From assembly GCA_963617265.1 (NCBI GenBank), contig CAVEOB010000002.1, forward strand, positions 5,215 to 69,214: a stretch of DNA of 64,000 nt. Reading direction: 5' to 3'. Each line of letters opens with the position of its first letter. The first letter of the stretch is position 1. Position numbers and translations under genes: made by a program. This DNA is from Mediterraneibacter gnavus (lineage in GTDB: Bacteria; Pseudomonadota; Alphaproteobacteria; RF32; CAG-239). Positions 1 through 64,000 of this stretch are shown one piece after another. The notes beneath the pieces were generated by a model. That model had not been told where the DNA came from. It saw only the letters and a list, made by a program, of their open reading frames with translations, and did not search any database.

Positions 1-369
1 ATCGGCGGAGCTGCTGCGTCTGCCGCAACTTCTATCGGCAAAGGTGCAGCCAAAATCGGCGGCAAAGTTGTTTCTTCGGCTGCCGGATATGCTGCGGACA
101 AAACCGGTATTACAAATTTAGCCAACAAAGCCGGCAATGCCATTTCCGGAGCAGCGCTAGCTGCAGCTTCTAAAGGCGGCAAAGCCATTGGTTTAGGTCG
201 ATTCCAGCCGAAAGCACAGCGCGGTATGCCGCCACAACAGACTAAGTCTGACGGCAAAGATACAACTCCTAAGCCAACGCCAGCTTCGCCGTCCGACAAA
301 GACGCAGAAACTCCAAAGGTAGAAAATACCGAACAGCCGGAAGAAAATAAGGATAAACCGATTTCTTAA
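1..369 (+). CDS. 3' fragment of a putative VirB6/TrbL-like membrane protein (start lies upstream of the window)
   Basis: Frame 1 is open from base 1 to TAA at 367-369. It is absent from the ORF track because no start codon lies in the window. The tail IGKGAAKIGGKVVSSAAGY...KGGKAIGLGRF, followed by a Pro/Thr/Glu/Lys-rich end, resembles the Gly/Ala/Lys-rich tails after the membrane cores of the downstream VirB6-like ORFs. Confidence 0.4.
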   Translation: MGGAAASAATSIGKGAAKIGGKVVSSAAGYAADKTGITNLANKAGNAISGAALAAASKGGKAIGLGRFQPKAQRGMPPQQTKSDGKDTTPKPTPASPSDKDAETPKVENTEQPEENKDKPIS

Positions 370-478
370 TTGGCGGAACAGCGGGTAAAAATGCAAATCT
401 TAATCATATTGTAACACATTTTGCATAAAAATTATGATATAGTGGTAAAGTAAGGTATAACGGAAAAGGACTATAAAT

Positions 479-1861
479 ATGAAAGCACCAAAGCTGCATA
501 ATATCTTAAAGGTATTGTTTATTGCCTTTTCCCTGCTGTTTTTGCTGACAGCCTGCAGCACCGAAGAAGGCGGAAACGGTGTTGGACAGGAAGATCAACG
601 CAAAGCGGCAGAAATGCAGAGCACTTGCTGGCAAACCGGCTTTCTGAAACTTTTTTACAAAAATATCGGCACTCAAACCCTGAATGTTTACAGCAACCTG
701 ACTAAAGAAAATCTGCTCAATATTGTTTTGCTGGGTTTCACTATTTGGATGGCGTATCAAATTCTGCGCCACATCAGCACGCCTACTCCCGAATCTTTGG
801 GCGAATTTTGGACCAAGATTGTCCGCAAAGCCTTTTTATGTGCGTTTTGCGGTATTTTAGCCTCTTCTACCGAGCAAATTTACTACGTGATAAATAACTT
901 TATATTTCCTATATACATCACCATTTTAGAGTTTACGTCCGAAATTATGCAAAGGCTGGCAAAAGACCCCGATGCACAAGTAAAGTTCGTTGCTTTGACA
1001 TCAACATTCAGCGATGATAAAGCAGAAGGAATTATGTGCGAAGATTACGGCAACGCCAACTGGGGACAAAGCGGCTGCAAGTTCAACCCTAAAAGCATGA
1101 CGGACTTTTCGGCAAAATCTTTTCCGGAAGAACCGCTTAATATGCTGAGCTGCATGGCATGCGCCGTCAGCGCTAGACTTTCTATCGGCTATGACATTGC
1201 CATACGCTTAATGAAGATTGTCAGCCTGACCAGTTTTATCTGCGGCTGTTTCTTAATTGTTTGGTTCACCATTGCCAAGCTCTGTTTTGTGCTCTATTTA
1301 GCCGACAGTATTTTCCGTTTGAATATGATAATGATTATTTTGCCGTTCCTGATAATGGCATATCCGTTTGAACAAATCCGCAAATGGAGCGTGACCGGTT
1401 TCAAAATAATTCTCAATTCTTCGGCTATTATGTTTTGTTTGGGCATCATTGTTTCCATGACCATTCTCGCCATGCAGAAATTATTGACGCAGGACGGTAT
1501 CGGACTGGCGGAACAAAGCAAATATGAAAATTTCGGCACCACCGCCATGGCGCTTATCTTTATGGGCTTTTTAATTGTCAAGGCAACCGGTATGTCTGTG
1601 GAGCTTTCCAACAAAATCACCGGAGGCGGCGGCAAAGCCGGCATGCAGCGCAAAATTCAGCAGCTAGTTGCTATGGCGGCAAAATGGGGATTTCACATTG
1701 TTTCCGGCGGCGCAGGCAAAATTGCCACTTCCGTCATAGACCATGTGGAATCTTTGCGTAAAGCCCGCGCCAAGGTACAAAAAGCAACAGCAAAAATCAA
1801 AGCTGTTCAGCAAAAAATGGATAAGTTAAGGGGGATAAACCGCAATGAAAAAGATAGTTAG
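479..1861 (+). CDS. VirB6/TrbL-like polytopic membrane lipoprotein (paralogue)
   Basis: 460 aa with a lipobox (LLLTA-C) and many hydrophobic helices. Motif A (LGFTIWMAYQILRHISTPTPESLGEFW) and motif B (ILPFLIMAYPFEQIRKW) are shared with the next ORFs and resemble the VirB6 core as I remember it. The tail is Gly/Lys-rich (GGGGKAGMQRK). The family call is made by eye, not by HMM. Confidence 0.6.
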   Translation: MKAPKLHNILKVLFIAFSLLFLLTACSTEEGGNGVGQEDQRKAAEMQSTCWQTGFLKLFYKNIGTQTLNVYSNLTKENLLNIVLLGFTIWMAYQILRHISTPTPESLGEFWTKIVRKAFLCAFCGILASSTEQIYYVINNFIFPIYITILEFTSEIMQRLAKDPDAQVKFVALTSTFSDDKAEGIMCEDYGNANWGQSGCKFNPKSMTDFSAKSFPEEPLNMLSCMACAVSARLSIGYDIAIRLMKIVSLTSFICGCFLIVWFTIAKLCFVLYLADSIFRLNMIMIILPFLIMAYPFEQIRKWSVTGFKIILNSSAIMFCLGIIVSMTILAMQKLLTQDGIGLAEQSKYENFGTTAMALIFMGFLIVKATGMSVELSNKITGGGGKAGMQRKIQQLVAMAAKWGFHIVSGGAGKIATSVIDHVESLRKARAKVQKATAKIKAVQQKMDKLRGINRNEKDS

Positions 1862-2387
1862 TCTCTCTAAAAGTTTTTTATATTTGCTTATTTTTACGCT
1901 GTGCTTCAGCTTTGCCGGCGCAAGTTTAAGCTATGCCGATGATGTAGAAAAAACTGCCGACAATAAAGAAGTTGCGGGAACTTGCACCAAAGCAGCCATG
2001 GATTCGATGTATAATGCCAAAGATGCGCAAAACTGCTGGTATTGCCGCATTGTTACTTTGATGACCGATGCTTTTTTGCAGGCAGCAGAAAGTTCAATTC
2101 CCACCACGCAGAGTTTAGGCAAGATCATTCTCAAATGGGGCTTTTTAATTTGGCTGGGAATTTTTCTTTTGCAGCAACTTAGTTCCATGGGCGGAATAAC
2201 CCCCGGAAAAATGCTGCAAGAAATTTTTATGATGGGATTTAAGTGTGCGTTTGCCTATTACGCGCTGGAAATGGGCACAGATTTTATCACCAACTACATT
2301 TTGAACCCGATTGTTTCAACCGGTACCGGAATTGGCAAATCAATTTTAACGGAAATGTTGGCGCAAAACGGAGCGGTAAGTGGTTAA
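1845..2387 (+). CDS. N-terminal half of a VirB6/TrbL-like core (possible gene fission product)
   Basis: 180 aa with a signal peptide (..LSYA-DD). It contains only motif A (WGFLIWLGIFLLQQLSSMGGITPGKML), preceded by a CWYC motif as in 4776-8024 (CTTC). It overlaps the upstream ORF by 17 nt and ends 14 nt before the next start. Confidence 0.55.
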   Translation: MKKIVSLSKSFLYLLIFTLCFSFAGASLSYADDVEKTADNKEVAGTCTKAAMDSMYNAKDAQNCWYCRIVTLMTDAFLQAAESSIPTTQSLGKIILKWGFLIWLGIFLLQQLSSMGGITPGKMLQEIFMMGFKCAFAYYALEMGTDFITNYILNPIVSTGTGIGKSILTEMLAQNGAVSG

Positions 2388-2400
2388 AAAGGCGGTTATC

Positions 2401-4755
2401 ATGAAAAAGTTTAAGAAATACATACTTATAACCATCGCAAGTTTGCTGCTTTGCACAAGCACTGCTTTTACTTTGTCCTATGAAGAAGCGTATTTAACCG
2501 CCACCTTGTTCGGCGAAGCTGGCGGCGAAGGTGTCACCGGCATGCAAACCGTTGCCAGCGTGATTATGAACCGCCGCAACTATTATCAGGCTCACGCTAA
2601 AGGCGGACAAACGGTAAAACTATCTGACGTCTGCTTGGCAAGATACCAATTTTCATTTTGGAATGATAAAAGAAACTGGACTGTTCAAAACATAGAAAGC
2701 TGGGCAAGCAAACTAAACAGCGCTAATGCTCGGGCTTGGAACAAATGCTTGGAAATAGCGCGGCAAGCCATTGCCGGAAGCCTGAAAGATGTTACCAACG
2801 GCGCCACTTTTTATTATGCAACCTGGATGGATAAAAAAGGTAAAGCTCCGGCTTGGGCAAGAGGCAGAAACTATAAAGTTGTCGGAAACCATAAAATTGT
2901 CTACGGTGTTGGTTTAAGCGCGCTTAAAACCTGGCATAGCGGCACTTCCCTTGCTGGCGGCGGAGGCGGCAGCAGCTGGAACGGCACTCTTAGCGGAGGC
3001 GGAACTGGCGGCTCCAGCAACTATGATTTAGCCAACGATCCGGAAAATGAGTATGTTTTACCGCCTGAGTGCAAAGGCGCTGCGGAGAAAAACGGGCAAA
3101 TTGTCAACAATGAAATAATGAAACACCGCCTGTTTGCCGAAGATATTTTAATAGACCTAAAAGATATGATGGCGCTGATTTATCAGTCTCTTAGCGTGCT
3201 GTTTGCCCGCGGACACGCTTTGATGTGCTTTTCAACCAAAGTTTCGTTTATCTGTTTGGACGGCGGGGCTGGTCTTTCCGCCGCAATCAAATCATTAGTC
3301 AGCTGCACGGTAGTTGTACCGCTGCTTAACTACTTTATTTCCGGTCTCTTAATTTACCTCACCGGCTTCTTTATGTGCATGTCAATTGGTATGTATTTTA
3401 TAGACATTTCTTTCAAGCTTGGTTTTGCTACTTTGCTTTTACCGCTGTCTATTTCGCTTTGGCCGTTTCCGCCAACCCAAAGCAAATTGTCCGAAAACAT
3501 TGCTATTGTCATCTATAATGCTATGCTGTTTGCCTTTGTTTCAATCGGTACTGCCTATGCGGTAAAATTAGTTGACGCCAGCCTTGGCATGGTAAAAGAT
3601 GCTGAATTTTGGATGATTATGGGTGCGGCAGATAATGGTTTAGGCGACGGTTTGGCAAACACCTTCGCAACTTGGCAAACTCTTAACTCTAAAGACTATG
3701 CGGACAGCATGGAAAAATTCAGTGAATCCTACGATTTAAGCTCGGTTAACATTCTAATCATTCTGTTCGCGTTGATTTTTGGTTTCAAAATCTTATCGTC
3801 CAGCATTCAAAATTATCTTTCAACTTTCTTTGGCGACGGCGCGCTTGGCTCTGCCGACACCGCTATGCACCACCTCGGCACTCAAGCCGTCGGCAAAATA
3901 AAGCAAAGCATTGTAAATCCTACTGCGCGTGTTGCTAGAGATATTGCCTTAAATCAAGGCGGTAAAGGCATAGAAAAACTGGGAAACAAATTGGCTAACA
4001 AAAAATTTGGCGGTGCTGCTGCTCCTGCGCAAGGCGGAACCAATCCGCAACCTTCGCCTTCCGGCGGAGCGAACCCGTCTCCGGCAAGCAATGCCGACGA
4101 CGCTGCCGATAATAACGATACACCTGATAACACTAACGATACGCCGGATACCCCTATAAATAACGATTCGGATAACAGCGGTCAGCCGACAGCTGATAGC
4201 AGCGAAACTCCGCAAACAACAGATAGTGGCTCTCCGCAAACTACAGACAACGGAGCAACCAGCTCTGAAAATTCCAACACCAGAGGAGCACAGTCTGAAA
4301 ATACTCAATCTGCAGAATTACCGCAAACCAAATGGCAGCAATTCAAAAACTACTCCCGCCCTACCGGTCACAGCTTGACAATCGGCAACGCGTTTAAGGC
4401 TGTACACCACCCGCAGCAAGCCTACAGAACCCTTAAACAGCTGGCGCGGCAAGGCTCTCAAGATTGGAAAAATGCGGAAACTCTAAAGGATAAAGGTTCG
4501 CTGGTTTTGAAAAAGAGCGGTCAAGTGGTTATCCGCAGTATCCGCGGCAATGCTAACGAGGCTGCCAACGCCGGAATGGGCATAGCCGGAGGTTTTCTGC
4601 AAAGCCTTGGCAAGAGCATGCAAAAGAAACCACAGCACTACTATAGAGAACGCCAAAAACAGAAAAACAACCGCAGCTCTGACGACAGCGAATATCAACG
4701 CCAGCTAGATGCAGAATATCAAAGCGAGCAAGAAAGAAACAACAGTTCTAACTAA
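2401..4755 (+). CDS. SleB/CwlJ-type cell-wall hydrolase fused to the C-terminal half of a VirB6/TrbL-like core
   Basis: The ORF track starts at GTG 2380. I prefer ATG 2401 (MKKFKKYILITIASLLL signal peptide; AAGGCGG 6 nt upstream). The Hydrolase_2-like block (about nt 2479-2910) reads ATLFGEAGGEG..VASVIMNRRN..YQFSFWND..GATFYYATW. It is followed by a Gly-rich linker, then TM helices with motif B (LLLPLSISLWPFPPTQSK), then a Pro/Thr/Asp/Asn low-complexity tail. Confidence 0.65.
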   Translation: MKKFKKYILITIASLLLCTSTAFTLSYEEAYLTATLFGEAGGEGVTGMQTVASVIMNRRNYYQAHAKGGQTVKLSDVCLARYQFSFWNDKRNWTVQNIESWASKLNSANARAWNKCLEIARQAIAGSLKDVTNGATFYYATWMDKKGKAPAWARGRNYKVVGNHKIVYGVGLSALKTWHSGTSLAGGGGGSSWNGTLSGGGTGGSSNYDLANDPENEYVLPPECKGAAEKNGQIVNNEIMKHRLFAEDILIDLKDMMALIYQSLSVLFARGHALMCFSTKVSFICLDGGAGLSAAIKSLVSCTVVVPLLNYFISGLLIYLTGFFMCMSIGMYFIDISFKLGFATLLLPLSISLWPFPPTQSKLSENIAIVIYNAMLFAFVSIGTAYAVKLVDASLGMVKDAEFWMIMGAADNGLGDGLANTFATWQTLNSKDYADSMEKFSESYDLSSVNILIILFALIFGFKILSSSIQNYLSTFFGDGALGSADTAMHHLGTQAVGKIKQSIVNPTARVARDIALNQGGKGIEKLGNKLANKKFGGAAAPAQGGTNPQPSPSGGANPSPASNADDAADNNDTPDNTNDTPDTPINNDSDNSGQPTADSSETPQTTDSGSPQTTDNGATSSENSNTRGAQSENTQSAELPQTKWQQFKNYSRPTGHSLTIGNAFKAVHHPQQAYRTLKQLARQGSQDWKNAETLKDKGSLVLKKSGQVVIRSIRGNANEAANAGMGIAGGFLQSLGKSMQKKPQHYYRERQKQKNNRSSDDSEYQRQLDAEYQSEQERNNSSN

Positions 4756-4775
4756 TGGCAGAAAAAGAGGAATAA

Positions 4776-7700
4776 ATGAGAAAGCGGCAAACATTTTTAC
4801 AAAAACTTTCAACAAAACTGCTGATACTTTGTTTAAGTGCAGGCTGCTTTGCTTTGTCTGCTGCTCCGGCTTTTTCCAGCTGCAACGGCGTTACTCCTAA
4901 ATGCAGCGCCGCCACCAACAGTGAATCGCAGGGCGGCTGCTCGCCAAACAAAACTTCAAGCGGTTCCTTAGTCGGCAGCGCTTCTCAACAAGTTAAAGCA
5001 AAATGTGTTGCCGACAAAACCAGCGGCGGGTGTTTTAACTCCGTTCCGGTCAGCAGTGTTGGCTCATACAACCGCGAAGGCGCCCGCTCCTCCACTCGAA
5101 ACCACTACGGCAGCGATTTGGGCACTGGCAAAAAAACTAACGTGCTTGCCTATGCTGCAGCTGACGGCGTTGTTATGGGCTGTTCCATATCCACTGGCGG
5201 CGGACGTACCACCGTTATCCGCCACACCAAACACTGTGACGGCGCCAGCAAAAACGGACAATATTATTCCACCATTTACCGCCATTTATTCAAACAAACA
5301 AAATGTAGCGGCGAAGTAAAAAAAGACCAAGCGATTGGTATTGTCGGCGGTTCTAACGCTTCCAGCCGCTCCGGTCCGGTCTGCGATAACCCTCTTCAAG
5401 CTAAAAATTGTTCTCATTACTATGCAATCCACCTGCACTTTGAAGTTGTTAACAGCGCTATGTCTGCAAGTTCAACTTATGTGGGCGGCAGTCAAACCAT
5501 GCAAGCGTCTTGCGGTAACCTGCAAGCCCTTTGCGGCGGCTGTCCTACCAGCACAAAGTCTTGTTTGGGCGGCATGCAAAGCTTCAGTGACGGCAATTCG
5601 GCTTCCGGCAGCGAGGTTGACGATGCCAGTATGCCTGTTGGAGCAGGCGCTCCGAACGGTGAAGAATTTGTTGACGGCAGCGGCGAGTCTTCTTGCATAC
5701 TTTCCGATTATTTGGATAAGCAAACCTGCACCACCTGCGGTATTTTCAAAACCATTTTCAACGCCGCCAGCAACCTTGCGCAAACTGCTATCAGCAAATT
5801 AGCGGTTCCCAGCAAGAATCTTGTGCTTATCGGCTTTTTAATTTGGCTTGCCATTTATGTTTTGAAACAAATTTCCTCTTTCCAAGGCGCCTCCCCTGGG
5901 GATTTGCTGAAAGGCATATTCCTGCAGGGCGCCCGCGTCGCCATTGTTGTATATATTTTATCCGGCGCGCTTTATCAGGTAATGGACATAACTTTAACCC
6001 CTGTAATGCAAACTGGCTTAACCTTTGCCAACATGCTCAACCCTAACTCCAACTGCGACAGTTCCGCCGACTATATGGGTGGTATCGTCGGCTATGACAC
6101 CGACAAGGGCATGCAGGAAACTTCTCAAGGCGGCTTGCCTCGCAACCTTGGACAATCCATTATCTGCACCATCAAAAATTTGGAAGACAGCGTCGGCGTT
6201 CTCTTGGCACTCGGCAACTATTCCACCTGCTACGCTTTTCATGACAAGGCTTTATGGGACGGCGTTATCCCGCACCTAGGCTACTTCTTGTCCGGCATGG
6301 GATTATGGCTGGTCGGCGTCTTTTTGCTCTTTGCCTTTCCATGGTGCCTGATAGACTGCATTTTGCAGCTGTGCATTGCCGCGGCGATGATTCCATGTTC
6401 TATAGCCGCTTTTGCCTTTAAATCAACGGCTAAATACCTTGGCATTATCTGGAACTTCTTTATGAACGCCATGTTCAACCTGATATTCTTAGCCGTATTG
6501 ATGTTTATTTTAACCTCTATGTTCAAAGAATGGATAGGTCTGACCGATGAATCGCTTTCCACTTTTGACCCCGTATTGCTAATCACCGCCAAAGCAAACG
6601 GGCTTGCGTGGTGGGGTGTCGGATTTTTCAAAATCTTTGCCTTTGTCTTCTTGTTTGTATGCTTTATTGATGAAGTTCCGTCTATGGCAAGCAAATTTGC
6701 AACCGGAGCCGACTTTGGTCGCCAAGGCATCGGGCGTATGGTCGGTGGTGCGGTCGCTTCAGCCGCTAAGCCGATAGCCAAAGGCGCTGGTCACATGGCT
6801 AAAAGAGGCGCGCAATCTGTTGGTGAAGCCACAAACTCGCTTGCCGGCAACTGGGTTCGCAGCAAAAAGAACCAGCTGAAAGGCATGGCTTTAGTTGCTC
6901 TCGGCGGACGCAAACTCCGCGACGCCGATGGCAATGTGGTCGGCTATCAGGCTCGTTTCAAAGGTATCCCAGGGTTTACGCAAACCCGCACCGTTACCAA
7001 AGACGCTAACGGCGTGTGGACGCAAACCAAAGAAACGCATCAAAAAACTGTTGCCGATAAAGCCTTTAAGCCAATGACCGACGCTAACGGCGAAACTACA
7101 TTTGCTGTCAGAACCAGCGGCAAAAGCGCGTTTGCCCAATATGAGCAAATGACCAAATCCGTTCAGGAAGACGGCACCGTTAAATATACCTCAAAAGACG
7201 GCAGCAGCGTTTTAGTTACCGACCCAAACGGTAATATACTTAAATATAAGCGCGCTAAAGATACGGATATGGTAACTGAAAGCCACAAAGGCAGCGTGCA
7301 AACCACCAATGACGCCTTCATGAGCAAGCGCACCATGGTTGACGCCAATGGCAAAGTAATCGGCAGCGATGTGCAGTTCAAAAACGTAAGCTCAAAATAC
7401 TTAATTAACAAAGACGGTTCAACCAATATGCACGCCTATAATCAAATTATGAACGGCGTCAGCGCCGAAAATAAAACCGACGCTATGGCGGCAATGACGG
7501 CAATGCACATAAAAGCGCGCGGTCAAAACCTCGACAGCCGTTTCAAAGACCGTAAAGTTACAATGAATAAGGACGGCAGCGTTACTATTCATCAAGTCAA
7601 CAATGACGGCAGCAAGCAAGAAATACGCGCCTCTAGGGTCAACGGTCAAATGATTATAGAAAACAAAACCACTAGCAGCAACGGCAGCATCACCCTGCAA

Positions 7701-8024
7701 AAGAGCAACGGCATGCAAAACAAAACCACATCTTTTGCTAAACAGGCTGATGGAACTTTTATTAAAACCGTAAAATACAGCTTTACCGATGAAGTCCACA
7801 GCCGCAGCCGAATTTCTCAGCCTTTAGATGAAAACGGCGCTTGGGGCTATGGTGTGGACGCGCAAAAAGCCATGGCAGGCTTTAACTCTCAAGAGTTCCA
7901 AGAACACCTTGACCAGCTGCAAGATGAAAAACTGAAGAATGGTTTGCGCAAGACCGTACTTACGGCTGAAGAACTGAAAGATATGTTAGCAGGTAAAGAT
8001 GTTAAAGGCATAGCTTCTAAATAG
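4776..8024 (+). CDS. M23/LytM peptidase domain fused to a complete VirB6/TrbL-like core with a long C-terminal extension
   Basis: 1082 aa with an AGAGGA RBS and a signal peptide. The M23 motifs HYGSDLG (HxxxD) and HLHFEV (HxH) lie at about nt 5100-5450. Motif A is IGFLIWLAIYVLKQISSFQGASPGDLL and motif B is AAMIPCSIAAFAFKSTAKY, followed by several TM helices. The last 380 aa or so are hydrophilic with recurring D-x-(N/D)-G-x turns. Confidence 0.7.
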   Translation: MRKRQTFLQKLSTKLLILCLSAGCFALSAAPAFSSCNGVTPKCSAATNSESQGGCSPNKTSSGSLVGSASQQVKAKCVADKTSGGCFNSVPVSSVGSYNREGARSSTRNHYGSDLGTGKKTNVLAYAAADGVVMGCSISTGGGRTTVIRHTKHCDGASKNGQYYSTIYRHLFKQTKCSGEVKKDQAIGIVGGSNASSRSGPVCDNPLQAKNCSHYYAIHLHFEVVNSAMSASSTYVGGSQTMQASCGNLQALCGGCPTSTKSCLGGMQSFSDGNSASGSEVDDASMPVGAGAPNGEEFVDGSGESSCILSDYLDKQTCTTCGIFKTIFNAASNLAQTAISKLAVPSKNLVLIGFLIWLAIYVLKQISSFQGASPGDLLKGIFLQGARVAIVVYILSGALYQVMDITLTPVMQTGLTFANMLNPNSNCDSSADYMGGIVGYDTDKGMQETSQGGLPRNLGQSIICTIKNLEDSVGVLLALGNYSTCYAFHDKALWDGVIPHLGYFLSGMGLWLVGVFLLFAFPWCLIDCILQLCIAAAMIPCSIAAFAFKSTAKYLGIIWNFFMNAMFNLIFLAVLMFILTSMFKEWIGLTDESLSTFDPVLLITAKANGLAWWGVGFFKIFAFVFLFVCFIDEVPSMASKFATGADFGRQGIGRMVGGAVASAAKPIAKGAGHMAKRGAQSVGEATNSLAGNWVRSKKNQLKGMALVALGGRKLRDADGNVVGYQARFKGIPGFTQTRTVTKDANGVWTQTKETHQKTVADKAFKPMTDANGETTFAVRTSGKSAFAQYEQMTKSVQEDGTVKYTSKDGSSVLVTDPNGNILKYKRAKDTDMVTESHKGSVQTTNDAFMSKRTMVDANGKVIGSDVQFKNVSSKYLINKDGSTNMHAYNQIMNGVSAENKTDAMAAMTAMHIKARGQNLDSRFKDRKVTMNKDGSVTIHQVNNDGSKQEIRASRVNGQMIIENKTTSSNGSITLQKSNGMQNKTTSFAKQADGTFIKTVKYSFTDEVHSRSRISQPLDENGAWGYGVDAQKAMAGFNSQEFQEHLDQLQDEKLKNGLRKTVLTAEELKDMLAGKDVKGIASK

Positions 8025-8025
8025 T

Positions 8026-8087
8026 TTCGGCAAATATCGCTAAAAATTTTACAAAAATTTAGACATTTGCCGAAGTGTTTTTGTGTT
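8026..8087 (+). terminator. Putative rho-independent terminator closing the VirB6-like operon
   Basis: A 10-bp perfect inverted repeat, TTCGGCAAAT (8026-8035) / ATTTGCCGAA (8065-8074), is followed by the T-rich stretch gtgtttttgtgtt. The loop is long (about 29 nt) and internally A/T self-complementary. Confidence 0.45.
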
Positions 8088-8206
8088 ACCGAGACCAGCC
8101 AGAACAAGGTGTTTAACTTTGTTTTTCCAAAAGTGACTGTACATAACTATTTTTTTTGTCTTGCTTTTTTCAAACTTAACCATATTATGAGCAATAGCTA
8201 TTATTT

Positions 8207-9196
8207 ATGGAGAAAGATGATATGGAAGAAATTATTTTCCCTAATCAAATCAGAATGCACAGAAGATTGCGCGGTATGTCTATGCAGGAATTGGCTGATC
8301 ATTTGGGAGTCAGCTTGTCGGCGATTTCTAAAATTGAAAAAGGTTACCGCCGTCTCAATCAAGAACAGCTGATTCAGGTTGCCGAACTTATTGACTGTTC
8401 GCTGCAAGATTTATACGTTAATGAGCAAAATTCGCAGCAAGATGTTGTCCAAGCTTGGAAACGCGAACAGGAAAGACGCTGCAAAATCAACCAAAATGCC
8501 GGTTTGAAAACTTTGGGCGCAGGTTTGCGCCACATTCGCACCGACAAAGGCTTGACTTTAATTGAAGTTGCCGAAAGCGCCGATATGACTCTGTCGGTTT
8601 ATCACCGTATAGAAATGGGACAAAGAGAAGTTTCTGACAAAGAATATCAAAATATCGCCAAAGCTTTTTCTATGCCTCTCGACAAATTGAAAGCCGAAAT
8701 CAAAAAGCTGGAAAATGAAGGCGTTTTAGAAGATATTATCGAACACAATGAAACACGCTATAAACTTTTGAACAACTCTAGATATTCTAATGTTGCTGCG
8801 CAAACCGCCAATGACGATGAAACGGCTATGCTGCCTGTTTTTGGCACCAGCAACGCCGAAGGCAATATTGTCATTGACCGCGCCAACGCCGTAAAAGAAG
8901 TTGCTTGTCCGGTGCAGCTGCAAAACAAACCGGAAGCTTATGCCGTAAATTTGTGCACCCGCCGTTTGGGTTCGCTTTTGCCAAGCCGCGCTATTTTGTT
9001 TATAGATAAAACAGAAGTTGTCAGCGCTGGCGACATTGCCTTATATTACATCAGCGAAACCGAAGCTATGCTAATCAGCGTCCGCGAAGATGAAAACGGT
9101 CAGCTTTACGGCTTGCGTTGGAATCCTGATGAACGAACAAATTTCAGCAACAGCGATTTAACAAAAATTCATAAGGTTGTGGCTATCAACTTATAA
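8207..9196 (+). CDS. XRE-family regulator with two HTH domains and a degenerate S24/LexA-like C-terminal domain
   Basis: 329 aa. HTH 1 is IRMHRRLRGMSMQELADHLGVSLSAISKIEKG and HTH 2 is LRHIRTDKGLTLIEVAESADMTLSVYHRIEMG. The C-terminus (LPVFGTSNAEGN...GDIALYY...KIHKVVAINL) aligns by eye with the LexA/CI S24 domain, but the GDSM-type Ser position reads CTRRL. An alternative start at ATG 8222 lies 9 nt after GGAG. Confidence 0.7.
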   Translation: MEKDDMEEIIFPNQIRMHRRLRGMSMQELADHLGVSLSAISKIEKGYRRLNQEQLIQVAELIDCSLQDLYVNEQNSQQDVVQAWKREQERRCKINQNAGLKTLGAGLRHIRTDKGLTLIEVAESADMTLSVYHRIEMGQREVSDKEYQNIAKAFSMPLDKLKAEIKKLENEGVLEDIIEHNETRYKLLNNSRYSNVAAQTANDDETAMLPVFGTSNAEGNIVIDRANAVKEVACPVQLQNKPEAYAVNLCTRRLGSLLPSRAILFIDKTEVVSAGDIALYYISETEAMLISVREDENGQLYGLRWNPDERTNFSNSDLTKIHKVVAINL

Positions 9197-9228
9197 TTTT
9201 TTTGAATATTTGTTATATTTTAATAAAG

Positions 9229-9270
9229 AATTTACTCTCTCGTTTTTATAAAGCGGGAGTAAATTTTTTT
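9229..9270 (+). terminator. Rho-independent terminator
   Basis: Stem AATTTACTC(TC) 9229-9239 pairs with (GG)GAGTAAATT 9255-9265, followed by a T7 run. Confidence 0.6.
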
Positions 9271-9284
9271 AAACAGGTTTTATA

Positions 9285-10103
9285 GTGTCAGACGTAATAA
9301 GAGAAAATGATGTTGCCAGCGAAAAAGATGAAGAATATCCGATTCTTGATGCTCAGCGCTATCTAAATATTTTTCATCAAATTCACATTTTCAACGCCGA
9401 AAAAAGAGCTGAATTTGACCAATCCCTTTTGCAGATGAATGACAAAATTAAAAAGCTGCTGGTCAATATGCCGGGCGGAAAAGTTCTGCTGGAACATATA
9501 AAAGAACTTGAAGATGATGAAGAAGTTTCGGACGAAACGCTTAATCTGATTACTAAAAACATTGAAGAAGAAAAAAAATCAGCAGAAACGCATCACAAAA
9601 AACACAACATAAACGTAACCGTCGGCGAGCTGGCTATTGGCAATGAATTTGCTGAAAAGTTGGCAAACTCTTTGGTTGACGCACTCAAAAGCGCAAATCT
9701 GGCAACAAATTCCGACCTGACGCATACCATCAGCACAATTCCGCTTTTTGGTTCAACCTCGGCTGACGGCAGCCTGCTTATCAGCAAATCCACAATCCTT
9801 AGATTGGTATCCTGCCCCATTGCCTTGCAAAACAAACATTCGGTTTATGCCGTTAAACTTAACACTAATTGCGTTGGGCTGGATTTATCTGACAAAGCCA
9901 TACTTTATATTGACAAATCCGAGCTTATCGGCTCGGGTGATTTAGCGCTCTATTTTTTCAACAGAGCTGAAGCCAAACTGGTCCGGCTCTATACGGACGA
10001 ACGCGGACAATTATATGGTTTGCGCAGCAATCCCGAAGAAAAAATACTGTTTACTATCAGCAATATTGCAAAAATCCACAAAGTAGTGCTTATTGGACTA
10101 TAA
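9285..10103 (+). CDS. Hypothetical protein: unknown N-terminal domain plus S24/LexA-like domain, with no HTH
   Basis: 272 aa with a GTG start. The C-terminal ~120 aa (IPLFGSTSADGS...GDLALYF...KIHKVVLIGL) are a paralogue of the C-terminus of 8207-9196. The N-terminal ~135 aa (PILDAQRYLNIFHQIHIFNAEKRAEFDQSLL..PGGKVLLEHIKE..NIEEEKKS..FAEKLANSL) are a paralogue of the N-terminus of 10202-11296. Confidence 0.65.
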   Translation: MSDVIRENDVASEKDEEYPILDAQRYLNIFHQIHIFNAEKRAEFDQSLLQMNDKIKKLLVNMPGGKVLLEHIKELEDDEEVSDETLNLITKNIEEEKKSAETHHKKHNINVTVGELAIGNEFAEKLANSLVDALKSANLATNSDLTHTISTIPLFGSTSADGSLLISKSTILRLVSCPIALQNKHSVYAVKLNTNCVGLDLSDKAILYIDKSELIGSGDLALYFFNRAEAKLVRLYTDERGQLYGLRSNPEEKILFTISNIAKIHKVVLIGL

Positions 10104-10135
10104 TTTTTCGCTCTTACCGCCTATATTTTAACAAG

Positions 10136-10182
10136 AAATTTACTCTCTTGCTTATATATTGAAAAAGAATAAGTTGTTTTTT
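10136..10182 (+). terminator. Degenerate copy of the 9229-9270 terminator
   Basis: AAATTTACTCTCTTG is homologous to the 9229 arm. The 3' arm AGAATAAGTT pairs imperfectly (8 of 10 plus a wobble), followed by gTTTTTT. Confidence 0.35.
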
Positions 10183-10201
10183 ATGGAGTGAGGCATAACA
10201 G

Positions 10202-11296
10202 GTGGCAGAAGACTTAATTGATGATGATGTAGAATATTCCAGCAATCAGGAAGAGGAAGACCCGATTCTGGTTGCCCAGCGTTATTTAAATATTTTCCAC
10301 CAAATTCATATTTTCAATCAGGCAAAAAAAGATGAATTTGACGAGTCTCTGCTTAATATCTCGGAAAAAACCAAAGAATTGCTGGCAACACTGCCGGGCG
10401 GACGCGTTTTTTTGGAACACGTTAAAGAAGTCGAAGAAAAACAAGGTAAAAATTCCGGCGGCACCAGTGAACTAATCGCTCAAAACATCGAAGAAGAAAA
10501 AAAATCAATCGACAGCCTGAAACAACACTCCGGAAACGGCGGCGAACTTACTTTAGGTGCTGATTTTGCCGAAAGTTTAGCAAATTCTTTGGCGGCGGCG
10601 CTGCAAAGCAGCAATGCTGCGTCTAATAACAATATGACCGACTTGGCTATTTTGCTGAACAAATCGTTCAATGCCTATGCTGCCAGTATGCAAACTTTAA
10701 CCAACCGTCTTGCCGGTCAGGTTAATACCACAGCAGCGACACAGCAGCAAACCTTTTCTGCGGCGCCGGTGCAGCCTGCAGGAATGACAGCCCAGCAGCA
10801 AAACAATTCTTCGACCACTGTTAACAACATCAATATGGATACTTCCTACTTTAGTAGCATAAATCAAACGCTTATGCAAAATGATGCCCGCCGCCATGAA
10901 GATATGATGCAAATTATCGCTGCTTTGAATAAAAATATTCTGAACGGCATCTCCCCGTCAGAAAACAGCGATGGACTTGCCGCGGCATTAAATTACGGAA
11001 TACCAGCAACGGCTCTTGCCGAAGCATTGCGTCAAAACAACTCGCAGCAGCTTGAAGCCATAAAATCTTTCGGTAAAATGCTTGTGCAGGCAATCACCCA
11101 ATCACAGCAGGAATTAGCGCAGACCTTGACGCAGTCCGCACCGCGCTCTACCGTAAAAGTCGTGGTTTCGCAAGACGTTGATGTAGAAGACCAAACCGGC
11201 GGCAGTGCAGTTGTTTCTAAACAAAATACTTCTAATGCTCAGCAGCCGAAAAAGAATGAAAATAACAACGCAAAAAAAACTGAACCGATAAGTTAA
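10202..11296 (+). CDS. Hypothetical protein: the same unknown N-terminal domain plus a Gln/Asn/Ala-rich C-terminal region
   Basis: 364 aa with a GTG start 8 nt after GGAGTGAGG. The N-terminus (PILVAQRYLNIFHQIHIFNQAKKDEFDESLL..PGGRVFLEHVKE..NIEEEKKS..FAESLANSL) is paralogous to 9285-10103. There is no TM segment or signal peptide. Confidence 0.6.
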   Translation: MAEDLIDDDVEYSSNQEEEDPILVAQRYLNIFHQIHIFNQAKKDEFDESLLNISEKTKELLATLPGGRVFLEHVKEVEEKQGKNSGGTSELIAQNIEEEKKSIDSLKQHSGNGGELTLGADFAESLANSLAAALQSSNAASNNNMTDLAILLNKSFNAYAASMQTLTNRLAGQVNTTAATQQQTFSAAPVQPAGMTAQQQNNSSTTVNNINMDTSYFSSINQTLMQNDARRHEDMMQIIAALNKNILNGISPSENSDGLAAALNYGIPATALAEALRQNNSQQLEAIKSFGKMLVQAITQSQQELAQTLTQSAPRSTVKVVVSQDVDVEDQTGGSAVVSKQNTSNAQQPKKNENNNAKKTEPIS

Positions 11297-11337
11297 CTCA
11301 AAATTTCAGCAACGAGGCAAAAAACTCTTCTGACACT

Positions 11338-12654
11338 TTGCTTAGCCGCATAAATAAAAGCTTAAACAAAATTAACGACCTGAAAAATCAGAATAAAAAC
11401 GACCAGCAGCCAAACAAAAAAATTGATGAAAAAGACTCTAAAAAAGACAATTCGGCAAATGAGCATAAAAATAACGAGCCTTTAACTGCTAATCTTAAAG
11501 ACAAAGAAAAACAACCAATTGCCCCTGTTCAGCAGCCGAAACCTGCTCCCAAACCTGAACTGGTTAAAGAACAGCCGAAACCTGCTCCTAAACCTGAACC
11601 AGTTAAGGAACAACCGAAACCTGCTCCTAAACCTGAACCTGTTAAAGAGCAGCCGAAACCTGCGCCAAAGCTGGAACCGATTAAAGAGCAACCGAAACCT
11701 GCTACTAAACCTGAACCAGTTAAAGAGCAGCCAAAGCCTGCTCCCAAAGATGAACCTGTTAAAGAGCAGCCAAAACCTGCTCCTAAACCTGAACCGGTTA
11801 AAGAGCAGCCGAAACCTGCGCCAAAGCCTGAACCGATTAAAGAGCAGCCGAAACCTGCTCCAAAATCTGAACCTGTTAAGGAACAGCCGAAACCTGCTCC
11901 AAAATCTGAACCGGTTAAAGAGCAGCCTAAACCTGCGCCAAAGCCTGAACCGGTTAAAGAGCAACCGAAGCCGGCTCCCAAAGATGAAAACCTTAGTATA
12001 GAAGATATATTGGCAGCCATTCCTTCCGAAGATGACAATCCTTCTGAACCGGATATTTTCTCTGCTGATTCTTTCACCGCACCGGCTGCAGTTCAAAAAT
12101 CTGAACCAGCAAAACCTGTTGAAGCAAAAGCACCGCCTGTCAGCAAGCCTGCTGCAAATTTGCCGAAAGAACCTGAACCGCAAAACCCTGAGTATAAAAA
12201 GTCACAGCTGCATTCGTACGAAGATGCTTTGCTGAAAATCAAAAATGCGCTAAGCTCAGATGATGATATTTCCTTGGACAATATAAAGCCTATATCTTTG
12301 GGCGGTGACGATGAATTGCCGAAACCGCAAGCTCCGGCAGCGAATGCACAGCAAACTCAATCTGCCTCCGCAAAAGAAAACAATTCTACGGCAGACGACG
12401 GCGATTGGGAATATGTCGATGAAAACGGCAATCCGGTTTCCGGCGATGACGGCGATTGGGAATATGTTGACGAAAACGGCAATCCGGTTTCCGGCGATGA
12501 CGGCGATTGGGAATATGTCGATGAGAACGGCAATCCAATTTCCGGCGATGACGGCGATTGGGAATATGTCGACGAAAACGGTAATCCGGTTTCTGGTGAT
12601 GACGGCGATTGGGAATATGTCGATGAAAACGGCAATCCTATACCGCAAAATTAA
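11338..12654 (+). CDS. Tandem-repeat protein: Lys-rich N-terminus, 13-aa Pro/Lys/Glu repeats, and 17-aa acidic DGDWEYVDENGNP repeats
   Basis: 438 aa. The only candidate start is TTG 11338, because the frame opens at 11284 and contains no ATG or GTG. No convincing SD is present, so the start is uncertain. No signal peptide or TM segment is visible. Confidence 0.55.
   Translation: MLSRINKSLNKINDLKNQNKNDQQPNKKIDEKDSKKDNSANEHKNNEPLTANLKDKEKQPIAPVQQPKPAPKPELVKEQPKPAPKPEPVKEQPKPAPKPEPVKEQPKPAPKLEPIKEQPKPATKPEPVKEQPKPAPKDEPVKEQPKPAPKPEPVKEQPKPAPKPEPIKEQPKPAPKSEPVKEQPKPAPKSEPVKEQPKPAPKPEPVKEQPKPAPKDENLSIEDILAAIPSEDDNPSEPDIFSADSFTAPAAVQKSEPAKPVEAKAPPVSKPAANLPKEPEPQNPEYKKSQLHSYEDALLKIKNALSSDDDISLDNIKPISLGGDDELPKPQAPAANAQQTQSASAKENNSTADDGDWEYVDENGNPVSGDDGDWEYVDENGNPVSGDDGDWEYVDENGNPISGDDGDWEYVDENGNPVSGDDGDWEYVDENGNPIPQN
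11533..11988 (+). repeat. 39-bp coding tandem repeat, about 11.7 copies (QPKPAPKPEPVKE)
   Basis: I counted 11 full units plus a partial one directly in the sequence. The units differ mostly at synonymous third positions. Confidence 0.9.
12394..12648 (+). repeat. 51-bp coding tandem repeat, 5 copies (DDGDWEYVDENGNP[VI]SG)
   Basis: Five consecutive 51-bp units were read directly. The differences between units are mostly synonymous. Confidence 0.9.
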
Positions 12655-12723
12655 CAATAAAAAGGTATTTACAAACCAACAGAGCGCTAGTAAAATAGGA
12701 ACAAATTTGAGAGGATTAAAAAT

Positions 12724-13230
12724 ATGGCAGAAGAAAATCTCGCACCAATTACCAAGGAATCTCTCTGGTATGTGGACAACTACATTGTTCTGATAGATTA
12801 TTACGACCGCACGATTTCCCGCATTGCGGCGCGTTGTATCCGCAGCGGCAATATTGCGCTTGAAGAATATAAATTTTATCCTTATGTGCTTGATGTTTTA
12901 GAAGAAATTTGTGAAACCGGCAACTATATTCTAGAACATAAAGAACTCTATCCATATATAGAAAAGAAAATCGCCGGCGGTGTTGAAGCTCTGCGTAAAA
13001 ATCTCTCTATTTATCAAGAAGAGCTGACCAGCAACCAATCGCCGGAAATGCTGCGCTCCGACCCTAACGAAGTGCAAAAAATGAATGAAGTTATGAGTAA
13101 TTTTGATAAATCGGTTGATCCAACCTCTGGTGCCGGTATGAATATAGATGATTTAATGAACAAACTTATGGCAGAAAACAACATCAGCCAACATTCTGAT
13201 AACACCGATGACGATAATCAGCAGCAATAG
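12724..13230 (+). CDS. Hypothetical acidic protein
   Basis: 168 aa with a GAGAGGA RBS. The C-terminus is acidic (DNTDDDNQQQ), there is no TM segment, and I recognise no motif. Confidence 0.5.
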   Translation: MAEENLAPITKESLWYVDNYIVLIDYYDRTISRIAARCIRSGNIALEEYKFYPYVLDVLEEICETGNYILEHKELYPYIEKKIAGGVEALRKNLSIYQEELTSNQSPEMLRSDPNEVQKMNEVMSNFDKSVDPTSGAGMNIDDLMNKLMAENNISQHSDNTDDDNQQQ

Positions 13231-13242
13231 GAACACCATAAA

Positions 13243-14580
13243 ATGAAAAAACACTTTAACACTTTCAGTTTAGTTTTAGGATTGTCCGCGCTTTTATCCG
13301 GACTTTCAGCCTGCATTGCCCGCGATGATATTGATTTTGGCGAAGACAACACCGCTGCCATAAGCGCGCAAGTTCCAGCAGAAACCGTAAATCAGCCAAC
13401 TTCAGATATAAACATTATGAAGTTTTCCAAAGAAGAGATTGTGTTTAAAGACCCTGAAGAACCGGCGATTGTACGTACTCCGGAAGGAGCCAATGCTTTG
13501 GATTTGGAAACTCCGCTGCGCTGCAATGTGAACTGGAAAACCCAGCAGATGGTGCTGACTTTGCCATATATAAACTCCGCTTTCAAACTTGAGCGAAACG
13601 GTCGCAACGACCCGCTGCCGCGCTTTGAAGTAACCGGCTACACTTTTGATATGATGCCGGCAGAGCAAGCATTGGTAAAACTCACCAAAGAAGCAGGCAT
13701 ACGCGTTTCTTCTGCCGATGGTCCATATACCAGCATTTCTGCCGAAGATTTAAAAGGCGAATTTTCGGAAGTGGTTAAAATGATTGCCGATTCGGCGGAC
13801 ATTTACACCACCTACAACGCCAAAGATAAAATTTTAACTTTAAGCCGCCGCATTAATATGACGCTATATACGCCGCCGTCTCGCCCAATTATTTTAGGCT
13901 TGCTTGACGTTATCCGCGGTGCCGGAATAACCAATATTGTAACCAACTGGGCGGATTATTCCATTACATTTGACGCCGACATTGAAACCCGCAACAAAAT
14001 TCAGGAGCTGATAAAATCATTTGAAAACAGCCCTACCCTGATAGCTTATGACGTCAGCGTATTCCGTCTTTACCCGTATATTCAGCAAGATATTGAATGG
14101 AAAGATTTGCTGAACGCCTTTGACTTTGGCTCCATCACCACAGCGCAAACCGGCGTTATTGGTCGCGTATTAACCACCACAAACGACATTTCAATAGAAA
14201 AACTGCAGCAGTTCTTAGGCAACCAAGCTCAAATTGAAATAGTTTCCGAAGGTAAATTTATTGTGCCAAACTTATGGCTTTCGCGCTTTGATATAGGCAA
14301 ATGCAGCAAACCGGAAAGCAACGCTTACGGTATGTCGGTTTTGGCTAAAGCTTCAGTCGAAAAGAAAAATGAAATCTTTTCGGATATTACCTTAGAAGAA
14401 ACCGAAGGTCAGGTTACGCAATTTAAAATCCGCAGCAAGCTTGGCGAGAACTTCTTAATTATTGGCTTGCCAAATGAACTATTCGGCATTCAAAGCCCTA
14501 AGTCTGAAACCATCATCTTTATGGTTCCGCGCCTTGTCCGCACGCTAAAAACTAACGAAACCTTGAAAAACAGAATTTAA
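13243..14580 (+). CDS. Outer-membrane lipoprotein with a secretin-like C-terminal domain (tentative)
   Basis: 445 aa with a lipobox (LSGLSA-C). The C-terminus reads IEIVSEGKFIVPNLWLSRFDIG ... GMSVLAKASVEKKNEIFSDITLEE ... FKIRSKLGENFLIIGLPNE ... SETIIFMVPRLV. By eye this follows the secretin-domain pattern (..GG.i......lvifitPrii). The lipoprotein form recalls the type IVb pilus secretins (BfpB/TcpC/PilN). No HMM confirmation. Confidence 0.4.
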   Translation: MKKHFNTFSLVLGLSALLSGLSACIARDDIDFGEDNTAAISAQVPAETVNQPTSDINIMKFSKEEIVFKDPEEPAIVRTPEGANALDLETPLRCNVNWKTQQMVLTLPYINSAFKLERNGRNDPLPRFEVTGYTFDMMPAEQALVKLTKEAGIRVSSADGPYTSISAEDLKGEFSEVVKMIADSADIYTTYNAKDKILTLSRRINMTLYTPPSRPIILGLLDVIRGAGITNIVTNWADYSITFDADIETRNKIQELIKSFENSPTLIAYDVSVFRLYPYIQQDIEWKDLLNAFDFGSITTAQTGVIGRVLTTTNDISIEKLQQFLGNQAQIEIVSEGKFIVPNLWLSRFDIGKCSKPESNAYGMSVLAKASVEKKNEIFSDITLEETEGQVTQFKIRSKLGENFLIIGLPNELFGIQSPKSETIIFMVPRLVRTLKTNETLKNRI

Positions 14581-14591
14581 CGGAGAGAAAA

Positions 14592-15194
14592 ATGGAAGAA
14601 AATCAGTTTAAAAATGCGCCTCGAAAAATCAGAAAAATCAAACGTCCGCGCGCACCTGAAAATCAGCCGGCAACCTATGGAGTTCCCGAAAAAATTTCTG
14701 TACCGCAAAATAGCCTGCAAAGCGAAACCGCCGAAAATTATTACGATGACAACGGCGATGCCGAGAATATTCATTTTATCACAGATGAAGAGTTAATGCC
14801 GCAAGAGCCGGAAACCGTAACATATTTTTTGAAAAACAAAACTGTCCTGCTAATGCTGGTATTGGCAGCGCTTTTCGGTGTTGTTTTAGGCTCTACACTG
14901 TTTTCCACCCAAGAAACGGCTAAAAAAGGTCTTGACGGCGTTGTCGTAAACTCTGATGTGCCGGTAGGACGCAGCCGCTGCGGCTTAGTTGAGCCTCACC
15001 AAGGCTGCGTGCTCTATATTATGAACCCGCGCAACCAAGAAGTAACCGGCAAAGACTTTTTTGCAACTGCTGCACAATGGACGCGCCGTGAACGCTACTT
15101 GATAGAAACCGGAAATATGCACTACAGCAGCAAGCGGATTCGCCCAGGGTATATTGCCCAAATCAACATTCCGCCTCTTTCTAACAATAACTAA
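14592..15194 (+). CDS. Bitopic membrane protein, function unknown
   Basis: 200 aa with a GGAGAG RBS. It has a basic/acidic N-terminal region, a single TM helix (VLLMLVLAALFGVVLGSTLF) and a C-terminal domain of about 100 aa. It is the last gene before a strong terminator. Confidence 0.5.
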   Translation: MEENQFKNAPRKIRKIKRPRAPENQPATYGVPEKISVPQNSLQSETAENYYDDNGDAENIHFITDEELMPQEPETVTYFLKNKTVLLMLVLAALFGVVLGSTLFSTQETAKKGLDGVVVNSDVPVGRSRCGLVEPHQGCVLYIMNPRNQEVTGKDFFATAAQWTRRERYLIETGNMHYSSKRIRPGYIAQINIPPLSNNN

Positions 15195-15204
15195 CCTAAG
15201 AACC

Positions 15205-15233
15205 AAAAGCCTCCCTTTTCGGAGGCTTTTTTT
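15205..15233. terminator. Strong rho-independent terminator
   Basis: AAAAGCCTCC-CTTTTC-GGAGGCTTTTTTT: a GC-rich 6-bp stem (15209-14 / 15221-26) flanked by an A-run and a T-run. Confidence 0.8.
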
Positions 15234-15447
15234 ACTAGTTTTCGCCGCTCTCTTAAAATACCTAAAACGTGCAGATATTTTTAGTTTAACTTTTTTAGTT
15301 TAGCTTAGATATAAATAAAAAGCCTTGTGCTGCAACTACTTGGCTTTTCCCAACCGCTCAACAGAGCTGAAAGGATAAGAAATGAGCACCACTATCAAAA
15401 TGCTAAGTATAATAATTCACTTATTTTCTCCGCCCTTTGATATTTTT

Positions 15448-16320
15448 CTATTTAACTGCTTCGGCGCCGGAAATAACATCTATCAGCTCATCGGTAATAT
15501 TTTCCTGCCGCTCCTGCTGATATTCCAAATTCATCTGTTCCAAGCTTTCATCAATATTTTTTTCAGCGTTTTGCATATTGGTCATACGCGTATAATGCTC
15601 CGCCGCCAGCGAATAATTAAGCTGACTTGCCAAAGCAATAGTTAAATATTCATTCAGCAGGGCGGCAAACATCTGCTTGCGTTCAATCGGTATCAACGGA
15701 AGATTATTTGTTCCCCATGGCTTTTCTTTCAACTTTTGATAAGCGGCAAAATCAAACGGAATAATCTGCTGTTTCTGCACGCTGACCGGTTCATTTTTAT
15801 TACGCTTATGATACCAAACGCAAACATTTGTAATCTGTTCCCTGCGCGTTGCCTCATCAATTTTCATTATCACGGTTTCGGCTATGGTATTCACCATTTT
15901 CACCGAATTTGCAACAGCGTACTTGGCATAAAGTTTTAAGTTGCTTTGCGCCGCCAAGCCGCCGATTCTTTTACCGATAGTCAAAAACAATGTATTTTTA
16001 AGCGAAACGCCTTGTTTTTTTAAATCAGCCTTGGCTTTATCCAAAATCTCTTTGTTAAACTTACCGACCATACCGTTATCGGTGCCGATTAAAATCACCA
16101 GCTGCCGGTTTGGAGCTGCTTTTATTTTATTATTCGGCAGTCCACCTTGTTTAATCAAAGCCTGAAAAGCGTCCTGCAGATTGCGGCGATATTGCGCCAG
16201 CGCCGTATTTGCCTGTTCATACTGCAAAATACTTACTGAAGACAGCGCTTTCATTGTGCCGACTATCTCCCGCAAATCCTCCGTAACCTTAATCCGCTTT
16301 TTCAACGCTTCAATCGTCAT
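15448..16320 (-). CDS. atpG: ATP synthase gamma subunit (N-type operon)
   Basis: 290 aa. The N-terminus [22 protein letters not shown] and C-terminus [15 protein letters not shown] are typical of F1 gamma. It is the last gene of the atpDCQRBEFAG order. Confidence 0.85.
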
Positions 16321-17830
16321 CAGACTTTATCCCCTCACGCTGCAAGGCTGATTTGAAAACCGAAAGCATTTTTTCCTGTGTTTCAGTCGACAGCTTCTTA
16401 CGGGCTAAAATATCGGCTACTTCTGCTGAAAATTGCGTTTGCAAAACCTCGCACACAGCTTTTTGCGCTTTCTTATTGTCTTCAGTTGCCAAACCATCAA
16501 ATAAACCAGCGTTAGTCGCCATAAACACGGCAATCTGCTCCGGCGCTGTCAGCGGCTCAAAGCGGCTTTGCTCCAGCACAGCACGAATAGCCCGCCCGCG
16601 GTTGATACGCTTTTTAGTTTCCTTATCCAGCTGGGTGCCGAATTTAGTAAACGATTCCAACTCTTCAAACTGCGAATAAAACAGTTTCAGCGGACCAATC
16701 AAAGTCTTATACGCCGGCAGCTGAGCATCTCCGCCCACGCGGGAAACCGAACGTCCGGTGTCTATCGCCGGCATAATGCCTTTTTGATACAAATTAGCCG
16801 CCAAATAAATCTGTCCGTCGGTAATAGAAATAATATTGGTCGGAATATAAGCCGATATATTTCCGGCTTCAGTCGACACTATCGGCAGCGAAGTCAGCGA
16901 ACCGCCGCCCAATTCTTCGCGCAGATGAGTCGAACGCTCCAGCAAGCGGGAATGAATGTAGAATATATCCCCCGGAAAAGCTTCTCGTCCAGGCGGACGG
17001 CGCAGCAGCAGCGACATTTCACGATAAGCACGGGCGTGGTTGGTCAAATCGTCATAAACCACCAGCACATCTTTGCCTTGCGCCATAAAATATTCGCCGA
17101 TAGATGTCGCCGCATATGGAGCTGCATATTGCATACCCGCCGTATCGTTTGCCGCAGCCGCCACCACGATTGTTTGGTTCATCACGCCGTATTTTTCCAA
17201 GTCGGCGATAACCGAAGCCACTGCGGAGTTACGCTGTCCGATAGCGCAATAAATGCAGATAACGCCGGTTTGCTTTTGATTTATAATCGTATCAACGGCA
17301 ATGGCTGTTTTACCAGTCTGCCTGTCGCCTAAAATAAGCTCGCGCTGTCCACGTCCGATAGGCGTAAACGCGTCAACCGCTTTAATCCCCGTCTGCAATG
17401 GAGTTTGCACCGGCGCTCTATCCATAATCGGATAGGCTTCCATTTCCAAAGCCCGACGCTCGCTGTAGGCTATCGGTCCTTTGCCGTCTAAAGGCTTGCC
17501 CAGCGGATTTATCACCCTGCCCAGCAATCCCTCGCCGACCGGAACGTCCAAAACACGCCCGCTGCGGCGCACTCTGTCGCCTGCTTTCAAACTATCCGGA
17601 CTGTCTAAAAACACCACGCCGACCGCATCTTTTGCCAAAGTCTGCACCATTCCCCACACGCCGTTAGGAAATTCCAGCAGTTCTTCCATTTGTGCCTTAG
17701 CCAAACCTTTTACAATCGCCGTACCGGCAGAAATAGAATGAATAACACTGACTTCCTCTGTTTTTAGCTCCGCTTTGGTTTGAGCAATTCCCTGCTCTAT
17801 GGCGGCAAATGTTTTGTCTGTTTTAATCAT
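16310..17830 (-). CDS. atpA: ATP synthase alpha subunit
   Basis: 506 aa with Walker A GDRQTGKT. Alpha-subunit-like along its whole length. Confidence 0.95.
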
Positions 17831-17833
17831 TTT

Positions 17834-18610
17834 CTATCCCCTGTTTATTAACTGCTGTACATCATTTTGCATATTCTTTTGAAACTCGTTCATATATCCC
17901 GCTAGGTTCCAGTCTATCAGCTGCTCATCAGCCTGCAAAGCCACGCCGCAAACCAGCTTTTTATCAACTTCAAATTTGAATTTTGTTTCTTCCGGCAATT
18001 CCAACTGCACCCGCAGAAAATCTTTTATTTTTTGCTTTTGTTCTGCCGAAATTTTTTGCGCCGAACGGACAAACAGCTGTTTTTTATTTTGATAAGCTGC
18101 AGCAAACTCTTGTTTTTTACGAACCGACAAAGCACTTATTTTTTCTTTGAGCTTGTCTATCATCAAATCATTCAGCGAAACATCTGCCATTTGTTTCAAC
18201 GCACCATCAGCAAGCTTGTTGAAATGTTCCAAAATCAAGTTTTGCATAGCCAGTTCAAATGTTTTCTGCTCGCCGGCTAAACGCTGTTTCCATTGGCTTT
18301 TATCAGTTTCAAACTGCGCTTTTGCCTCGTTTGCCAATTTTTCTGCCAAAACAGCGGCTTCCGCACGGGTTTGACTCAAAATATTTTGTTTCTGCGCATC
18401 AATTTCCGCCATTTTCTGCTTGCATTCCGCCTCCAAGCGCAAAGCCTCTTTATGTGAAGAAGCCGTTTTTTTCAGCTCGCGTTCAATAAACTTCTGCCGC
18501 TCGTCAACTGCTTTCAGCACCGGCAAATATAAAAAACGGCGCAGCAAATACAACAGCAGCAGCAGATTAAACATCTGAGCAAAAAATGTAAACAAATCAA
18601 TACTCATCAA
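17834..18610 (-). CDS. atpF: ATP synthase b subunit (long form; no separate delta gene in the operon)
   Basis: 258 aa with one N-terminal TM helix followed by a long charged coiled coil. Its position between atpE and atpA supports the call. Confidence 0.7.
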   Translation of the reverse strand: MMSIDLFTFFAQMFNLLLLLYLLRRFLYLPVLKAVDERQKFIERELKKTASSHKEALRLEAECKQKMAEIDAQKQNILSQTRAEAAVLAEKLANEAKAQFETDKSQWKQRLAGEQKTFELAMQNLILEHFNKLADGALKQMADVSLNDLMIDKLKEKISALSVRKKQEFAAAYQNKKQLFVRSAQKISAEQKQKIKDFLRVQLELPEETKFKFEVDKKLVCGVALQADEQLIDWNLAGYMNEFQKNMQNDVQQLINRG

Positions 18611-18627
18611 CTTTTCCTAAAATATAA

Positions 18628-18903
18628 CTATTGAGCCTGTGCAATTGCATAATTCCAAAACGGATTGGCATACAGCACCAAAAACGCAATCAGCAAAGCA
18701 TACAAAGCCGTGGTTTCCACCATGGCAATTGCCACAAACATTGTGCTGCGGATACGGCTTGCCTCGTCCGGCTGCTGCGCCATTGCCTGCAACGCCGAAG
18801 CCGCCACATGACCTTCGCCCATAGCCGAACCGATACTGCCGATACCCATACACAGGCAAGCACCCAAAACCGAAAACGCCCCAATTAAAGAAATTGCATC
18901 CAT
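18628..18903 (-). CDS. atpE: ATP synthase c subunit with Na+-type ligand set plus an extra helix-1 Glu
   Basis: 91 aa. The helix-1 motif is GEG. The helix-2 motif AMVETTALY aligns with AVAESTGIY of the I. tartaricus Na+ c-ring (E65, S/T66, T67, Y70). Confidence 0.9.
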   Translation of the reverse strand: MDAISLIGAFSVLGACLCMGIGSIGSAMGEGHVAASALQAMAQQPDEASRIRSTMFVAIAMVETTALYALLIAFLVLYANPFWNYAIAQAQ

Positions 18904-19673
18904 TATTGTTCTCCTTTTTCTAAATTTGATAAATTATTTTCCGGCACAATTTCGCCCTGCACGCTCGATGAATAAACCACCGCCAGCAAAGCAAAAATAT
19001 ATGCCTGAATTGAACCGGTTAAAAGTCCCAAACCCTGCATGCTCAGCGGAGCAATCAGCGGAATAAAAGCGCTTAAAATGCTCACAAACATAACCCCGCT
19101 CAGCATATTGCCGAACAAACGCAGACCCATGGCAAAGCTCGAGAAAAACTCACTAAAAATATTCATCGGCAGCATCAGCGGTATTGGGTCGATAAATTTC
19201 TTCAAATATCCCTTTAAGCCGGCGTTTTTAACCGAAAAATACGGTATTGCCAAAAATACAACCGCTGCCAAAGCCATAGTGGTGCTGATAGACGCCGTCG
19301 GTGCGCGGAACCACGGAATAACCGTCAGCAAATTGCAGACCAAAATAAAGCAGAACAGCCCCATGGCTAGACCTAAATATTGATTCGTTTTTGAGCCGCT
19401 TATTTCATTTGCCTCTTTTTGCAGCCACAGCACCAGCGCTTCCAGCGCCACTTGCAGCCGCGAAGCCTTACGCTCGTATGACAGATTGCGGGTGGCTAAA
19501 CGGCAGCATAAAACTATCAAAGCAATCACCAGCCAGCTGTTGAAAATTGTCACATTTATTCCGATATCGCCGATTTTAAACAGGATTATTTTGTCATAGC
19601 TATCCAGCCCGATTTGCCGTCCGGCAAGCGGAAGATCCCACCAACGCGAAAAGTCAAAATCAAACAGCGCCAT
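18903..19673 (-). CDS. atpB: ATP synthase a subunit
   Basis: Polytopic membrane protein containing the LRLFGNM motif. The ORF track starts at TTG 19703. I prefer ATG 19673 (MALFDFDF), which lies about 10 nt after GAGGAG. Confidence 0.85.
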   Translation of the reverse strand: MALFDFDFSRWWDLPLAGRQIGLDSYDKIILFKIGDIGINVTIFNSWLVIALIVLCCRLATRNLSYERKASRLQVALEALVLWLQKEANEISGSKTNQYLGLAMGLFCFILVCNLLTVIPWFRAPTASISTTMALAAVVFLAIPYFSVKNAGLKGYLKKFIDPIPLMLPMNIFSEFFSSFAMGLRLFGNMLSGVMFVSILSAFIPLIAPLSMQGLGLLTGSIQAYIFALLAVVYSSSVQGEIVPENNLSNLEKGEQ

Positions 19674-20007
19674 TGTTTTTTTGCTCCTCGTCAAATTTAA
19701 CAATCCGTCCTTTTTCGTGTATCACTATTATCATTTTAGTAACGAAAAAAACTAAAACATATAGCAAAACCACCACCGGATTGCGCTGCGCTATCAGCAC
19801 CAACACGCCGAAAAACAGCAAAATACGCATCAAAGCCACGCTTGCAAATAAACGCACTTTATGCTTGACGGCGCTTAAATGATTCAAACTCCAGCGCAGG
19901 CTCTGAAAATAAACCACGCCGACCAACGCTCCGCAAATCGGCGCCGCCAGCATCTGCCACAGCGCCATTTGCCGCCACATCTGCCACAAATAAGAATCAG
20001 CGTCCAT
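19660..20007 (-). CDS. atpR: N-ATPase accessory membrane protein AtpR
   Basis: 115 aa with three hydrophobic helices. Its position between atpQ and atpB is as in N-type ATPase operons. Confidence 0.6.
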   Translation of the reverse strand: MDADSYLWQMWRQMALWQMLAAPICGALVGVVYFQSLRWSLNHLSAVKHKVRLFASVALMRILLFFGVLVLIAQRNPVVVLLYVLVFFVTKMIIVIHEKGRIVKFDEEQKNNGAV

Positions 20008-20347
20008 TTTTTTCTCCTTGTTTTAAGCTTTCGACTGTTCTTTGCTCATTCTTTTCTATTTTCGCCTCTTCATTTTTTATCCAATAACAAGCGTTGACCA
20101 AACCCCAAACAAAGCCTAAAAACAACAAACTCAAACGCCAAGAAAAATCAGCCGGAAAATGCTCGTCCAGCCAACCGCCGCAGAAAACTCCCAGCAAAAT
20201 CGGCACAATAATCACCCCGCCCAGCGAAGCTATCATGCCAAAATTAGCATTCCAGCGCTGTTGTCTGCGGTTTTTAAGTTGCTGAGCCTTTTTAATTAGC
20301 GTGTTGCGGATTTCTTTTTCTGCCGTATCGTCAAAATCATCAGCCAT
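19997..20347 (-). CDS. atpQ: N-ATPase accessory membrane protein AtpQ (AtpZ/AtpI-like)
   Basis: A start at ATG 20347 (MADDFDD), 6 nt after AAGGAG, gives about 116 aa with two TM helices. The track ORF starting at 20389 overlaps atpC by 50 nt. Confidence 0.6.
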   Translation of the reverse strand: MADDFDDTAEKEIRNTLIKKAQQLKNRRQQRWNANFGMIASLGGVIIVPILLGVFCGGWLDEHFPADFSWRLSLLFLGFVWGLVNACYWIKNEEAKIEKNEQRTVESLKQGEKNGR

Positions 20348-20734
20348 TTTCATCTCCTTTGAGTTTGCCGAACCCGCGCACCAAGCCAAGCTCCAAACGA
20401 GCCATTGCTAAATTAAGCTCTTTGCGGCGCTCTTCATTTTCTTTAAAATCATTTCTGATAACCAGCGAAAGAGTGTCCAGCGATTTGCTGATTACGGCAT
20501 TTTGCACGCTCATAGTCACGTTCTGTCCTTTTTTGACCACAATTCCGCGGTGACAAGCCACATAACTTTCAGCATTATTTTCATCGGTATATCGCACTAT
20601 ATTCGGTTTCATCGCCGCCACAAAATCCACATGTTTCGGCATCAGTGTATAAAAGCCGTTCAACGTTTCAAACGTGACTTTCAGCGCTTTTGTCTGCAAA
20701 ACCGTCCCCAAAGGCGAACAAACCGTCAGCTGCA

Positions 20735-20735
<1 letters not shown>
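20340..20735 (-). CDS. atpC: ATP synthase epsilon subunit
   Basis: 131 aa. Size, beta-sandwich-like N-terminus and position directly after atpD support the call. Confidence 0.8.
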
Positions 20736-22198
<1,463 letters not shown>

Positions 22199-22286
22199 TT
22201 ACAGGCATTTCATCTTTTCAAAATAGCAAAATAAAGATTAACTTTGTCTTAATCCAAAGTCTATACATACCAAAGTTATAAAAAAT

Positions 22287-23705
22287 CTATTTATCGCGGC
22301 GTCTAAACAAAGTGTCATACACTTCCTGACGGTACATAGAGAATAAAATCTGCGGCATAATAGCATATTGCGGACGATTCTCTTTTTTCTTCTTTTTAAA
22401 TTCCTCATAATACACATATTTCGGTTTTGTTTTGATTATGATTTTGTTTATATCAAAAGGTTCTGCATAGTGAAAATATTTTTCGTCCAGCCGTCCCATA
22501 TAACTCCATGAGAACCAATAATAGTGCGCGTCTTTATTGAAAACGCCGAAAGGAATACCTGAAATACCCAAAACCACATCATCTGAAGTAGTGTTTTGAG
22601 AAATATGCGTTACTATTCCGAGTACGGAAAATGTATCAATTTCATCAGGTTCAATCCCTTCAAACAGCCAAAATTTGCCGCATCCCAGCAGCATAAACAG
22701 CATAATAATCCACGCCGTCCATTTTTTCACTTCATAAAACTTGGCGCAAACCAATGCTATCAGCACGGCATTATACAGAATCAAAATCTTAAAGTAGTAC
22801 ATCCAAATCGAAATGTAGGTAGTGCGCAGCAGCAGCTCCACACCATACATCACCAGCAGGCACAGCACATACTTATTCTGCTTGTTCATCAGCAAATAAA
22901 TAGCCGAAGCAACGCCAAAGCAAAGTATTCCGTACAAATCGCTGAAATCCTTTATACGCGTATCCCATATATCTTCTAAAATATGCGAATTAAGCAGCCA
23001 GTTTGTTTCAAAATAACGCTGTGCATTGCCGCAAATCAGCAAATATACGCCAAACAGCACCAGCGGCACCAAACCAAAAGGCAGCGCCTTTAAAATATTT
23101 TTCCAGCCGATTTGCTTTTTAACCAGCAGATAAATTCCGCATAAGCCTAGCGGGAAAAGCAAAAAGATAATAGTTTGCAAAAACAAAAAACCTACGCCCC
23201 AGCTCAAAAATGCCAAATTCAAATACTTTTGTTTGTTATTTTTCCAAAACGCAAAAAACAAATACAATCCAACAAAAAAGAACAAATGCATAAAAGTATC
23301 CGGCTTAAATTGCACCATAGCATCAAGCGCAATATTGCTGAAACAAAACAGATTAACGGCAATCAATGCGGCAATTTTATTGCCCCAAAAATCTTTTACT
23401 AAACGATAAACCGCATAAAGCACTGCCAGCGAAACCAACGCCATAACACAGCGAATAACTAAAAATACTAAAACATTGCCGCTGAAAAGTCCGGTTAACG
23501 GCGCAAAAAGATACCACATCAAAGGGTGATGATGTTCAAAAAAATCAGTATAAGGAATTAAGCCCTGCCAAACCAGCCAAGAAGCGTGAATGTGCTCCAA
23601 ATCATCGCCGACGGCGCGGCGGCTGATAAAAATAGACGCAAACAAATATATAACATTTATGGCTATAAATACCCATAGCACACGGCTTAATGTTTTTTCT
23701 TTCAT
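22287..23705 (-). CDS. Polytopic membrane glycosyltransferase-like protein (ArnT/PMT-like, tentative)
   Basis: About 472 aa from ATG 23705, which forms an ATGA overlap with the lnt stop. It has at least 10 hydrophobic helices and an N-terminal loop with DDLEHIHASW as in GT39/GT83-type enzymes. The family is not verified. Confidence 0.45.
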   Translation of the reverse strand: MKEKTLSRVLWVFIAINVIYLFASIFISRRAVGDDLEHIHASWLVWQGLIPYTDFFEHHHPLMWYLFAPLTGLFSGNVLVFLVIRCVMALVSLAVLYAVYRLVKDFWGNKIAALIAVNLFCFSNIALDAMVQFKPDTFMHLFFFVGLYLFFAFWKNNKQKYLNLAFLSWGVGFLFLQTIIFLLFPLGLCGIYLLVKKQIGWKNILKALPFGLVPLVLFGVYLLICGNAQRYFETNWLLNSHILEDIWDTRIKDFSDLYGILCFGVASAIYLLMNKQNKYVLCLLVMYGVELLLRTTYISIWMYYFKILILYNAVLIALVCAKFYEVKKWTAWIIMLFMLLGCGKFWLFEGIEPDEIDTFSVLGIVTHISQNTTSDDVVLGISGIPFGVFNKDAHYYWFSWSYMGRLDEKYFHYAEPFDINKIIIKTKPKYVYYEEFKKKKKENRPQYAIMPQILFSMYRQEVYDTLFRRRDK

Positions 23706-25282
23706 ACCTGATTCCTTTTTACAATTCCCCAATATTTATTTATAACGGCAGCCAGCAGCACCAGCAAACCAGCTAAGCAAAGCGGCGCTAAGTTGCCGTA
23801 TTTTCCAAACAGCGTGTCATGCGACATACTGATTTTAACCGTATCATCAATATAGCCACGTTCCGACAAACCGATTTGCGAAGTGATTATTCCATACGGA
23901 TTTATTACAGCGCTGATACCGCTGTTGGCGCTGCGGACAATCGAAATTCCTTCTTCCACCGCCCGCATCTGCGCGGCAACCAAATGCTGATATGGTCCGG
24001 CGCTGATACCGTACCAGCCGTCATTAGTCAGCACCACCGCCCATTTCGGCTTATTATGTTTACGTACAATTTGACCGGAAAAAATAACTTCATAGCAAAT
24101 CAGCGGCGCAAATTCCGCATAGCCGTCCAGCTTTATGGTCTGATACTTTTCCCCTTTGGCAAACTGTCCCACCATATTAGTCAGCGGCTTCACCCATTTT
24201 GGAAGATACTGCCGAAGCGGGATATATTCGCCGAACGGAACTAAATGGTTTTTACTGTAAATACCATGAATTTGCCCAAAATAATCCATTGCCGCCAAAG
24301 AGTTATATAATAAATAGTCGCCAGTGTTTTGCTCATATCCGTCCTGCAGCATTCCCGCCAGCAAATAACCTTTGGGCGGCACCGCTTCCTGCGCCATGAC
24401 CCGATGTTCTAAATCATAAGCCAAGTTAAACGGCGAGGCGGTTTCTCCCCAAATTACAAAATCAATATTTTCCAACCCCTCGGCGCGGCTTAAATCCACA
24501 TATTGAGCAAAATTTTTTTCTACCGCATCTCGGCTCCATTTCATAGTTTGCGGAATGCTCGGCTGTACCAAACGCACCTGGATTTGCTCTCCAACGTTTA
24601 ATTTACCCCATTGCACTAAAGCAAAATCGCCGTATATATATAGCCCCAAAAACAGCAGCAAAGAACAAAACGGCGCCCAGATATTGCGCTTGTTTGGATT
24701 CAGCAGCCAAACCGCCGGTAACGCTGCCATAATTACAATCAGCATTGATAAGCCGTAAGTTCCCCACCAAACCAAAGTTTGCAGCCATAAGGGATTGAAA
24801 GCCAATACCGAACTGAGCGGATTCCACGGAAAGCCGGTTAAAAACACACTGCGCAGCCATTCGGTGCTTAAAAACCAGCCGGCAGCCAGCAATAAAATTT
24901 TGCTGAACATAGTTTTGCCGAATTTCATTACCGCAAACGGGAAAATTGTAAACAAGCCGAAAAATCCGCCGCCCAAAAGCAATACAAAAGGATAGAGCCA
25001 GCCGGTTTTCGCCGCGTCTATCAAAAGCGCGTTTCCGACCCAATAAAATCCGGCGGAAAAATACCCGAAACCAAACCAATACCCAATAGCCGACAAACGT
25101 TTCACGGAGCTTTGTTTTTGACTCAATGCGAACACGCCGCAAAAAGCAGCATACACCGCCCAAGTATGATAAAACGGAGGCAAAGCGGCAACCAGCAGCA
25201 AACCAAACAGCAGCGCCGAGGTTTTATATCTCCGCGCTGCCGTTTCGCAAATTTTCTGCCATATTGCCTTTAATTTTGCCAC
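23702..25282 (-). CDS. lnt: Apolipoprotein N-acyltransferase
   Basis: 526 aa with an N-terminal polytopic domain and a C-terminal CN-hydrolase domain (ICYEVIF). It sits downstream of ybeY as in many proteobacteria. Confidence 0.9.
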   Translation of the reverse strand: MAKLKAIWQKICETAARRYKTSALLFGLLLVAALPPFYHTWAVYAAFCGVFALSQKQSSVKRLSAIGYWFGFGYFSAGFYWVGNALLIDAAKTGWLYPFVLLLGGGFFGLFTIFPFAVMKFGKTMFSKILLLAAGWFLSTEWLRSVFLTGFPWNPLSSVLAFNPLWLQTLVWWGTYGLSMLIVIMAALPAVWLLNPNKRNIWAPFCSLLLFLGLYIYGDFALVQWGKLNVGEQIQVRLVQPSIPQTMKWSRDAVEKNFAQYVDLSRAEGLENIDFVIWGETASPFNLAYDLEHRVMAQEAVPPKGYLLAGMLQDGYEQNTGDYLLYNSLAAMDYFGQIHGIYSKNHLVPFGEYIPLRQYLPKWVKPLTNMVGQFAKGEKYQTIKLDGYAEFAPLICYEVIFSGQIVRKHNKPKWAVVLTNDGWYGISAGPYQHLVAAQMRAVEEGISIVRSANSGISAVINPYGIITSQIGLSERGYIDDTVKISMSHDTLFGKYGNLAPLCLAGLLVLLAAVINKYWGIVKRNQV

Positions 25283-25804
25283 TTAGTCTTCCTTATATGG
25301 ATTCACAATGCCCATAGACTGCAAAATATCAATTTCAAAGCCTTCCATATATTCGGCTTCTTCATCTGTTTGATGGTCAAAACCCAGCAAATGCAGCAAA
25401 CCGTGCGCCAACAAATGGCAATAATGGTCATGCAGTGAAATCCCTTCAATATCAGCTTCTTTCTGCATAGTTTCAAAAGCAATAATGATATCACCGAGTT
25501 CAATTTCCTGATACAAATCCCGCTCTTGCGCAAAGCCTTCAAAATCCACATTGGCAAAAGACAAAACGTTTGTCGGCTTATCCATACCGCGAAACTCTTT
25601 ATTGAGAGCATGCACACGCTCATCATTGCTCAGGCACACATTAACGATAATCGGTAAACCTGCATGCAAAACTTCAGATTCGGTATGTTCCGCCACATAG
25701 TCGAACACAGCGTTTTTTACTTCTTCCGACACTTTTTCTATTTGAGAAACCGCCGAACTCCAGCGACTATCTTCAACATCAAGATTTAAAAAACTGTCAA
25801 TCAT
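25283..25804 (-). CDS. ybeY: rRNA maturation endoribonuclease YbeY
   Basis: Contains the HLLAHGLLHLLGFDH zinc motif. I prefer the start at ATG 25804 (MIDSF), which overlaps the phoH stop (CATGATTGA). The longer track ORF runs into phoH. Confidence 0.9.
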   Translation of the reverse strand: MIDSFLNLDVEDSRWSSAVSQIEKVSEEVKNAVFDYVAEHTESEVLHAGLPIIVNVCLSNDERVHALNKEFRGMDKPTNVLSFANVDFEGFAQERDLYQEIELGDIIIAFETMQKEADIEGISLHDHYCHLLAHGLLHLLGFDHQTDEEAEYMEGFEIDILQSMGIVNPYKED

Positions 25805-26765
25805 GTTCTTCTTGCATCTTTTTGCTTTTTTCTTCATACGCCTGAACGATTTTAGCCACCAAGCCATGACGCACCACATCGTTGGAACTGAATGTCACTG
25901 ATGAAATGTTCGGAACATTGCGCAAAGTATCCAAAGCGTCGCGCAAACCGGAAATCACGCCGCGCGGCAAGTCTACCTGACTCAAGTCGCCGTTAACAAC
26001 CATGCGGGAGTTTTCACCCAAACGGGTTAAAAACATTTTCATTTGCATCGGCGTGGTATTTTGCGCCTCGTCCAAAATCACAAATGAATTAGCCAAAGTA
26101 CGCCCGCGCATAAATGCCAGCGGAGCGATTTCAATTTCGCCGAGAGCCAATTTTTTATCCACCTGCTCAGCCGGCAGCATTTCATACAAAGCGTCATACA
26201 GCGGGCGCAGATACGGATCCACTTTTTCTTTCAAATCCCCAGGTAAGAAGCCCAAGTTTTCGCCAGCTTCCACTGCCGGACGCGACAAAATGATTTTATC
26301 TATTGTTCCTTCCAGCATCATAGAAACCGCCAGCGCCACCGCCAAATAAGTTTTACCAGTACCAGCAGGACCCAATCCGAATACCAGCTCGTTTTTCATC
26401 ATTTCCTGAATATATTTAGCTTGGGTAGCCGAACGCGGATAAATATAGCGTTTTTTAGTTTTCAAAACAATATCGTTTAAGTTCTGCTTATCATCTTCGG
26501 TATGGCATTCTCCGCTCATACGCACTGCAGCTTTAACTTCCTGCTCGCCAATTTCAACACCGCGGCTTACCTTATTATAAAGCAGCTCAATCGCATTTTT
26601 GGCGCTTTCCACATCACTGGCAGCTCCTTTAACCGTAATTTGATTGCCAAAGCTCAAAATTTCGACATTCAGCATTTTTTCAATCAGACGCAGATTAGAA
26701 TCTGCCGCCCCCACCAGCTGTTGCACAAGTTGATTGTTAAACAGTTCAAAACAAATCTCAGCCAT
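25797..26765 (-). CDS. phoH: PhoH-like ATPase (YbeZ)
   Basis: 322 aa with Walker A GPAGTGKT. The miaB-phoH-ybeY synteny supports the call. Confidence 0.9.
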   Translation of the reverse strand: MAEICFELFNNQLVQQLVGAADSNLRLIEKMLNVEILSFGNQITVKGAASDVESAKNAIELLYNKVSRGVEIGEQEVKAAVRMSGECHTEDDKQNLNDIVLKTKKRYIYPRSATQAKYIQEMMKNELVFGLGPAGTGKTYLAVALAVSMMLEGTIDKIILSRPAVEAGENLGFLPGDLKEKVDPYLRPLYDALYEMLPAEQVDKKLALGEIEIAPLAFMRGRTLANSFVILDEAQNTTPMQMKMFLTRLGENSRMVVNGDLSQVDLPRGVISGLRDALDTLRNVPNISSVTFSSNDVVRHGLVAKIVQAYEEKSKKMQEEHD

Positions 26766-26767
26766 GG

Positions 26768-28102
26768 TTAAATCTCCTTTCCGCTTAAAGAGTTTGTGGT
26801 AGCTTCTGTAACTTCCACATCTATAATTTTGTTTATATTATCACTTTCCGTTTCAATATGCAAGTTCTGCATATACGGAGTGCGCCCTATCAGCTGCCCT
26901 TTATGGCGACCTTTTTGCTCAAACAACACCGGCATAACTTTGCCGACGCAGGATTTATTAAACGCCTCTTGATAAGAAAACAGCAAGGTCTGTAAAATAT
27001 TCAAACGTTCTTTTTTAACTTTTTCTTCTACCTGATTAGGCATAATCGCCGCCGGAGTTCCGGCTCTGCGGCTGTATTTGAAAGAAAACGCCTGAATATA
27101 CTTCACTTTGTTTACCACATCTAAAGTTGCCTGAAAGTCCTCATCTGTTTCCCCTGGAAAACCGACAATAAAATCAGATGACATCCGCAAGTCCGGATTA
27201 GCTTCCTGCAATTTTTCTACGATTAGCAAATAGTCGCCGGAAGTGTGGCGGCGGTTCATCGCTTTCAAAATTTTATCCGAACCGGATTGAATCGGCAAAT
27301 GCAGATACGGCATCAAAACTTTCAAATCACGGTGGCAGGCAATCAAGTCATCATTCACATCAGCCGGATATGAAGTGGTATAGCGCAAACGCTTTAAGCC
27401 GTCCAGTTCAGCCACGCGCCGCAGCAAATACGCCAAATCACGCTCTTTGCCGTTTTCATCTTCGCCGTGGTAAGAGTTTACGTTCTGTCCCAGCAAATTC
27501 AATTCCAAAGTACCAGTGGAAATCAAACGCTTTGCCTCTTTTAAAATTTCGGCAACCGGACGGGAATATTCGGCGCCGCGGGTATACGGCACCACACAAT
27601 ATGTGCAAAAATTGTTACAGCCTTCCTGCACTGCCAAATATGAGCAGACGCCTTGCGCTTTATTTTCCGGTAAAAAGTCAAACTTGCTGTCGGCAGAAAA
27701 TTCGGTATCCACCAAACCGGCGTGACCTTTTTTCCGTTCAATATCTTTCAGCATCTGCGGAATTTTATAATACATCTGCGGACCAACAGCAAAATCCACA
27801 AACGGCGCGCGTTTTACAATTTGCTCGTCTTCTGCCTGCACCACGCAGCCGGCAACGCCGATAACGGTCTTTTTGCCGCTTTCCAAGCGCTCTTCGGCAA
27901 TTTCGCGGGCGCGCCCCAAATCCGAAAATAATTTTTCGGCAGCTTTTTCGCGGATATGGCAGGTATTGAACAGCACTAAATCGGCGTCTTCTTGCTTTTT
28001 AGCCTCTTCATAGCCTTCATTTTTCAGCATATCGGCAATCCGTGATGAATCATACACGTTCATTTGGCAGCCGAAAGTTTTTATAAAATATTTCTTAGAC
28101 AC
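26768..28102 (-). CDS. miaB: tRNA-i6A37 methylthiotransferase
   Basis: 444 aa. The N-terminus is FIKTFGCQMNVYDS, the radical-SAM motif is CNNFCTYC, and the C-terminus is TRAM-like. Confidence 0.95.
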   Translation of the reverse strand: MSKKYFIKTFGCQMNVYDSSRIADMLKNEGYEEAKKQEDADLVLFNTCHIREKAAEKLFSDLGRAREIAEERLESGKKTVIGVAGCVVQAEDEQIVKRAPFVDFAVGPQMYYKIPQMLKDIERKKGHAGLVDTEFSADSKFDFLPENKAQGVCSYLAVQEGCNNFCTYCVVPYTRGAEYSRPVAEILKEAKRLISTGTLELNLLGQNVNSYHGEDENGKERDLAYLLRRVAELDGLKRLRYTTSYPADVNDDLIACHRDLKVLMPYLHLPIQSGSDKILKAMNRRHTSGDYLLIVEKLQEANPDLRMSSDFIVGFPGETDEDFQATLDVVNKVKYIQAFSFKYSRRAGTPAAIMPNQVEEKVKKERLNILQTLLFSYQEAFNKSCVGKVMPVLFEQKGRHKGQLIGRTPYMQNLHIETESDNINKIIDVEVTEATTNSLSGKEI

Positions 28103-28235
28103 ATCGTCTCCGTAAATTTGTTATAACATAGCCCTATTATGTACGCCAAAGTTTAATTTTTTACAAATACTTTTTTATTGAAAAATTAAGAGATTTTCGC
28201 TAAAATACGGTTCAGTTTAATAAAGGAGAGCCCTT

Positions 28236-28676
28236 ATGGACGGCATTAGAGATATTTTACCATCATATTTAGATTCCGCTTCCATGGAAGAAAAGCGCAT
28301 ATTTTTTGAAGCGCTGGTCGCAGTAGCCTGCGCCGATGACAACTTTAACAGCGATGAATTAAAATTCATCACCGAAGCTGCCGTTTCTCACGGAATTGAA
28401 AATATATCAGAAATAATTGACGGTCAGGACACCGAAAAAGTTATAAAAGACGCGGCTAAAATCAAAAATCGTCATTTAGCTTTGGAATTAGTGCGTGAAA
28501 TGTGTATGCTTTCGCATGTTGACAATGTGCTGTCCGACAACGAAACTCTGATAATCGGTAAAATCGGCTTGGCTATGGGAGTTGAGCTTGAAAAAATCGA
28601 GCAGATAAGCAACTGGATTATTGACCATATTATTTGGCTGGAACAAGCTAAAATAATTTTTGAGGAAAAAGACTAA
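28236..28676 (+). CDS. TerB-like domain protein (tentative)
   Basis: 146 aa. The block FFEALVAVACADDNFNSDELKFI, plus a second helix pair (MCMLSHVDNVLSDNETLII), fits the TerB/DjlA-N helical repeat pattern. Confidence 0.45.
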   Translation: MDGIRDILPSYLDSASMEEKRIFFEALVAVACADDNFNSDELKFITEAAVSHGIENISEIIDGQDTEKVIKDAAKIKNRHLALELVREMCMLSHVDNVLSDNETLIIGKIGLAMGVELEKIEQISNWIIDHIIWLEQAKIIFEEKD

Positions 28677-29572
28677 TGTTTCCTTATCAGGACGGAAAAT
28701 ATTTTGATAGCTTATATCAAGTGGTGCAAAGCTGCTATCCGCAGCTGGATAAGGCGTCAGCCCGCGATGTTTTGCGCGAACTGATTTTAGCCCCAAAATC
28801 CGATGCTCTGACTATCGGCAATGCTCAATATGCCCGCTCTGAGGTAATTAAAACCCTGCAATATCAGCTTAATGGCGAAAATGAAGAAAAGCCGTTTGAC
28901 GAACGCTATCATGATTTGCTGGAAGCCGCACTAAAAACCATAAAGCACATGAATGACGGCTACATCACCGAAGAAGATTATGAAGAACGCAAAAAGTTTT
29001 TAGACGTCATCAATAAAAAGGAATTTCAGGTTTTTGTGCTGCTGGCACTGCTTAAATCCTGCCGTTCGCTAGATAATCCCGAACTTGTGGGGCAGCTTAT
29101 TTATAAAGTCCGCAGCCTGCGTGAACTGAACGACCTTATCCGCAAATATACCAAAGACGCCTTTGCTGTGAACACCGATGAGCAGGATTTTGAGCGCGCC
29201 AAACTTATTTATAAAATGCTTAAATCACTGCAAGGACTTGGTTACGGCTACACAATAAGCCCCAAAGAAAAAGAAAATTTGGGCATAAGCCATGATGAAG
29301 ATGAAGACTTGTCAGAAGATTATGCCTTTGATAACTGGCTGCGCCGTTTAATGCTTTTGCAGCTGCGCCGAGAAACCCGCGGCGATAACAACCTAAATTC
29401 TAACAACTTAGCGGAAATGTTTAACACTAATCTTGGCAAAAGCACCACTCTTTTTGACGACATCGGCGGTCGCATTGCCGAATTACGCGGAGCATTGCGA
29501 AAAAGAAGGTTTGACAGCAGCCGTTTTAATATGCTAGAAGAAAATTATGAAAGCGGTAAAACAAACCGCTGA
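28676..29572 (+). CDS. Hypothetical protein
   Basis: 298 aa. It is TAATG-coupled to the upstream TerB-like gene and appears helical and charged. I recognise no motif. Confidence 0.5.
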   Translation: MFPYQDGKYFDSLYQVVQSCYPQLDKASARDVLRELILAPKSDALTIGNAQYARSEVIKTLQYQLNGENEEKPFDERYHDLLEAALKTIKHMNDGYITEEDYEERKKFLDVINKKEFQVFVLLALLKSCRSLDNPELVGQLIYKVRSLRELNDLIRKYTKDAFAVNTDEQDFERAKLIYKMLKSLQGLGYGYTISPKEKENLGISHDEDEDLSEDYAFDNWLRRLMLLQLRRETRGDNNLNSNNLAEMFNTNLGKSTTLFDDIGGRIAELRGALRKRRFDSSRFNMLEENYESGKTNR

Positions 29573-29598
29573 CCCCAACCATAAAGGAGAAAATACAA

Positions 29599-29919
29599 AT
29601 GGGAATTATTGGACTTTTTCTTATGCCGGTGCTGGATATTTTAAGTGCGGTCATCGGAATTTATTTTAAAATTGTAGCAGTAGATATAATTTTATATTGG
29701 ATGCTACACTACAAAATTATGACCGTGCATAACAAATATGCCGAAAAATTTATGAGTATTCTGAAACTGTTGACCGAACCTGCCTACAAATATATCCGAT
29801 CAAAAGTTCCGCCGTTTTCCGGTTATGACGTTGCGCCGTATGTTTTGCTTTTGTGCATAGCATTCATCGGTTCGTTTGTTAACCACTTCAGCCGCTGGAT
29901 TGACCAATATATGCAATGA
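29599..29919 (+). CDS. yggT: YggT-family membrane protein
   Basis: 106 aa with two TM helices flanking YIRSKVPPFSGYDVAPYV (the YggT signature ..P..gG.D.SP.). Confidence 0.75.
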   Translation: MGIIGLFLMPVLDILSAVIGIYFKIVAVDIILYWMLHYKIMTVHNKYAEKFMSILKLLTEPAYKYIRSKVPPFSGYDVAPYVLLLCIAFIGSFVNHFSRWIDQYMQ

Positions 29920-30230
29920 GCTTTTTTGTAATTGAAAATAATGCATATCTTCTGCGCTTAAAACTAACCCCCGGAGCGTCTTTTAACGGTTTTAAGGGGT
30001 TATTTTTTGATGAAAGCAATCAAGCATTTTTGAAAGCCGCCGTCACGGTTGTTCCGGAAAAAGGCAAAGCCAATAAGGCTCTGATTGAATTATTGGCTAA
30101 AAAGCTCAAAATCGGCAAAAGTTTGATTTCTTTGGTCAGCGGAGAAACCGACCATTTGAAAAAACTGCGCCTTAATCTGATGCCGACGGAAGAATTTACG
30201 GCAAAATTAAATGGCTTAATAAAGGAATAA
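29916..30230 (+). CDS. DUF167/YggU-family protein
   Basis: 104 aa containing VVPEKGKANKALIELLAKKLKI..S.I.LVSGE....K, which is typical of YggU. It is adjacent to yggT as in many genomes. Confidence 0.75.
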   Translation: MSFFVIENNAYLLRLKLTPGASFNGFKGLFFDESNQAFLKAAVTVVPEKGKANKALIELLAKKLKIGKSLISLVSGETDHLKKLRLNLMPTEEFTAKLNGLIKE

Positions 30231-30232
30231 AA

Positions 30233-31081
30233 ATGACCGCACAAATTATAGATGGTAAAAAAATCGCCGCAGAAATCAGAGATAATTTAAAAGAAAAAAT
30301 TGCTCTGCTGCCTTCTGCTCCTCAGCTGGCTATTGTTTTGGTCGGCAACGATGAACCGAGCCTGATTTATGTGCGCAACAAACAAAAGGCGGCGGCGCAA
30401 ATCGGTCTTTTATCCCAGCTTTATCACTTAGATGAAAATATTTCCGAAGAAAAACTGCTGGAAATTATTGCCCAGCTTAACAACGATTCTGAAATAAACG
30501 GAATTATCGTGCAGCTGCCGCTGCCTAAGCACCTTAACACCAACCGCATCATTAACGCCATTTCGCCGCTTAAAGATGTTGACGGTTTTCACCCTTATAA
30601 TACCGGAATGCTGCAAAACAATGAAAAGCCCTACTTTGTTGCCGCTACTCCGCTGGGAGTTATGCAGCTTATAAAAAGCGTGCTGCCTGATTTAAGCGGC
30701 AAAAATGTTGTTTTAATCGGTGCTTCTCTGATTGTCGGACGCCCGCTTGCCACTTTGCTGCTGAACCAAGAGTGCACCGTAACCATTACCCACGCGCAAA
30801 CCAAAAACATTAAAGAGCTGACTGCAAAAGCCGATATTCTTGTTGCCGCCTGCGGTGTGGCAAAGCTTGTTAAAGCTGATTGGATAAAAGAAAACGCCGT
30901 GATGATTGACGTTGGCATAAACCGCGATAATGGAAAAATCTGCGGCGACATAGATTTTGAAGATGTTAAAGAAAAAGCTTTGGCAATTACTCCTGTCCCA
31001 GGGGGCGTTGGTCCAATGACTATTGCAATGCTGCTGTCTAACACCGTTGATGCCTATCTTTTGCAGCACCCGTCCCTTTAA
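30233..31081 (+). CDS. folD: Bifunctional methylenetetrahydrofolate dehydrogenase/cyclohydrolase
   Basis: 282 aa containing IIDGKKIA, VQLPLPKH and PVPGGVGPMT. Confidence 0.95.
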   Translation: MTAQIIDGKKIAAEIRDNLKEKIALLPSAPQLAIVLVGNDEPSLIYVRNKQKAAAQIGLLSQLYHLDENISEEKLLEIIAQLNNDSEINGIIVQLPLPKHLNTNRIINAISPLKDVDGFHPYNTGMLQNNEKPYFVAATPLGVMQLIKSVLPDLSGKNVVLIGASLIVGRPLATLLLNQECTVTITHAQTKNIKELTAKADILVAACGVAKLVKADWIKENAVMIDVGINRDNGKICGDIDFEDVKEKALAITPVPGGVGPMTIAMLLSNTVDAYLLQHPSL

Positions 31082-31125
31082 AACTGCCGAACATTGATTA
31101 TATTTTTCCGCACGGGAGAAATATA

Positions 31126-31752
31126 ATGAAACAAACATCGCACGGATATATTGTAGCGTTTGACCGCAGCCGCCTGAATCTAAGAATTTTGCAGAATGCT
31201 TTGAACAAACGCCACATAAAAATGTTTGGCACCGACAATTTATTTCGCTTGCTAAACTATATTAAAGAGCTGAAAATTGACGCGCTTTTAATCACAGTTC
31301 ATCACAACGACAAACCGGCTAATGCGCTTTTAGAGGAGTTAAGCAAGCATAACCTCCGCTTTCCGCTTATTCTTTTAAAACCGCAAAAGCTGGCTCTATC
31401 TCAAAACATTCAAGCGGCGCACTATCTTAGCGAAGCCGATTCGGCAAAACGTTTGCTGAATATTTTAGAAAGCTACAGTCTCGGCAGCAAACGGCACCGC
31501 GTTATGCTCTTAAATAAATATTCACCGAACACGGCAAGCTTTTGCACTCTTATACCGGAACTTAACGATTCCAACTGCTTTGAGGTGCACAACCAAAACG
31601 CCGCCCGCCAATATTTGGAAAAGAACTCGCCTGATGTTATTTGCGTTGAATACGGTCAGCATTTTACACCAGTGCCGCGCCTGATGAACCGCCCGCATAT
31701 TTTTTATGTGGATAGACAACAGGATATTGCTGAAATTAGAAAATTTTTATAG
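31126..31752 (+). CDS. Hypothetical protein with a pseudo-receiver-like layout
   Basis: 208 aa. It shows the beta-alpha alternation of a REC domain (YIVAFDRS ... IDALLITVHH), but no Asp at the phospho-acceptor position. Confidence 0.4.
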   Translation: MKQTSHGYIVAFDRSRLNLRILQNALNKRHIKMFGTDNLFRLLNYIKELKIDALLITVHHNDKPANALLEELSKHNLRFPLILLKPQKLALSQNIQAAHYLSEADSAKRLLNILESYSLGSKRHRVMLLNKYSPNTASFCTLIPELNDSNCFEVHNQNAARQYLEKNSPDVICVEYGQHFTPVPRLMNRPHIFYVDRQQDIAEIRKFL

Positions 31753-31794
31753 TAAATTCTCTGGTAGATTTTTTAATTTATCAAAGGAACTTTT

Positions 31795-32391
31795 ATGTGG
31801 TTTAGCAAATTTGTGCGTCAAATTTATGATGCGGTCTTTCATCTGTCCAAAGAAAACGGCGCCGTATATTGGCTCTTTGCCGTTTCTTTTATAGAAAGTT
31901 CCTTTTTCCCGATTCCACCTGATGTAATGCTTATTCCAATGATTTTGGCTGCTCCTAAAAAAGCATGGAATCTTGCTGGAATTGCCACTGCCGGAAGCGT
32001 TATCGGTGCTTATTTAGGCTATGCCATCGGTTTTTATTTTTTCCAGCTGATAGCCGAACCGCTCTTAAATTTTTACGGCTACCTCGAAAAATTCAACTCG
32101 TTTAAAGACCTCTATAATCAATACGGCGCTTGGATAGTTTTCGGCGCAGGCATAACTCCGTTTCCGTATAAAATCATCACCATTGCCAGCGGCGTTGTGC
32201 ATATGAATTTGCTGGTATTCACAGTTGCTTCGGTCATTGCTCGCGGCATGAGATTCTTCCTAGTCGCTTGGCTCTTGAAAAAATACGGCGAAACCATGCG
32301 CGTGTTTATTGAAAAAAATCTCGGTTGGCTTTCTGTTGTGTTCTTGATATTGTTAATAGGCGGATTCGCCGCAGTTAAATACATAAACTAA
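31795..32391 (+). CDS. YqaA/DedA-type membrane protein
   Basis: 198 aa containing FIESSFFPIPPDVMLIPM, which is typical of the YqaA (SNARE-associated/DedA-like) family. Confidence 0.7.
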   Translation: MWFSKFVRQIYDAVFHLSKENGAVYWLFAVSFIESSFFPIPPDVMLIPMILAAPKKAWNLAGIATAGSVIGAYLGYAIGFYFFQLIAEPLLNFYGYLEKFNSFKDLYNQYGAWIVFGAGITPFPYKIITIASGVVHMNLLVFTVASVIARGMRFFLVAWLLKKYGETMRVFIEKNLGWLSVVFLILLIGGFAAVKYIN

Positions 32392-32915
32392 AGACGTTTT
32401 TTCAAACGCACCATATAGTCAATAACCTTAGGATTGCTCCATTGCACGGCACCGGTAACCTGCCCGACTTCCAATCCCTCTTTGTTAATAAGCAAAGCCG
32501 TCGGCGTAACCATAATGCCCATACCATTCATAAAACCAGCTTTTTTATCTAAATAGCTGACCAAATTCTGTGCTCCGAACTTTTTTAAGAACAAACGTTT
32601 TTCATCAACGCTGCGCCATTCACCGTCAGGAGAAATTAAAATTACTCTAATTCCCTGATCTGCCGTCGCCAGTGCAAACTCATTCAGCTGTTTCAAATCT
32701 GCCAAACACGGACCGCAGCGTCTGGACCAAACTACGGCAATCAGCAAATCGGCGCCAAAGTTTTTCAATTTATACGCTTTTCCGCTGTCGCCGTAAAAGC
32801 TTAAATCAGGAACATAGCGCGGCTGCGGAAACATATTTAATTTTGCCTGCGCCTCATTGTTTGCACAAAAAATAACCGTCAACAAAAACCAGCATATTCT
32901 TAAAATTTTATTCAT
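32388..32915 (-). CDS. Periplasmic thioredoxin-like thiol:disulfide oxidoreductase (TlpA/ResA family)
   Basis: 175 aa with a signal peptide and a WSRRCGPC CxxC motif. Confidence 0.8.
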   Translation of the reverse strand: MNKILRICWFLLTVIFCANNEAQAKLNMFPQPRYVPDLSFYGDSGKAYKLKNFGADLLIAVVWSRRCGPCLADLKQLNEFALATADQGIRVILISPDGEWRSVDEKRLFLKKFGAQNLVSYLDKKAGFMNGMGIMVTPTALLINKEGLEVGQVTGAVQWSNPKVIDYMVRLKKRL

Positions 32916-33012
32916 TCCTTAACAACTTTCTGTTAAAAAACTAAATTAGTTTTCCAATTTAGCTACACTTGTGCTAAATATATCCTAAATACATCAAAAA
33001 AAAGGTTAAAAA

Positions 33013-33147
33013 ATGAAATCTTTGCAAAAAATATTGTTAATTCTCTGTATACTTGCCGGTTTCTACGCTCTGTCAGGCTGCGGACGCTATTCACTGCCGT
33101 CGCCGATTGAAGGCAGCGGCTATCCGCACAATTATCCGAATCAATAA
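33013..33147 (+). CDS. Small putative lipoprotein (44 aa)
   Basis: Below the ORF-track size cutoff. It translates as MKSLQKILLILCILAGFYALSG-CGRYSLPSPIEGSGYPHNYPNQ with a classic lipobox (LSGC). The RBS is weak (AAGG). It ends 11 nt before the vWA gene. Confidence 0.45.
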   Translation: MKSLQKILLILCILAGFYALSGCGRYSLPSPIEGSGYPHNYPNQ

Positions 33148-33158
33148 AAGGTGAAAAA

Positions 33159-33842
33159 ATGACCGAAAAAAGCAATAACACAATTCCTTATGTTGAATTT
33201 GCCGACAACGCTAATGAAAGAACTCCCTGCGTGTTGGTTTTGGATTGTTCCGGCTCTATGCGCGGCGAACCGATAAAGCAGCTTAACGCCGGATTAAGTG
33301 CGCTGGAAAAAGAATTAAAAGACGATATTGACGCCAGTTCGCGCGTACAATTGCTCATTATCAAAGCTTTCGGCAAAGATGAGGTGCAAATAACTTCGGA
33401 TTGGATCGACGCCATGAATTTCAGCGCTCCAACCATGGAAGCCGGAGGCTTGACGCCACTCGGCAAAGCCATGGAATTGGCATTGCAAAAAATAGAAGAA
33501 CAAAAATGCCTGTATGACAGCTGCGGCATTACTTCCAAACGTCCGTGGATTTTTTTAATCAGCGACGGCGAACCAACCGATTACGGCTGGGAAGAATCTG
33601 CTGAAATCTGCCGCTATGCGCAAAAAAATAAAAAAGTGGTGATTCACGCCATTGGCACGCAGGACGCTAATTTAGAAAAATTGGCTAAATTTTCCATTTT
33701 GCCGCCTAAACGCTTAACCGGCTTAAAGTTCACAGAATTTTTCTTATGGCTGAGCCGCAGCGTTTCCTGCATCTCTAAAGCAGCTCCAAACGCCAATCAC
33801 TATTTGGACGACATCAACGACTGGAATGAAAAGAAAAACTAG
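33159..33842 (+). CDS. von Willebrand factor A domain protein (TerY-like)
   Basis: 227 aa with the MIDAS motif LDCSGSM (DxSxS) and later SDGEPTD. It is the first gene of the vWA-PP2C-kinase triad. Confidence 0.8.
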   Translation: MTEKSNNTIPYVEFADNANERTPCVLVLDCSGSMRGEPIKQLNAGLSALEKELKDDIDASSRVQLLIIKAFGKDEVQITSDWIDAMNFSAPTMEAGGLTPLGKAMELALQKIEEQKCLYDSCGITSKRPWIFLISDGEPTDYGWEESAEICRYAQKNKKVVIHAIGTQDANLEKLAKFSILPPKRLTGLKFTEFFLWLSRSVSCISKAAPNANHYLDDINDWNEKKN

Positions 33843-34589
33843 ATGAAACAACACGAGCGTATACACGTACTATCCACCAGTATCCGCGGCAGCCTACACA
33901 AGTCGCTGGGTTTGCCGTGTCAGGATTACAGCCGTGCCCGCTCTGCCAAAAATAAACTGGTTGCCGTGGTTTCCGACGGAGCCGGCTCGGCAAAATACAG
34001 CAAAATCGGCGCCAAAATAATTTGCGACACTTTATGCGATTTACTGATAAAGTCTGATATTTCTTCGATTCGCGATGATGTAGCCAATGCCATAAACATT
34101 GCCCGCCGAAAACTTATACTGCACAAAAACAATAACAGCAAAAACAGCGCCGGATTAGTTAATTTTTCGGCAACGATTGTCGGCGTGTTCTATCAAAAAA
34201 ATAAAGGCGTGTTTTTCCACATCGGCGACGGCGCGGGCATTGCGTTCAAAAACGGCGAATACGGCAATTTTGTTATATCCGAGCCGGAAAACGGCGCTTT
34301 TTCTTGCGAAACCTACTTTTACACCATGGACGACTGGCAAGACAGCCTGCGTTTTACCGACTTTGAAAACGCCAACCGTATTTTGCTGATGACCGACGGT
34401 GTTACCGGCTTTGCTTTTTCCGGCGATTTCTATAAAATCCACCGCAATTTTTTAATTCCGGTTATTGAATATTTGGAAAACGAACCGCGCAAGACCCATG
34501 CCGTTGAAGCTCTGCGCAACACTTTAAGCAATAACCGCGCCCAGCGCATCAACTCTGACGATAAAACAATTTTGTGGGCAAAACTGTAA
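33843..34589 (+). CDS. PP2C-family protein phosphatase
   Basis: 248 aa containing CQDY..., VVSDGAGSAKYS and LLMTDGV, which are typical of bacterial PP2C_2 phosphatases. The start directly abuts the vWA stop (TAGATG). Confidence 0.75.
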   Translation: MKQHERIHVLSTSIRGSLHKSLGLPCQDYSRARSAKNKLVAVVSDGAGSAKYSKIGAKIICDTLCDLLIKSDISSIRDDVANAINIARRKLILHKNNNSKNSAGLVNFSATIVGVFYQKNKGVFFHIGDGAGIAFKNGEYGNFVISEPENGAFSCETYFYTMDDWQDSLRFTDFENANRILLMTDGVTGFAFSGDFYKIHRNFLIPVIEYLENEPRKTHAVEALRNTLSNNRAQRINSDDKTILWAKL

Positions 34590-36049
34590 TGACGGAAGAT
34601 TTAACATATTTAGCCTTATATCCTGACGGAAAGCATGAAGAAATCACGTTAAGCAAAATGCTTAATAAAGGCGGAGCCGCCGGCAAAATATTTGAAGTTG
34701 CTGGTCAACCTAAGATTGTGGCAAAAATCTTTCACGAACGCAGTAAAAGCGAAAGCAACCGCAAAAAGCTGGAAGCTATGCTGCACAACAAGCCGGATAT
34801 TCCAACCATCAAAGACAAGGGCGTGGAATATATCCAAATTGCTTGGCCTATTGCTTTGCTTGAAGATAAGCAGGGCTACTGCATGGGCTATTTAATGCCG
34901 CTGATAGACACTGAGCAAGCGGTTTCTTTGGACTATTTAATTCAAAAAGCAGTGCGCCGCAAGCTGGGTTTGACCGAACTTTATATTAACCGCGTGTTTG
35001 CCGCATTTAACATCACTTCGGTAGTGGCGGCACTGCACGCCTGCGGACACTATATCATAGACCTAAAGCCTTCTAATGTTTCTATTTATAAAGAAAATAT
35101 GCTGGTTGCCATGTTTGACTGCGACGGCTTTTCCATTAAAGGAGAAAACGGAGCGCGCTATCCGGCAGAATATGTCAGCGAAGAATACATTTATCCTGAA
35201 GGCTTGAATGAAACTTGTGAGAATATGGGCGAAGAGCAAGATAAATTTGCCTTAGCCGTTATCATTTTCAAATTATTAAACGACGGTATTCACCCATTTT
35301 CCGGTACTCCGCGCAACAAAAAAGAAGCAATGCTTTCCATTCAGGAGCGTATTGCCGGCTATCACTACGCCTATGGAATTTGGCCCGATACCTATCAGGC
35401 GCCCCACCCTTACAGTATGCACGACTATTTTGACAAAGCAACCATGACTTTGTTTGAGCGTGCTTTCACCAAGGGCAATGAGCGTCCTACCGCTTTGGAA
35501 TGGCAGGACCGCTTAGCCTATCTGTTGCAAAAAGAACATCATTATCAATGCAAAAAAGACCACAATCACATATATTTTACGCCTAAAGGCTGCGGGCTTT
35601 GTATGATAAATGAAAAACTTAAAGCCAACCTGAATAATTTAAAAAAGCAGCAAACCGAACCGCAGACGATTCGCGGAGTTGATGTTTCAGAGCTTACTTC
35701 CGACAAAATTAAAGCCAAGCAGCTGCATCAAGAAAACCTAAAATTGCTCATGCACAAAGGGTATTACATATTTTTAGCCCTCTATCTGTTGTTTTTTACT
35801 TTTTTGTTCAAATTGATAACTCCTTTTGCCGCTGCCTTAAAAGAACTGGGAATTTTTATTCAGATAATCATAATTCTGTTTGCCGCGGCAGGAATTAAAA
35901 AGCTGCTTGCCCACATACCGCAATACATTTCCGAAACCAAAAATCAAAATATTTTAAGTATGCTGCAAATTTATGCGTTTATCTGCCTTATAATCGCCTT
36001 TTTGTCGCTCAATAATTTGACTTTTGATTTATTTAAATTGGCTGAATAG
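34589..36049 (+). CDS. Ser/Thr protein kinase with a C-terminal Cys cluster and three TM helices
   Basis: The Gly loop is GGAAGKIFEV, the VAIK-like motif is IVAKIF, the catalytic loop is IIDLKPSN and the DFG-like motif is FDCDGF. These are followed by CKKDHNH..GCGLC and three hydrophobic helices. I prefer the start at ATG 34589 (TAATG overlap with the PP2C stop); the track gives GTG 34574. Confidence 0.8.
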   Translation: MTEDLTYLALYPDGKHEEITLSKMLNKGGAAGKIFEVAGQPKIVAKIFHERSKSESNRKKLEAMLHNKPDIPTIKDKGVEYIQIAWPIALLEDKQGYCMGYLMPLIDTEQAVSLDYLIQKAVRRKLGLTELYINRVFAAFNITSVVAALHACGHYIIDLKPSNVSIYKENMLVAMFDCDGFSIKGENGARYPAEYVSEEYIYPEGLNETCENMGEEQDKFALAVIIFKLLNDGIHPFSGTPRNKKEAMLSIQERIAGYHYAYGIWPDTYQAPHPYSMHDYFDKATMTLFERAFTKGNERPTALEWQDRLAYLLQKEHHYQCKKDHNHIYFTPKGCGLCMINEKLKANLNNLKKQQTEPQTIRGVDVSELTSDKIKAKQLHQENLKLLMHKGYYIFLALYLLFFTFLFKLITPFAAALKELGIFIQIIIILFAAAGIKKLLAHIPQYISETKNQNILSMLQIYAFICLIIAFLSLNNLTFDLFKLAE

Positions 36050-36156
36050 TCCGTTCGTTTCCTTTAAGAAACTATACCACTTAAAAGTGCCTACTTTATT
36101 TTTTTCGCAAACAGTCTTATATTTTCATCAGTTAAATTTTAGAAATAGAGGAACTG

Positions 36157-37548
36157 ATGAAAGAACTCCATAAAATAAAAATATCCGGCGCTGAAGTTTT
36201 CCCGCTTGTTGAAGGCGGAAAAGGCATTAACGGCACCGACGGCAAAAGTTCGGGTGCTTGGGCAAAAGAAGGCGGAGTCGGCACCATTTCTATGGTCAGC
36301 CCAACAGCTTTGGATAAAAACGGCAATGAAATTCCTGAATTGTTTAATGAGAAGATTCGGGAAAAACGCCACCGTGAAATGGTGGAATATGCCGTAAAAG
36401 GAGGTATTTCACAGGCACAGATTGCCCACGAAATTGCCGGCGGCAACGGCAGAATTCACATCAATATGCTGTGGGAAATGGCAGACTCCGAAGAAGTTAT
36501 CACTCGTGTTTTAGAAGGTGCGAAAGGCCTTATCCACGGTGTGACTTGCGGTGCCGGTCTGCCCTACAATCTGGGCGCAATAGCTTCGGCGCACGGCGTA
36601 TATTATTATCCGATTGTCTCCTCAGCAAGAGCTATGCAGATTTTGTGGAAACGCTCGTTTAAAAACTACGCCGAATTTTTAGGCGGTGTGGTTTATGAAG
36701 ACCCGTGGCTAGCGGGCGGACATAACGGATTGTCAAATGCCGAAAATCCGTTGGAACCGCAGCGTCCTTACGAAAGACTTGTTGCTTTGCGTCAAGCTTT
36801 AACCGAATTAGGTTTGACTGAACTTCCGATAATCATCGCCGGCGGCGTATGGAGTTTGGCTGATTGGCAAGAATATATAAATAATCCGGAATTGGGAAAT
36901 GTGGCTTTTCAATTTGGCACCCGTCCAATGATTACCCAAGAGAGCCCGATTAGCGATGCTTGGAAACAGTTAATGCTAAACACTAAAAAAGGCGATGTTA
37001 TTTTGCAAAAATTCAGTCCGACCGGCTTTTATTCTTCGGCTATAAAAAACAACTTTTTAGCCAACTTAATGCGCCGTAAAGCTGCCGAAATTCAGTATAG
37101 TTTGCAAGCAACGGACGAACTCAATTCACCTGTGACTGTTTCAGACTTCAAAACTGTTTATGTGACCTCAACCGCGCAAAAACACATAAAAGAGCAGCAG
37201 CAAGCCGGCTATACCATTATAAAAGAAACTCCGGATTCGACTTTGGTCTTTTTAACTCCGAGCGAATGGCAGGAAATGCAGCAGCAACGCGCGCATTGCG
37301 TCGGCTGCCTGTCGCAATGTCAATTCTCCTGCTGGTCGCGTGCTAACGGCACAACCGGCAAAATCCCCGACCCGCGCACCTATTGCATTCATCATACTTT
37401 AATGGAAATCGGGCACAACGGAGATGTGCAAAATAATTTGGCCTTTGCCGGTCACAATGTGTATCGTTTTGGCAGCGATCCGCTTTATGCCGGCGGACAT
37501 ATTCCAACAGTACACGAACTCTTCAGCAATATTCTTGTCGGTAAATAA
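36157..37548 (+). CDS. Nitronate monooxygenase / FabK-like flavin oxidoreductase family protein (tentative)
   Basis: 463 aa. TIM-barrel-like motifs (GGKGINGT.., GVTCGAGLPY, IIAGGVWS) resemble the NMO/2-nitropropane dioxygenase family. The C-terminus has a Cys cluster (CVGCLSQCQFSC). Confidence 0.5.
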   Translation: MKELHKIKISGAEVFPLVEGGKGINGTDGKSSGAWAKEGGVGTISMVSPTALDKNGNEIPELFNEKIREKRHREMVEYAVKGGISQAQIAHEIAGGNGRIHINMLWEMADSEEVITRVLEGAKGLIHGVTCGAGLPYNLGAIASAHGVYYYPIVSSARAMQILWKRSFKNYAEFLGGVVYEDPWLAGGHNGLSNAENPLEPQRPYERLVALRQALTELGLTELPIIIAGGVWSLADWQEYINNPELGNVAFQFGTRPMITQESPISDAWKQLMLNTKKGDVILQKFSPTGFYSSAIKNNFLANLMRRKAAEIQYSLQATDELNSPVTVSDFKTVYVTSTAQKHIKEQQQAGYTIIKETPDSTLVFLTPSEWQEMQQQRAHCVGCLSQCQFSCWSRANGTTGKIPDPRTYCIHHTLMEIGHNGDVQNNLAFAGHNVYRFGSDPLYAGGHIPTVHELFSNILVGK

Positions 37549-37554
37549 AGTAAC

Positions 37555-37584
37555 TTGACAAAAAATACCGTTAAAGTGTATTAT
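37555..37584 (+). promoter_or_regulatory. Sigma70-like promoter of orphan cassette A
   Basis: TTGACA (37555-60), an 18-nt spacer, then TATTAT (37579-84). This sequence is conserved in cassette B at 57792-57820. Confidence 0.5.
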
Positions 37585-37630
37585 TGGGACATAGTATTTA
37601 CATTTATGTCTTATTTAAAATTATTCTGTT

Positions 37631-38053
37631 ATGAAAAATGAAATTATTGAAAAACTCTTGCCTAAAGTCAAGTCAGTTTGTCCTCCAAATTTGGAGTTGT
37701 CTGTCAAAGAGCTTCCGCTGAGCCAAACTCGCGTTTTATATTTGCTCATTATCAAATACGATAAAGAATTTGCCGATGCTGACGAATGGGCTATTCGCGA
37801 GGTTTATAAGCTTTTTCATGCCATTTATCATATGGTTGAAAACGAGAAGTTAAACGGTAAAGTACGTTTTCTGTTTTATAACAAAAACGAGTTTGTGCTT
37901 TACACTCCTGTCAACCCTTCTGTACTCTACAAGTTTGACGGGCTTATTTACCAGGAGTGCTTTGGTTATGAATACTATTTGCATCTTGTCGGGAAAGTCT
38001 ATGACATTAATGAGTTAATCGACTATCTTATTAACCAACGCAAGAACTTCTGA
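37631..38053 (+). CDS. Hypothetical protein, orphan cassette A (paralogue of 57867-58292)
   Basis: 140 aa, AT-rich, with no SD. The N-terminus EKLLPKVKSV.PP.LE.SVKE.PL.QTR and the central motif NEKLN.KVRF are shared with the paralogue. Confidence 0.6.
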   Translation: MKNEIIEKLLPKVKSVCPPNLELSVKELPLSQTRVLYLLIIKYDKEFADADEWAIREVYKLFHAIYHMVENEKLNGKVRFLFYNKNEFVLYTPVNPSVLYKFDGLIYQECFGYEYYLHLVGKVYDINELIDYLINQRKNF

Positions 38054-38059
38054 TTATTC

Positions 38060-38113
38060 AATATCCCTTAATAAAGCCCAGCTTGTTAAGGGATATTTTG
38101 TTAAGGGATATTG
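38060..38113 (+). terminator. Hairpin of the ATCCCTT family, with its 3' arm tandemly duplicated
   Basis: AATATCCCTTAA (38060-71) pairs with TTAAGGGATATT (38086-97). A second copy, TTAAGGGATATTG, lies at 38101-13. Confidence 0.55.
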
Positions 38114-38150
38114 CTTTTAAATTTCCCTCAATCTAAATGCCGTATAAATG

Positions 38151-38179
38151 AAAAAGCCCGCTTAAAAGCGAGCTTTTTT
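38151..38179. terminator. Bidirectional terminator (serves tRNA-His on the minus strand)
   Basis: AAAAAGCCCGCTTAAAAGCGAGCTTTTTT: an 8-bp stem with one mismatch, an A-run on one side and a T-run on the other. Confidence 0.6.
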
Positions 38180-38182
38180 AAT

Positions 38183-38260
38183 TGGGGCGGATGAAGGGAT
38201 TTGAACTCTCGACATCTGGTACCACAAACCAGCGCTCTAACCAACTGAGCTACATCCGCC
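38183..38260 (-). tRNA. tRNA-His (anticodon GTG)
   Basis: The reverse complement is GGCGGATGTAGCTCAGTTGGTTAGAGCGCTGGTTTGTGGTACCAGATGTCGAGAGTTCAAATCCCTTCATCCGCCCCA. It has an 8-bp acceptor stem including G-1 (a His hallmark), the anticodon loop TTGTGGT, a TTCAAAT T-loop (T stem has one A-C mismatch) and an encoded CCA. Confidence 0.9.
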
Positions 38261-38277
38261 ATTGGGTGACAAAGTTG

Positions 38278-38306
38278 TTAATACAATTAAACCTGCCAAA
38301 AGTCAA
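38278..38306 (-). promoter_or_regulatory. Putative promoter of tRNA-His
   Basis: On the minus strand: TTGACT (38306-01), a 17-nt spacer, then TATTAA (38283-78), about 17 nt upstream of the tRNA 5' end. Confidence 0.4.
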
Positions 38307-38421
38307 TATCAAAGTTTCAAAAAATGAAAAAATCTTTCTGCCAAATACTTTTCAATCTTAACTATTTTTTACCTTTTAACGAATATTGTATATGTAATAA
38401 AAAAATCCAGAGGGTAAAATA

Positions 38422-39669
38422 GTGAAAAAATTTGCGTTTTTATGTATTTTGTTTTCAGCAATGCTGCACACAATTGCGGCAAATGCTTCGGTTTCTTCAA
38501 TTATGATAGATGCTCAAAATGGCGATGTTATGTATGAAATGAACGCTGATGAACGCCGTTATCCGGCATCATTAACCAAGTTGATGACCTTGTACATTAC
38601 CTTTAACGCGCTAGAAAACAACCACATAAAACTAACCGACAAACTGAAAGTTTCACGCACCGCGGCAAACCGCTCTCCTTCACGACTTGGCTTGCACGCT
38701 GGTGAAACCATTACCGTAAAAGACGCAATTATGGCAGTTATTGTAAAATCGGCAAACGACTGCGCCACTGTTTTAGCCGAACATTTTTCTGCCAGCGAGG
38801 CTGATTTTGCCGTGTTAATGACCAATACTGCACACAAATTGGGAATGAACCACACCACATTTAAAAACGCTTCCGGCTTGCCAAACAAACAGCAAAAAAC
38901 CACTGCTCGCGATATGGCGGTTTTAGCAATGGCGGTATATCACCATTTTCCGCAATACTATAAATGGTTTTCAGCCAAAAGCTTTCAATACAAAGGAAAA
39001 ACCATCGGCGGACACAATTATATTCTCAAAACATTTGCCGGCGCAGACGGTATGAAAACCGGCTATACTGCAGCATCAGGATACAATATTATAACCTCGG
39101 CAAAACGTTCGGGCAAACGCGTAATTGCCGTAACCATGGGCCACAACAGCGTTGGCGAACGCGATAAAAAAGTTGCTAAGATGATGGACAAAGGTCTGAC
39201 CCGCATGCAGCAGGAAGGCGAAATTAATGTGGCTATGCTGACTAATGAAATCAACGGCAAAACCGTTGCCGCGCCAAAACAGCAGCGCACCGCCGCCGTG
39301 CAAAAGAAAACTCCGGAAAAAACCCAAACTGCACGTATAGCCAAAGCTTCGGCTAACCCGTCGGCAAAAGCCGTACAAACCGCTGCCGCAATTACTAACG
39401 GTCGTTTTGCCGTTCAAGTCGGTTCTTTTTCCGACTATCAGCGTGCCCGCAACTATGCTTTAACCGTTAAAAACAAATTGGCTAAAAAATATGCGGTTCA
39501 TGACATTAAAGTTGAAAAAGTACAGTCTGAAAACCGGACGATTTACCGCTCTAAAGTTATCGGTTTGGCTAAAAACGATGCCAATGCCATTTGCAAAACA
39601 ATGAAACGCAGTAAGCAGTCTTGCTTAGTCACCTCTGACAGCGGTTCTATGAAAATGGCGCGGCGTTAA
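38422..39669 (+). CDS. D-alanyl-D-alanine carboxypeptidase (S11, PBP5/6-like) with a C-terminal SPOR domain
   Basis: 415 aa with a GTG start after GAGGG and a signal peptide. The SxxK motif is PASLTKLMT, SxN is present and KTG is MKTGYT. The C-terminus FAVQVGSFSDYQRARNYA...YRSKVIGL is SPOR-like. Confidence 0.85.
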   Translation: MKKFAFLCILFSAMLHTIAANASVSSIMIDAQNGDVMYEMNADERRYPASLTKLMTLYITFNALENNHIKLTDKLKVSRTAANRSPSRLGLHAGETITVKDAIMAVIVKSANDCATVLAEHFSASEADFAVLMTNTAHKLGMNHTTFKNASGLPNKQQKTTARDMAVLAMAVYHHFPQYYKWFSAKSFQYKGKTIGGHNYILKTFAGADGMKTGYTAASGYNIITSAKRSGKRVIAVTMGHNSVGERDKKVAKMMDKGLTRMQQEGEINVAMLTNEINGKTVAAPKQQRTAAVQKKTPEKTQTARIAKASANPSAKAVQTAAAITNGRFAVQVGSFSDYQRARNYALTVKNKLAKKYAVHDIKVEKVQSENRTIYRSKVIGLAKNDANAICKTMKRSKQSCLVTSDSGSMKMARR

Positions 39670-40340
39670 TGACTATTCCTCTAATTGTCATCAGCAGTCC
39701 TAAATCCGGCGCCGGTAAAACCACATTGGCATTTAACCTTGCCTCTGCTCTGCTGCATGACGGTTATAATGTCGGCATCTACTCTGACTTTGCTCCGGAA
39801 TTTTTACAAAAACGCGCAGAATTGCAAAAGTCGGAAACAGCCTTAAAAATTCCGCAAAACATCAGCAAAGAAGCTTTATTTGCAGGAAACTTCAGCAATT
39901 GCAATGCGGTAATTGTTGATGTGCCGTCAGAACAAAATTCAGTTTTTACCCCGATTCTCGCCCAAGCGCACACTCTAATCACCTTAATAAAAGGCGAAAA
40001 TGATTTGAGCTGGCAGCCTCAAGATGCTTATTTAAACATCATATGGAATGTAAAAAAACAGCAGGCGGCGCAGGGAATAAAATACCTGAACTGGTCTGTC
40101 GCAAAAAGCTTAATAGACACCCCGTCAGATTCCTTATCTCAACAGCTTGAACAGCAAAGCCGGCGTTTTGGTTTCAGGTTTGCTCCGGCTTTGTACAAAC
40201 GCGAAGCCTATACCCATATAAAAGACGGCTACGGTGCTGCGGATTTAATCAGTACCGGCAATTTGAAAATGTCCATGTCCGATGTTTATGCCCGCCGCGA
40301 GCTGTTAATTTTAGCCGATTTTATTTGGCAGCATAAATAA
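39669..40340 (+). CDS. ParA/MinD-superfamily P-loop ATPase-like protein
   Basis: 223 aa with the deviant Walker A SSPKSGAGKTTLAFNLA. It is TAATG-coupled to the carboxypeptidase gene. It is shorter than typical ParA or MipZ proteins. Confidence 0.5.
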   Translation: MTIPLIVISSPKSGAGKTTLAFNLASALLHDGYNVGIYSDFAPEFLQKRAELQKSETALKIPQNISKEALFAGNFSNCNAVIVDVPSEQNSVFTPILAQAHTLITLIKGENDLSWQPQDAYLNIIWNVKKQQAAQGIKYLNWSVAKSLIDTPSDSLSQQLEQQSRRFGFRFAPALYKREAYTHIKDGYGAADLISTGNLKMSMSDVYARRELLILADFIWQHK

Positions 40341-40434
40341 ATGTGCCTAGCTTAATAAAAAAACTTTACCTGTTCTTTTTTTTAATGATACATATATATA
40401 AAAGAGTTTTAATTATTAACGAAAGGGGCTGTAT

Positions 40435-42054
40435 ATGCTTAAAGTTGTTAAAACAACCGCCTATTCCGATATGAAAATGGGTACGGCAGGTTTACGCAAA
40501 AAATCAAAAATCGTCTTACAAGAAAACTATTTGGAAAATTTTGTACAAAGTGTTTTCAATGCCATTGGCGGCGTTAAGGGCTTGACCTTTATTTTGGGCG
40601 GCGACGGACGCTATTATAACAAAATCGCTATCCAAAAAATTATGAAAATGGCAGCAGCTAACGGCATGAAAAAGATGATTGTCGGTCAAAACGGCTTTAT
40701 TTCCACCCCAGCATCGTCTCATGTGCTGCTGATGAACAAAGCCGACGGCGGATTCGTGCTTTCAGCTTCGCATAACCCGGGAGGAATTAACGGCGACTTC
40801 GGTATAAAATATGCCATTGCTTCCGGCGGACAATGCCCGACCTCTATCAGCGATAAAATCTATGAAATATCCAAAACTATCCGCGAATACAAAACTCTTG
40901 ACGCTCCTGATGTAGACTTGAGCAAATTAGGTTCACAAAAGCTCGGCGAGATGGAAATTGAAGTAATTGATCCAGTCAAAGATTATGTTGATATGATGGA
41001 ACAAATTTTTGATTTTGCCGCCATCAAAAAACTGTTTGCCCATGGTTTTACTATGGTATTTGACGCCATGAACGCCGTAACCGGTCCTTATGCCCGCAAA
41101 ATTTTTGAAGAAATTTTGGGCGCCAAAGCAGGTTCGGTTTTGAACTATGTGCCTTTGGAAGACTTTGGCGGCTTGCACCCTGACCCGAATTTAATCTATG
41201 CTAAAAAGCTGGTTGATTTAATGTATTCGGACAAAGCTCCTGATTTTGGCGCTGCCAATGACGGAGACGGCGACCGCAATATGATTTTAGGTAAAAATTT
41301 TTTTGTTACGCCTAGCGACAGTTTGGCAATTTTAACCGATAACTACAAGCTGATTCCGGCTTATAAAAACGGCATTTACGGCGTGGCAAAATCTGCTGCT
41401 ACCTCAACAGCTGTCAGCCGCGTAGCAAAAGCGCTGAATATCGGCTACTATGAAGTTCCGACCGGCTGGAAATATTTTTGCAACCTGATGGACAGCAACC
41501 GCATCACCTTCTGCGGAGAAGAAAGCTTCGGCACTGGTTCCAGCCATATCCGCGAAAAAGACGGAATTTGGGCGGTTCTGTTTTGGCTGAGCATTATTGC
41601 CGCTACTGGTAAATCAGTTCAGGAAATTACTGAGGAACATTGGAAAAAATACGGACGCAGCTACTATATGCGTAACGACTACGAAGGATTGGATACTGAT
41701 GTTGCCAACAAGCTGATGGCTGTTTTGGAAAACCGTTTGCCGACTTTAGCTGGTAAAACTTTCGGCGCTTACACCGTGTCTGAAGCCAAACCGTTTATTT
41801 ATAACGATCCTGTCGACGGCAGCTCCACCAAAAACGGCTTGATTGTTTACTTTACCGATAACTCCCGCATTGTTTACCGTTTATCCGGAACTGGTACGAA
41901 CGCTGCGACTTTGCGTGTTTATTTAGAGCGTTACGAAACCAAAGATTTGGACGAGAATGTTGAAGCCATGCTGGAAAGCTTGGCAGACGTCTCTCGGCAA
42001 ATCGGCGAAATAACTAAACGCACAGGCAAAGTTAAAGCCGACGTGCTGACATAA
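40435..42054 (+). CDS. pgm: Phosphoglucomutase (alpha-D-glucose phosphate-specific)
   Basis: 539 aa with the active-site motif SASHNPGG, the metal loop DGDGDRN, and GEESFG. Confidence 0.9.
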   Translation: MLKVVKTTAYSDMKMGTAGLRKKSKIVLQENYLENFVQSVFNAIGGVKGLTFILGGDGRYYNKIAIQKIMKMAAANGMKKMIVGQNGFISTPASSHVLLMNKADGGFVLSASHNPGGINGDFGIKYAIASGGQCPTSISDKIYEISKTIREYKTLDAPDVDLSKLGSQKLGEMEIEVIDPVKDYVDMMEQIFDFAAIKKLFAHGFTMVFDAMNAVTGPYARKIFEEILGAKAGSVLNYVPLEDFGGLHPDPNLIYAKKLVDLMYSDKAPDFGAANDGDGDRNMILGKNFFVTPSDSLAILTDNYKLIPAYKNGIYGVAKSAATSTAVSRVAKALNIGYYEVPTGWKYFCNLMDSNRITFCGEESFGTGSSHIREKDGIWAVLFWLSIIAATGKSVQEITEEHWKKYGRSYYMRNDYEGLDTDVANKLMAVLENRLPTLAGKTFGAYTVSEAKPFIYNDPVDGSSTKNGLIVYFTDNSRIVYRLSGTGTNAATLRVYLERYETKDLDENVEAMLESLADVSRQIGEITKRTGKVKADVLT

Positions 42055-42071
42055 AAATATAAGGTGCGGCA

Positions 42072-44720
42072 ATGCTCAAAGATATAAACAAACGGAGACC
42101 TGACCGACAGCTGGAAAGAAACTTGGTCTTTTTAGCTTATTCGATTATGTTTATGTCTTTGAGCTTGTTCGCCCTGTTTTTATATCCGCAATACACATTA
42201 TATATTATTATATCCATTGTGATTTGGAATATTATTTGTATTTTAATCACTATCCGCATTTTAAAAGTCAGTGAAAACGCCATTGGCTTTGGAACTTTAG
42301 CTGCCGAAATTTTAAACGATAACAGCAAATATCACCGTATTGATAACTCTACCGGCTTGCCGATTTTAACCAACCGCGCTGCTTTGGAATATTTCAAAAA
42401 TGAATCGGTTTTAGACTTTTTGGAACACAATATAATTGATTCCGCCGCCAATAAATTGGATTTGCAAAAACTGTCGTCAGCCGTCAATAAATTGCAGGAA
42501 ACCACCGTCATGCTTTCCATAAATCCGCACCAAAACAGCGTATTTGTTGCCGAAGAATGGCTGAGAGTCCACATTAAACCAATCTATTTGAACAAAGCCG
42601 ATATTTTTGAAGATGAATTTTCATTAAAGAAAATACGCAAAGAAACCTATATTTTTTGGACGGTGGAAAATATTACTTCCTATAAAAATATGGAGCAAGT
42701 TTACCAAAATGAAATGTCGTCTCTGCATAACTTTGTCGACTTTCTGCCGGTTGGTTTATACACCTGCAACAGCGATGGAAATTTGGAATATATCAACAAC
42801 ACGCTTGCCGACTATTTAACAACGGATAAAAATGATGCCAATGGCAAAAAAATTGATGATTTTGTCGCCTATAAAGCCGAACAGCTACATGACGCTTCCG
42901 GCGCATTTAACGGCAATATAATTTTCAAAACCGAACAAGGCAACATTGAAGCCTTTGTAAAACAACAGAATGTTCGGGAAAACAATGAAATAAAAACCCG
43001 CGGCGTTGTTATTTGGAATTTACCGAACGATACAGCCTTAAAGCAAAAGCTGAATGAAGTTACAGATAAATTTGAATGGCTGTTCAATACTGCGCCAATC
43101 GGCATTGCTTTGGTTGATAAGCATCAAAGAATTTTAGAAACAAACCGTCACTTTGCCGAAATTTTTGAAAAATCTCCGCAAGAGATAGAGCATCAAAAAA
43201 TCGGCGAATACTTTAATGATGAAGTAAAGCAAAAAATAAAAGACGCCTTGCGCGAATATGCTAAAAACAATTCCGAAGAATATAATTTTGAAACGGTTTT
43301 GAACTTTAATGATGAAGAAAAAAATGTTCAAATACACATCAGCCCGATGACCATGCATTATACCGATTTATCAGGTGAAATTAACGGAATGCTCATCTAT
43401 ATCACCGATATCACAAACAAAAGAAACTTAGAAATGCAAGTGGCTCAAGCCCAAAAAATGCAGGCTTTCGGACAGCTTGCCGGCGGTGTGGCGCACGACT
43501 TTAACAACCTGCTGACAGCAGTTATCGGCTACTGCGATTTGCTGATTCAGCGCCACGGCGTCGGCGATCCGTCATTTTCTGATTTGGTGCAGCTCAAACA
43601 AAATGCTAACCGCGCGGCAGGCGTGGCACGGCAGCTTTTGGCAATTTCCCGTAAGCAGCCTCTGAATCCAAAACTGATAGATGTTACTGAAGCATTCACA
43701 GAAATAGACCATCTGCTTTCACGGCTTATCGGCGAGCAAATTCATTTCCAAATAAACTATGGCTCAGATTTAGGCTATATCCGCGTAGATCCGGTGCAAT
43801 TCTCACAAGTTATGATAAACTTGGTAATCAACGCCAAAGACGCTATGAACGGCAAAGGAACATTGACCATTGCCACCCGCGGCGAACGTTTAAGCGAACC
43901 GTATCATTTCGGCACCGACATCATTAAACCGGGAGATTTTGTTGTTGTCAGTGTTACCGATACCGGCTGCGGTATACCGCCGGAAAATATCAACCGCATT
44001 TTTGAGCCGTTTTTCTCAACCAAAAAGAACGTGGTCGGCTCCGGCACCGGTTTGGGATTAGCCATGGTTTATGGTATTGTGCGCCAAACTGAAGGATTTA
44101 TCAAGGTGCATAGTGAAGTCGGCAAAGGCACTACTTTTGAAATTTATCTGCCGGCATACGAAAATGATCAGGGAGAAGTTGCCGCCGAAACAACTCAAGA
44201 AGAAATTATCCGCGATAAAGCTGGCAACACCGCACTTGAAACCGTTACAGCCCCAATGGTGAATATGGGACAAAACCAAAAGATGATTTTAGGACTAAAT
44301 GTTTCAGCCTTTGACAGTCAGCGCCGCCTGAAAAACGAAACCGAAAGCATAAAGATTCTGTTTGTGGAAGATGAAGACGCAGTACGGACTGTCGGCGTCC
44401 GCGGTCTGAAACAAAAAGGCTTTGAAGTTGTTGACTGCATTTCCGCCGAAAATGCGCTTGAGCATATTGAAAAAGGCGAAAAATTTGATATGATGATTAC
44501 GGATATGATGATGCCGGGGTTAAGCGGAGCTGATTTAGCAAAAATTATGCATAAAGACAATCCGCAGACCCAAATTATTTTGGCATCAGGATATTCGGAA
44601 GAAATTGCCCGCAAAGAACTTGCTGGCTCCTCAGATTTTTATTTTATGAGCAAGCCGTATAGTTTGGGAGATTTATATAAAAAAGTACAGGAAGTGTTGG
44701 CAAAAAATGACAATGGTTGA
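42072..44720 (+). CDS. Hybrid sensor histidine kinase/response regulator with PAS domains
   Basis: 882 aa with two N-terminal TM helices and PAS-like regions. The H-box is GGVAHDFNNLL. HATPase_c motifs are NLVINAKDAM and GTGLGLA. The C-terminal REC domain reads ILFVEDEDAVR ... MMITDMMMPGLSG. Confidence 0.9.
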   Translation: MLKDINKRRPDRQLERNLVFLAYSIMFMSLSLFALFLYPQYTLYIIISIVIWNIICILITIRILKVSENAIGFGTLAAEILNDNSKYHRIDNSTGLPILTNRAALEYFKNESVLDFLEHNIIDSAANKLDLQKLSSAVNKLQETTVMLSINPHQNSVFVAEEWLRVHIKPIYLNKADIFEDEFSLKKIRKETYIFWTVENITSYKNMEQVYQNEMSSLHNFVDFLPVGLYTCNSDGNLEYINNTLADYLTTDKNDANGKKIDDFVAYKAEQLHDASGAFNGNIIFKTEQGNIEAFVKQQNVRENNEIKTRGVVIWNLPNDTALKQKLNEVTDKFEWLFNTAPIGIALVDKHQRILETNRHFAEIFEKSPQEIEHQKIGEYFNDEVKQKIKDALREYAKNNSEEYNFETVLNFNDEEKNVQIHISPMTMHYTDLSGEINGMLIYITDITNKRNLEMQVAQAQKMQAFGQLAGGVAHDFNNLLTAVIGYCDLLIQRHGVGDPSFSDLVQLKQNANRAAGVARQLLAISRKQPLNPKLIDVTEAFTEIDHLLSRLIGEQIHFQINYGSDLGYIRVDPVQFSQVMINLVINAKDAMNGKGTLTIATRGERLSEPYHFGTDIIKPGDFVVVSVTDTGCGIPPENINRIFEPFFSTKKNVVGSGTGLGLAMVYGIVRQTEGFIKVHSEVGKGTTFEIYLPAYENDQGEVAAETTQEEIIRDKAGNTALETVTAPMVNMGQNQKMILGLNVSAFDSQRRLKNETESIKILFVEDEDAVRTVGVRGLKQKGFEVVDCISAENALEHIEKGEKFDMMITDMMMPGLSGADLAKIMHKDNPQTQIILASGYSEEIARKELAGSSDFYFMSKPYSLGDLYKKVQEVLAKNDNG

Positions 44721-45459
44721 AGATGAAGAACTAAAACAAATACCGTTTAATTTTGTGCCGCGAACCTATATGGGGCGCGAAGATTTTATGGTTGCTCCAT
44801 GTAATTGCGAGGCGTTTCATTTGGTCGATTCTTGGCCTAAATGGCTGGCGCAGGGAATGATTATTTACGGTCCGAAAGGCTGCGGTAAATCGCATTTAGC
44901 CCAACTTTTCGCCGATAAGGTAAAAATATTTTTCGACAAGCCGATTAAAGTTTCGCTGATTGATGCCGTACGTATAAATTTGCGCAATGTCAACAAAATA
45001 GCTTCCGAAAATCAAAGCATTGTTATTGAAAATCTAACACCCAAAGCCAATGCCGAGGCGCTGTTTCATCTGTTTAATATATTCAATACAGAAGGACGGT
45101 ATATGCTATGGACGGCAGAAACTGCTCCAAGCCGTATGTCCTTTGCCCTAAAAGATTTGCAGTCGCGGCTGAATATGCTGCCCAGCGTAGAAATCAAAGA
45201 ACCGGATGATTTAATGCTGCAAACGCTGATTGTAAAACTTTTCAACGACCGGCAGATTTTAATCAGCCCCGAGATATTGAATTTTATTGTAGCCAACGCC
45301 CCACGCTCATTTGAATATATCGGCAAATTGGTTGAGGAATGTGACAACATATCGCTTGCTTATCAATGCGCCGTAAATTACAATGTAGTCAAAAAAGCTA
45401 TGGAACTTTTGGCGCAGACAGATAGCCGTCAGCCAGATTTATTTGACGGTTTGTTTTAA
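44707..45459 (+). CDS. hdaA: DnaA-related regulatory inactivator (HdaA-like)
   Basis: 250 aa with an AAA+ Walker A (YGPKGCGKSHL). Size and layout match alphaproteobacterial HdaA. Confidence 0.7.
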   Translation: MTMVEDEELKQIPFNFVPRTYMGREDFMVAPCNCEAFHLVDSWPKWLAQGMIIYGPKGCGKSHLAQLFADKVKIFFDKPIKVSLIDAVRINLRNVNKIASENQSIVIENLTPKANAEALFHLFNIFNTEGRYMLWTAETAPSRMSFALKDLQSRLNMLPSVEIKEPDDLMLQTLIVKLFNDRQILISPEILNFIVANAPRSFEYIGKLVEECDNISLAYQCAVNYNVVKKAMELLAQTDSRQPDLFDGLF

Positions 45460-45477
45460 CTTTACAAGGAGAAAAAC

Positions 45478-46209
45478 ATGAAAGATTTAAAATTTTTACT
45501 AACTAAAAAATGGCTAGGCGCCTTGACTTTTATTTTGTTTTGCCTGCTGTATTCACTATATCTGACAAATTCGGTAAATGACGCCGTATCGCTTTATATG
45601 CCGACCTTAAAGAGCAATATATCCGACTTTTTGCCGATTACAATTGAAGACGGAATGATTAGCAAACCGGAAAATACCGTAATTGAACGCAACTACGGCG
45701 ATGATGATTACAAATTTAAGGTAGTTTTGGATACTCGTACTGAAGAATTTGAAACATCGCTTTTGCAAGACAGCGGTATTTACATCAGCCGTGCGGCAAT
45801 TTATACCGTAAACGGCAACAAAAATGAAGTTCGTATTAACAGCCTGCACAATACCCCTAATATGGTCATTGATAATGACGTAGTAAATGTTATTGCCGAT
45901 TCTATAGAAAACTATATCAGACCGGTTATTTTCAGCTGCCTTATGCTTTGGTTTATCTTGAGCGGATTAGTTATTATGGGATTGTATTCACTTGTTTTGC
46001 ATTGGATTATGTCGGCAATCTATAAAGCTCCGTATCGTCAAACGTTACGCCTGACAACTTACAGCTACGTAATTTTTAGTATTTTGTATGTGTTTGTTGC
46101 TTTTAGCAACACCTTCATAATAGGATTTGTTTGGGCTTTAGTTGTTAACTTTGCCGCAAATATATTGCTGAAGAATCAATCTCAAACTGAAACCGAACCT
46201 GCAAAATAA
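45478..46209 (+). CDS. Hypothetical membrane protein
   Basis: 243 aa with one N-terminal and about three C-terminal TM helices. No motif is recognised with confidence. Confidence 0.5.
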   Translation: MKDLKFLLTKKWLGALTFILFCLLYSLYLTNSVNDAVSLYMPTLKSNISDFLPITIEDGMISKPENTVIERNYGDDDYKFKVVLDTRTEEFETSLLQDSGIYISRAAIYTVNGNKNEVRINSLHNTPNMVIDNDVVNVIADSIENYIRPVIFSCLMLWFILSGLVIMGLYSLVLHWIMSAIYKAPYRQTLRLTTYSYVIFSILYVFVAFSNTFIIGFVWALVVNFAANILLKNQSQTETEPAK

Positions 46210-46232
46210 ATAAGCAGTAAATATAAAAAACC

Positions 46233-46265
46233 AAAGCCTGATTGAATTAACAATCAGGCTTTTTG
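46233..46265 (+). terminator. Rho-independent terminator
   Basis: AAAGCCTGATTG-AATTAA-CAATCAGGCTTTTT: a perfect 12-bp stem plus a T-run. Confidence 0.8.
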
Positions 46266-46380
46266 CTTGTTCTTTAAGCGGATATGCCATACTGGATTCT
46301 TTACGAATGAGCTGACGCTCAAAGCAAAGAATGACAATCCCCAATACTCTCAGAAATTCGGATAATGAGGCTAATACGCA

Positions 46381-46430
46381 TTAACTTTTTTGCGCCGTGT
46401 ACAAACTAGTACACAAGCACAAAAAGTTAA
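46381..46430. repeat. 50-bp palindromic element (copy 1)
   Basis: The outer stem is TTAACTTTTT/AAAAAGTTAA and the inner stem is GTGTAC-N6-GTACAC. It is related to 60025-60074. Confidence 0.5.
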
Positions 46431-46456
46431 AAGTAGTAGACCATTAGACGAGTTTC

Positions 46457-47230
46457 CTACTTAATGTATGGAAGAGCGTTTGCTAAATCTTCCTCAGTAT
46501 TTATATCCGCTGGAGCTTCGGGAACAAGCTTAATGTTATCAACCAGCATAGCGCGTACTTCCATACCATTTTCCAATGCGCGTAGTTGTTCAAGAGCCTC
46601 ACGCTTTTCCAATACGCCAGTCGGAAGTGAAACCATTTTATGCAATGAAGCTGCTTTGAATACATAAATGCCGATGTGATAATACAAATCTTGCTTCGGG
46701 CATTTTTCCGGATTGCGGGTATACGGAGCCGTCGCACGGGTAAAATACAGACAGCGGGCTTCTTTTTCGCCGTCTTTCAAGCCCATAATGATTTTTACCA
46801 CATTCGGATTGTTCTTGTCTTCTTCAGATTTAATCAGCATACCGCAAGTGGCAATATCACAGCCGGTGCGCTCAACCATTTCTATCAAAGGCAATGTAAC
46901 TTTTGGATCTACATTGATATTATCGCCCTGAAAGTCAACCACAATATCATATTTGCTGCCGTCCGGATCAAGCACTTTTAAAGCGGCCGCGATTCTATCC
47001 GTACCGCTTGGCAAGTTAGGATCCGTCAAAATCGCAGTGGCGCCAAACTTGTTGCATTCGTCCACAATAGCCTGATCGCCGGCGGCAATGGCAATATCCG
47101 TATGCAAAGCCTTTTTCACGTTTTCATAAACACGCTGCACCATTGTTTTGCCGTTAATCACGCGCAAAGGCTTGTTAGGCAATCTAGTTGCTGCCAGTCT
47201 GACCGGCATTAAAGTAATTACTCTACTCAT
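46457..47230 (-). CDS. kdsB: 3-deoxy-manno-octulosonate cytidylyltransferase
   Basis: 257 aa. The N-terminus MPVRLAATRLPNKPL is typical of KdsB. Confidence 0.9.
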   Translation of the reverse strand: MSRVITLMPVRLAATRLPNKPLRVINGKTMVQRVYENVKKALHTDIAIAAGDQAIVDECNKFGATAILTDPNLPSGTDRIAAALKVLDPDGSKYDIVVDFQGDNINVDPKVTLPLIEMVERTGCDIATCGMLIKSEEDKNNPNVVKIIMGLKDGEKEARCLYFTRATAPYTRNPEKCPKQDLYYHIGIYVFKAASLHKMVSLPTGVLEKREALEQLRALENGMEVRAMLVDNIKLVPEAPADINTEEDLANALPYIK

Positions 47231-47243
47231 TTTTTATGTCCTT

Positions 47244-47678
47244 TTATTTAGAAATTTGATAAATTGGATTTTGCATTTCTTCGCTTATGGCTTGGCGGAT
47301 TTTTGCAATAATTTTTTCTTTTTCCGCCGGTTCATATTTGGCAGTTGCGGAGTTCCACACTGTACCAGGCCAATCCGGATCGCCTTTTTTACGGCAAACC
47401 ACATGCACATGCAGCTGCGGCGTCATATTGCCAATCATCGCCACATTATCTTGATCGCAAGGAAACAGTGACATCATAACTTTTTCTGCCAGCGCAATTT
47501 CACGCATCAGCTGAAAACGCTCTTCCATGGTTAAATTTGTCATATTTTTAGTGTTTTCTTTCATCGGCACCAAAAAAATCCACGGATAATATTTGTTATC
47601 TTCAAACAAAACGCGGCATAATTTTAAGTCTGTCACATAATCTTTTGCGACCAATCCTGACACTAATTCAAACGCCAT
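47244..47678 (-). CDS. HIT-family hydrolase
   Basis: 144 aa with the histidine-triad motif QLHVHVV. Confidence 0.8.
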   Translation of the reverse strand: MAFELVSGLVAKDYVTDLKLCRVLFEDNKYYPWIFLVPMKENTKNMTNLTMEERFQLMREIALAEKVMMSLFPCDQDNVAMIGNMTPQLHVHVVCRKKGDPDWPGTVWNSATAKYEPAEKEKIIAKIRQAISEEMQNPIYQISK

Positions 47679-48676
47679 TATTTCCCTCCGACGCTGTTAA
47701 TCTCTATCACTTGTTGTACATCAATATTTTCGTTTTCGCAAAGGTTTTTAACCGTATTTCCTTTAGAAAGTTCCAAGGCTGTCACTCCGGTTTCAACACA
47801 AAGGACCGGAACAATACCGGAATTAACTGCGCCTTTAACATCTGTCCGCACCGTATCACCAATCATACAGATTTTTGATTTTGCGCACATTTTTCCCAGT
47901 TCTTTCAACTTTTCAAACACATAATCATATACGTTGGCATGCGGTTTGCCATATTCTAAAACTTCTGCCCCGCGCTGCCGCAGCATTTTTGCCAAAGTTC
48001 CGTTGCGCACCACAAAATGCGATGATTTGTCTTTTGCCAGCGGGTGACCTTCCTGCGCCAAATAGTCAGGATTTGCATTAAGTGCCGGCAGCCCCAGCGA
48101 AACTACACGATCAACAATTTTTTCAAAAGGTTTTTCAATCACGCTGTCCCATAAAATTATCTTGCCGTTTTCATCAGCCTTAACCGGTAAAAAATCAGCT
48201 GCACATTGCGGATATTCTGCAGCCTCTTCGGCGCTTAAAAAAGGTACCCCGCAATATGCAAAATCAGCTTCTTCCGGAGTTTCAACCGGCTGATAAACCG
48301 TTCCGGCAAACATTTTTTCATTTTTTGCGCCGATAGTATAGACTTTACGCGGCTGCAAACAACCGGCAAAACTAAGTTTTTCGGCTTTCAAATCACCATG
48401 CAGCACTTCGCCGGAACTAACCATTAGCATATAGTCTCGATTTTCTAGCAAATCCTTGCGTTGATAAGAAGCAATCATATCCTCATGCATCAGCGTTGCG
48501 TTATTAGAAAGCACCGCCACCGTTTTGCCTGCCGCCATCAATTTTTGCATAGTCTCTTTACTATTTGGAAAAAATCCGTTTCCGCCCCAAAAAACTCCAT
48601 AAGCATCAAATAAAAACACTTCAAAATTATCTGAGATTTCCAACAAGTTATCATAGACCATTTTCTTTTGCTCCAA
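47678..48676 (-). CDS. HAD-superfamily hydrolase (subfamily IIA-like)
   Basis: 332 aa with motif I FLFDAYGVFW and a C-terminal IGDTVRTD motif. Confidence 0.65.
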   Translation of the reverse strand: MEQKKMVYDNLLEISDNFEVFLFDAYGVFWGGNGFFPNSKETMQKLMAAGKTVAVLSNNATLMHEDMIASYQRKDLLENRDYMLMVSSGEVLHGDLKAEKLSFAGCLQPRKVYTIGAKNEKMFAGTVYQPVETPEEADFAYCGVPFLSAEEAAEYPQCAADFLPVKADENGKIILWDSVIEKPFEKIVDRVVSLGLPALNANPDYLAQEGHPLAKDKSSHFVVRNGTLAKMLRQRGAEVLEYGKPHANVYDYVFEKLKELGKMCAKSKICMIGDTVRTDVKGAVNSGIVPVLCVETGVTALELSKGNTVKNLCENENIDVQQVIEINSVGGK

Positions 48677-49733
48677 CTTTATTTAAAATAGCCAGCTTAG
48701 CTTTATACGGCATTTTCACATTTTTATACAGCGGATGCTGCTTTACAAATTCTACCCATTGCTTGCGGGTTTCCACCCTTTTAGAGTTTTGTTCCGGCAC
48801 TACCCACACAAACCCATACGCCAAAATAAATTCTTTTCCGCCCAGCGTAGCTCCGCTAAACGGCAGCACATTCAAAGCTTCGCGCAGCTGCATAACGCTT
48901 TCGGCACGCGGAATATAATCGCGGCGGCACAAACGCGCCAACACCCGAAATTTCATTTCTTTATGCCAACCCAAATATTTGGTATATTCAAAACGGCAAA
49001 CCGTATCAAAATCCAATAAAACTTCATTAGCCAGCAACAAATTAAGCTGCTGTTCAATATAATCTTCGGCGCTTTGCAAATTATTTACAGCCGTGCCGAT
49101 TTTTGCCGTGTCAATTCCGGTTTGCATCGCCAGTTCCGGTAAAAATTTTCTGATTCTTCCACGCAGAAATTTAGTATCGGTATTAGATTCATCTTCAACC
49201 CATTCAATTTTGCGCACCTTCAAATAATTGCGCAGCTCTTCAGGGGCTGTATTCAGTAGCGGGCGTAAAATAACCAATCCGCCGCGCACGCTGTATTCAC
49301 GAATGCCGCAAAGTCCTTCCAATCCGCTACCGCGCTGCAGACGCATCAAAAAAGTTTCGGCTTGGTCTTTGGCATGATGTGCCGTCAGCAAAACCCGCAC
49401 TCCGTTTTGCAAACACCACTCTGCTATCAGCGCATACCTTGCTTGTCTTGCCGCTTCTTCCACACCGGTTTGCGGTTTTTCGCCCTGCCAGCTCAAAATA
49501 TGATGCTCAATGCCGTACTTTTGCATTAAACCCGCGACATATTCCGCTTCCATATGCGAAGTCGGGCGCAAGCCATGGTCAACAGTCAACGCCACCACTT
49601 TCCGCCCGAACACAGCCAGTTCTTCCGCCGCTTGCAAAACCAAAGCTAAAGAATCGGCTCCGCCGGAAACTCCGACGGCAACAACCTCATCCTTTATTCC
49701 GTATTTAGCAAAAAGCTCTTCCACTATTTGCAC
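48651..49733 (-). CDS. tilS: tRNA(Ile)-lysidine synthase
   Basis: 360 aa with the PP-loop VGVSGGADS. It lies downstream of cpoB as in alphaproteobacteria. Confidence 0.9.
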   Translation of the reverse strand: MQIVEELFAKYGIKDEVVAVGVSGGADSLALVLQAAEELAVFGRKVVALTVDHGLRPTSHMEAEYVAGLMQKYGIEHHILSWQGEKPQTGVEEAARQARYALIAEWCLQNGVRVLLTAHHAKDQAETFLMRLQRGSGLEGLCGIREYSVRGGLVILRPLLNTAPEELRNYLKVRKIEWVEDESNTDTKFLRGRIRKFLPELAMQTGIDTAKIGTAVNNLQSAEDYIEQQLNLLLANEVLLDFDTVCRFEYTKYLGWHKEMKFRVLARLCRRDYIPRAESVMQLREALNVLPFSGATLGGKEFILAYGFVWVVPEQNSKRVETRKQWVEFVKQHPLYKNVKMPYKAKLAILNKVGAKENGL

Positions 49734-50722
49734 CCAAGCTTAGATGCTTCTGCCTGCACTCTCTTAGCTAAATCTGCGTTAGCTTTAGGAAATTCTGCAC
49801 CAAAGCTGGAAAGCACAATACAAGCGTTTTTATTTTCTTTATTAGCCTTAAAAGTCAGCCCCAGCTTAAACAAGCTGTCAGGCGCCTTATTGCCATTGTG
49901 ATATTTTTCATAGCCGTTTTTAAACGCCACTTTAGCTTTGTTATAATTTCCCTGCTTAAAATATACTTCACCAATCCAATACTGCGCATTGCCGGCTAAT
50001 TTATCATTTGGATATTGCGTTAAAATTTGCTGGAAAGCCATTTCTGCTTCATCATACAAGCTGCTGTTCAGCGCCTCCATACCGTTGGAATAAATTTCTT
50101 CAGCGGACTTTGGTTGAGCGGTTACCACCGGTTTTGCCTCTGTATCATCAGCAATCAACTGTTGCGGAGCTCCGTCAGCACTGCCGGCAGTAGTATTTTT
50201 TGGAGCAGCCACATTTGAACCGGCTATCGGCGCTAAATCATCGCCCTGAATACCGTCTCCGGTCACGGCTTTAGAGGCGCTGGAAGCAACTTTGGCTTCA
50301 TAGGTAGTCGGAATTGCCGGAGTCGGAGAACTTAAATTGTCTGGCACCGGACGTCCCTCTAAAATTTTAAAACGAATTTCCATATCGCGGTTTATTTTAT
50401 CCAGCTTGCTTTCAAGTTGCTTTACCTGATATTCCAAAGTATCCATGCGTCCGTTAACTTTGCGGATTACTTCATCATATTCACCGATTTTTACCTGCAC
50501 GTTTCCAGCGGCGGCTTGTTCCTGCGACACAGCTGCTGATTTTGATACTTCGCCGGAACTACCTGCTCCGCGGTAAATTTGGCGCTGCAGAACCATCAAA
50601 TCTTCACGCAAATCATCTATTTCTTTTTGCATGTCAGAATTTGCTTTTGCCGGCATTGCCGCCAGCAACAAACTTCCCGACAATAAAAAACAAGCTGCTA
50701 ATTTCATAAAACGCCTCCTCAA
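49724..50722 (-). CDS. cpoB: Cell-division coordinator CpoB (YbgF), coiled coil plus TPR
   Basis: 332 aa with a signal peptide and a coiled coil. The C-terminus YPNDKLAGNAQYWIGEVYFKQGNYNKA is typical of YbgF. Confidence 0.8.
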   Translation of the reverse strand: MRRRFMKLAACFLLSGSLLLAAMPAKANSDMQKEIDDLREDLMVLQRQIYRGAGSSGEVSKSAAVSQEQAAAGNVQVKIGEYDEVIRKVNGRMDTLEYQVKQLESKLDKINRDMEIRFKILEGRPVPDNLSSPTPAIPTTYEAKVASSASKAVTGDGIQGDDLAPIAGSNVAAPKNTTAGSADGAPQQLIADDTEAKPVVTAQPKSAEEIYSNGMEALNSSLYDEAEMAFQQILTQYPNDKLAGNAQYWIGEVYFKQGNYNKAKVAFKNGYEKYHNGNKAPDSLFKLGLTFKANKENKNACIVLSSFGAEFPKANADLAKRVQAEASKLGCK

Positions 50723-50774
50723 AATTCTAAACCTAGCCTATTTATAAAATATTTTTTGCCTTAGTACAAGCACA

Positions 50775-50805
50775 AAAAAAGACTGCTTAAAAGCAGTCTT
50801 TTTTA
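50775..50805. terminator. Bidirectional hairpin terminator
   Basis: AAAAAAAGACTGCTT-AA-AAGCAGTCTTTTTT. Confidence 0.65.
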
Positions 50806-51101
50806 AACAATCGGCAAACCGACATCTACCCTTTCAGCTCGCACCAATTCTGTTTGAGCGGGAACTGACGATGCCAAAACACCGCGGAACATCTGCCACA
50901 ATGTGTCAAAATCAGCATAAACGCTGTGCTCGTCATTGTTCCACAGCCTCATGTCCTTCAATACGGCATCTTTGGGAAGAGCTAAAACTTGTGTTTCCAT
51001 AATAAATAAATTTAATTAGTGTATCAATAATTGTTAATTACCCAAATAATAAGCAAATCAACAAACTTTGTAAAGATTGTTTCTAATATATAAAATAGCA
51101 C

Positions 51102-51135
51102 AAAAAAACGCCGCCGATTCGGCAGCGCTTTTTTT
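51102..51135 (-). terminator. Terminator downstream of pal
   Basis: CGCCGCCG-ATT-CGGCAGCG (one mismatch), flanked by A7 and T7 runs. Confidence 0.7.
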
Positions 51136-51153
51136 GGTAATAAAACTGTCTGA

Positions 51154-51618
51154 TTATTCAGCTGCGCTAACAACTGTAATCGCACGACGGTTCTGAGCCC
51201 AAGCAGCTTCGTTGTTACCCAAAACAGCTGGTCTTTCTTTACCGTAAGAAATTGTAGAAATTCTGCTTTCTTCAATGCCTTGAGATACCAAGTATTGTTT
51301 TACAGCATTGGCACGGCGTTCACCCAAAGCCATGTTGTATTCACGAGTACCTCTGTCATCGCAGTGACCTTGAACAATAACGTTTACATCGTCATGTTTC
51401 TTCAACCAAGCAACTTGAGTGTCCAAAGCAGATTGAGCTTCTGCAGACAAAGCAGAGCTATCAAAAGCAAAGAATACAGTATCGGTTGTGTTCTCTACGA
51501 AATCACGAGCCAATCTAGATTCACAGTCAGCACCGCTAAACAAGCCGCCGTCAGCACCAAAAGTAGAGCAGCCTGACAAAGCAACAAGAGCGCAGAACAA
51601 ACTTAAAAGTTTTTTCAT
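51154..51618 (-). CDS. pal: Peptidoglycan-associated lipoprotein
   Basis: 154 aa with a lipobox (LSG-C) and an OmpA-like domain (VQGHCDDRGTREYNMALGERRA). Confidence 0.9.
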   Translation of the reverse strand: MKKLLSLFCALVALSGCSTFGADGGLFSGADCESRLARDFVENTTDTVFFAFDSSALSAEAQSALDTQVAWLKKHDDVNVIVQGHCDDRGTREYNMALGERRANAVKQYLVSQGIEESRISTISYGKERPAVLGNNEAAWAQNRRAITVVSAAE

Positions 51619-51827
51619 TTTATTTTCTCCATATGGTTTTTTACAATTTGTCTGTATTGCTACAGAACAGTTTATTTAATTGCATAACAACTAATACAGT
51701 TGGTAATTTAAGAAATATTTGTAAATTTTTCAATAAGAAAAATAAAAAAAATGCGAATATTTGCAAAATTTGTGCATTATTTTTGGAAACAAAGCGGCAA
51801 AGCGATGACTTTTATCAGTGAAAAACC

Positions 51828-53597
51828 TTAATTTTTCTTTTTATAGGCAGCATCGACAATGTTTTTTTGCTTTTCCAAATCAAAATCTGCCTTAATATTA
51901 AGCTGCGGAGCCACCGCGGTGATAATATTTTTCGCTGTCGGCACGGCGTTCCAGCCGGCTTCGGTATGATTCCAAGTTTCTTTCAAACCTTTCGGGTCGT
52001 CAAACACTACCAATAACGCATATTTCGGATCGGATTCAGGAAAACCTGAAATAAAGGTAGATATACTTTTTTTATGGTCATATCTGCCGTTAACCAACTT
52101 GTCGGCAGTACCGGTTTTGCCAAACACCTGATAGCCTTCGACATTGGCGCGCCGACCAGTTCCGCGGACAACAACAGCCCGCAGCAGCGAACGCATTTTT
52201 TCTGATGTTTCATTTGAAACAATCCGGCGCCCCGTGTCTTTTGGCTCGGCTAAAAGAGTCGGCTCATGATAAATTCCGCCGTTTACCACCGCTGAAAACG
52301 CAGTAATAATATGCAAAGGCGTTGTTGAAATACCATATCCATAGCTGATGGTTGCCATAGAATGGTCTGTCCAGCGTTTTTCTGACAAGAACAAAGGCTT
52401 TGCCGTTTCCGTAACTTCAAAATCGCTCAGTGCCTTATCCATATTTATTTTTTGGAAAAAAGAACGTTGATATTGCTTGCCGACCTGCATAACTTCCAAA
52501 GTTGAGCCGATATTTGACGACTCCACCAAAATATCTTCCGGCGTCAGCATTTTATGCGAGCCGTGCGGGTCAGAAACCCGATAGCGCCCAAAGTATATCG
52601 GCTTAGAAGTATCAAAGCGGCTGTTAACATCTATTTTGCCGCTGTCCAAACACATTGCCGTGTTAAACACTTTGAACACAGAACCAGCTTCATACACCCC
52701 CTTGGTGGCAAAGTTAAACATTGCTCTGTCCGATACTTTTATATTGTCGTTCGGATTAAAATCCGGCACGGAAATCATTGCTATAATCTGTCCGGTATTA
52801 ACATTCATCAAAATCGCCGCTGCGCCTTCTGCCATAAAATATTTCATACCGGCAATCAATTCCTCGCGAATCGTATTTTGAATTCCCATATCCACCGAAA
52901 GTTTTACCGGTTTTGTCGAGGTGGTCAAACGCTCGTCCATAAAGCTTTCCAATCCGGCAATACCCTGATTGTCCACATTTGTATTGCCCAAAATATGCGC
53001 AAACAAATTATTATGCGGATAGATTCGTTTTTCACAATTTTCAAATTCCAGCCCTGGGATTCCCAACGCATTTACCGAATTTTGCTGCGCCGGAGACAGA
53101 TTGCGTTTCAAATACACAAATTTTTTATGCCGGCTCAGCAAATCCAAAAAACGTTCATAAGTAACATCAGGAAAAATCACGCTTAATTTTTCAGCCACTT
53201 CTTCAGGATTTTTAATCAGCTCCGGCTTTGCCGAAAGATTTGCCGTCGGCAGCGAAGTGGCAATAATCTCGCCGTTTCTGTCCATCACATCGGCGCGCTT
53301 AACCGGATTCTTTAAATGCAGGACTTCTTGTTCTTCTGCCCCGTCTTCAACAATTGCCGTGTCAATATTGATGCCGTTGCCCAAACAAACATATGTCACC
53401 CGCAAGCCTAAAATACAATAAAATAAAGCAAACGCCGCCATTGTCCACCAAATGCGGTTGCGGCACATAGAAACGCTGTCGCCTTCGGCGCTAAAGTTTT
53501 TCTGCGAAATAAAGCCATGCGAAAATTTTATCTCCTGCCCTGGGAGATAAAACTGCTCGGTCTTCTTCCGCTTAGAAAAACTTACATTAAACTGCAT
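51828..53597 (-). CDS. ftsI: Peptidoglycan D,D-transpeptidase FtsI (PBP3)
   Basis: 589 aa with an N-terminal TM helix, the SxxK motif GSVFK, SSN, and KTGT (FGKTGTA). It follows ftsL. Confidence 0.9.
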   Translation of the reverse strand: MQFNVSFSKRKKTEQFYLPGQEIKFSHGFISQKNFSAEGDSVSMCRNRIWWTMAAFALFYCILGLRVTYVCLGNGINIDTAIVEDGAEEQEVLHLKNPVKRADVMDRNGEIIATSLPTANLSAKPELIKNPEEVAEKLSVIFPDVTYERFLDLLSRHKKFVYLKRNLSPAQQNSVNALGIPGLEFENCEKRIYPHNNLFAHILGNTNVDNQGIAGLESFMDERLTTSTKPVKLSVDMGIQNTIREELIAGMKYFMAEGAAAILMNVNTGQIIAMISVPDFNPNDNIKVSDRAMFNFATKGVYEAGSVFKVFNTAMCLDSGKIDVNSRFDTSKPIYFGRYRVSDPHGSHKMLTPEDILVESSNIGSTLEVMQVGKQYQRSFFQKINMDKALSDFEVTETAKPLFLSEKRWTDHSMATISYGYGISTTPLHIITAFSAVVNGGIYHEPTLLAEPKDTGRRIVSNETSEKMRSLLRAVVVRGTGRRANVEGYQVFGKTGTADKLVNGRYDHKKSISTFISGFPESDPKYALLVVFDDPKGLKETWNHTEAGWNAVPTAKNIITAVAPQLNIKADFDLEKQKNIVDAAYKKKN

Positions 53598-53599
53598 AG

Positions 53600-53971
53600 C
53601 TATTTCTTTTTAACCTCTGCTTTAACCAGTGTTGTCAAACCTTTTCTGTTTGGCGCAGCGCGGGCGCCTGCCTGCGTATCATCTTCATAGTTAAAGTGTA
53701 AAGCAGAATAGTTAATAATTTGTTCAGGTTTGGCTTTTTCTAAAGATAATTGTTCGTATGCCAATTTTTTCAAGCGTTCCGGCGAATTGTTCAAGCTCCA
53801 TTCAGCCTTCAGAATATGAATATCGCGGATATCTTTTTGGATATTTTCGTTAATGGTGTCCAAACGGCGTTCCAGCCCCTGCACTCTGTTTTTCAGCACC
53901 GACTGCGCCACTGCCACAAATAAAGTCAATGTCAACCATAAAACAACCATTGCCGTTTTGATACTACCCAT
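53600..53971 (-). CDS. ftsL: Cell division protein FtsL
   Basis: 123 aa with a single TM helix followed by a coiled coil. Its position between rsmH and ftsI supports the call. Confidence 0.7.
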   Translation of the reverse strand: MGSIKTAMVVLWLTLTLFVAVAQSVLKNRVQGLERRLDTINENIQKDIRDIHILKAEWSLNNSPERLKKLAYEQLSLEKAKPEQIINYSALHFNYEDDTQAGARAAPNRKGLTTLVKAEVKKK

Positions 53972-53973
53972 TG

Positions 53974-54888
53974 CTATCCCCTTATTGCATATCTTAATTT
54001 AGCCGAACGCGCCCGCGGATTTTGCTCGCATTCCGCAGCGGTCGGCATAATAACTTTAGAAACTTCAGCAAACAAATGCTTTTCCTGCACCAATTCCGGC
54101 GCATATTTAGAAACCCGAACTTTACGCCCGCCGTTTTCTTTAAAAAACATTTTTACGATTCGGTCTTCCAGCGAATGAAAATCCACCACAACCAAACGCC
54201 CACCTTTCAGCAAACGGGACGCAGCTCCGTTCAGCCCGCGCGAAAGTTCGCCCAGCTCATCGTTAACCGCTATGCGCAAAGCCTGAAAAGTACGGGTTGC
54301 CGGATCAATTTCGCCAAATTTTTTATGAATTACCTTATATATAATCTCCGCCAATTCCGTTGTGGTTTCAATTTCTTTGGCGTGGCGATATTCCGCAATT
54401 TGCTTGGCGATTTGCCGTGACTTGCGCTCTTCGCCGTATTGATAAATCAAATCCGCCAGCTCTTCTTCGCCGTATGTGTTGACAATATCTTTAGCCGACA
54501 CGCCGCTTTGCGACATACGCATATCAAGAGCGCCTTCTTTGCTGAACGAAAAACCGCGTTCCGCCTCGTCAAGCTGCATAGAAGAAACGCCGATATCAAA
54601 AACGGCGCCGTTAATTTTTTCCGGCACTAAATCTGCAAAATCTCCGAATTGACCTGCTCTGAACTCAAAGCGTTCGCCATACATATTTTTCATTTCATTA
54701 GCACGGATTTTCACAGTCGGATCTCTGTCCAACGCAATCACTTTGCAATTTGCCGCCTCTAAAATTGCTCTAGTATATCCGCCGTTGCCAAAAGTTGCAT
54801 CAACATAAACTTCGCCCTTTTGCGGTTTCAAAGCCGCCAAAACTTCTTGCAGCATCACAGGAATGTGCTTTTGCTTAGCTTCTGCCAT
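53974..54888 (-). CDS. rsmH: 16S rRNA (cytosine1402-N4)-methyltransferase
   Basis: Contains HIPVMLQEVL and DATFGNGGYT. I prefer the start at ATG 54888 (TAATG overlap with the mraZ stop). The longer track ORF runs into mraZ. Confidence 0.9.
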   Translation of the reverse strand: MAEAKQKHIPVMLQEVLAALKPQKGEVYVDATFGNGGYTRAILEAANCKVIALDRDPTVKIRANEMKNMYGERFEFRAGQFGDFADLVPEKINGAVFDIGVSSMQLDEAERGFSFSKEGALDMRMSQSGVSAKDIVNTYGEEELADLIYQYGEERKSRQIAKQIAEYRHAKEIETTTELAEIIYKVIHKKFGEIDPATRTFQALRIAVNDELGELSRGLNGAASRLLKGGRLVVVDFHSLEDRIVKMFFKENGGRKVRVSKYAPELVQEKHLFAEVSKVIMPTAAECEQNPRARSAKLRYAIRG

Positions 54889-55355
54889 TATTCTGCCTCC
54901 CTGTTTTGTTTCAAAACCGGACGGTTCTTTATTACTTCGGCGCGGATACGGGCTTCTTCTTTTGCCCAATTTTCCGGATTCCAAATTTGAAATTTGCGAC
55001 CTTTGCCCACAAATACCGCCGTATCGATAATGCCAGCATGCTTCAAAAGTTTTTCGGTTAAAACGATTCGCCCCGTGCTGTCAAACGGAAAACGTTTGGC
55101 ATCGCCGAAAATCAAATTAGTTAAATTATCTTGTGTTTCCGAAAAGAAATCCGTGGAATTTTCAATTTCCGTAGCCAGCTTATCCAAAGTGTCTTCCAAA
55201 CAGCCTTCAATGCAAGGAGCGCTCAAACTGCGGTAACAAACAATCTCTGTTGATAAATCTTTAACTATTGCGCGATAATCTGACGGCAAAGAAACGCGAC
55301 CTTTTGCGTCTACTTTGTTAATAATGGTATCCATAAAGAGAAAAACTTTTCTCAT
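54888..55355 (-). CDS. mraZ: Transcriptional regulator MraZ
   Basis: 155 aa with two DxxGR motifs (VDAKGRVSLP and FDSTGRIVL). AAAGGA lies 8 nt upstream of ATG 55355. Confidence 0.9.
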   Translation of the reverse strand: MRKVFLFMDTIINKVDAKGRVSLPSDYRAIVKDLSTEIVCYRSLSAPCIEGCLEDTLDKLATEIENSTDFFSETQDNLTNLIFGDAKRFPFDSTGRIVLTEKLLKHAGIIDTAVFVGKGRKFQIWNPENWAKEEARIRAEVIKNRPVLKQNREAE

Positions 55356-55385
55356 GTCAGATTCCTTTCGGGTTAACTTCTATTT

Positions 55386-55420
55386 ATGGTATAACATGGT
55401 AATTTATGGGTTTCAATGGG
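55386..55420. promoter_or_regulatory. Four direct ATGG(T/G) repeats at exact 10-bp spacing upstream of mraZ (candidate MraZ operator)
   Basis: ATGG occurs at 55386, 55396, 55406 and 55416 (ATGGT, ATGGT, ATGGG, ATGGG). The repeats lie 31-65 nt upstream of the mraZ ATG and overlap a possible minus-strand TTGAAA-17-TATACC promoter. Confidence 0.45.
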
Positions 55421-55570
55421 ATTTTTTAGTATTTTGTTAACTGTTCTATTTTTGTTCGCATAAAATATGCATAAGATTAAAAATCGCCCTATAAAAACAG
55501 TGGGATAGAGCATAAAATTTTTCTTTAAATAATTCACAATGTAATGTTTTGTTAAGATTTCAGATTCTAA

Positions 55571-55619
55571 TTAAATAAAATCCCTTGTTTCATTTTCAGA
55601 AACAAGGGATTTTATTTAA
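55571..55619 (-). terminator. Perfect 21-bp-stem hairpin (ATCCCTT family) abutting the stop of 55620-56312
   Basis: TTAAATAAAATCCCTTGTTTC - 7-nt loop - GAAACAAGGGATTTTATTTAA. Confidence 0.65.
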
Positions 55620-56312
55620 TTAGCGCAAGCTATAGTTTTCAAAAAACTCGGTAAGCTCTTCCAACTCCAAGTCATTAGTGAAAAATAAGCTTCTTACGGT
55701 CAGAAGTTTATATTTATTCCAACTTTGCTTATAAAGCTGCTCATCGCAAATTGTGGAATTACCACGCACGGAATAAAACTTCTGCACATCTTGAGCATAC
55801 AAAGCAACCAACTGCATAACTTTCTTCACAAAGTAGTCAGATATTGTCGCTTTCACGTTGCAGTTCATAAGCTTGTTATGCTTCACGTCAAACAAGACCT
55901 CTTTGTAATAAGGATCGTTGTCTATAACAGAATCCAACTTAAACGTGTTGGTCTGCTGTCTTACACCCAAATTCTCAACCAGCCGCTTTACCTTTGTGTT
56001 GTCAAAACGGTCAGTTCCGATAAAGCGGTTATAAGCGCCATACAACGCATGGCGTTCATATATGCGCACCGCTGTTTGGAATAAAGATACCAGCAGCACA
56101 AAGCGATGATGCGCAACAGAACCGTCTTCCACAATTCCTCGCACTCTAGTAAAGTACAAGCTTAGAAGAGGAGCTCTAGCACAAATCGGCAATTGCAGAA
56201 TAACATCTTCTGCGTCGCTTATCTTCAGCGATGTGCCGTTAATGCACTCGCTAATCATAGACTTCAGCTTATCATCAGCGTTAGTCTCGGCAAAATGGTT
56301 AATCTGTACCAT
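55620..56312 (-). CDS. Hypothetical protein (AT-rich orphan)
   Basis: 230 aa. The upstream minus-strand promoter is TTGCTA-16-TATAAT, and no SD precedes the ATG. I recognise no motif. Confidence 0.5.
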   Translation of the reverse strand: MVQINHFAETNADDKLKSMISECINGTSLKISDAEDVILQLPICARAPLLSLYFTRVRGIVEDGSVAHHRFVLLVSLFQTAVRIYERHALYGAYNRFIGTDRFDNTKVKRLVENLGVRQQTNTFKLDSVIDNDPYYKEVLFDVKHNKLMNCNVKATISDYFVKKVMQLVALYAQDVQKFYSVRGNSTICDEQLYKQSWNKYKLLTVRSLFFTNDLELEELTEFFENYSLR

Positions 56313-56401
56313 AAAAAAATAATTTAAAAATGAATAATATAAAAGATGGTATGATTATATAACATATTTGCCAAATAGCAAGATTTTTTGTACAAAAAAA
56401 T

Positions 56402-57148
56402 CTATCTGCCGCTTAAACTCATCAGCTTATTAAAAAAGGCTTGGCGGACGATTTCCTTTTCTTTTAGCTTTTGCACTATATTTGACTGTGCCGCCGATTT
56501 TTCTAACACGGCACCCCTATCTTCATAATGCACGCCGGAAAGAAGCACCTTGCCTTTGCCGTAAGGCTGCAAAACCACCGCAGGCTTAAATCCGGATAAA
56601 TTATAACGCGCTAAAATTTCTGTACCTCTGGAATCATTTAACTCAAAATATGGACCGCCGTGGTAATGCACAACCAAAATATCGCCGTTTTCATCAAAAA
56701 GCTCAACTGCAGCCGCCGATGCCGTATTTTTGGCAAACGGCTCTATTTTTAATTCCTTATATAAAGAACCTATCGCTTTAGCATCTAACAAATCTAATTC
56801 ATATTCTTCCACAATGCGCGATTGCGGCAAATCCTTTTCAAATTCGGTTTGTTTGCAGGCATAATAGGCTCCAGCGCAAATACCATAATATACGCCGCCT
56901 TCCCGCACAAACGAACGGATTTTTTCATTGCCCTGCACTTTAAGTTTGTGGCGATACGGCGTGCTTGCTCCCCCCGGCATAAACAAAGCAATAACTTTAT
57001 CATTCAGCCGACCGCGGTAAATAATATCGTTGGCATCGGCAAAACCGACTTTGCAGCCGCGCGGTTCAAAATAGGCGCAAAGCTCATCTGCCAGCGCATT
57101 AACATCAGCACAGCCGTAATCACGATATATCAAAACTTCATTTCTCAT
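56402..57148 (-). CDS. Class I glutamine amidotransferase-like protein (BPL_N-type domain, tentative)
   Basis: 248 aa. The stretch VLIYRDYGC..., ALFMPGGASTPY ... GGVYYGICAGAYYAC resembles the biotin-protein-ligase N-terminal / GATase1-like fold. Confidence 0.5.
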   Translation of the reverse strand: MRNEVLIYRDYGCADVNALADELCAYFEPRGCKVGFADANDIIYRGRLNDKVIALFMPGGASTPYRHKLKVQGNEKIRSFVREGGVYYGICAGAYYACKQTEFEKDLPQSRIVEEYELDLLDAKAIGSLYKELKIEPFAKNTASAAAVELFDENGDILVVHYHGGPYFELNDSRGTEILARYNLSGFKPAVVLQPYGKGKVLLSGVHYEDRGAVLEKSAAQSNIVQKLKEKEIVRQAFFNKLMSLSGR

Positions 57149-57212
57149 ACTTTATTTATAAACTTGACAAACAATTTTGACAACTGATATCTTGATAAAA
57201 ATGGAGGAAAAA

Positions 57213-57740
57213 ATGTTCTATTCGATCTATAGCGATTCACCGGTCGGACAGCTGTTAATGACCAGCGACGGGCAAAACCTGACCGGCTTGCAAATGAACA
57301 AACAGCGCTATGATCATATTGCTGAAAATTGGCTGCAAAATGATGATTTGCCGATATTTTTACAGACCAAACAATGGCTTGACGATTATTGGCAGGGCAA
57401 AAAGCCGAGCATTGCCGAACTAGCGCTAAAACCGCAAGGCAGTGAATTTCAGCAAAAAGTATGGCGGATTTTGCAGACCATTCCCTATGGCGAATATATA
57501 ACTTATGGATATATCGCCAAGCAAGTCGCACAAGAGTGCAGCAAAGCCAAAATGTCTGCACAAGCTGTGGGCGGCGCGGTCGGACGCAATCCTATTTGCA
57601 TTATAATCCCCTGCCATCGTGTCATCGGCGCCAACGGAAACTTAACCGGATATGACGGCGGAGTAGATAAAAAAGTGATACTGCTTCGGCATGAAGGTTT
57701 TGATATGTCCCAATTCACCCTGCCGAAACCAAGAGCTTAA
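57213..57740 (+). CDS. ogt: Methylated-DNA--protein-cysteine methyltransferase
   Basis: Has the active-site motif IIIPCHRVIG. I prefer the start at ATG 57213 (GGAGGAAAAA ATG). The track ORF begins at 57177. Confidence 0.9.
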   Translation: MFYSIYSDSPVGQLLMTSDGQNLTGLQMNKQRYDHIAENWLQNDDLPIFLQTKQWLDDYWQGKKPSIAELALKPQGSEFQQKVWRILQTIPYGEYITYGYIAKQVAQECSKAKMSAQAVGGAVGRNPICIIIPCHRVIGANGNLTGYDGGVDKKVILLRHEGFDMSQFTLPKPRA

Positions 57741-57744
57741 TCCT

Positions 57745-57773
57745 ATCCCTTAACAGCAACGTTTAAGGGATAT
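57745..57773 (+). terminator. Hairpin of the ATCCCTT family (after ogt, before cassette B)
   Basis: TATCCCTTAA - 9 nt - TTAAGGGATA. Confidence 0.5.
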
Positions 57774-57791
57774 TGTTTATGAATATTCGAC

Positions 57792-57820
57792 TTGACAAAA
57801 ATTCCATTAAAGTACATTAT
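57792..57820 (+). promoter_or_regulatory. Sigma70-like promoter of orphan cassette B
   Basis: TTGACA (57792-97), a 17-nt spacer, then CATTAT (57815-20). It is homologous to 37555-37584. Confidence 0.45.
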
Positions 57821-57866
57821 TCAAGGATAAAATCTATATTTATGTCTCATTTTAAATTATTCTGTT

Positions 57867-58292
57867 ATGACAAATGAAGTTATTGAAAAACTTTTGCCTA
57901 AAGTCAAGTCAGTTTATCCTCCAGATTTGGAAGTATCTGTTAAAGAGCATCCTTTGAACCAAACTCGTACCTTTTATTTGTTTATTATCAAATATAATGA
58001 AAAATTTGATGATATCTATAAATGGGATCTTGAGAAGGTTCATAAGCTCTACTTGAAAATTTGGTATGTAGTTAAAAACGAGAAATTAAACGACAAAGTA
58101 CGCTTTATATTTTGCTATAGAAACTACTTTGCACTTTATTACACGCCTACTAAGGATTCTGAACTCTATCAATTTGATGGGATTAGATTCCTAGATGATC
58201 TTGGTATTGGTGACTTTGAGCACTTTATCGGCAGAGTTTCTAACATTAACAAGCTAATCGACTATTTGATTACAAGACGTAATAGTATCTAA
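57867..58292 (+). CDS. Hypothetical protein, orphan cassette B (paralogue of 37631-38053)
   Basis: 141 aa. By eye, roughly half of the residues are identical to cassette A. The first ~25 codons and the 5' flank are much more conserved. Confidence 0.6.
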   Translation: MTNEVIEKLLPKVKSVYPPDLEVSVKEHPLNQTRTFYLFIIKYNEKFDDIYKWDLEKVHKLYLKIWYVVKNEKLNDKVRFIFCYRNYFALYYTPTKDSELYQFDGIRFLDDLGIGDFEHFIGRVSNINKLIDYLITRRNSI

Positions 58293-58301
58293 TTTGCATC
58301 T

Positions 58302-58343
58302 AAATCCCTTAATTTAAGCCTTGCTGGTTAAGGGATTTTTTTT
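58302..58343 (+). terminator. Hairpin terminator of the ATCCCTT family
   Basis: AAATCCCTTAA - 15 nt - TTAAGGGATTT followed by a T-run. The loop is homologous to the cassette A hairpin loop. Confidence 0.65.
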
Positions 58344-58589
58344 ATTTAACGGCACCTAAAAAATATCAAAGGGCGGAGCTTGAAAACTCCGCCTCACCAT
58401 ACTAGTTCTTTAAAAGAAGGATGATGATTTTAAGCAAATAAATAAGTATTCTTAAAACTTTGACTAAGTTTACCATCTTTCACCTTTCAGCCAATCTTGG
58501 CAGTTGTGAAAGGGATAAACCCCGCCTAAATTTGCCATGTTTTGACTTATAGTCTTGACATTTTAGCAAAAATAGGTTACATTTAACTC

Positions 58590-58762
58590 AGAAAGAAGTT
58601 AAAAGAGGGTTTAACCCTTTCGAAGTTAAAATAACGTCCAGTGCTCCTACACCGGACGTTAAATTTTATAACAGTATTGTTTTCTAAAATCAAGAAAACA
58701 AAATAAATTACACTTTTAGATTACAAACAAAAACAGAACTTTACAAAGTTCTTTACTTTTTT
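58590..58762 (+). ncRNA. Candidate small RNA (about 170 nt), unclassified
   Basis: The promoter is TTGACA (58555-60), 17 nt, TACATT (58578-83). No ATG-initiated ORF is present. Three internal hairpins are visible (GAGGG-TTTAA-CCCTT; AACGTCC..GGACGTT; GTTTTCT-AAAATCA-AGAAAAC). The terminator is AGAACTT-TACA-AAGTTCT plus a T-rich tail (58735-62). Confidence 0.3.
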
Positions 58763-59021
58763 ACATTTTCAAGCTACACAATTTATAGGTATAGAGATAT
58801 GCTGAGGGCGTCAAAAACCCTTTATTCAGATATACAGGCGCAACAAGCATATGCGACTTTAAACTTGTATGCCGACCTCTGTTTAACAATGGACGGATGT
58901 CGGTGAATAGGGCTATCAGCTTAATAAGCCGAGCCGTTTTTTGTATATCTGATACGGTTTTCGAACATCCGCCCGCCATTTTGATGGGTTTTATTTTGTG
59001 TTTTTTAGGAGGTTTGAAAAT

Positions 59022-59990
59022 ATGGATAAAAATTTGAAAAATAGAATATACTCCACTCTCAATATCATTTTTGCCACCACACCATGCTGGCTGTGGTCGG
59101 CGAGAATCCATAACGCCATTGCGACAGCAATGTCAATATTTAATAATACCCCTCACTCGGAGATAAAGCGCCACTCTCTCCCGCAGGGGACAAGATTAAA
59201 AAATATCTTACTAAAGGGTTTGAATGTCGTGTGTCAATACGTCTCAAAACTCTTTGAAACTGCGGAGAGTGGTGTAGATAAAGTGGTTTCTAGCTGCGAA
59301 AAAAATCCTAGTGTACATTTGAGGTACATGAATTTTTTGAGACAGCGTAAAACTGCTTTAGATGCGCCTCTACACGCAGTTTCTTCAGGAAGAAGTATGA
59401 TAGAAATGCTGGGCGTGCTGGCTATAATCGCTGTTTTGTCTGTCGGCGGTATTGCCGGTTACTCCAAAGCCATGCAAAAATGGAAAACAAATAAAGCAAC
59501 TGAAGAATATTCTACTATAATTTTTGGTATGCTGGAACATATTGATGATGTGCGAAAAATGAGTCCTCAAAGCGGATACACAGGACTTGCCGATTTAGCC
59601 ATAGCATTAAACCTTATTCCTAATAATTGGCACAAAGTAGGTGATAAGCATTTTAATGATACCTATGGCAACATGATACAAGTTCAAGCGCGAGCACAGA
59701 ATTTAGTTTTTGATATATTTATTGGTTATACTAAAGACAGCCAGTTCAATTCAGGTTGGTCTCCACAGTTATGTGAATCTTTAATTTCAAATTTAGCTCA
59801 GCCTTTGCATTCTGTGATAAACATTGTCAACACCTATCAATTTGGAAAGGGCGGAATATATTATCGCGGCGATGCTTATTGCGGAGGAGGTATACCGTGT
59901 GTCAATAACATGACTCTTAGCAATATTCATGATATGTGCAAATATTGTGATGATTCTAACAAATGGTGCTGCATAACCCTTGAATTTTAA
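59022..59990 (+). CDS. Type IV pilin-like protein (prepilin-type motif G-RSMIEMLGVLAIIAVL)
   Basis: ATG 59022 lies 9 nt after AGGAGG, giving 322 aa. An in-frame ATG at 59328 (after GAGG) would give a 21-aa leader (MNFLRQRKTALDAPLHAVSSG) before the cleavage-type motif, with Glu at +5 and a hydrophobic helix. The C-terminal domain has 7 Cys. The true start is unresolved. Confidence 0.55.
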   Translation: MDKNLKNRIYSTLNIIFATTPCWLWSARIHNAIATAMSIFNNTPHSEIKRHSLPQGTRLKNILLKGLNVVCQYVSKLFETAESGVDKVVSSCEKNPSVHLRYMNFLRQRKTALDAPLHAVSSGRSMIEMLGVLAIIAVLSVGGIAGYSKAMQKWKTNKATEEYSTIIFGMLEHIDDVRKMSPQSGYTGLADLAIALNLIPNNWHKVGDKHFNDTYGNMIQVQARAQNLVFDIFIGYTKDSQFNSGWSPQLCESLISNLAQPLHSVINIVNTYQFGKGGIYYRGDAYCGGGIPCVNNMTLSNIHDMCKYCDDSNKWCCITLEF

Positions 59991-60024
59991 CTAAAAAAAA
60001 CTCAGAGAATGATCTTAATGCGCC

Positions 60025-60074
60025 GTGCTTTTTAAGTGACGTGTACAAAAATGGTACACGAGCGCAAAAAGCAC
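60025..60074. repeat. 50-bp palindromic element (copy 2)
   Basis: The outer stem is GTGCTTTTT/AAAAAGCAC and the inner stem is GTGTAC-N7-GTACAC. It shares TGCGCCGTG and the inner stem with 46381-46430. Confidence 0.5.
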
Positions 60075-60087
60075 AAGCAGAAAGCCA

Positions 60088-61125
60088 TTATCTGAGCTTT
60101 CTAGCTGCGCTAGAAACACGCATAACACAATACGATGCCACCTGCTCTGCCGGCAGGTTGGTAGTTTTACAATCACGCTCACAGTCATAAAGCATAGACA
60201 ATGCACCTAACACACGTTCACGCGTCCAAATTCTTAGCTGCTGCATAAAAGTGGCTTTACGATAAAACATCAACGGCGGGCGCAATGATTTCAACGCTTC
60301 ATCAGCTGATTTTCCGCTTTCAATTTGTGCGGCGCAGCCCAAAAGTTTGTTAAAATGATAGGTCAGCTGCCGGATAATGATTGCCGGTTCTTCGCCTTCT
60401 TTCAGCAAACGTTCAAACATGGCGCAAGCTTTCATAACTTCGCCGCCGGCGGCGTAATAGCAAAAATCTTCATAATTGGCACCGGAAACATCGCTGACCG
60501 CCGCTTTTACATCGGCTATTGTCACATTTTTGCGCTCGCCCAAATACATCGCCAATTTTTCAATTTCGCTTTGGTTGACTTTTCTGTCTGGAGACAAACG
60601 CGCGCACAAAACCTGCAGAGTTGCCGTATCAAAAATCAGCCCCTGCGCCCGCAGCAGCGCTGCCGCAGATTCAGAAATATTTTCTTCTCTGTCGTCATAG
60701 CAGCCGACAATAATCACATCGGCTCGGTCTTTTGCCCAAGTAATCAGCGATGATTTGGTATTGAGCGATGATGAACAAACAATCAGCAAATTATCAGACT
60801 TTGTCTCAGGAATTATATTTTTCAGCACTGCCGCCAAATTATTATCGGCGTTTTTAACCACCACCGCACGCCGACCGCCCATTAGCGACTGCGCATAATA
60901 TTCGGCATAAATTTCCTGACCATCTTTAGAAACTTCGCTCATTTCCAGCGATGCGTAGCGAAAAGCGTCCTGCACATCTCCGCACACCGCCTCGGCGCAC
61001 TTTTTTTGCAGCATAGCGATTGTTCCCTCGTTACTGCCAAACAAAACCACGCACTTTACTTCGGGATTAGGATTTTTGCAAAAACTTTCCAGCTGCGCTT
61101 GCTTAAAATTCATTCGGATTACCAC
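60088..61125 (-). CDS. holA: DNA polymerase III delta subunit
   Basis: 345 aa (GTG 61125; alternative ATG 61113). Size and the conserved leuS-lptE-holA synteny support the call. Motif-level support is weak. Confidence 0.7.
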   Translation of the reverse strand: MVIRMNFKQAQLESFCKNPNPEVKCVVLFGSNEGTIAMLQKKCAEAVCGDVQDAFRYASLEMSEVSKDGQEIYAEYYAQSLMGGRRAVVVKNADNNLAAVLKNIIPETKSDNLLIVCSSSLNTKSSLITWAKDRADVIIVGCYDDREENISESAAALLRAQGLIFDTATLQVLCARLSPDRKVNQSEIEKLAMYLGERKNVTIADVKAAVSDVSGANYEDFCYYAAGGEVMKACAMFERLLKEGEEPAIIIRQLTYHFNKLLGCAAQIESGKSADEALKSLRPPLMFYRKATFMQQLRIWTRERVLGALSMLYDCERDCKTTNLPAEQVASYCVMRVSSAARKLR

Positions 61126-61669
61126 GCTTTGTTTTTACAGAATGGAAATAAGCGCCGATTCGCAAAGAAATATCATTAGCGATAATCTTAGCGCCGTCTT
61201 TTTCCACTTTCTTTTTATCCATGGTTGTTGAATACGGATTATCCAGCAAATCATAACTCAAATAAACCCAGCTTGAACCACTGACCAATTGCCCGTTATC
61301 TTTATCCCACAGCGAATATGACACCGTATATTTTACTTTTTCGCGGGTCGCGGTGATATCATCACGCAGCGCCTGCTGCACTGTTTCGGAATTAACCGGC
61401 TGAATTTTCAAAAAGTACTTAGCACATTTTGGAGTGCCGTACGGATTAAACGTATCCATCAGTTCATTTTTTATCATCTGACCGATACGGTCGGTTACGC
61501 TTTCCACTTTAATCTGCGCCATCTCATGCACAATATCGGTGTCAAATTTGTTATTATAATACCACAAATCATCACCCGATGTTTTTTCCACATACAACGG
61601 CTCAAACCCGCAGGCGGCAAGTCCGCAAACCGCCGCCATAACCATAGCTATTTTTGTTCTATACAACAA
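61103..61669 (-). CDS. lptE: LPS-assembly lipoprotein LptE
   Basis: 188 aa with a lipobox (LAA-C). Its position between leuS and holA supports the call. Confidence 0.7.
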   Translation of the reverse strand: MLYRTKIAMVMAAVCGLAACGFEPLYVEKTSGDDLWYYNNKFDTDIVHEMAQIKVESVTDRIGQMIKNELMDTFNPYGTPKCAKYFLKIQPVNSETVQQALRDDITATREKVKYTVSYSLWDKDNGQLVSGSSWVYLSYDLLDNPYSTTMDKKKVEKDGAKIIANDISLRIGAYFHSVKTKRGNPNEF

Positions 61670-64000
61670 TGTTCACAATCCTATTCGGTACAACAATAAC
61701 TTTTTTAACCTTTTGACCTTCAAGCTGGCGGGCTACATTTTCCATAGCCAAAGCAGTTTTTTCCACTTCTTCGCGCGGAGCGTCTTTTGCCACGGTGATA
61801 GTGCCGCGCATTTTGCCGTTCATCTGCACGCCCATAGTAACCATATTGTCTTCAGCTAACTTAGCATCGCCAACCGGCCAAGTTTCGGTAATAACCAAAG
61901 TATCATGCCCCAAGCGCGCCCACATTTCTTCCGCCAAATGCGGAGTAAACGGACTAAGCAGCTTAATCAAAGTTTCATACATTTCTGCCGGAATCTGCGC
62001 CATGTCGGACAAGTAGTTCACATAAATCATCAATGATGAAACCGCGGTATTAAATTTCATAGTGTCGATTCGCTCGGTCACTTCCAAAATGCACTTATGC
62101 ATAGCCCGCAAATCATCAGCCATCGGCTTAGCTTCTTTTGCCACTTTCTTAAACAAAGCATAAACCTTGCTGACAAAACGATATACACCGTTCAGGCTTT
62201 CTTCCGACCACATAGCCACTTGGTCAAACGGTCCAATAAACATTTCATACAAACGGAACGTATCGGCGCCGTAGGTGGAAACAATATCATCAGGGTTTAC
62301 GACATTACCGCGGGATTTAGACATTTTTTCGCCGTTGGCAGCCAAAATCATACCATGCGATGTACGTTTATGGTACGGTTCCGGCATCGGTACATAGCCG
62401 CAGTCATACAAGAATTTATGCCAAAAACGAGAATACAGCAGGTGCAGCGTGGTGTGTTCCATACCGCCGTTGTACCAGTCAACATTCATCCAATAATCCA
62501 AAGCTTCTTTAGAGGCAAATTCCTTATCGTTGTGCGGATCGCAATAGCGCAGGAAATACCAAGAAGAACCTGCCCAGTTCGGCATCACATCGGTTTCACG
62601 CCGAGCTGGACCGCCGCAGCATGGACAAGTGGTTTTAACCCACTCTGTCGCATTAGCCAGCGGAGAGTCGCCATTATCATTCGGGCGGTAATCCGGCACT
62701 TCCGGCAACTTCAGCGGAAGCTGATCTTCCGGAATCGGCTGCCAGCCGCAGTGTTCGCAATAAACCATCGGGATAGGTTCGCCCCAATAGCGCTGACGGG
62801 AGAATACCCAGTCACGCAGTTTGAAATTAACTTTAGCCTTGCCGAAACCTTTTTCTTCAGCATATTTAATGGCAGCTGCCATAGCTTCTTTTTTATCCAT
62901 ACCGTCCAAGAAACCGGAATTGATATGCTTGCCGTCTTCTTCCCAAGCCTTTTCGCTGATATCACCGCCGTCCAAAACTTGAATAATCGGTAGATTAAAG
63001 ACTTTGGCAAAATCATAGTCGCGCTGGTCGTGCGCCGGAACCGCCATAATAGCGCCGGTGCCGTAACCAGTTAAAACATAGTCGGAAATAAACACCGGAA
63101 TCAATTTGCCGGTAAACGGATTTCTTGCTTTAATGCCTTTTAGTTCCACACCGGTTTTGGTCGTATCTGCCGTACGCTGCAATTCGGATTTTTTAGCCGC
63201 TTCATCAATATAATTCTGCACTTCGACAGCGTTTTCAAAACGGTTCATCAGCTCTTTAACAAACTCATGCTCCGGCGCCATAACCGTATAGGTCACGCCG
63301 AAAGTCGTATCCGGACGAGTGGTGTAAACCACCATATTTTTACCAAGCGGATTGCCTTCGTTATCCGTCAGTTCAAAGCTCAGCTCTGCACCTTCGGAAC
63401 GACCAATCCAGTTAATTTGGGTTGAACGCACACGGTCGATAAAATCAACCTCTTTCAAATCATCAATAAGGCGGTCGGCATATTTGGTGATGGCCACCAT
63501 CCACTGCTCTTTGTCGCGGCGAACAACCGGAGCTCCGCAGCGCTCGCAACAGCCGTTAACAACTTCTTCATTTGCCAAGCCCACTTTGCAGGACGGGCAC
63601 CAGTTAATTGCCATTTTAGATTTATAGGCTAAACCATGCTTCCACAACTGAATAAACATCCACTGCGTCCATTTATAATATTCCGGATCGCAAGTAGCAA
63701 AACTTCTATCCCAATCAAAACTGAAACCGATTGATTTGAGCTGACGGGTGAAGTTTTCGATATTCTGTTTGGTTGAAATTGCCGGATGCACACCGGTTTT
63801 GATGGCATAGTTTTCTGCCGGTAAGCCAAAAGCGTCAAAACCCATTGGATACAAAACATTAAAGCCCTGCATTCTCTTTTTGCGGGAAACCACATCTAAC
63901 GCCGTATAAGAACGCGGGTGTCCCACATGCAAGCCGGCGCCGGACGGATAAGGAAACTCAACCAAAGCATAAAATTTTGGCTTAGAATGATCTATTTCAA
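61659..64000 (-). CDS. leuS: Leucine--tRNA ligase (5' end beyond the window)
   Basis: The HIGH motif is PYPSGAGLHVGHP and the KMSKS motif is EKMSKSRGN. The reading frame stays open to the window edge, so the true start lies past 64000. Confidence 0.95.
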   Translation of the reverse strand, partial: EIDHSKPKFYALVEFPYPSGAGLHVGHPRSYTALDVVSRKKRMQGFNVLYPMGFDAFGLPAENYAIKTGVHPAISTKQNIENFTRQLKSIGFSFDWDRSFATCDPEYYKWTQWMFIQLWKHGLAYKSKMAINWCPSCKVGLANEEVVNGCCERCGAPVVRRDKEQWMVAITKYADRLIDDLKEVDFIDRVRSTQINWIGRSEGAELSFELTDNEGNPLGKNMVVYTTRPDTTFGVTYTVMAPEHEFVKELMNRFENAVEVQNYIDEAAKKSELQRTADTTKTGVELKGIKARNPFTGKLIPVFISDYVLTGYGTGAIMAVPAHDQRDYDFAKVFNLPIIQVLDGGDISEKAWEEDGKHINSGFLDGMDKKEAMAAAIKYAEEKGFGKAKVNFKLRDWVFSRQRYWGEPIPMVYCEHCGWQPIPEDQLPLKLPEVPDYRPNDNGDSPLANATEWVKTTCPCCGGPARRETDVMPNWAGSSWYFLRYCDPHNDKEFASKEALDYWMNVDWYNGGMEHTTLHLLYSRFWHKFLYDCGYVPMPEPYHKRTSHGMILAANGEKMSKSRGNVVNPDDIVSTYGADTFRLYEMFIGPFDQVAMWSEESLNGVYRFVSKVYALFKKVAKEAKPMADDLRAMHKCILEVTERIDTMKFNTAVSSLMIYVNYLSDMAQIPAEMYETLIKLLSPFTPHLAEEMWARLGHDTLVITETWPVGDAKLAEDNMVTMGVQMNGKMRGTITVAKDAPREEVEKTALAMENVARQLEGQKVKKVIVVPNRIVNIVV

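Follow-up and report, generated by a model that had tools for sequence, protein, structure and literature searches.

The 445-residue lipoprotein J445, encoded at 13243..14580 of the window (the whole 64-kb stretch of DNA that was analysed; all features described here are on the + strand), is a true secretin homologue, as judged by profile comparison and predicted fold: divergent, miniaturised, and unseen by the Pfam and NCBIfam models. Secretins provide the way through the outer membrane for type II and type III secretion systems (T2SS, T3SS), type IV pili (T4P) and filamentous phages. To our knowledge, all secretins of solved structure are gated double barrels used by recognisable ATPase-driven machines. 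The J445 family is widespread in the gut Alphaproteobacteria of humans and animals, has been missed by standard annotation, and has as its conserved neighbours VirB6-like proteins rather than pilus or T2SS genes. The best explanation of the whole, to which we assign a probability of about one half, is that J445, the bitopic protein K200 that is encoded directly after it, and the VirB6-like array upstream belong to a lineage-specific envelope-spanning apparatus. If these modules cooperate, components of a type IV secretion system (T4SS) could use a secretin as their way out through the outer membrane, a boundary by which secretion systems are classified would be blurred, and it would have to be asked what seals a secretin that has no gate or a gate of a different kind. 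Even on a conservative reading, the J445 and K200 families are a secretin subfamily and a partner family that are both new, and a set of genes listed as 'hypothetical' in an uncultured gut lineage receives names.

A divergent lipoprotein secretin

J445 starts with ATG; its N-terminus reads MKKHFNTFSLVLGLSALLSGLSAC, and residues 1-24 (13243..13314) form a signal peptide that ends in the lipobox LSAC, with Cys24 as the residue to be lipidated. Among 48 close homologues, 90% or more have this cysteine, as do all 10 of the more distant ones examined. The open reading frame and lipobox described in an earlier note on this DNA are confirmed, and the peptides that the note had quoted for their secretin-like rhythm are all found in the translation. 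The ORF is real and not a product of chance, since it has 902 database homologues at E ≤ 1e-3 and relatives carried by at least 226 species-level genomes (in a genome scan that was seeded with an alignment narrower than the full diverse one).

The earlier note had called J445 secretin-like and had proposed a search with PF00263, the Pfam secretin model, and a structure prediction. The direct Pfam scan came back empty: J445 does not match PF00263 at E ≤ 1, nor does any of 34 family members at E ≤ 0.1. No NCBIfam secretin model is matched, the PilN-family model TIGR02520 included, and no secretin is found among PDB sequences by phmmer or with the J445 family profile; 2 of the 34 members give weak STN matches. 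The secretin call is borne out by other routes. The proteins that phmmer connects with J445 score above the PF00263 threshold in all 10 cases tested, and hhalign of the family profile (alignment A2) against 22 PF00263-positive type IVb-pilus (T4bP) secretins gives a probability of 100% and E 4e-41 over 336 columns, covering the N-domains and the whole secretin domain up to the C-terminal SE..PR motif. Those intermediates are nearest to BfpB (E 5.8e-35; best PDB match) and to the PilN and MshL models. Aligned with the single BfpB sequence, the same A2 profile yields a probability of only 4%: the kinship of J445 with BfpB is visible only through the intermediates. These profile comparisons suggest an origin of J445 among the T4bP lipoprotein secretins (BfpB, TcpC, PilN).

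The structure prediction that had been proposed yields a confident AlphaFold2 (AF2) monomer model (pLDDT 85.7, pTM 0.76) when built on the diverse alignment; close homologues only gave pLDDT 55. Foldseek retrieves almost only secretins with it: 46 of the top 47 PDB matches are secretins or secretin N-domains, with best E values of 4.6e-9 for PilQ and 7.5e-9 for BfpB, and with TM-scores that are low (0.13-0.22) for a monomer model compared with chains taken from assembled rings. The mid-region, suspected in the earlier note of being a secretin N-domain, resolves into a pair. Residues 129-209 (13627..13869) are predicted at pLDDT > 90 to form an N0-like β-α-β-β-α-β-β-β domain, which Foldseek matches to crystal structures of the N-domains of GspD, XcpQ and EscC; residues 214-262 (13882..14028) are predicted to form an N3-like ring-building domain (α-β-β-α) that aligns to N3 of BfpB, minus the BfpB hairpin 215-252. 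The shortened secretin domain (residues 264-436, 14032..14550), delimited by hhalign and by mapping onto BfpB, contains the invariant motif RFDIGKC (Cys354); it is highly conserved, and long secretin-type β-hairpins are predicted in it at pLDDT > 90.

The C-terminal domain had been noted as shorter and more divergent than that of classical secretins, and the missing parts turn out to fall on the gate hairpins. With 173 residues against 239 in BfpB, the secretin domain of J445 is ~66 residues smaller. When it is mapped onto BfpB 307-545 with the help of the published gate residue map (PMC12114550), by alignments at ~10-20% identity, three deletions emerge: 19 residues on gate 1, ~24 on gate 2 with the inner strand next to it, and a third stretch at the last segment of the outer barrel. 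The hhalign alignment of A2 with the PF00263 secretins has gaps at the same places. At the level of aligned sequence, most of both gate hairpins thus appears to be missing from J445, along with a portion of the inner barrel, and a normal gated pore is therefore not assured. The family also has an invariant Cys94, which lies within a conserved N-terminal segment.

The partner protein and the neighbouring genes

K200 (14592..15194; 200 residues) starts 11 nt past the stop codon of J445. It is, as the earlier note had it, a protein with one hydrophobic segment (residues ~84-104), preceded by a basic cytoplasmic motif (RKIRKIKRP) and a variable linker and followed by a conserved periplasmic domain of ~95 residues with two invariant cysteines, C130 and C139 (alignment A7). 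Adjacency, alignment and hydropathy point to a bitopic inner-membrane partner of J445: all 93 of 93 loci have a K200 homologue next to the secretin, even where that secretin is only 30-33% identical. In the protein database, a profile search finds 502 homologues, all of them unnamed. No relative of K200 was found in Pfam or NCBIfam, or in the PDB by profile search; hhalign reveals no similarity to the genes located 3' of classical T4bP secretins, and K200 resembles neither the TcpQ-domain protein and secretin profiles nor BfpG, BfpC, BfpU or BfpL. A hairpin of the intrinsic-terminator type, AAAAGCCTCC-CTTTTC-GGAGGCTTTT followed by a T run, marks the putative operon end at 15205..15233. Hairpin and T run are present as described earlier; the description of this terminator as the strongest of the locus rests on reading the sequence, as the consensus terminator scan did not list it.

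Upstream, four ORFs make up the array within the window. A460 (479..1861) has a lipoprotein-type signal peptide and a VirB6/TrbL-like polytopic core (~5 transmembrane segments; alignment A5 and hydropathy). B180 (1845..2387) has a signal peptide and the N-terminal half of a VirB6-like module, with its Cys motif and first transmembrane segments; it aligns with the N-terminal half of the paralogues only, and precedes C791 in related loci. C791 (2380..4755) joins a signal peptide and a SleB-type hydrolase (PF07486 Hydrolase_2, E 1.1e-13) to the C-terminal half of a VirB6-like module and a low-complexity tail. D1082 (4776..8024) has a signal peptide, an M23 peptidase-like domain (PF01551 Peptidase_M23, E 9.5e-6; at 26.2 bits just below the 28.7-bit cut-off, with orthologues carrying PF01551 in precomputed tables), a complete VirB6-like module and, at the C-terminus, an extension of ~380 residues.

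PF04610 (TrbL) has no direct match in any of these four ORFs. The VirB6-like call is upheld through a 653-residue paralogue encoded 110 bp before the window start (1766-3727 of locus L003), which reaches 31.5 bits (E 1.9e-7) against a PF04610 gathering cut-off of 25.9 bits; BLASTP connects it with D1082 (E 6e-32 over 429 residues), with the C-terminal half of C791 (E 1e-13) and with A460 (E 2e-5). Many homologues of the array proteins carry PF04610 in precomputed tables, and the distant locus L088 has ORFs with weak TrbL matches. By crude hydropathy, A460, C791, D1082 and the upstream paralogues have 5-6 segments after the signal peptide. The profile of the VirB6-like paralogues found no match in the PDB, and tblastn with the TrbL-positive paralogue found none in 72,556 plasmids. 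Taken at the level of sequence comparison, the ORFs upstream of J445 are VirB6/TrbL paralogues, two of them fused to cell-wall hydrolases.

Between the array and the secretin module lies the gene of E329 (8207..9196), a putative regulator with two Cro/C1-type HTH stretches (PF01381 HTH_3, E 1.7e-24) and a C-terminal domain of no known family. It is followed by a terminator-like hairpin (9237..9259; a 10-bp stem, then a T run) that was identified by consensus match only. F272 (9285..10103) has an N-terminal domain in common with G364 and a C-terminal one in common with E329 (tblastn cross-matches); a LexA/S24-like identity was considered for the domain common to E329 and F272, and a PDB sequence search gave it no support. 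G364 (10202..11296) is a soluble Q/N-rich protein of unknown function, in whose hydropathy profile neither a transmembrane segment nor a signal peptide is seen. H438 (11338..12654) is a soluble protein of PKPAPKPEPVKEQ and DGDWEYVDENGNPVSGD repeats (tandem repeats of 39 bp x 11.6 and 51 bp x 4.9) with only fragmentary WW/MORN-type Pfam matches. I168 (12724..13230; 168 residues), small, acidic and soluble, is encoded directly upstream of J445; its gene lay within the coordinates of the earlier note and was not discussed there. It is present in 93 of 95 loci, and in the distant loci L089 and L090 its counterpart is the C-terminal part of a fusion protein of 580-707 residues. I168, F272 and G364 have no usable match in Pfam or NCBIfam.

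Linkage of the two modules and what they may build

The earlier note had seen in the pairing of the secretin with the VirB6-like array either an unusual hybrid or two unrelated systems lying side by side, and had proposed a test of co-occurrence across genomes. The pairing stands for the most part: of the 73 loci with enough flank, 70 have both VirB6-like ORFs and the regulator close to the secretin, including the distant loci L088-L092 and loci with a secretin only 30-33% identical, and the linkage survives rearranged gene order in L097 and L102. It breaks down in L046, L074 and L098, which have the secretin module with no VirB6-like array within 10 kb, and in genome L087 the array is present with no adjoining secretin module. 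At least 80 species-level genomes share the gene order and show conserved sequence; as the genomes compared are related, this synteny is in part a matter of inheritance. Genes for an ATPase, a pilin, VirB4, VirB7-11 or VirD4 were not found in the 10 kb around the locus in any of the relatives examined, nor were VirB4 and other T4SS core genes in the 10 kb up- and downstream in L003, L086 and L087. T2SSE, T2SSF, pilin and prepilin-peptidase genes are found neither in the locus, nor in the rest of the 64-kb window (which holds housekeeping genes), nor within 10 kb in relatives, and the locus encodes no Walker-A ATPase motif and no prepilin motif. A literature search found nothing relevant on the combination of array and secretin, or on secretion systems in RF32-type gut Alphaproteobacteria.

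In the apparatus that we favour, J445 would be lipidated at Cys24, sorted to the outer membrane and multimerised into a ring, possibly a pore, with N0 and N3 hanging into the periplasm. K200 would be its dedicated inner-membrane partner, docking with its periplasmic domain on the periplasmic part of J445 in a role resembling that of GspC, PilP or BfpC in other secretin machines. The two would supply the outer-membrane and periplasmic part, and the VirB6/TrbL-like array the inner-membrane part, of a joint structure; the peptidoglycan hydrolases on two of the array proteins could open a way through the cell wall during assembly. Candidates for cargo or scaffold are the soluble repeat proteins G364, H438 and I168, and E329 may be the local regulator. 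An energy source would have to be assumed, none being encoded in the locus. The ancestor was probably a conjugative element that encoded a T4SS together with a T4b thin pilus, an arrangement seen in the closest classical relatives. We tentatively suggest, at odds short of even, that in gut Alphaproteobacteria the array, mini-secretin and K200 form an undescribed envelope-spanning machine, in which an inner-membrane platform of the type IV secretion kind, bearing its own wall hydrolases, is coupled to a secretin-derived ring that replaces the VirB7/9/10 core, the ring being closed perhaps by another element, for example the Cys94-bearing segment opposite Cys354 at the deleted gate 1.

The array and the secretin module may instead be two independent systems that are adjacent by descent: the array as part of a dispersed Rvh-like T4SS, and J445/K200 as part of another machine encoded elsewhere (a pilus, a T2SS-like system or DNA uptake). 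We regard this as doubtful, if by no means far-fetched. The loci that have one module and not the other fit it, as do the regulator gene and terminator-like hairpin that separate the modules here, and we know of no secretin that works with VirB6, all known ones serving T2SS, T3SS, T4P or phage machinery. For the Rickettsiales it is established that T4SS genes lie scattered, with VirB6 paralogues in tandem (background in PMC7648143). Against two systems speak the persistence of the linkage down to 30-33% secretin identity and through gene-order rearrangement, and the lack of any pilus, T2SS or other T4SS gene both within 10 kb in the relatives examined and in the window.

The three deletions, together with the failure of every secretin HMM to recognise the family, raise the prospect that J445 is secretin-derived and no longer a gated export channel. 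It might then be a ring or scaffold in the periplasm or outer membrane that, for example, tethers the outer membrane to the hydrolase-bearing inner-membrane proteins in wall remodelling; the SleB-type and M23-type fusions next door and the lack of an ATPase and of evident secreted cargo are in keeping with such a role. We consider this unlikely: the remaining C-terminal domain is highly conserved, with its β-hairpins confidently predicted, the N0-N3 architecture typical of channel-forming secretins is kept, and the deletions were mapped at low sequence identity. Decay is more improbable still. The nearest classical relatives reside on conjugative elements, the regulator is of the phage-repressor type, and transfer ATPases, relaxase and pilins are missing, all of which might be expected if an integrated conjugative element or filamentous prophage survived here as a remnant without function. 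Yet every ORF is intact, order and sequence are conserved across the genomes compared, the invariant Cys pairs and motifs persist, no integrase or tRNA junction is found at the locus, and its GC content is not anomalous; we give a remnant very little credence.

Comparison with known secretin and type IV systems

The group nearest to J445, when profiles are compared by way of intermediate secretins, is that of the T4bP lipoprotein secretins (BfpB, PDB 9u5s; TcpC; PilN), which share with it the lipobox, a long linker, N0, N3 and the secretin domain, with no N1, N2 or S domain. The published layout of BfpB is that of a lipoprotein with an LG linker, N0, N3 and a secretin domain without S domain (PMC12531336). 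In the bfp operon, bfpC, encoding a bitopic inner-membrane protein, follows the secretin gene, and K200 holds that place after J445. Unlike BfpB, J445 has lost most of gates 1 and 2 and has no N3 hairpin, and unlike the bfp system its locus has no bundlin or other pilin, BfpD/E-type ATPase or platform, or prepilin peptidase nearby. T4b secretins have an N0-like partner in the periplasm, BfpG/TcpQ; the J445 locus has no TcpQ match, and K200 is dissimilar. The connectors GspC, PilP and BfpC have, like K200, a cytoplasmic N-terminus, one transmembrane segment, a small periplasmic domain and a gene next to that of the secretin; K200 differs from them in having no detectable sequence similarity to any known family.

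The filamentous-phage secretin pIV (PDB 7ofh) is, like J445, compact (~400 residues) and made up of N0, N3 and secretin domain only. Foldseek matches J445 to it with E 3.4e-5, and f1 pIV is also among the matches in a viral library. Unlike J445, pIV is not a lipoprotein, has both gates and works with the phage pI/pXI ATPase complex. An origin of the locus from a prophage or a filamentous phage was considered and discarded, a few pIV-type viral fold matches being all that pointed to it and the locus having no phage genes.

The Rvh system of Rickettsiales and the array described here are both alphaproteobacterial, with several enlarged VirB6/TrbL-like proteins that bear N- and C-terminal extensions. 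In Rickettsiales the VirB6 array follows virB3-virB4, and VirB7/9/10 crosses the outer membrane. Unlike Rvh, the present array has no adjacent virB4, two of its paralogues are fused to hydrolases, one module is split into two ORFs, and a secretin module follows.

IncI (R64-type) and related conjugative elements combine a T4SS with a PilN-secretin thin pilus, so that T4SS genes and a lipoprotein secretin are co-located there as well. There the secretin belongs to a complete T4b pilus, which has an ATPase and a platform of its own, and it acts alongside the T4SS and not as part of it, whereas the window keeps only the VirB6-like genes and the secretin. The classical secretins that are sisters of J445 are encoded either within T4bP operons, next to the genes for TrbI and CagX, or on a conjugative plasmid of the MOBH/MPF_T type: one such relative (L111) has TrbI, CagX-TcpQ, T2SSE and T2SSF together with the secretin, and another (L113) is the plasmid.

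A reduced secretin at a chromosomal locus

J445, the 445-residue lipoprotein encoded at 13243-14580 on the + strand, is co-directional with the gene of a small acidic soluble protein, I168 (12724-13230), and with that of K200 (14592-15194), a 200-residue protein with one hydrophobic segment, whose start lies 11 nt past the J445 stop codon; a GC-rich hairpin and then a T run follow at 15205-15233. The J445 N-terminus, MKKHFNTFSLVLGLSALLSGLSAC, carries a lipobox with Cys24, and every peptide that the earlier note quoted from the protein is found in its translation. The genes of this region are real: the database contains 902 J445 homologues, and a genome scan finds relatives in 226 species-level genomes. 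At 99% identity, the top genome match is a contig of 413 kb in the MAG of an uncultured member of the Alphaproteobacteria from a human (Hadza) gut sample; further matches lie in MAGs from the guts of humans, ruminants, rabbits and birds, which bear the names Alphaproteobacteria, CAG:495, 'Azospirillaceae' or Candidatus Scatocola. L005, L008, L010, L034 and L060 are 56-98% identical to the window locus yet were deposited as Bacteroidaceae, Eubacteriales or Lachnospiraceae bacterium, names that probably reflect mis-binned or mislabelled MAG contigs.

The locus is chromosomal, not plasmid-borne, since 15.4-64 kb of the window consists of chromosomal housekeeping genes (the ATP synthase operon, lnt, ybeY, phoH, miaB, folD, ftsI, mraW, holA, leuS). 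The ATP synthase operon (15448-22156, - strand) adjoins the secretin module in the closest relatives only. Its orthologous copy in L001 reads beta, epsilon, gene1, AtpR, a, c, b, alpha, gamma, with AtpR and ATPase_gene1 genes included, the layout known for N-type (Na+-translocating-like) ATPases. A three-gene cluster at 33159-36049 (VWA-domain protein, PP2C phosphatase, Ser/Thr protein kinase) has no relation to the secretin finding.

J445 has no match in Pfam or NCBIfam at E <= 1, PF00263 matches 0 of 34 diverse members of its family, and a search of PDB sequences with the family profile retrieved no secretin. The assignment comes from indirect tests. An exhaustive phmmer search gave a family of about 50 clusters of full-length proteins, with identities of 23-55%; beyond it lie weak phmmer matches (E 1e-10 to 1e-4) to proteins of 450-680 aa, and all 10 of these that were scanned have PF00263 above threshold, some with STN, Secretin_N or TcpQ domains as well. 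hhalign joins the J445 family to 22 PF00263-bearing type IVb-pilus (T4bP) secretins with a probability of 100% (E 4e-41, 336 columns), in an alignment that starts in the N-domains and reaches the 'SE..PR..R' motif at the C-terminal end. The solved structure nearest to these 22 is BfpB, a T4bP lipoprotein secretin (E 5.8e-35); MshL, PilN and GspD are the nearest models.

An AlphaFold model built from close homologues only was poor (pLDDT 55) and still retrieved only secretins. With a diverse alignment it reached pLDDT 85.7 and pTM 0.76, and the structure prediction that the earlier note had proposed as a check bore out its suspicion: 46 of the top 47 Foldseek matches in the PDB are secretins or secretin N-domains, including PilQ (4.6e-9), BfpB (7.5e-9), InvG, GspD, pIV and RcpA. 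TM-scores are low (0.13-0.22), as expected when the model is of a free monomer and the reference chains come from assembled rings, and the fold evidence from this model is local, not global. The secretin call originally made by eye thus stands on the hhalign comparison and the predicted structure, while a direct PF00263 match is lacking; as judged from these comparisons, the indirect tests are decisive, and J445 is a secretin homologue.

A remote relative of the family, a 377-aa hypothetical protein, is encoded on a 408-kb marine plasmid of Erythrobacter aureus (NZ_CP031358.1; L085, 14779-15912). With an hhalign probability of 98% (E 2e-14) it matches the N-domains and the first part of the secretin domain, and its gene is preceded by that of a 1304-aa hypothetical protein without VirB6 similarity.

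Domain layout and the apparent gate deletions

Segments of the AlphaFold model divide J445 into a signal peptide with lipobox (residues 1-24), a variable, disordered linker (25-80), a conserved segment with an invariant Cys94 (78-128), an N0-like domain (129-209), an N3-like alpha-beta-beta-alpha domain (214-262) and a C-terminal beta-rich domain (264-436). The mid-region that had looked like a secretin N-domain is accordingly resolved into N0-like and N3-like domains. BfpB has the same layout: its lipidated linker, the 'LG' domain, is followed by N0, N3 and the secretin domain, and N1, N2 and S domains are absent (PMC12531336).

In BfpB the outer barrel comprises residues 307-392 and 495-545, the inner barrel 393-405, 431-460 and 480-492, gate 1 residues 406-430 and gate 2 residues 461-479 (PMC12114550). 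An L-INS-i alignment of the J445 family, the 22 secretins and BfpB, read on that residue map, places J445 264-436 on BfpB 307-545 with three deletions: 19 residues comprising most of gate 1, directly past the invariant family motif RFDIGKC (Cys354); about 24 residues comprising most of gate 2 and the next inner-barrel strand; and 19 residues of the last outer-barrel segment. hhalign likewise leaves gaps, of 19, 22 and 17 columns, at these three positions, and the caution that this domain is shorter than in classical secretins was therefore correct: it spans 173 residues in J445 as against 239 in BfpB. The shortfall appears, in these low-identity alignments, to sit specifically in the gates. 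Cys94 and Cys354 are invariant in 34 of 34 family members; a disulfide between them, hypothetically, would link the N-terminal segment to the stump of gate 1.

The bitopic partner and the VirB6-like array

An alignment of 21 homologues gives the K200 family a basic cytoplasmic motif (RKIRKIKRP), a variable Q/P-rich linker, a single TM segment and a conserved domain of about 95 residues in the periplasm, in which two cysteines are invariant. K200 has no relative in Pfam, NCBIfam or the PDB, none of its 502 database homologues is named, and comparisons with TcpQ, BfpG, BfpC, BfpU and the products of genes 3' of classical T4bP secretins revealed no similarity. In topology and position it parallels bitopic connectors such as that of the bfp operon, where bfpC lies directly 3' of bfpB. 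Its topology and linkage suggest that K200 is an inner-membrane connector of the secretin.

The array upstream (all + strand) consists of A460 (479-1861), B180 (1845-2387), C791 (2380-4755) and D1082 (4776-8024). None has a TrbL match of its own; Pfam finds only Hydrolase_2 in C791 and M23 in D1082. The contig L003, which reaches upstream of the window, encodes two further paralogues, one of which, with 653 aa, matches PF04610 (TrbL/VirB6) at 31.5 bits (cut-off 25.9; E 1.9e-7) and aligns with D1082 (E 6e-32 over 429 residues), C791 (1e-13) and A460 (2e-5). PF04610 is present in many of its own homologues, one of which bears the name of a type IV secretion system protein. The description of the array as VirB6-like is upheld by this paralogue. 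The paralogues each combine a signal peptide with 5-6 TM segments. B180 represents only the N-terminal half of a VirB6-like module; in C791 the C-terminal half comes after a SleB-type hydrolase. These overlapping ORFs thus appear to divide a single module between them, an arrangement kept in relatives. The full array in relatives runs: a protein of about 300 aa; a VirB6-like protein; a protein of about 100 aa with 2 TM segments; a TrbL-positive VirB6-like protein; A460; B180; C791 (hydrolase); D1082 (M23). The C-terminal extension of D1082 (residues about 700-1082) has short, NG/DG-rich beta-type repeats; its length varies greatly among orthologues of different species (whole proteins of 884 to 1607 aa), and the 1607-aa orthologue (L001, 120-4943) bears a faint RHS_repeat annotation.

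Between array and secretin module, E329, a two-HTH regulator (8207-9196), and F272 (9285-10103) have a C-terminal domain of about 110 aa in common, and F272 shares an N-terminal domain with G364 (10202-11296). By eye the C-terminal domain suggested LexA/S24, which a PDB sequence search did not support. H438 (11338-12654), without a signal peptide, contains two in-frame repeat arrays, 39 bp x 11.6 at 11531-11982 (encoding PKPAPKPEPVKEQ) and 51 bp x 4.9 at 12389-12638 (encoding DGDWEYVDENGNPVSGD). Its conservation between species is poor, and many loci lack it or have no recognisable copy.

Linkage, possible function and descent

Linkage was counted by tblastn of window proteins against 103 related loci, each denominator being the number of loci whose flanks were long enough. 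VirB6-like ORFs and the two-HTH regulator accompany the secretin in 70 of the 73 loci with at least 7 kb of upstream flank, I168 in 93 of 95, and K200 is its neighbour in 93 of 93, starting <700 bp 3' of it. Both the K200 adjacency and the link to the array persist where the secretin is only 30-33% identical to J445 (the array in L088-L092; in L088 as two upstream ORFs with weak TrbL matches, E 5e-4 and 4e-3), and L097 and L102 keep the array despite rearranged gene order. In L046, L074 and L098 the module G/I-secretin-K200 stands alone, with no VirB6-like array nearby; in L087 the array is followed by fabZ-lpxD-bamA in place of the secretin module. Because of these exceptions the minimal invariant unit is, on gene content, (G/H/I)-J445-K200, and the array is strongly, though not invariably, associated with it. 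Since the compared genomes are related, some of the synteny is due to common descent. Giant ORFs on either side of the L098 module encode 1827 aa (686-6169) and 1871 aa (15405-21020).

Beyond the homology, architecture, deletions and linkage documented here we infer a functional picture to which, as a whole, we give a probability of about 0.5. J445 would be lipidated, sent to the outer membrane and assembled as a secretin-type ring; K200 would cross the inner membrane and use its periplasmic domain to dock on the part of the secretin that lies in the periplasm; together with the VirB6-like, hydrolase-bearing inner-membrane proteins, the two would form one lineage-specific envelope apparatus, with E329 regulating the locus and the soluble repeat proteins G364, H438 and I168 as candidate cargo or scaffold. 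The principal competitor, that secretin module and array belong to different, dispersed machines, is consistent with the loci that have one and not the other; set against the 70 of 73, it is possible but the less likely account. VirB4, VirB8-11, VirD4, relaxase, pilus ATPase, platform and prepilin genes are found within 10 kb in no relative examined, and Walker A and prepilin motifs were looked for in the locus without success. Deletion of the gates could also mean that J445 is a scaffold and not a channel, which is improbable. Decay of a mobile element is highly improbable because the locus is conserved.

Literature searches for the J445 family or for a secretin/VirB6 gene combination found no description. 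J445 is new among secretins in combining a T4bP-type architecture, missed by standard models, with deleted gates and a new partner family. Coupling of a VirB6 platform to a secretin ring is a tentative proposal, on balance doubtful; if true, it would be a categorically new system.

The classical secretins nearest to the J445 family are encoded in operons for type IVb pili. In L112 the secretin is followed by a 178-aa protein and then by T2SSE; TrbI, CagX-TcpQ, T2SSE and T2SSF genes neighbour the L111 secretin; and a Rhodoferax plasmid locus typed MOBH/MPF_T has secretin, hypothetical protein, ATPase and GspF. Because the nearest relatives occupy such T4bP/T4SS loci, a conjugative element with a T4SS and a thin pilus is a plausible ancestor, of which the VirB6-like genes and a reduced secretin module would be all that is left in the present locus. 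The metagenomic L111 locus (119-1447, 10001-11851) also shows an unusual spread of the TcpQ module: TcpQ domains occur in both its CagX (VirB9) protein and its secretin, and two more TcpQ-domain proteins follow.
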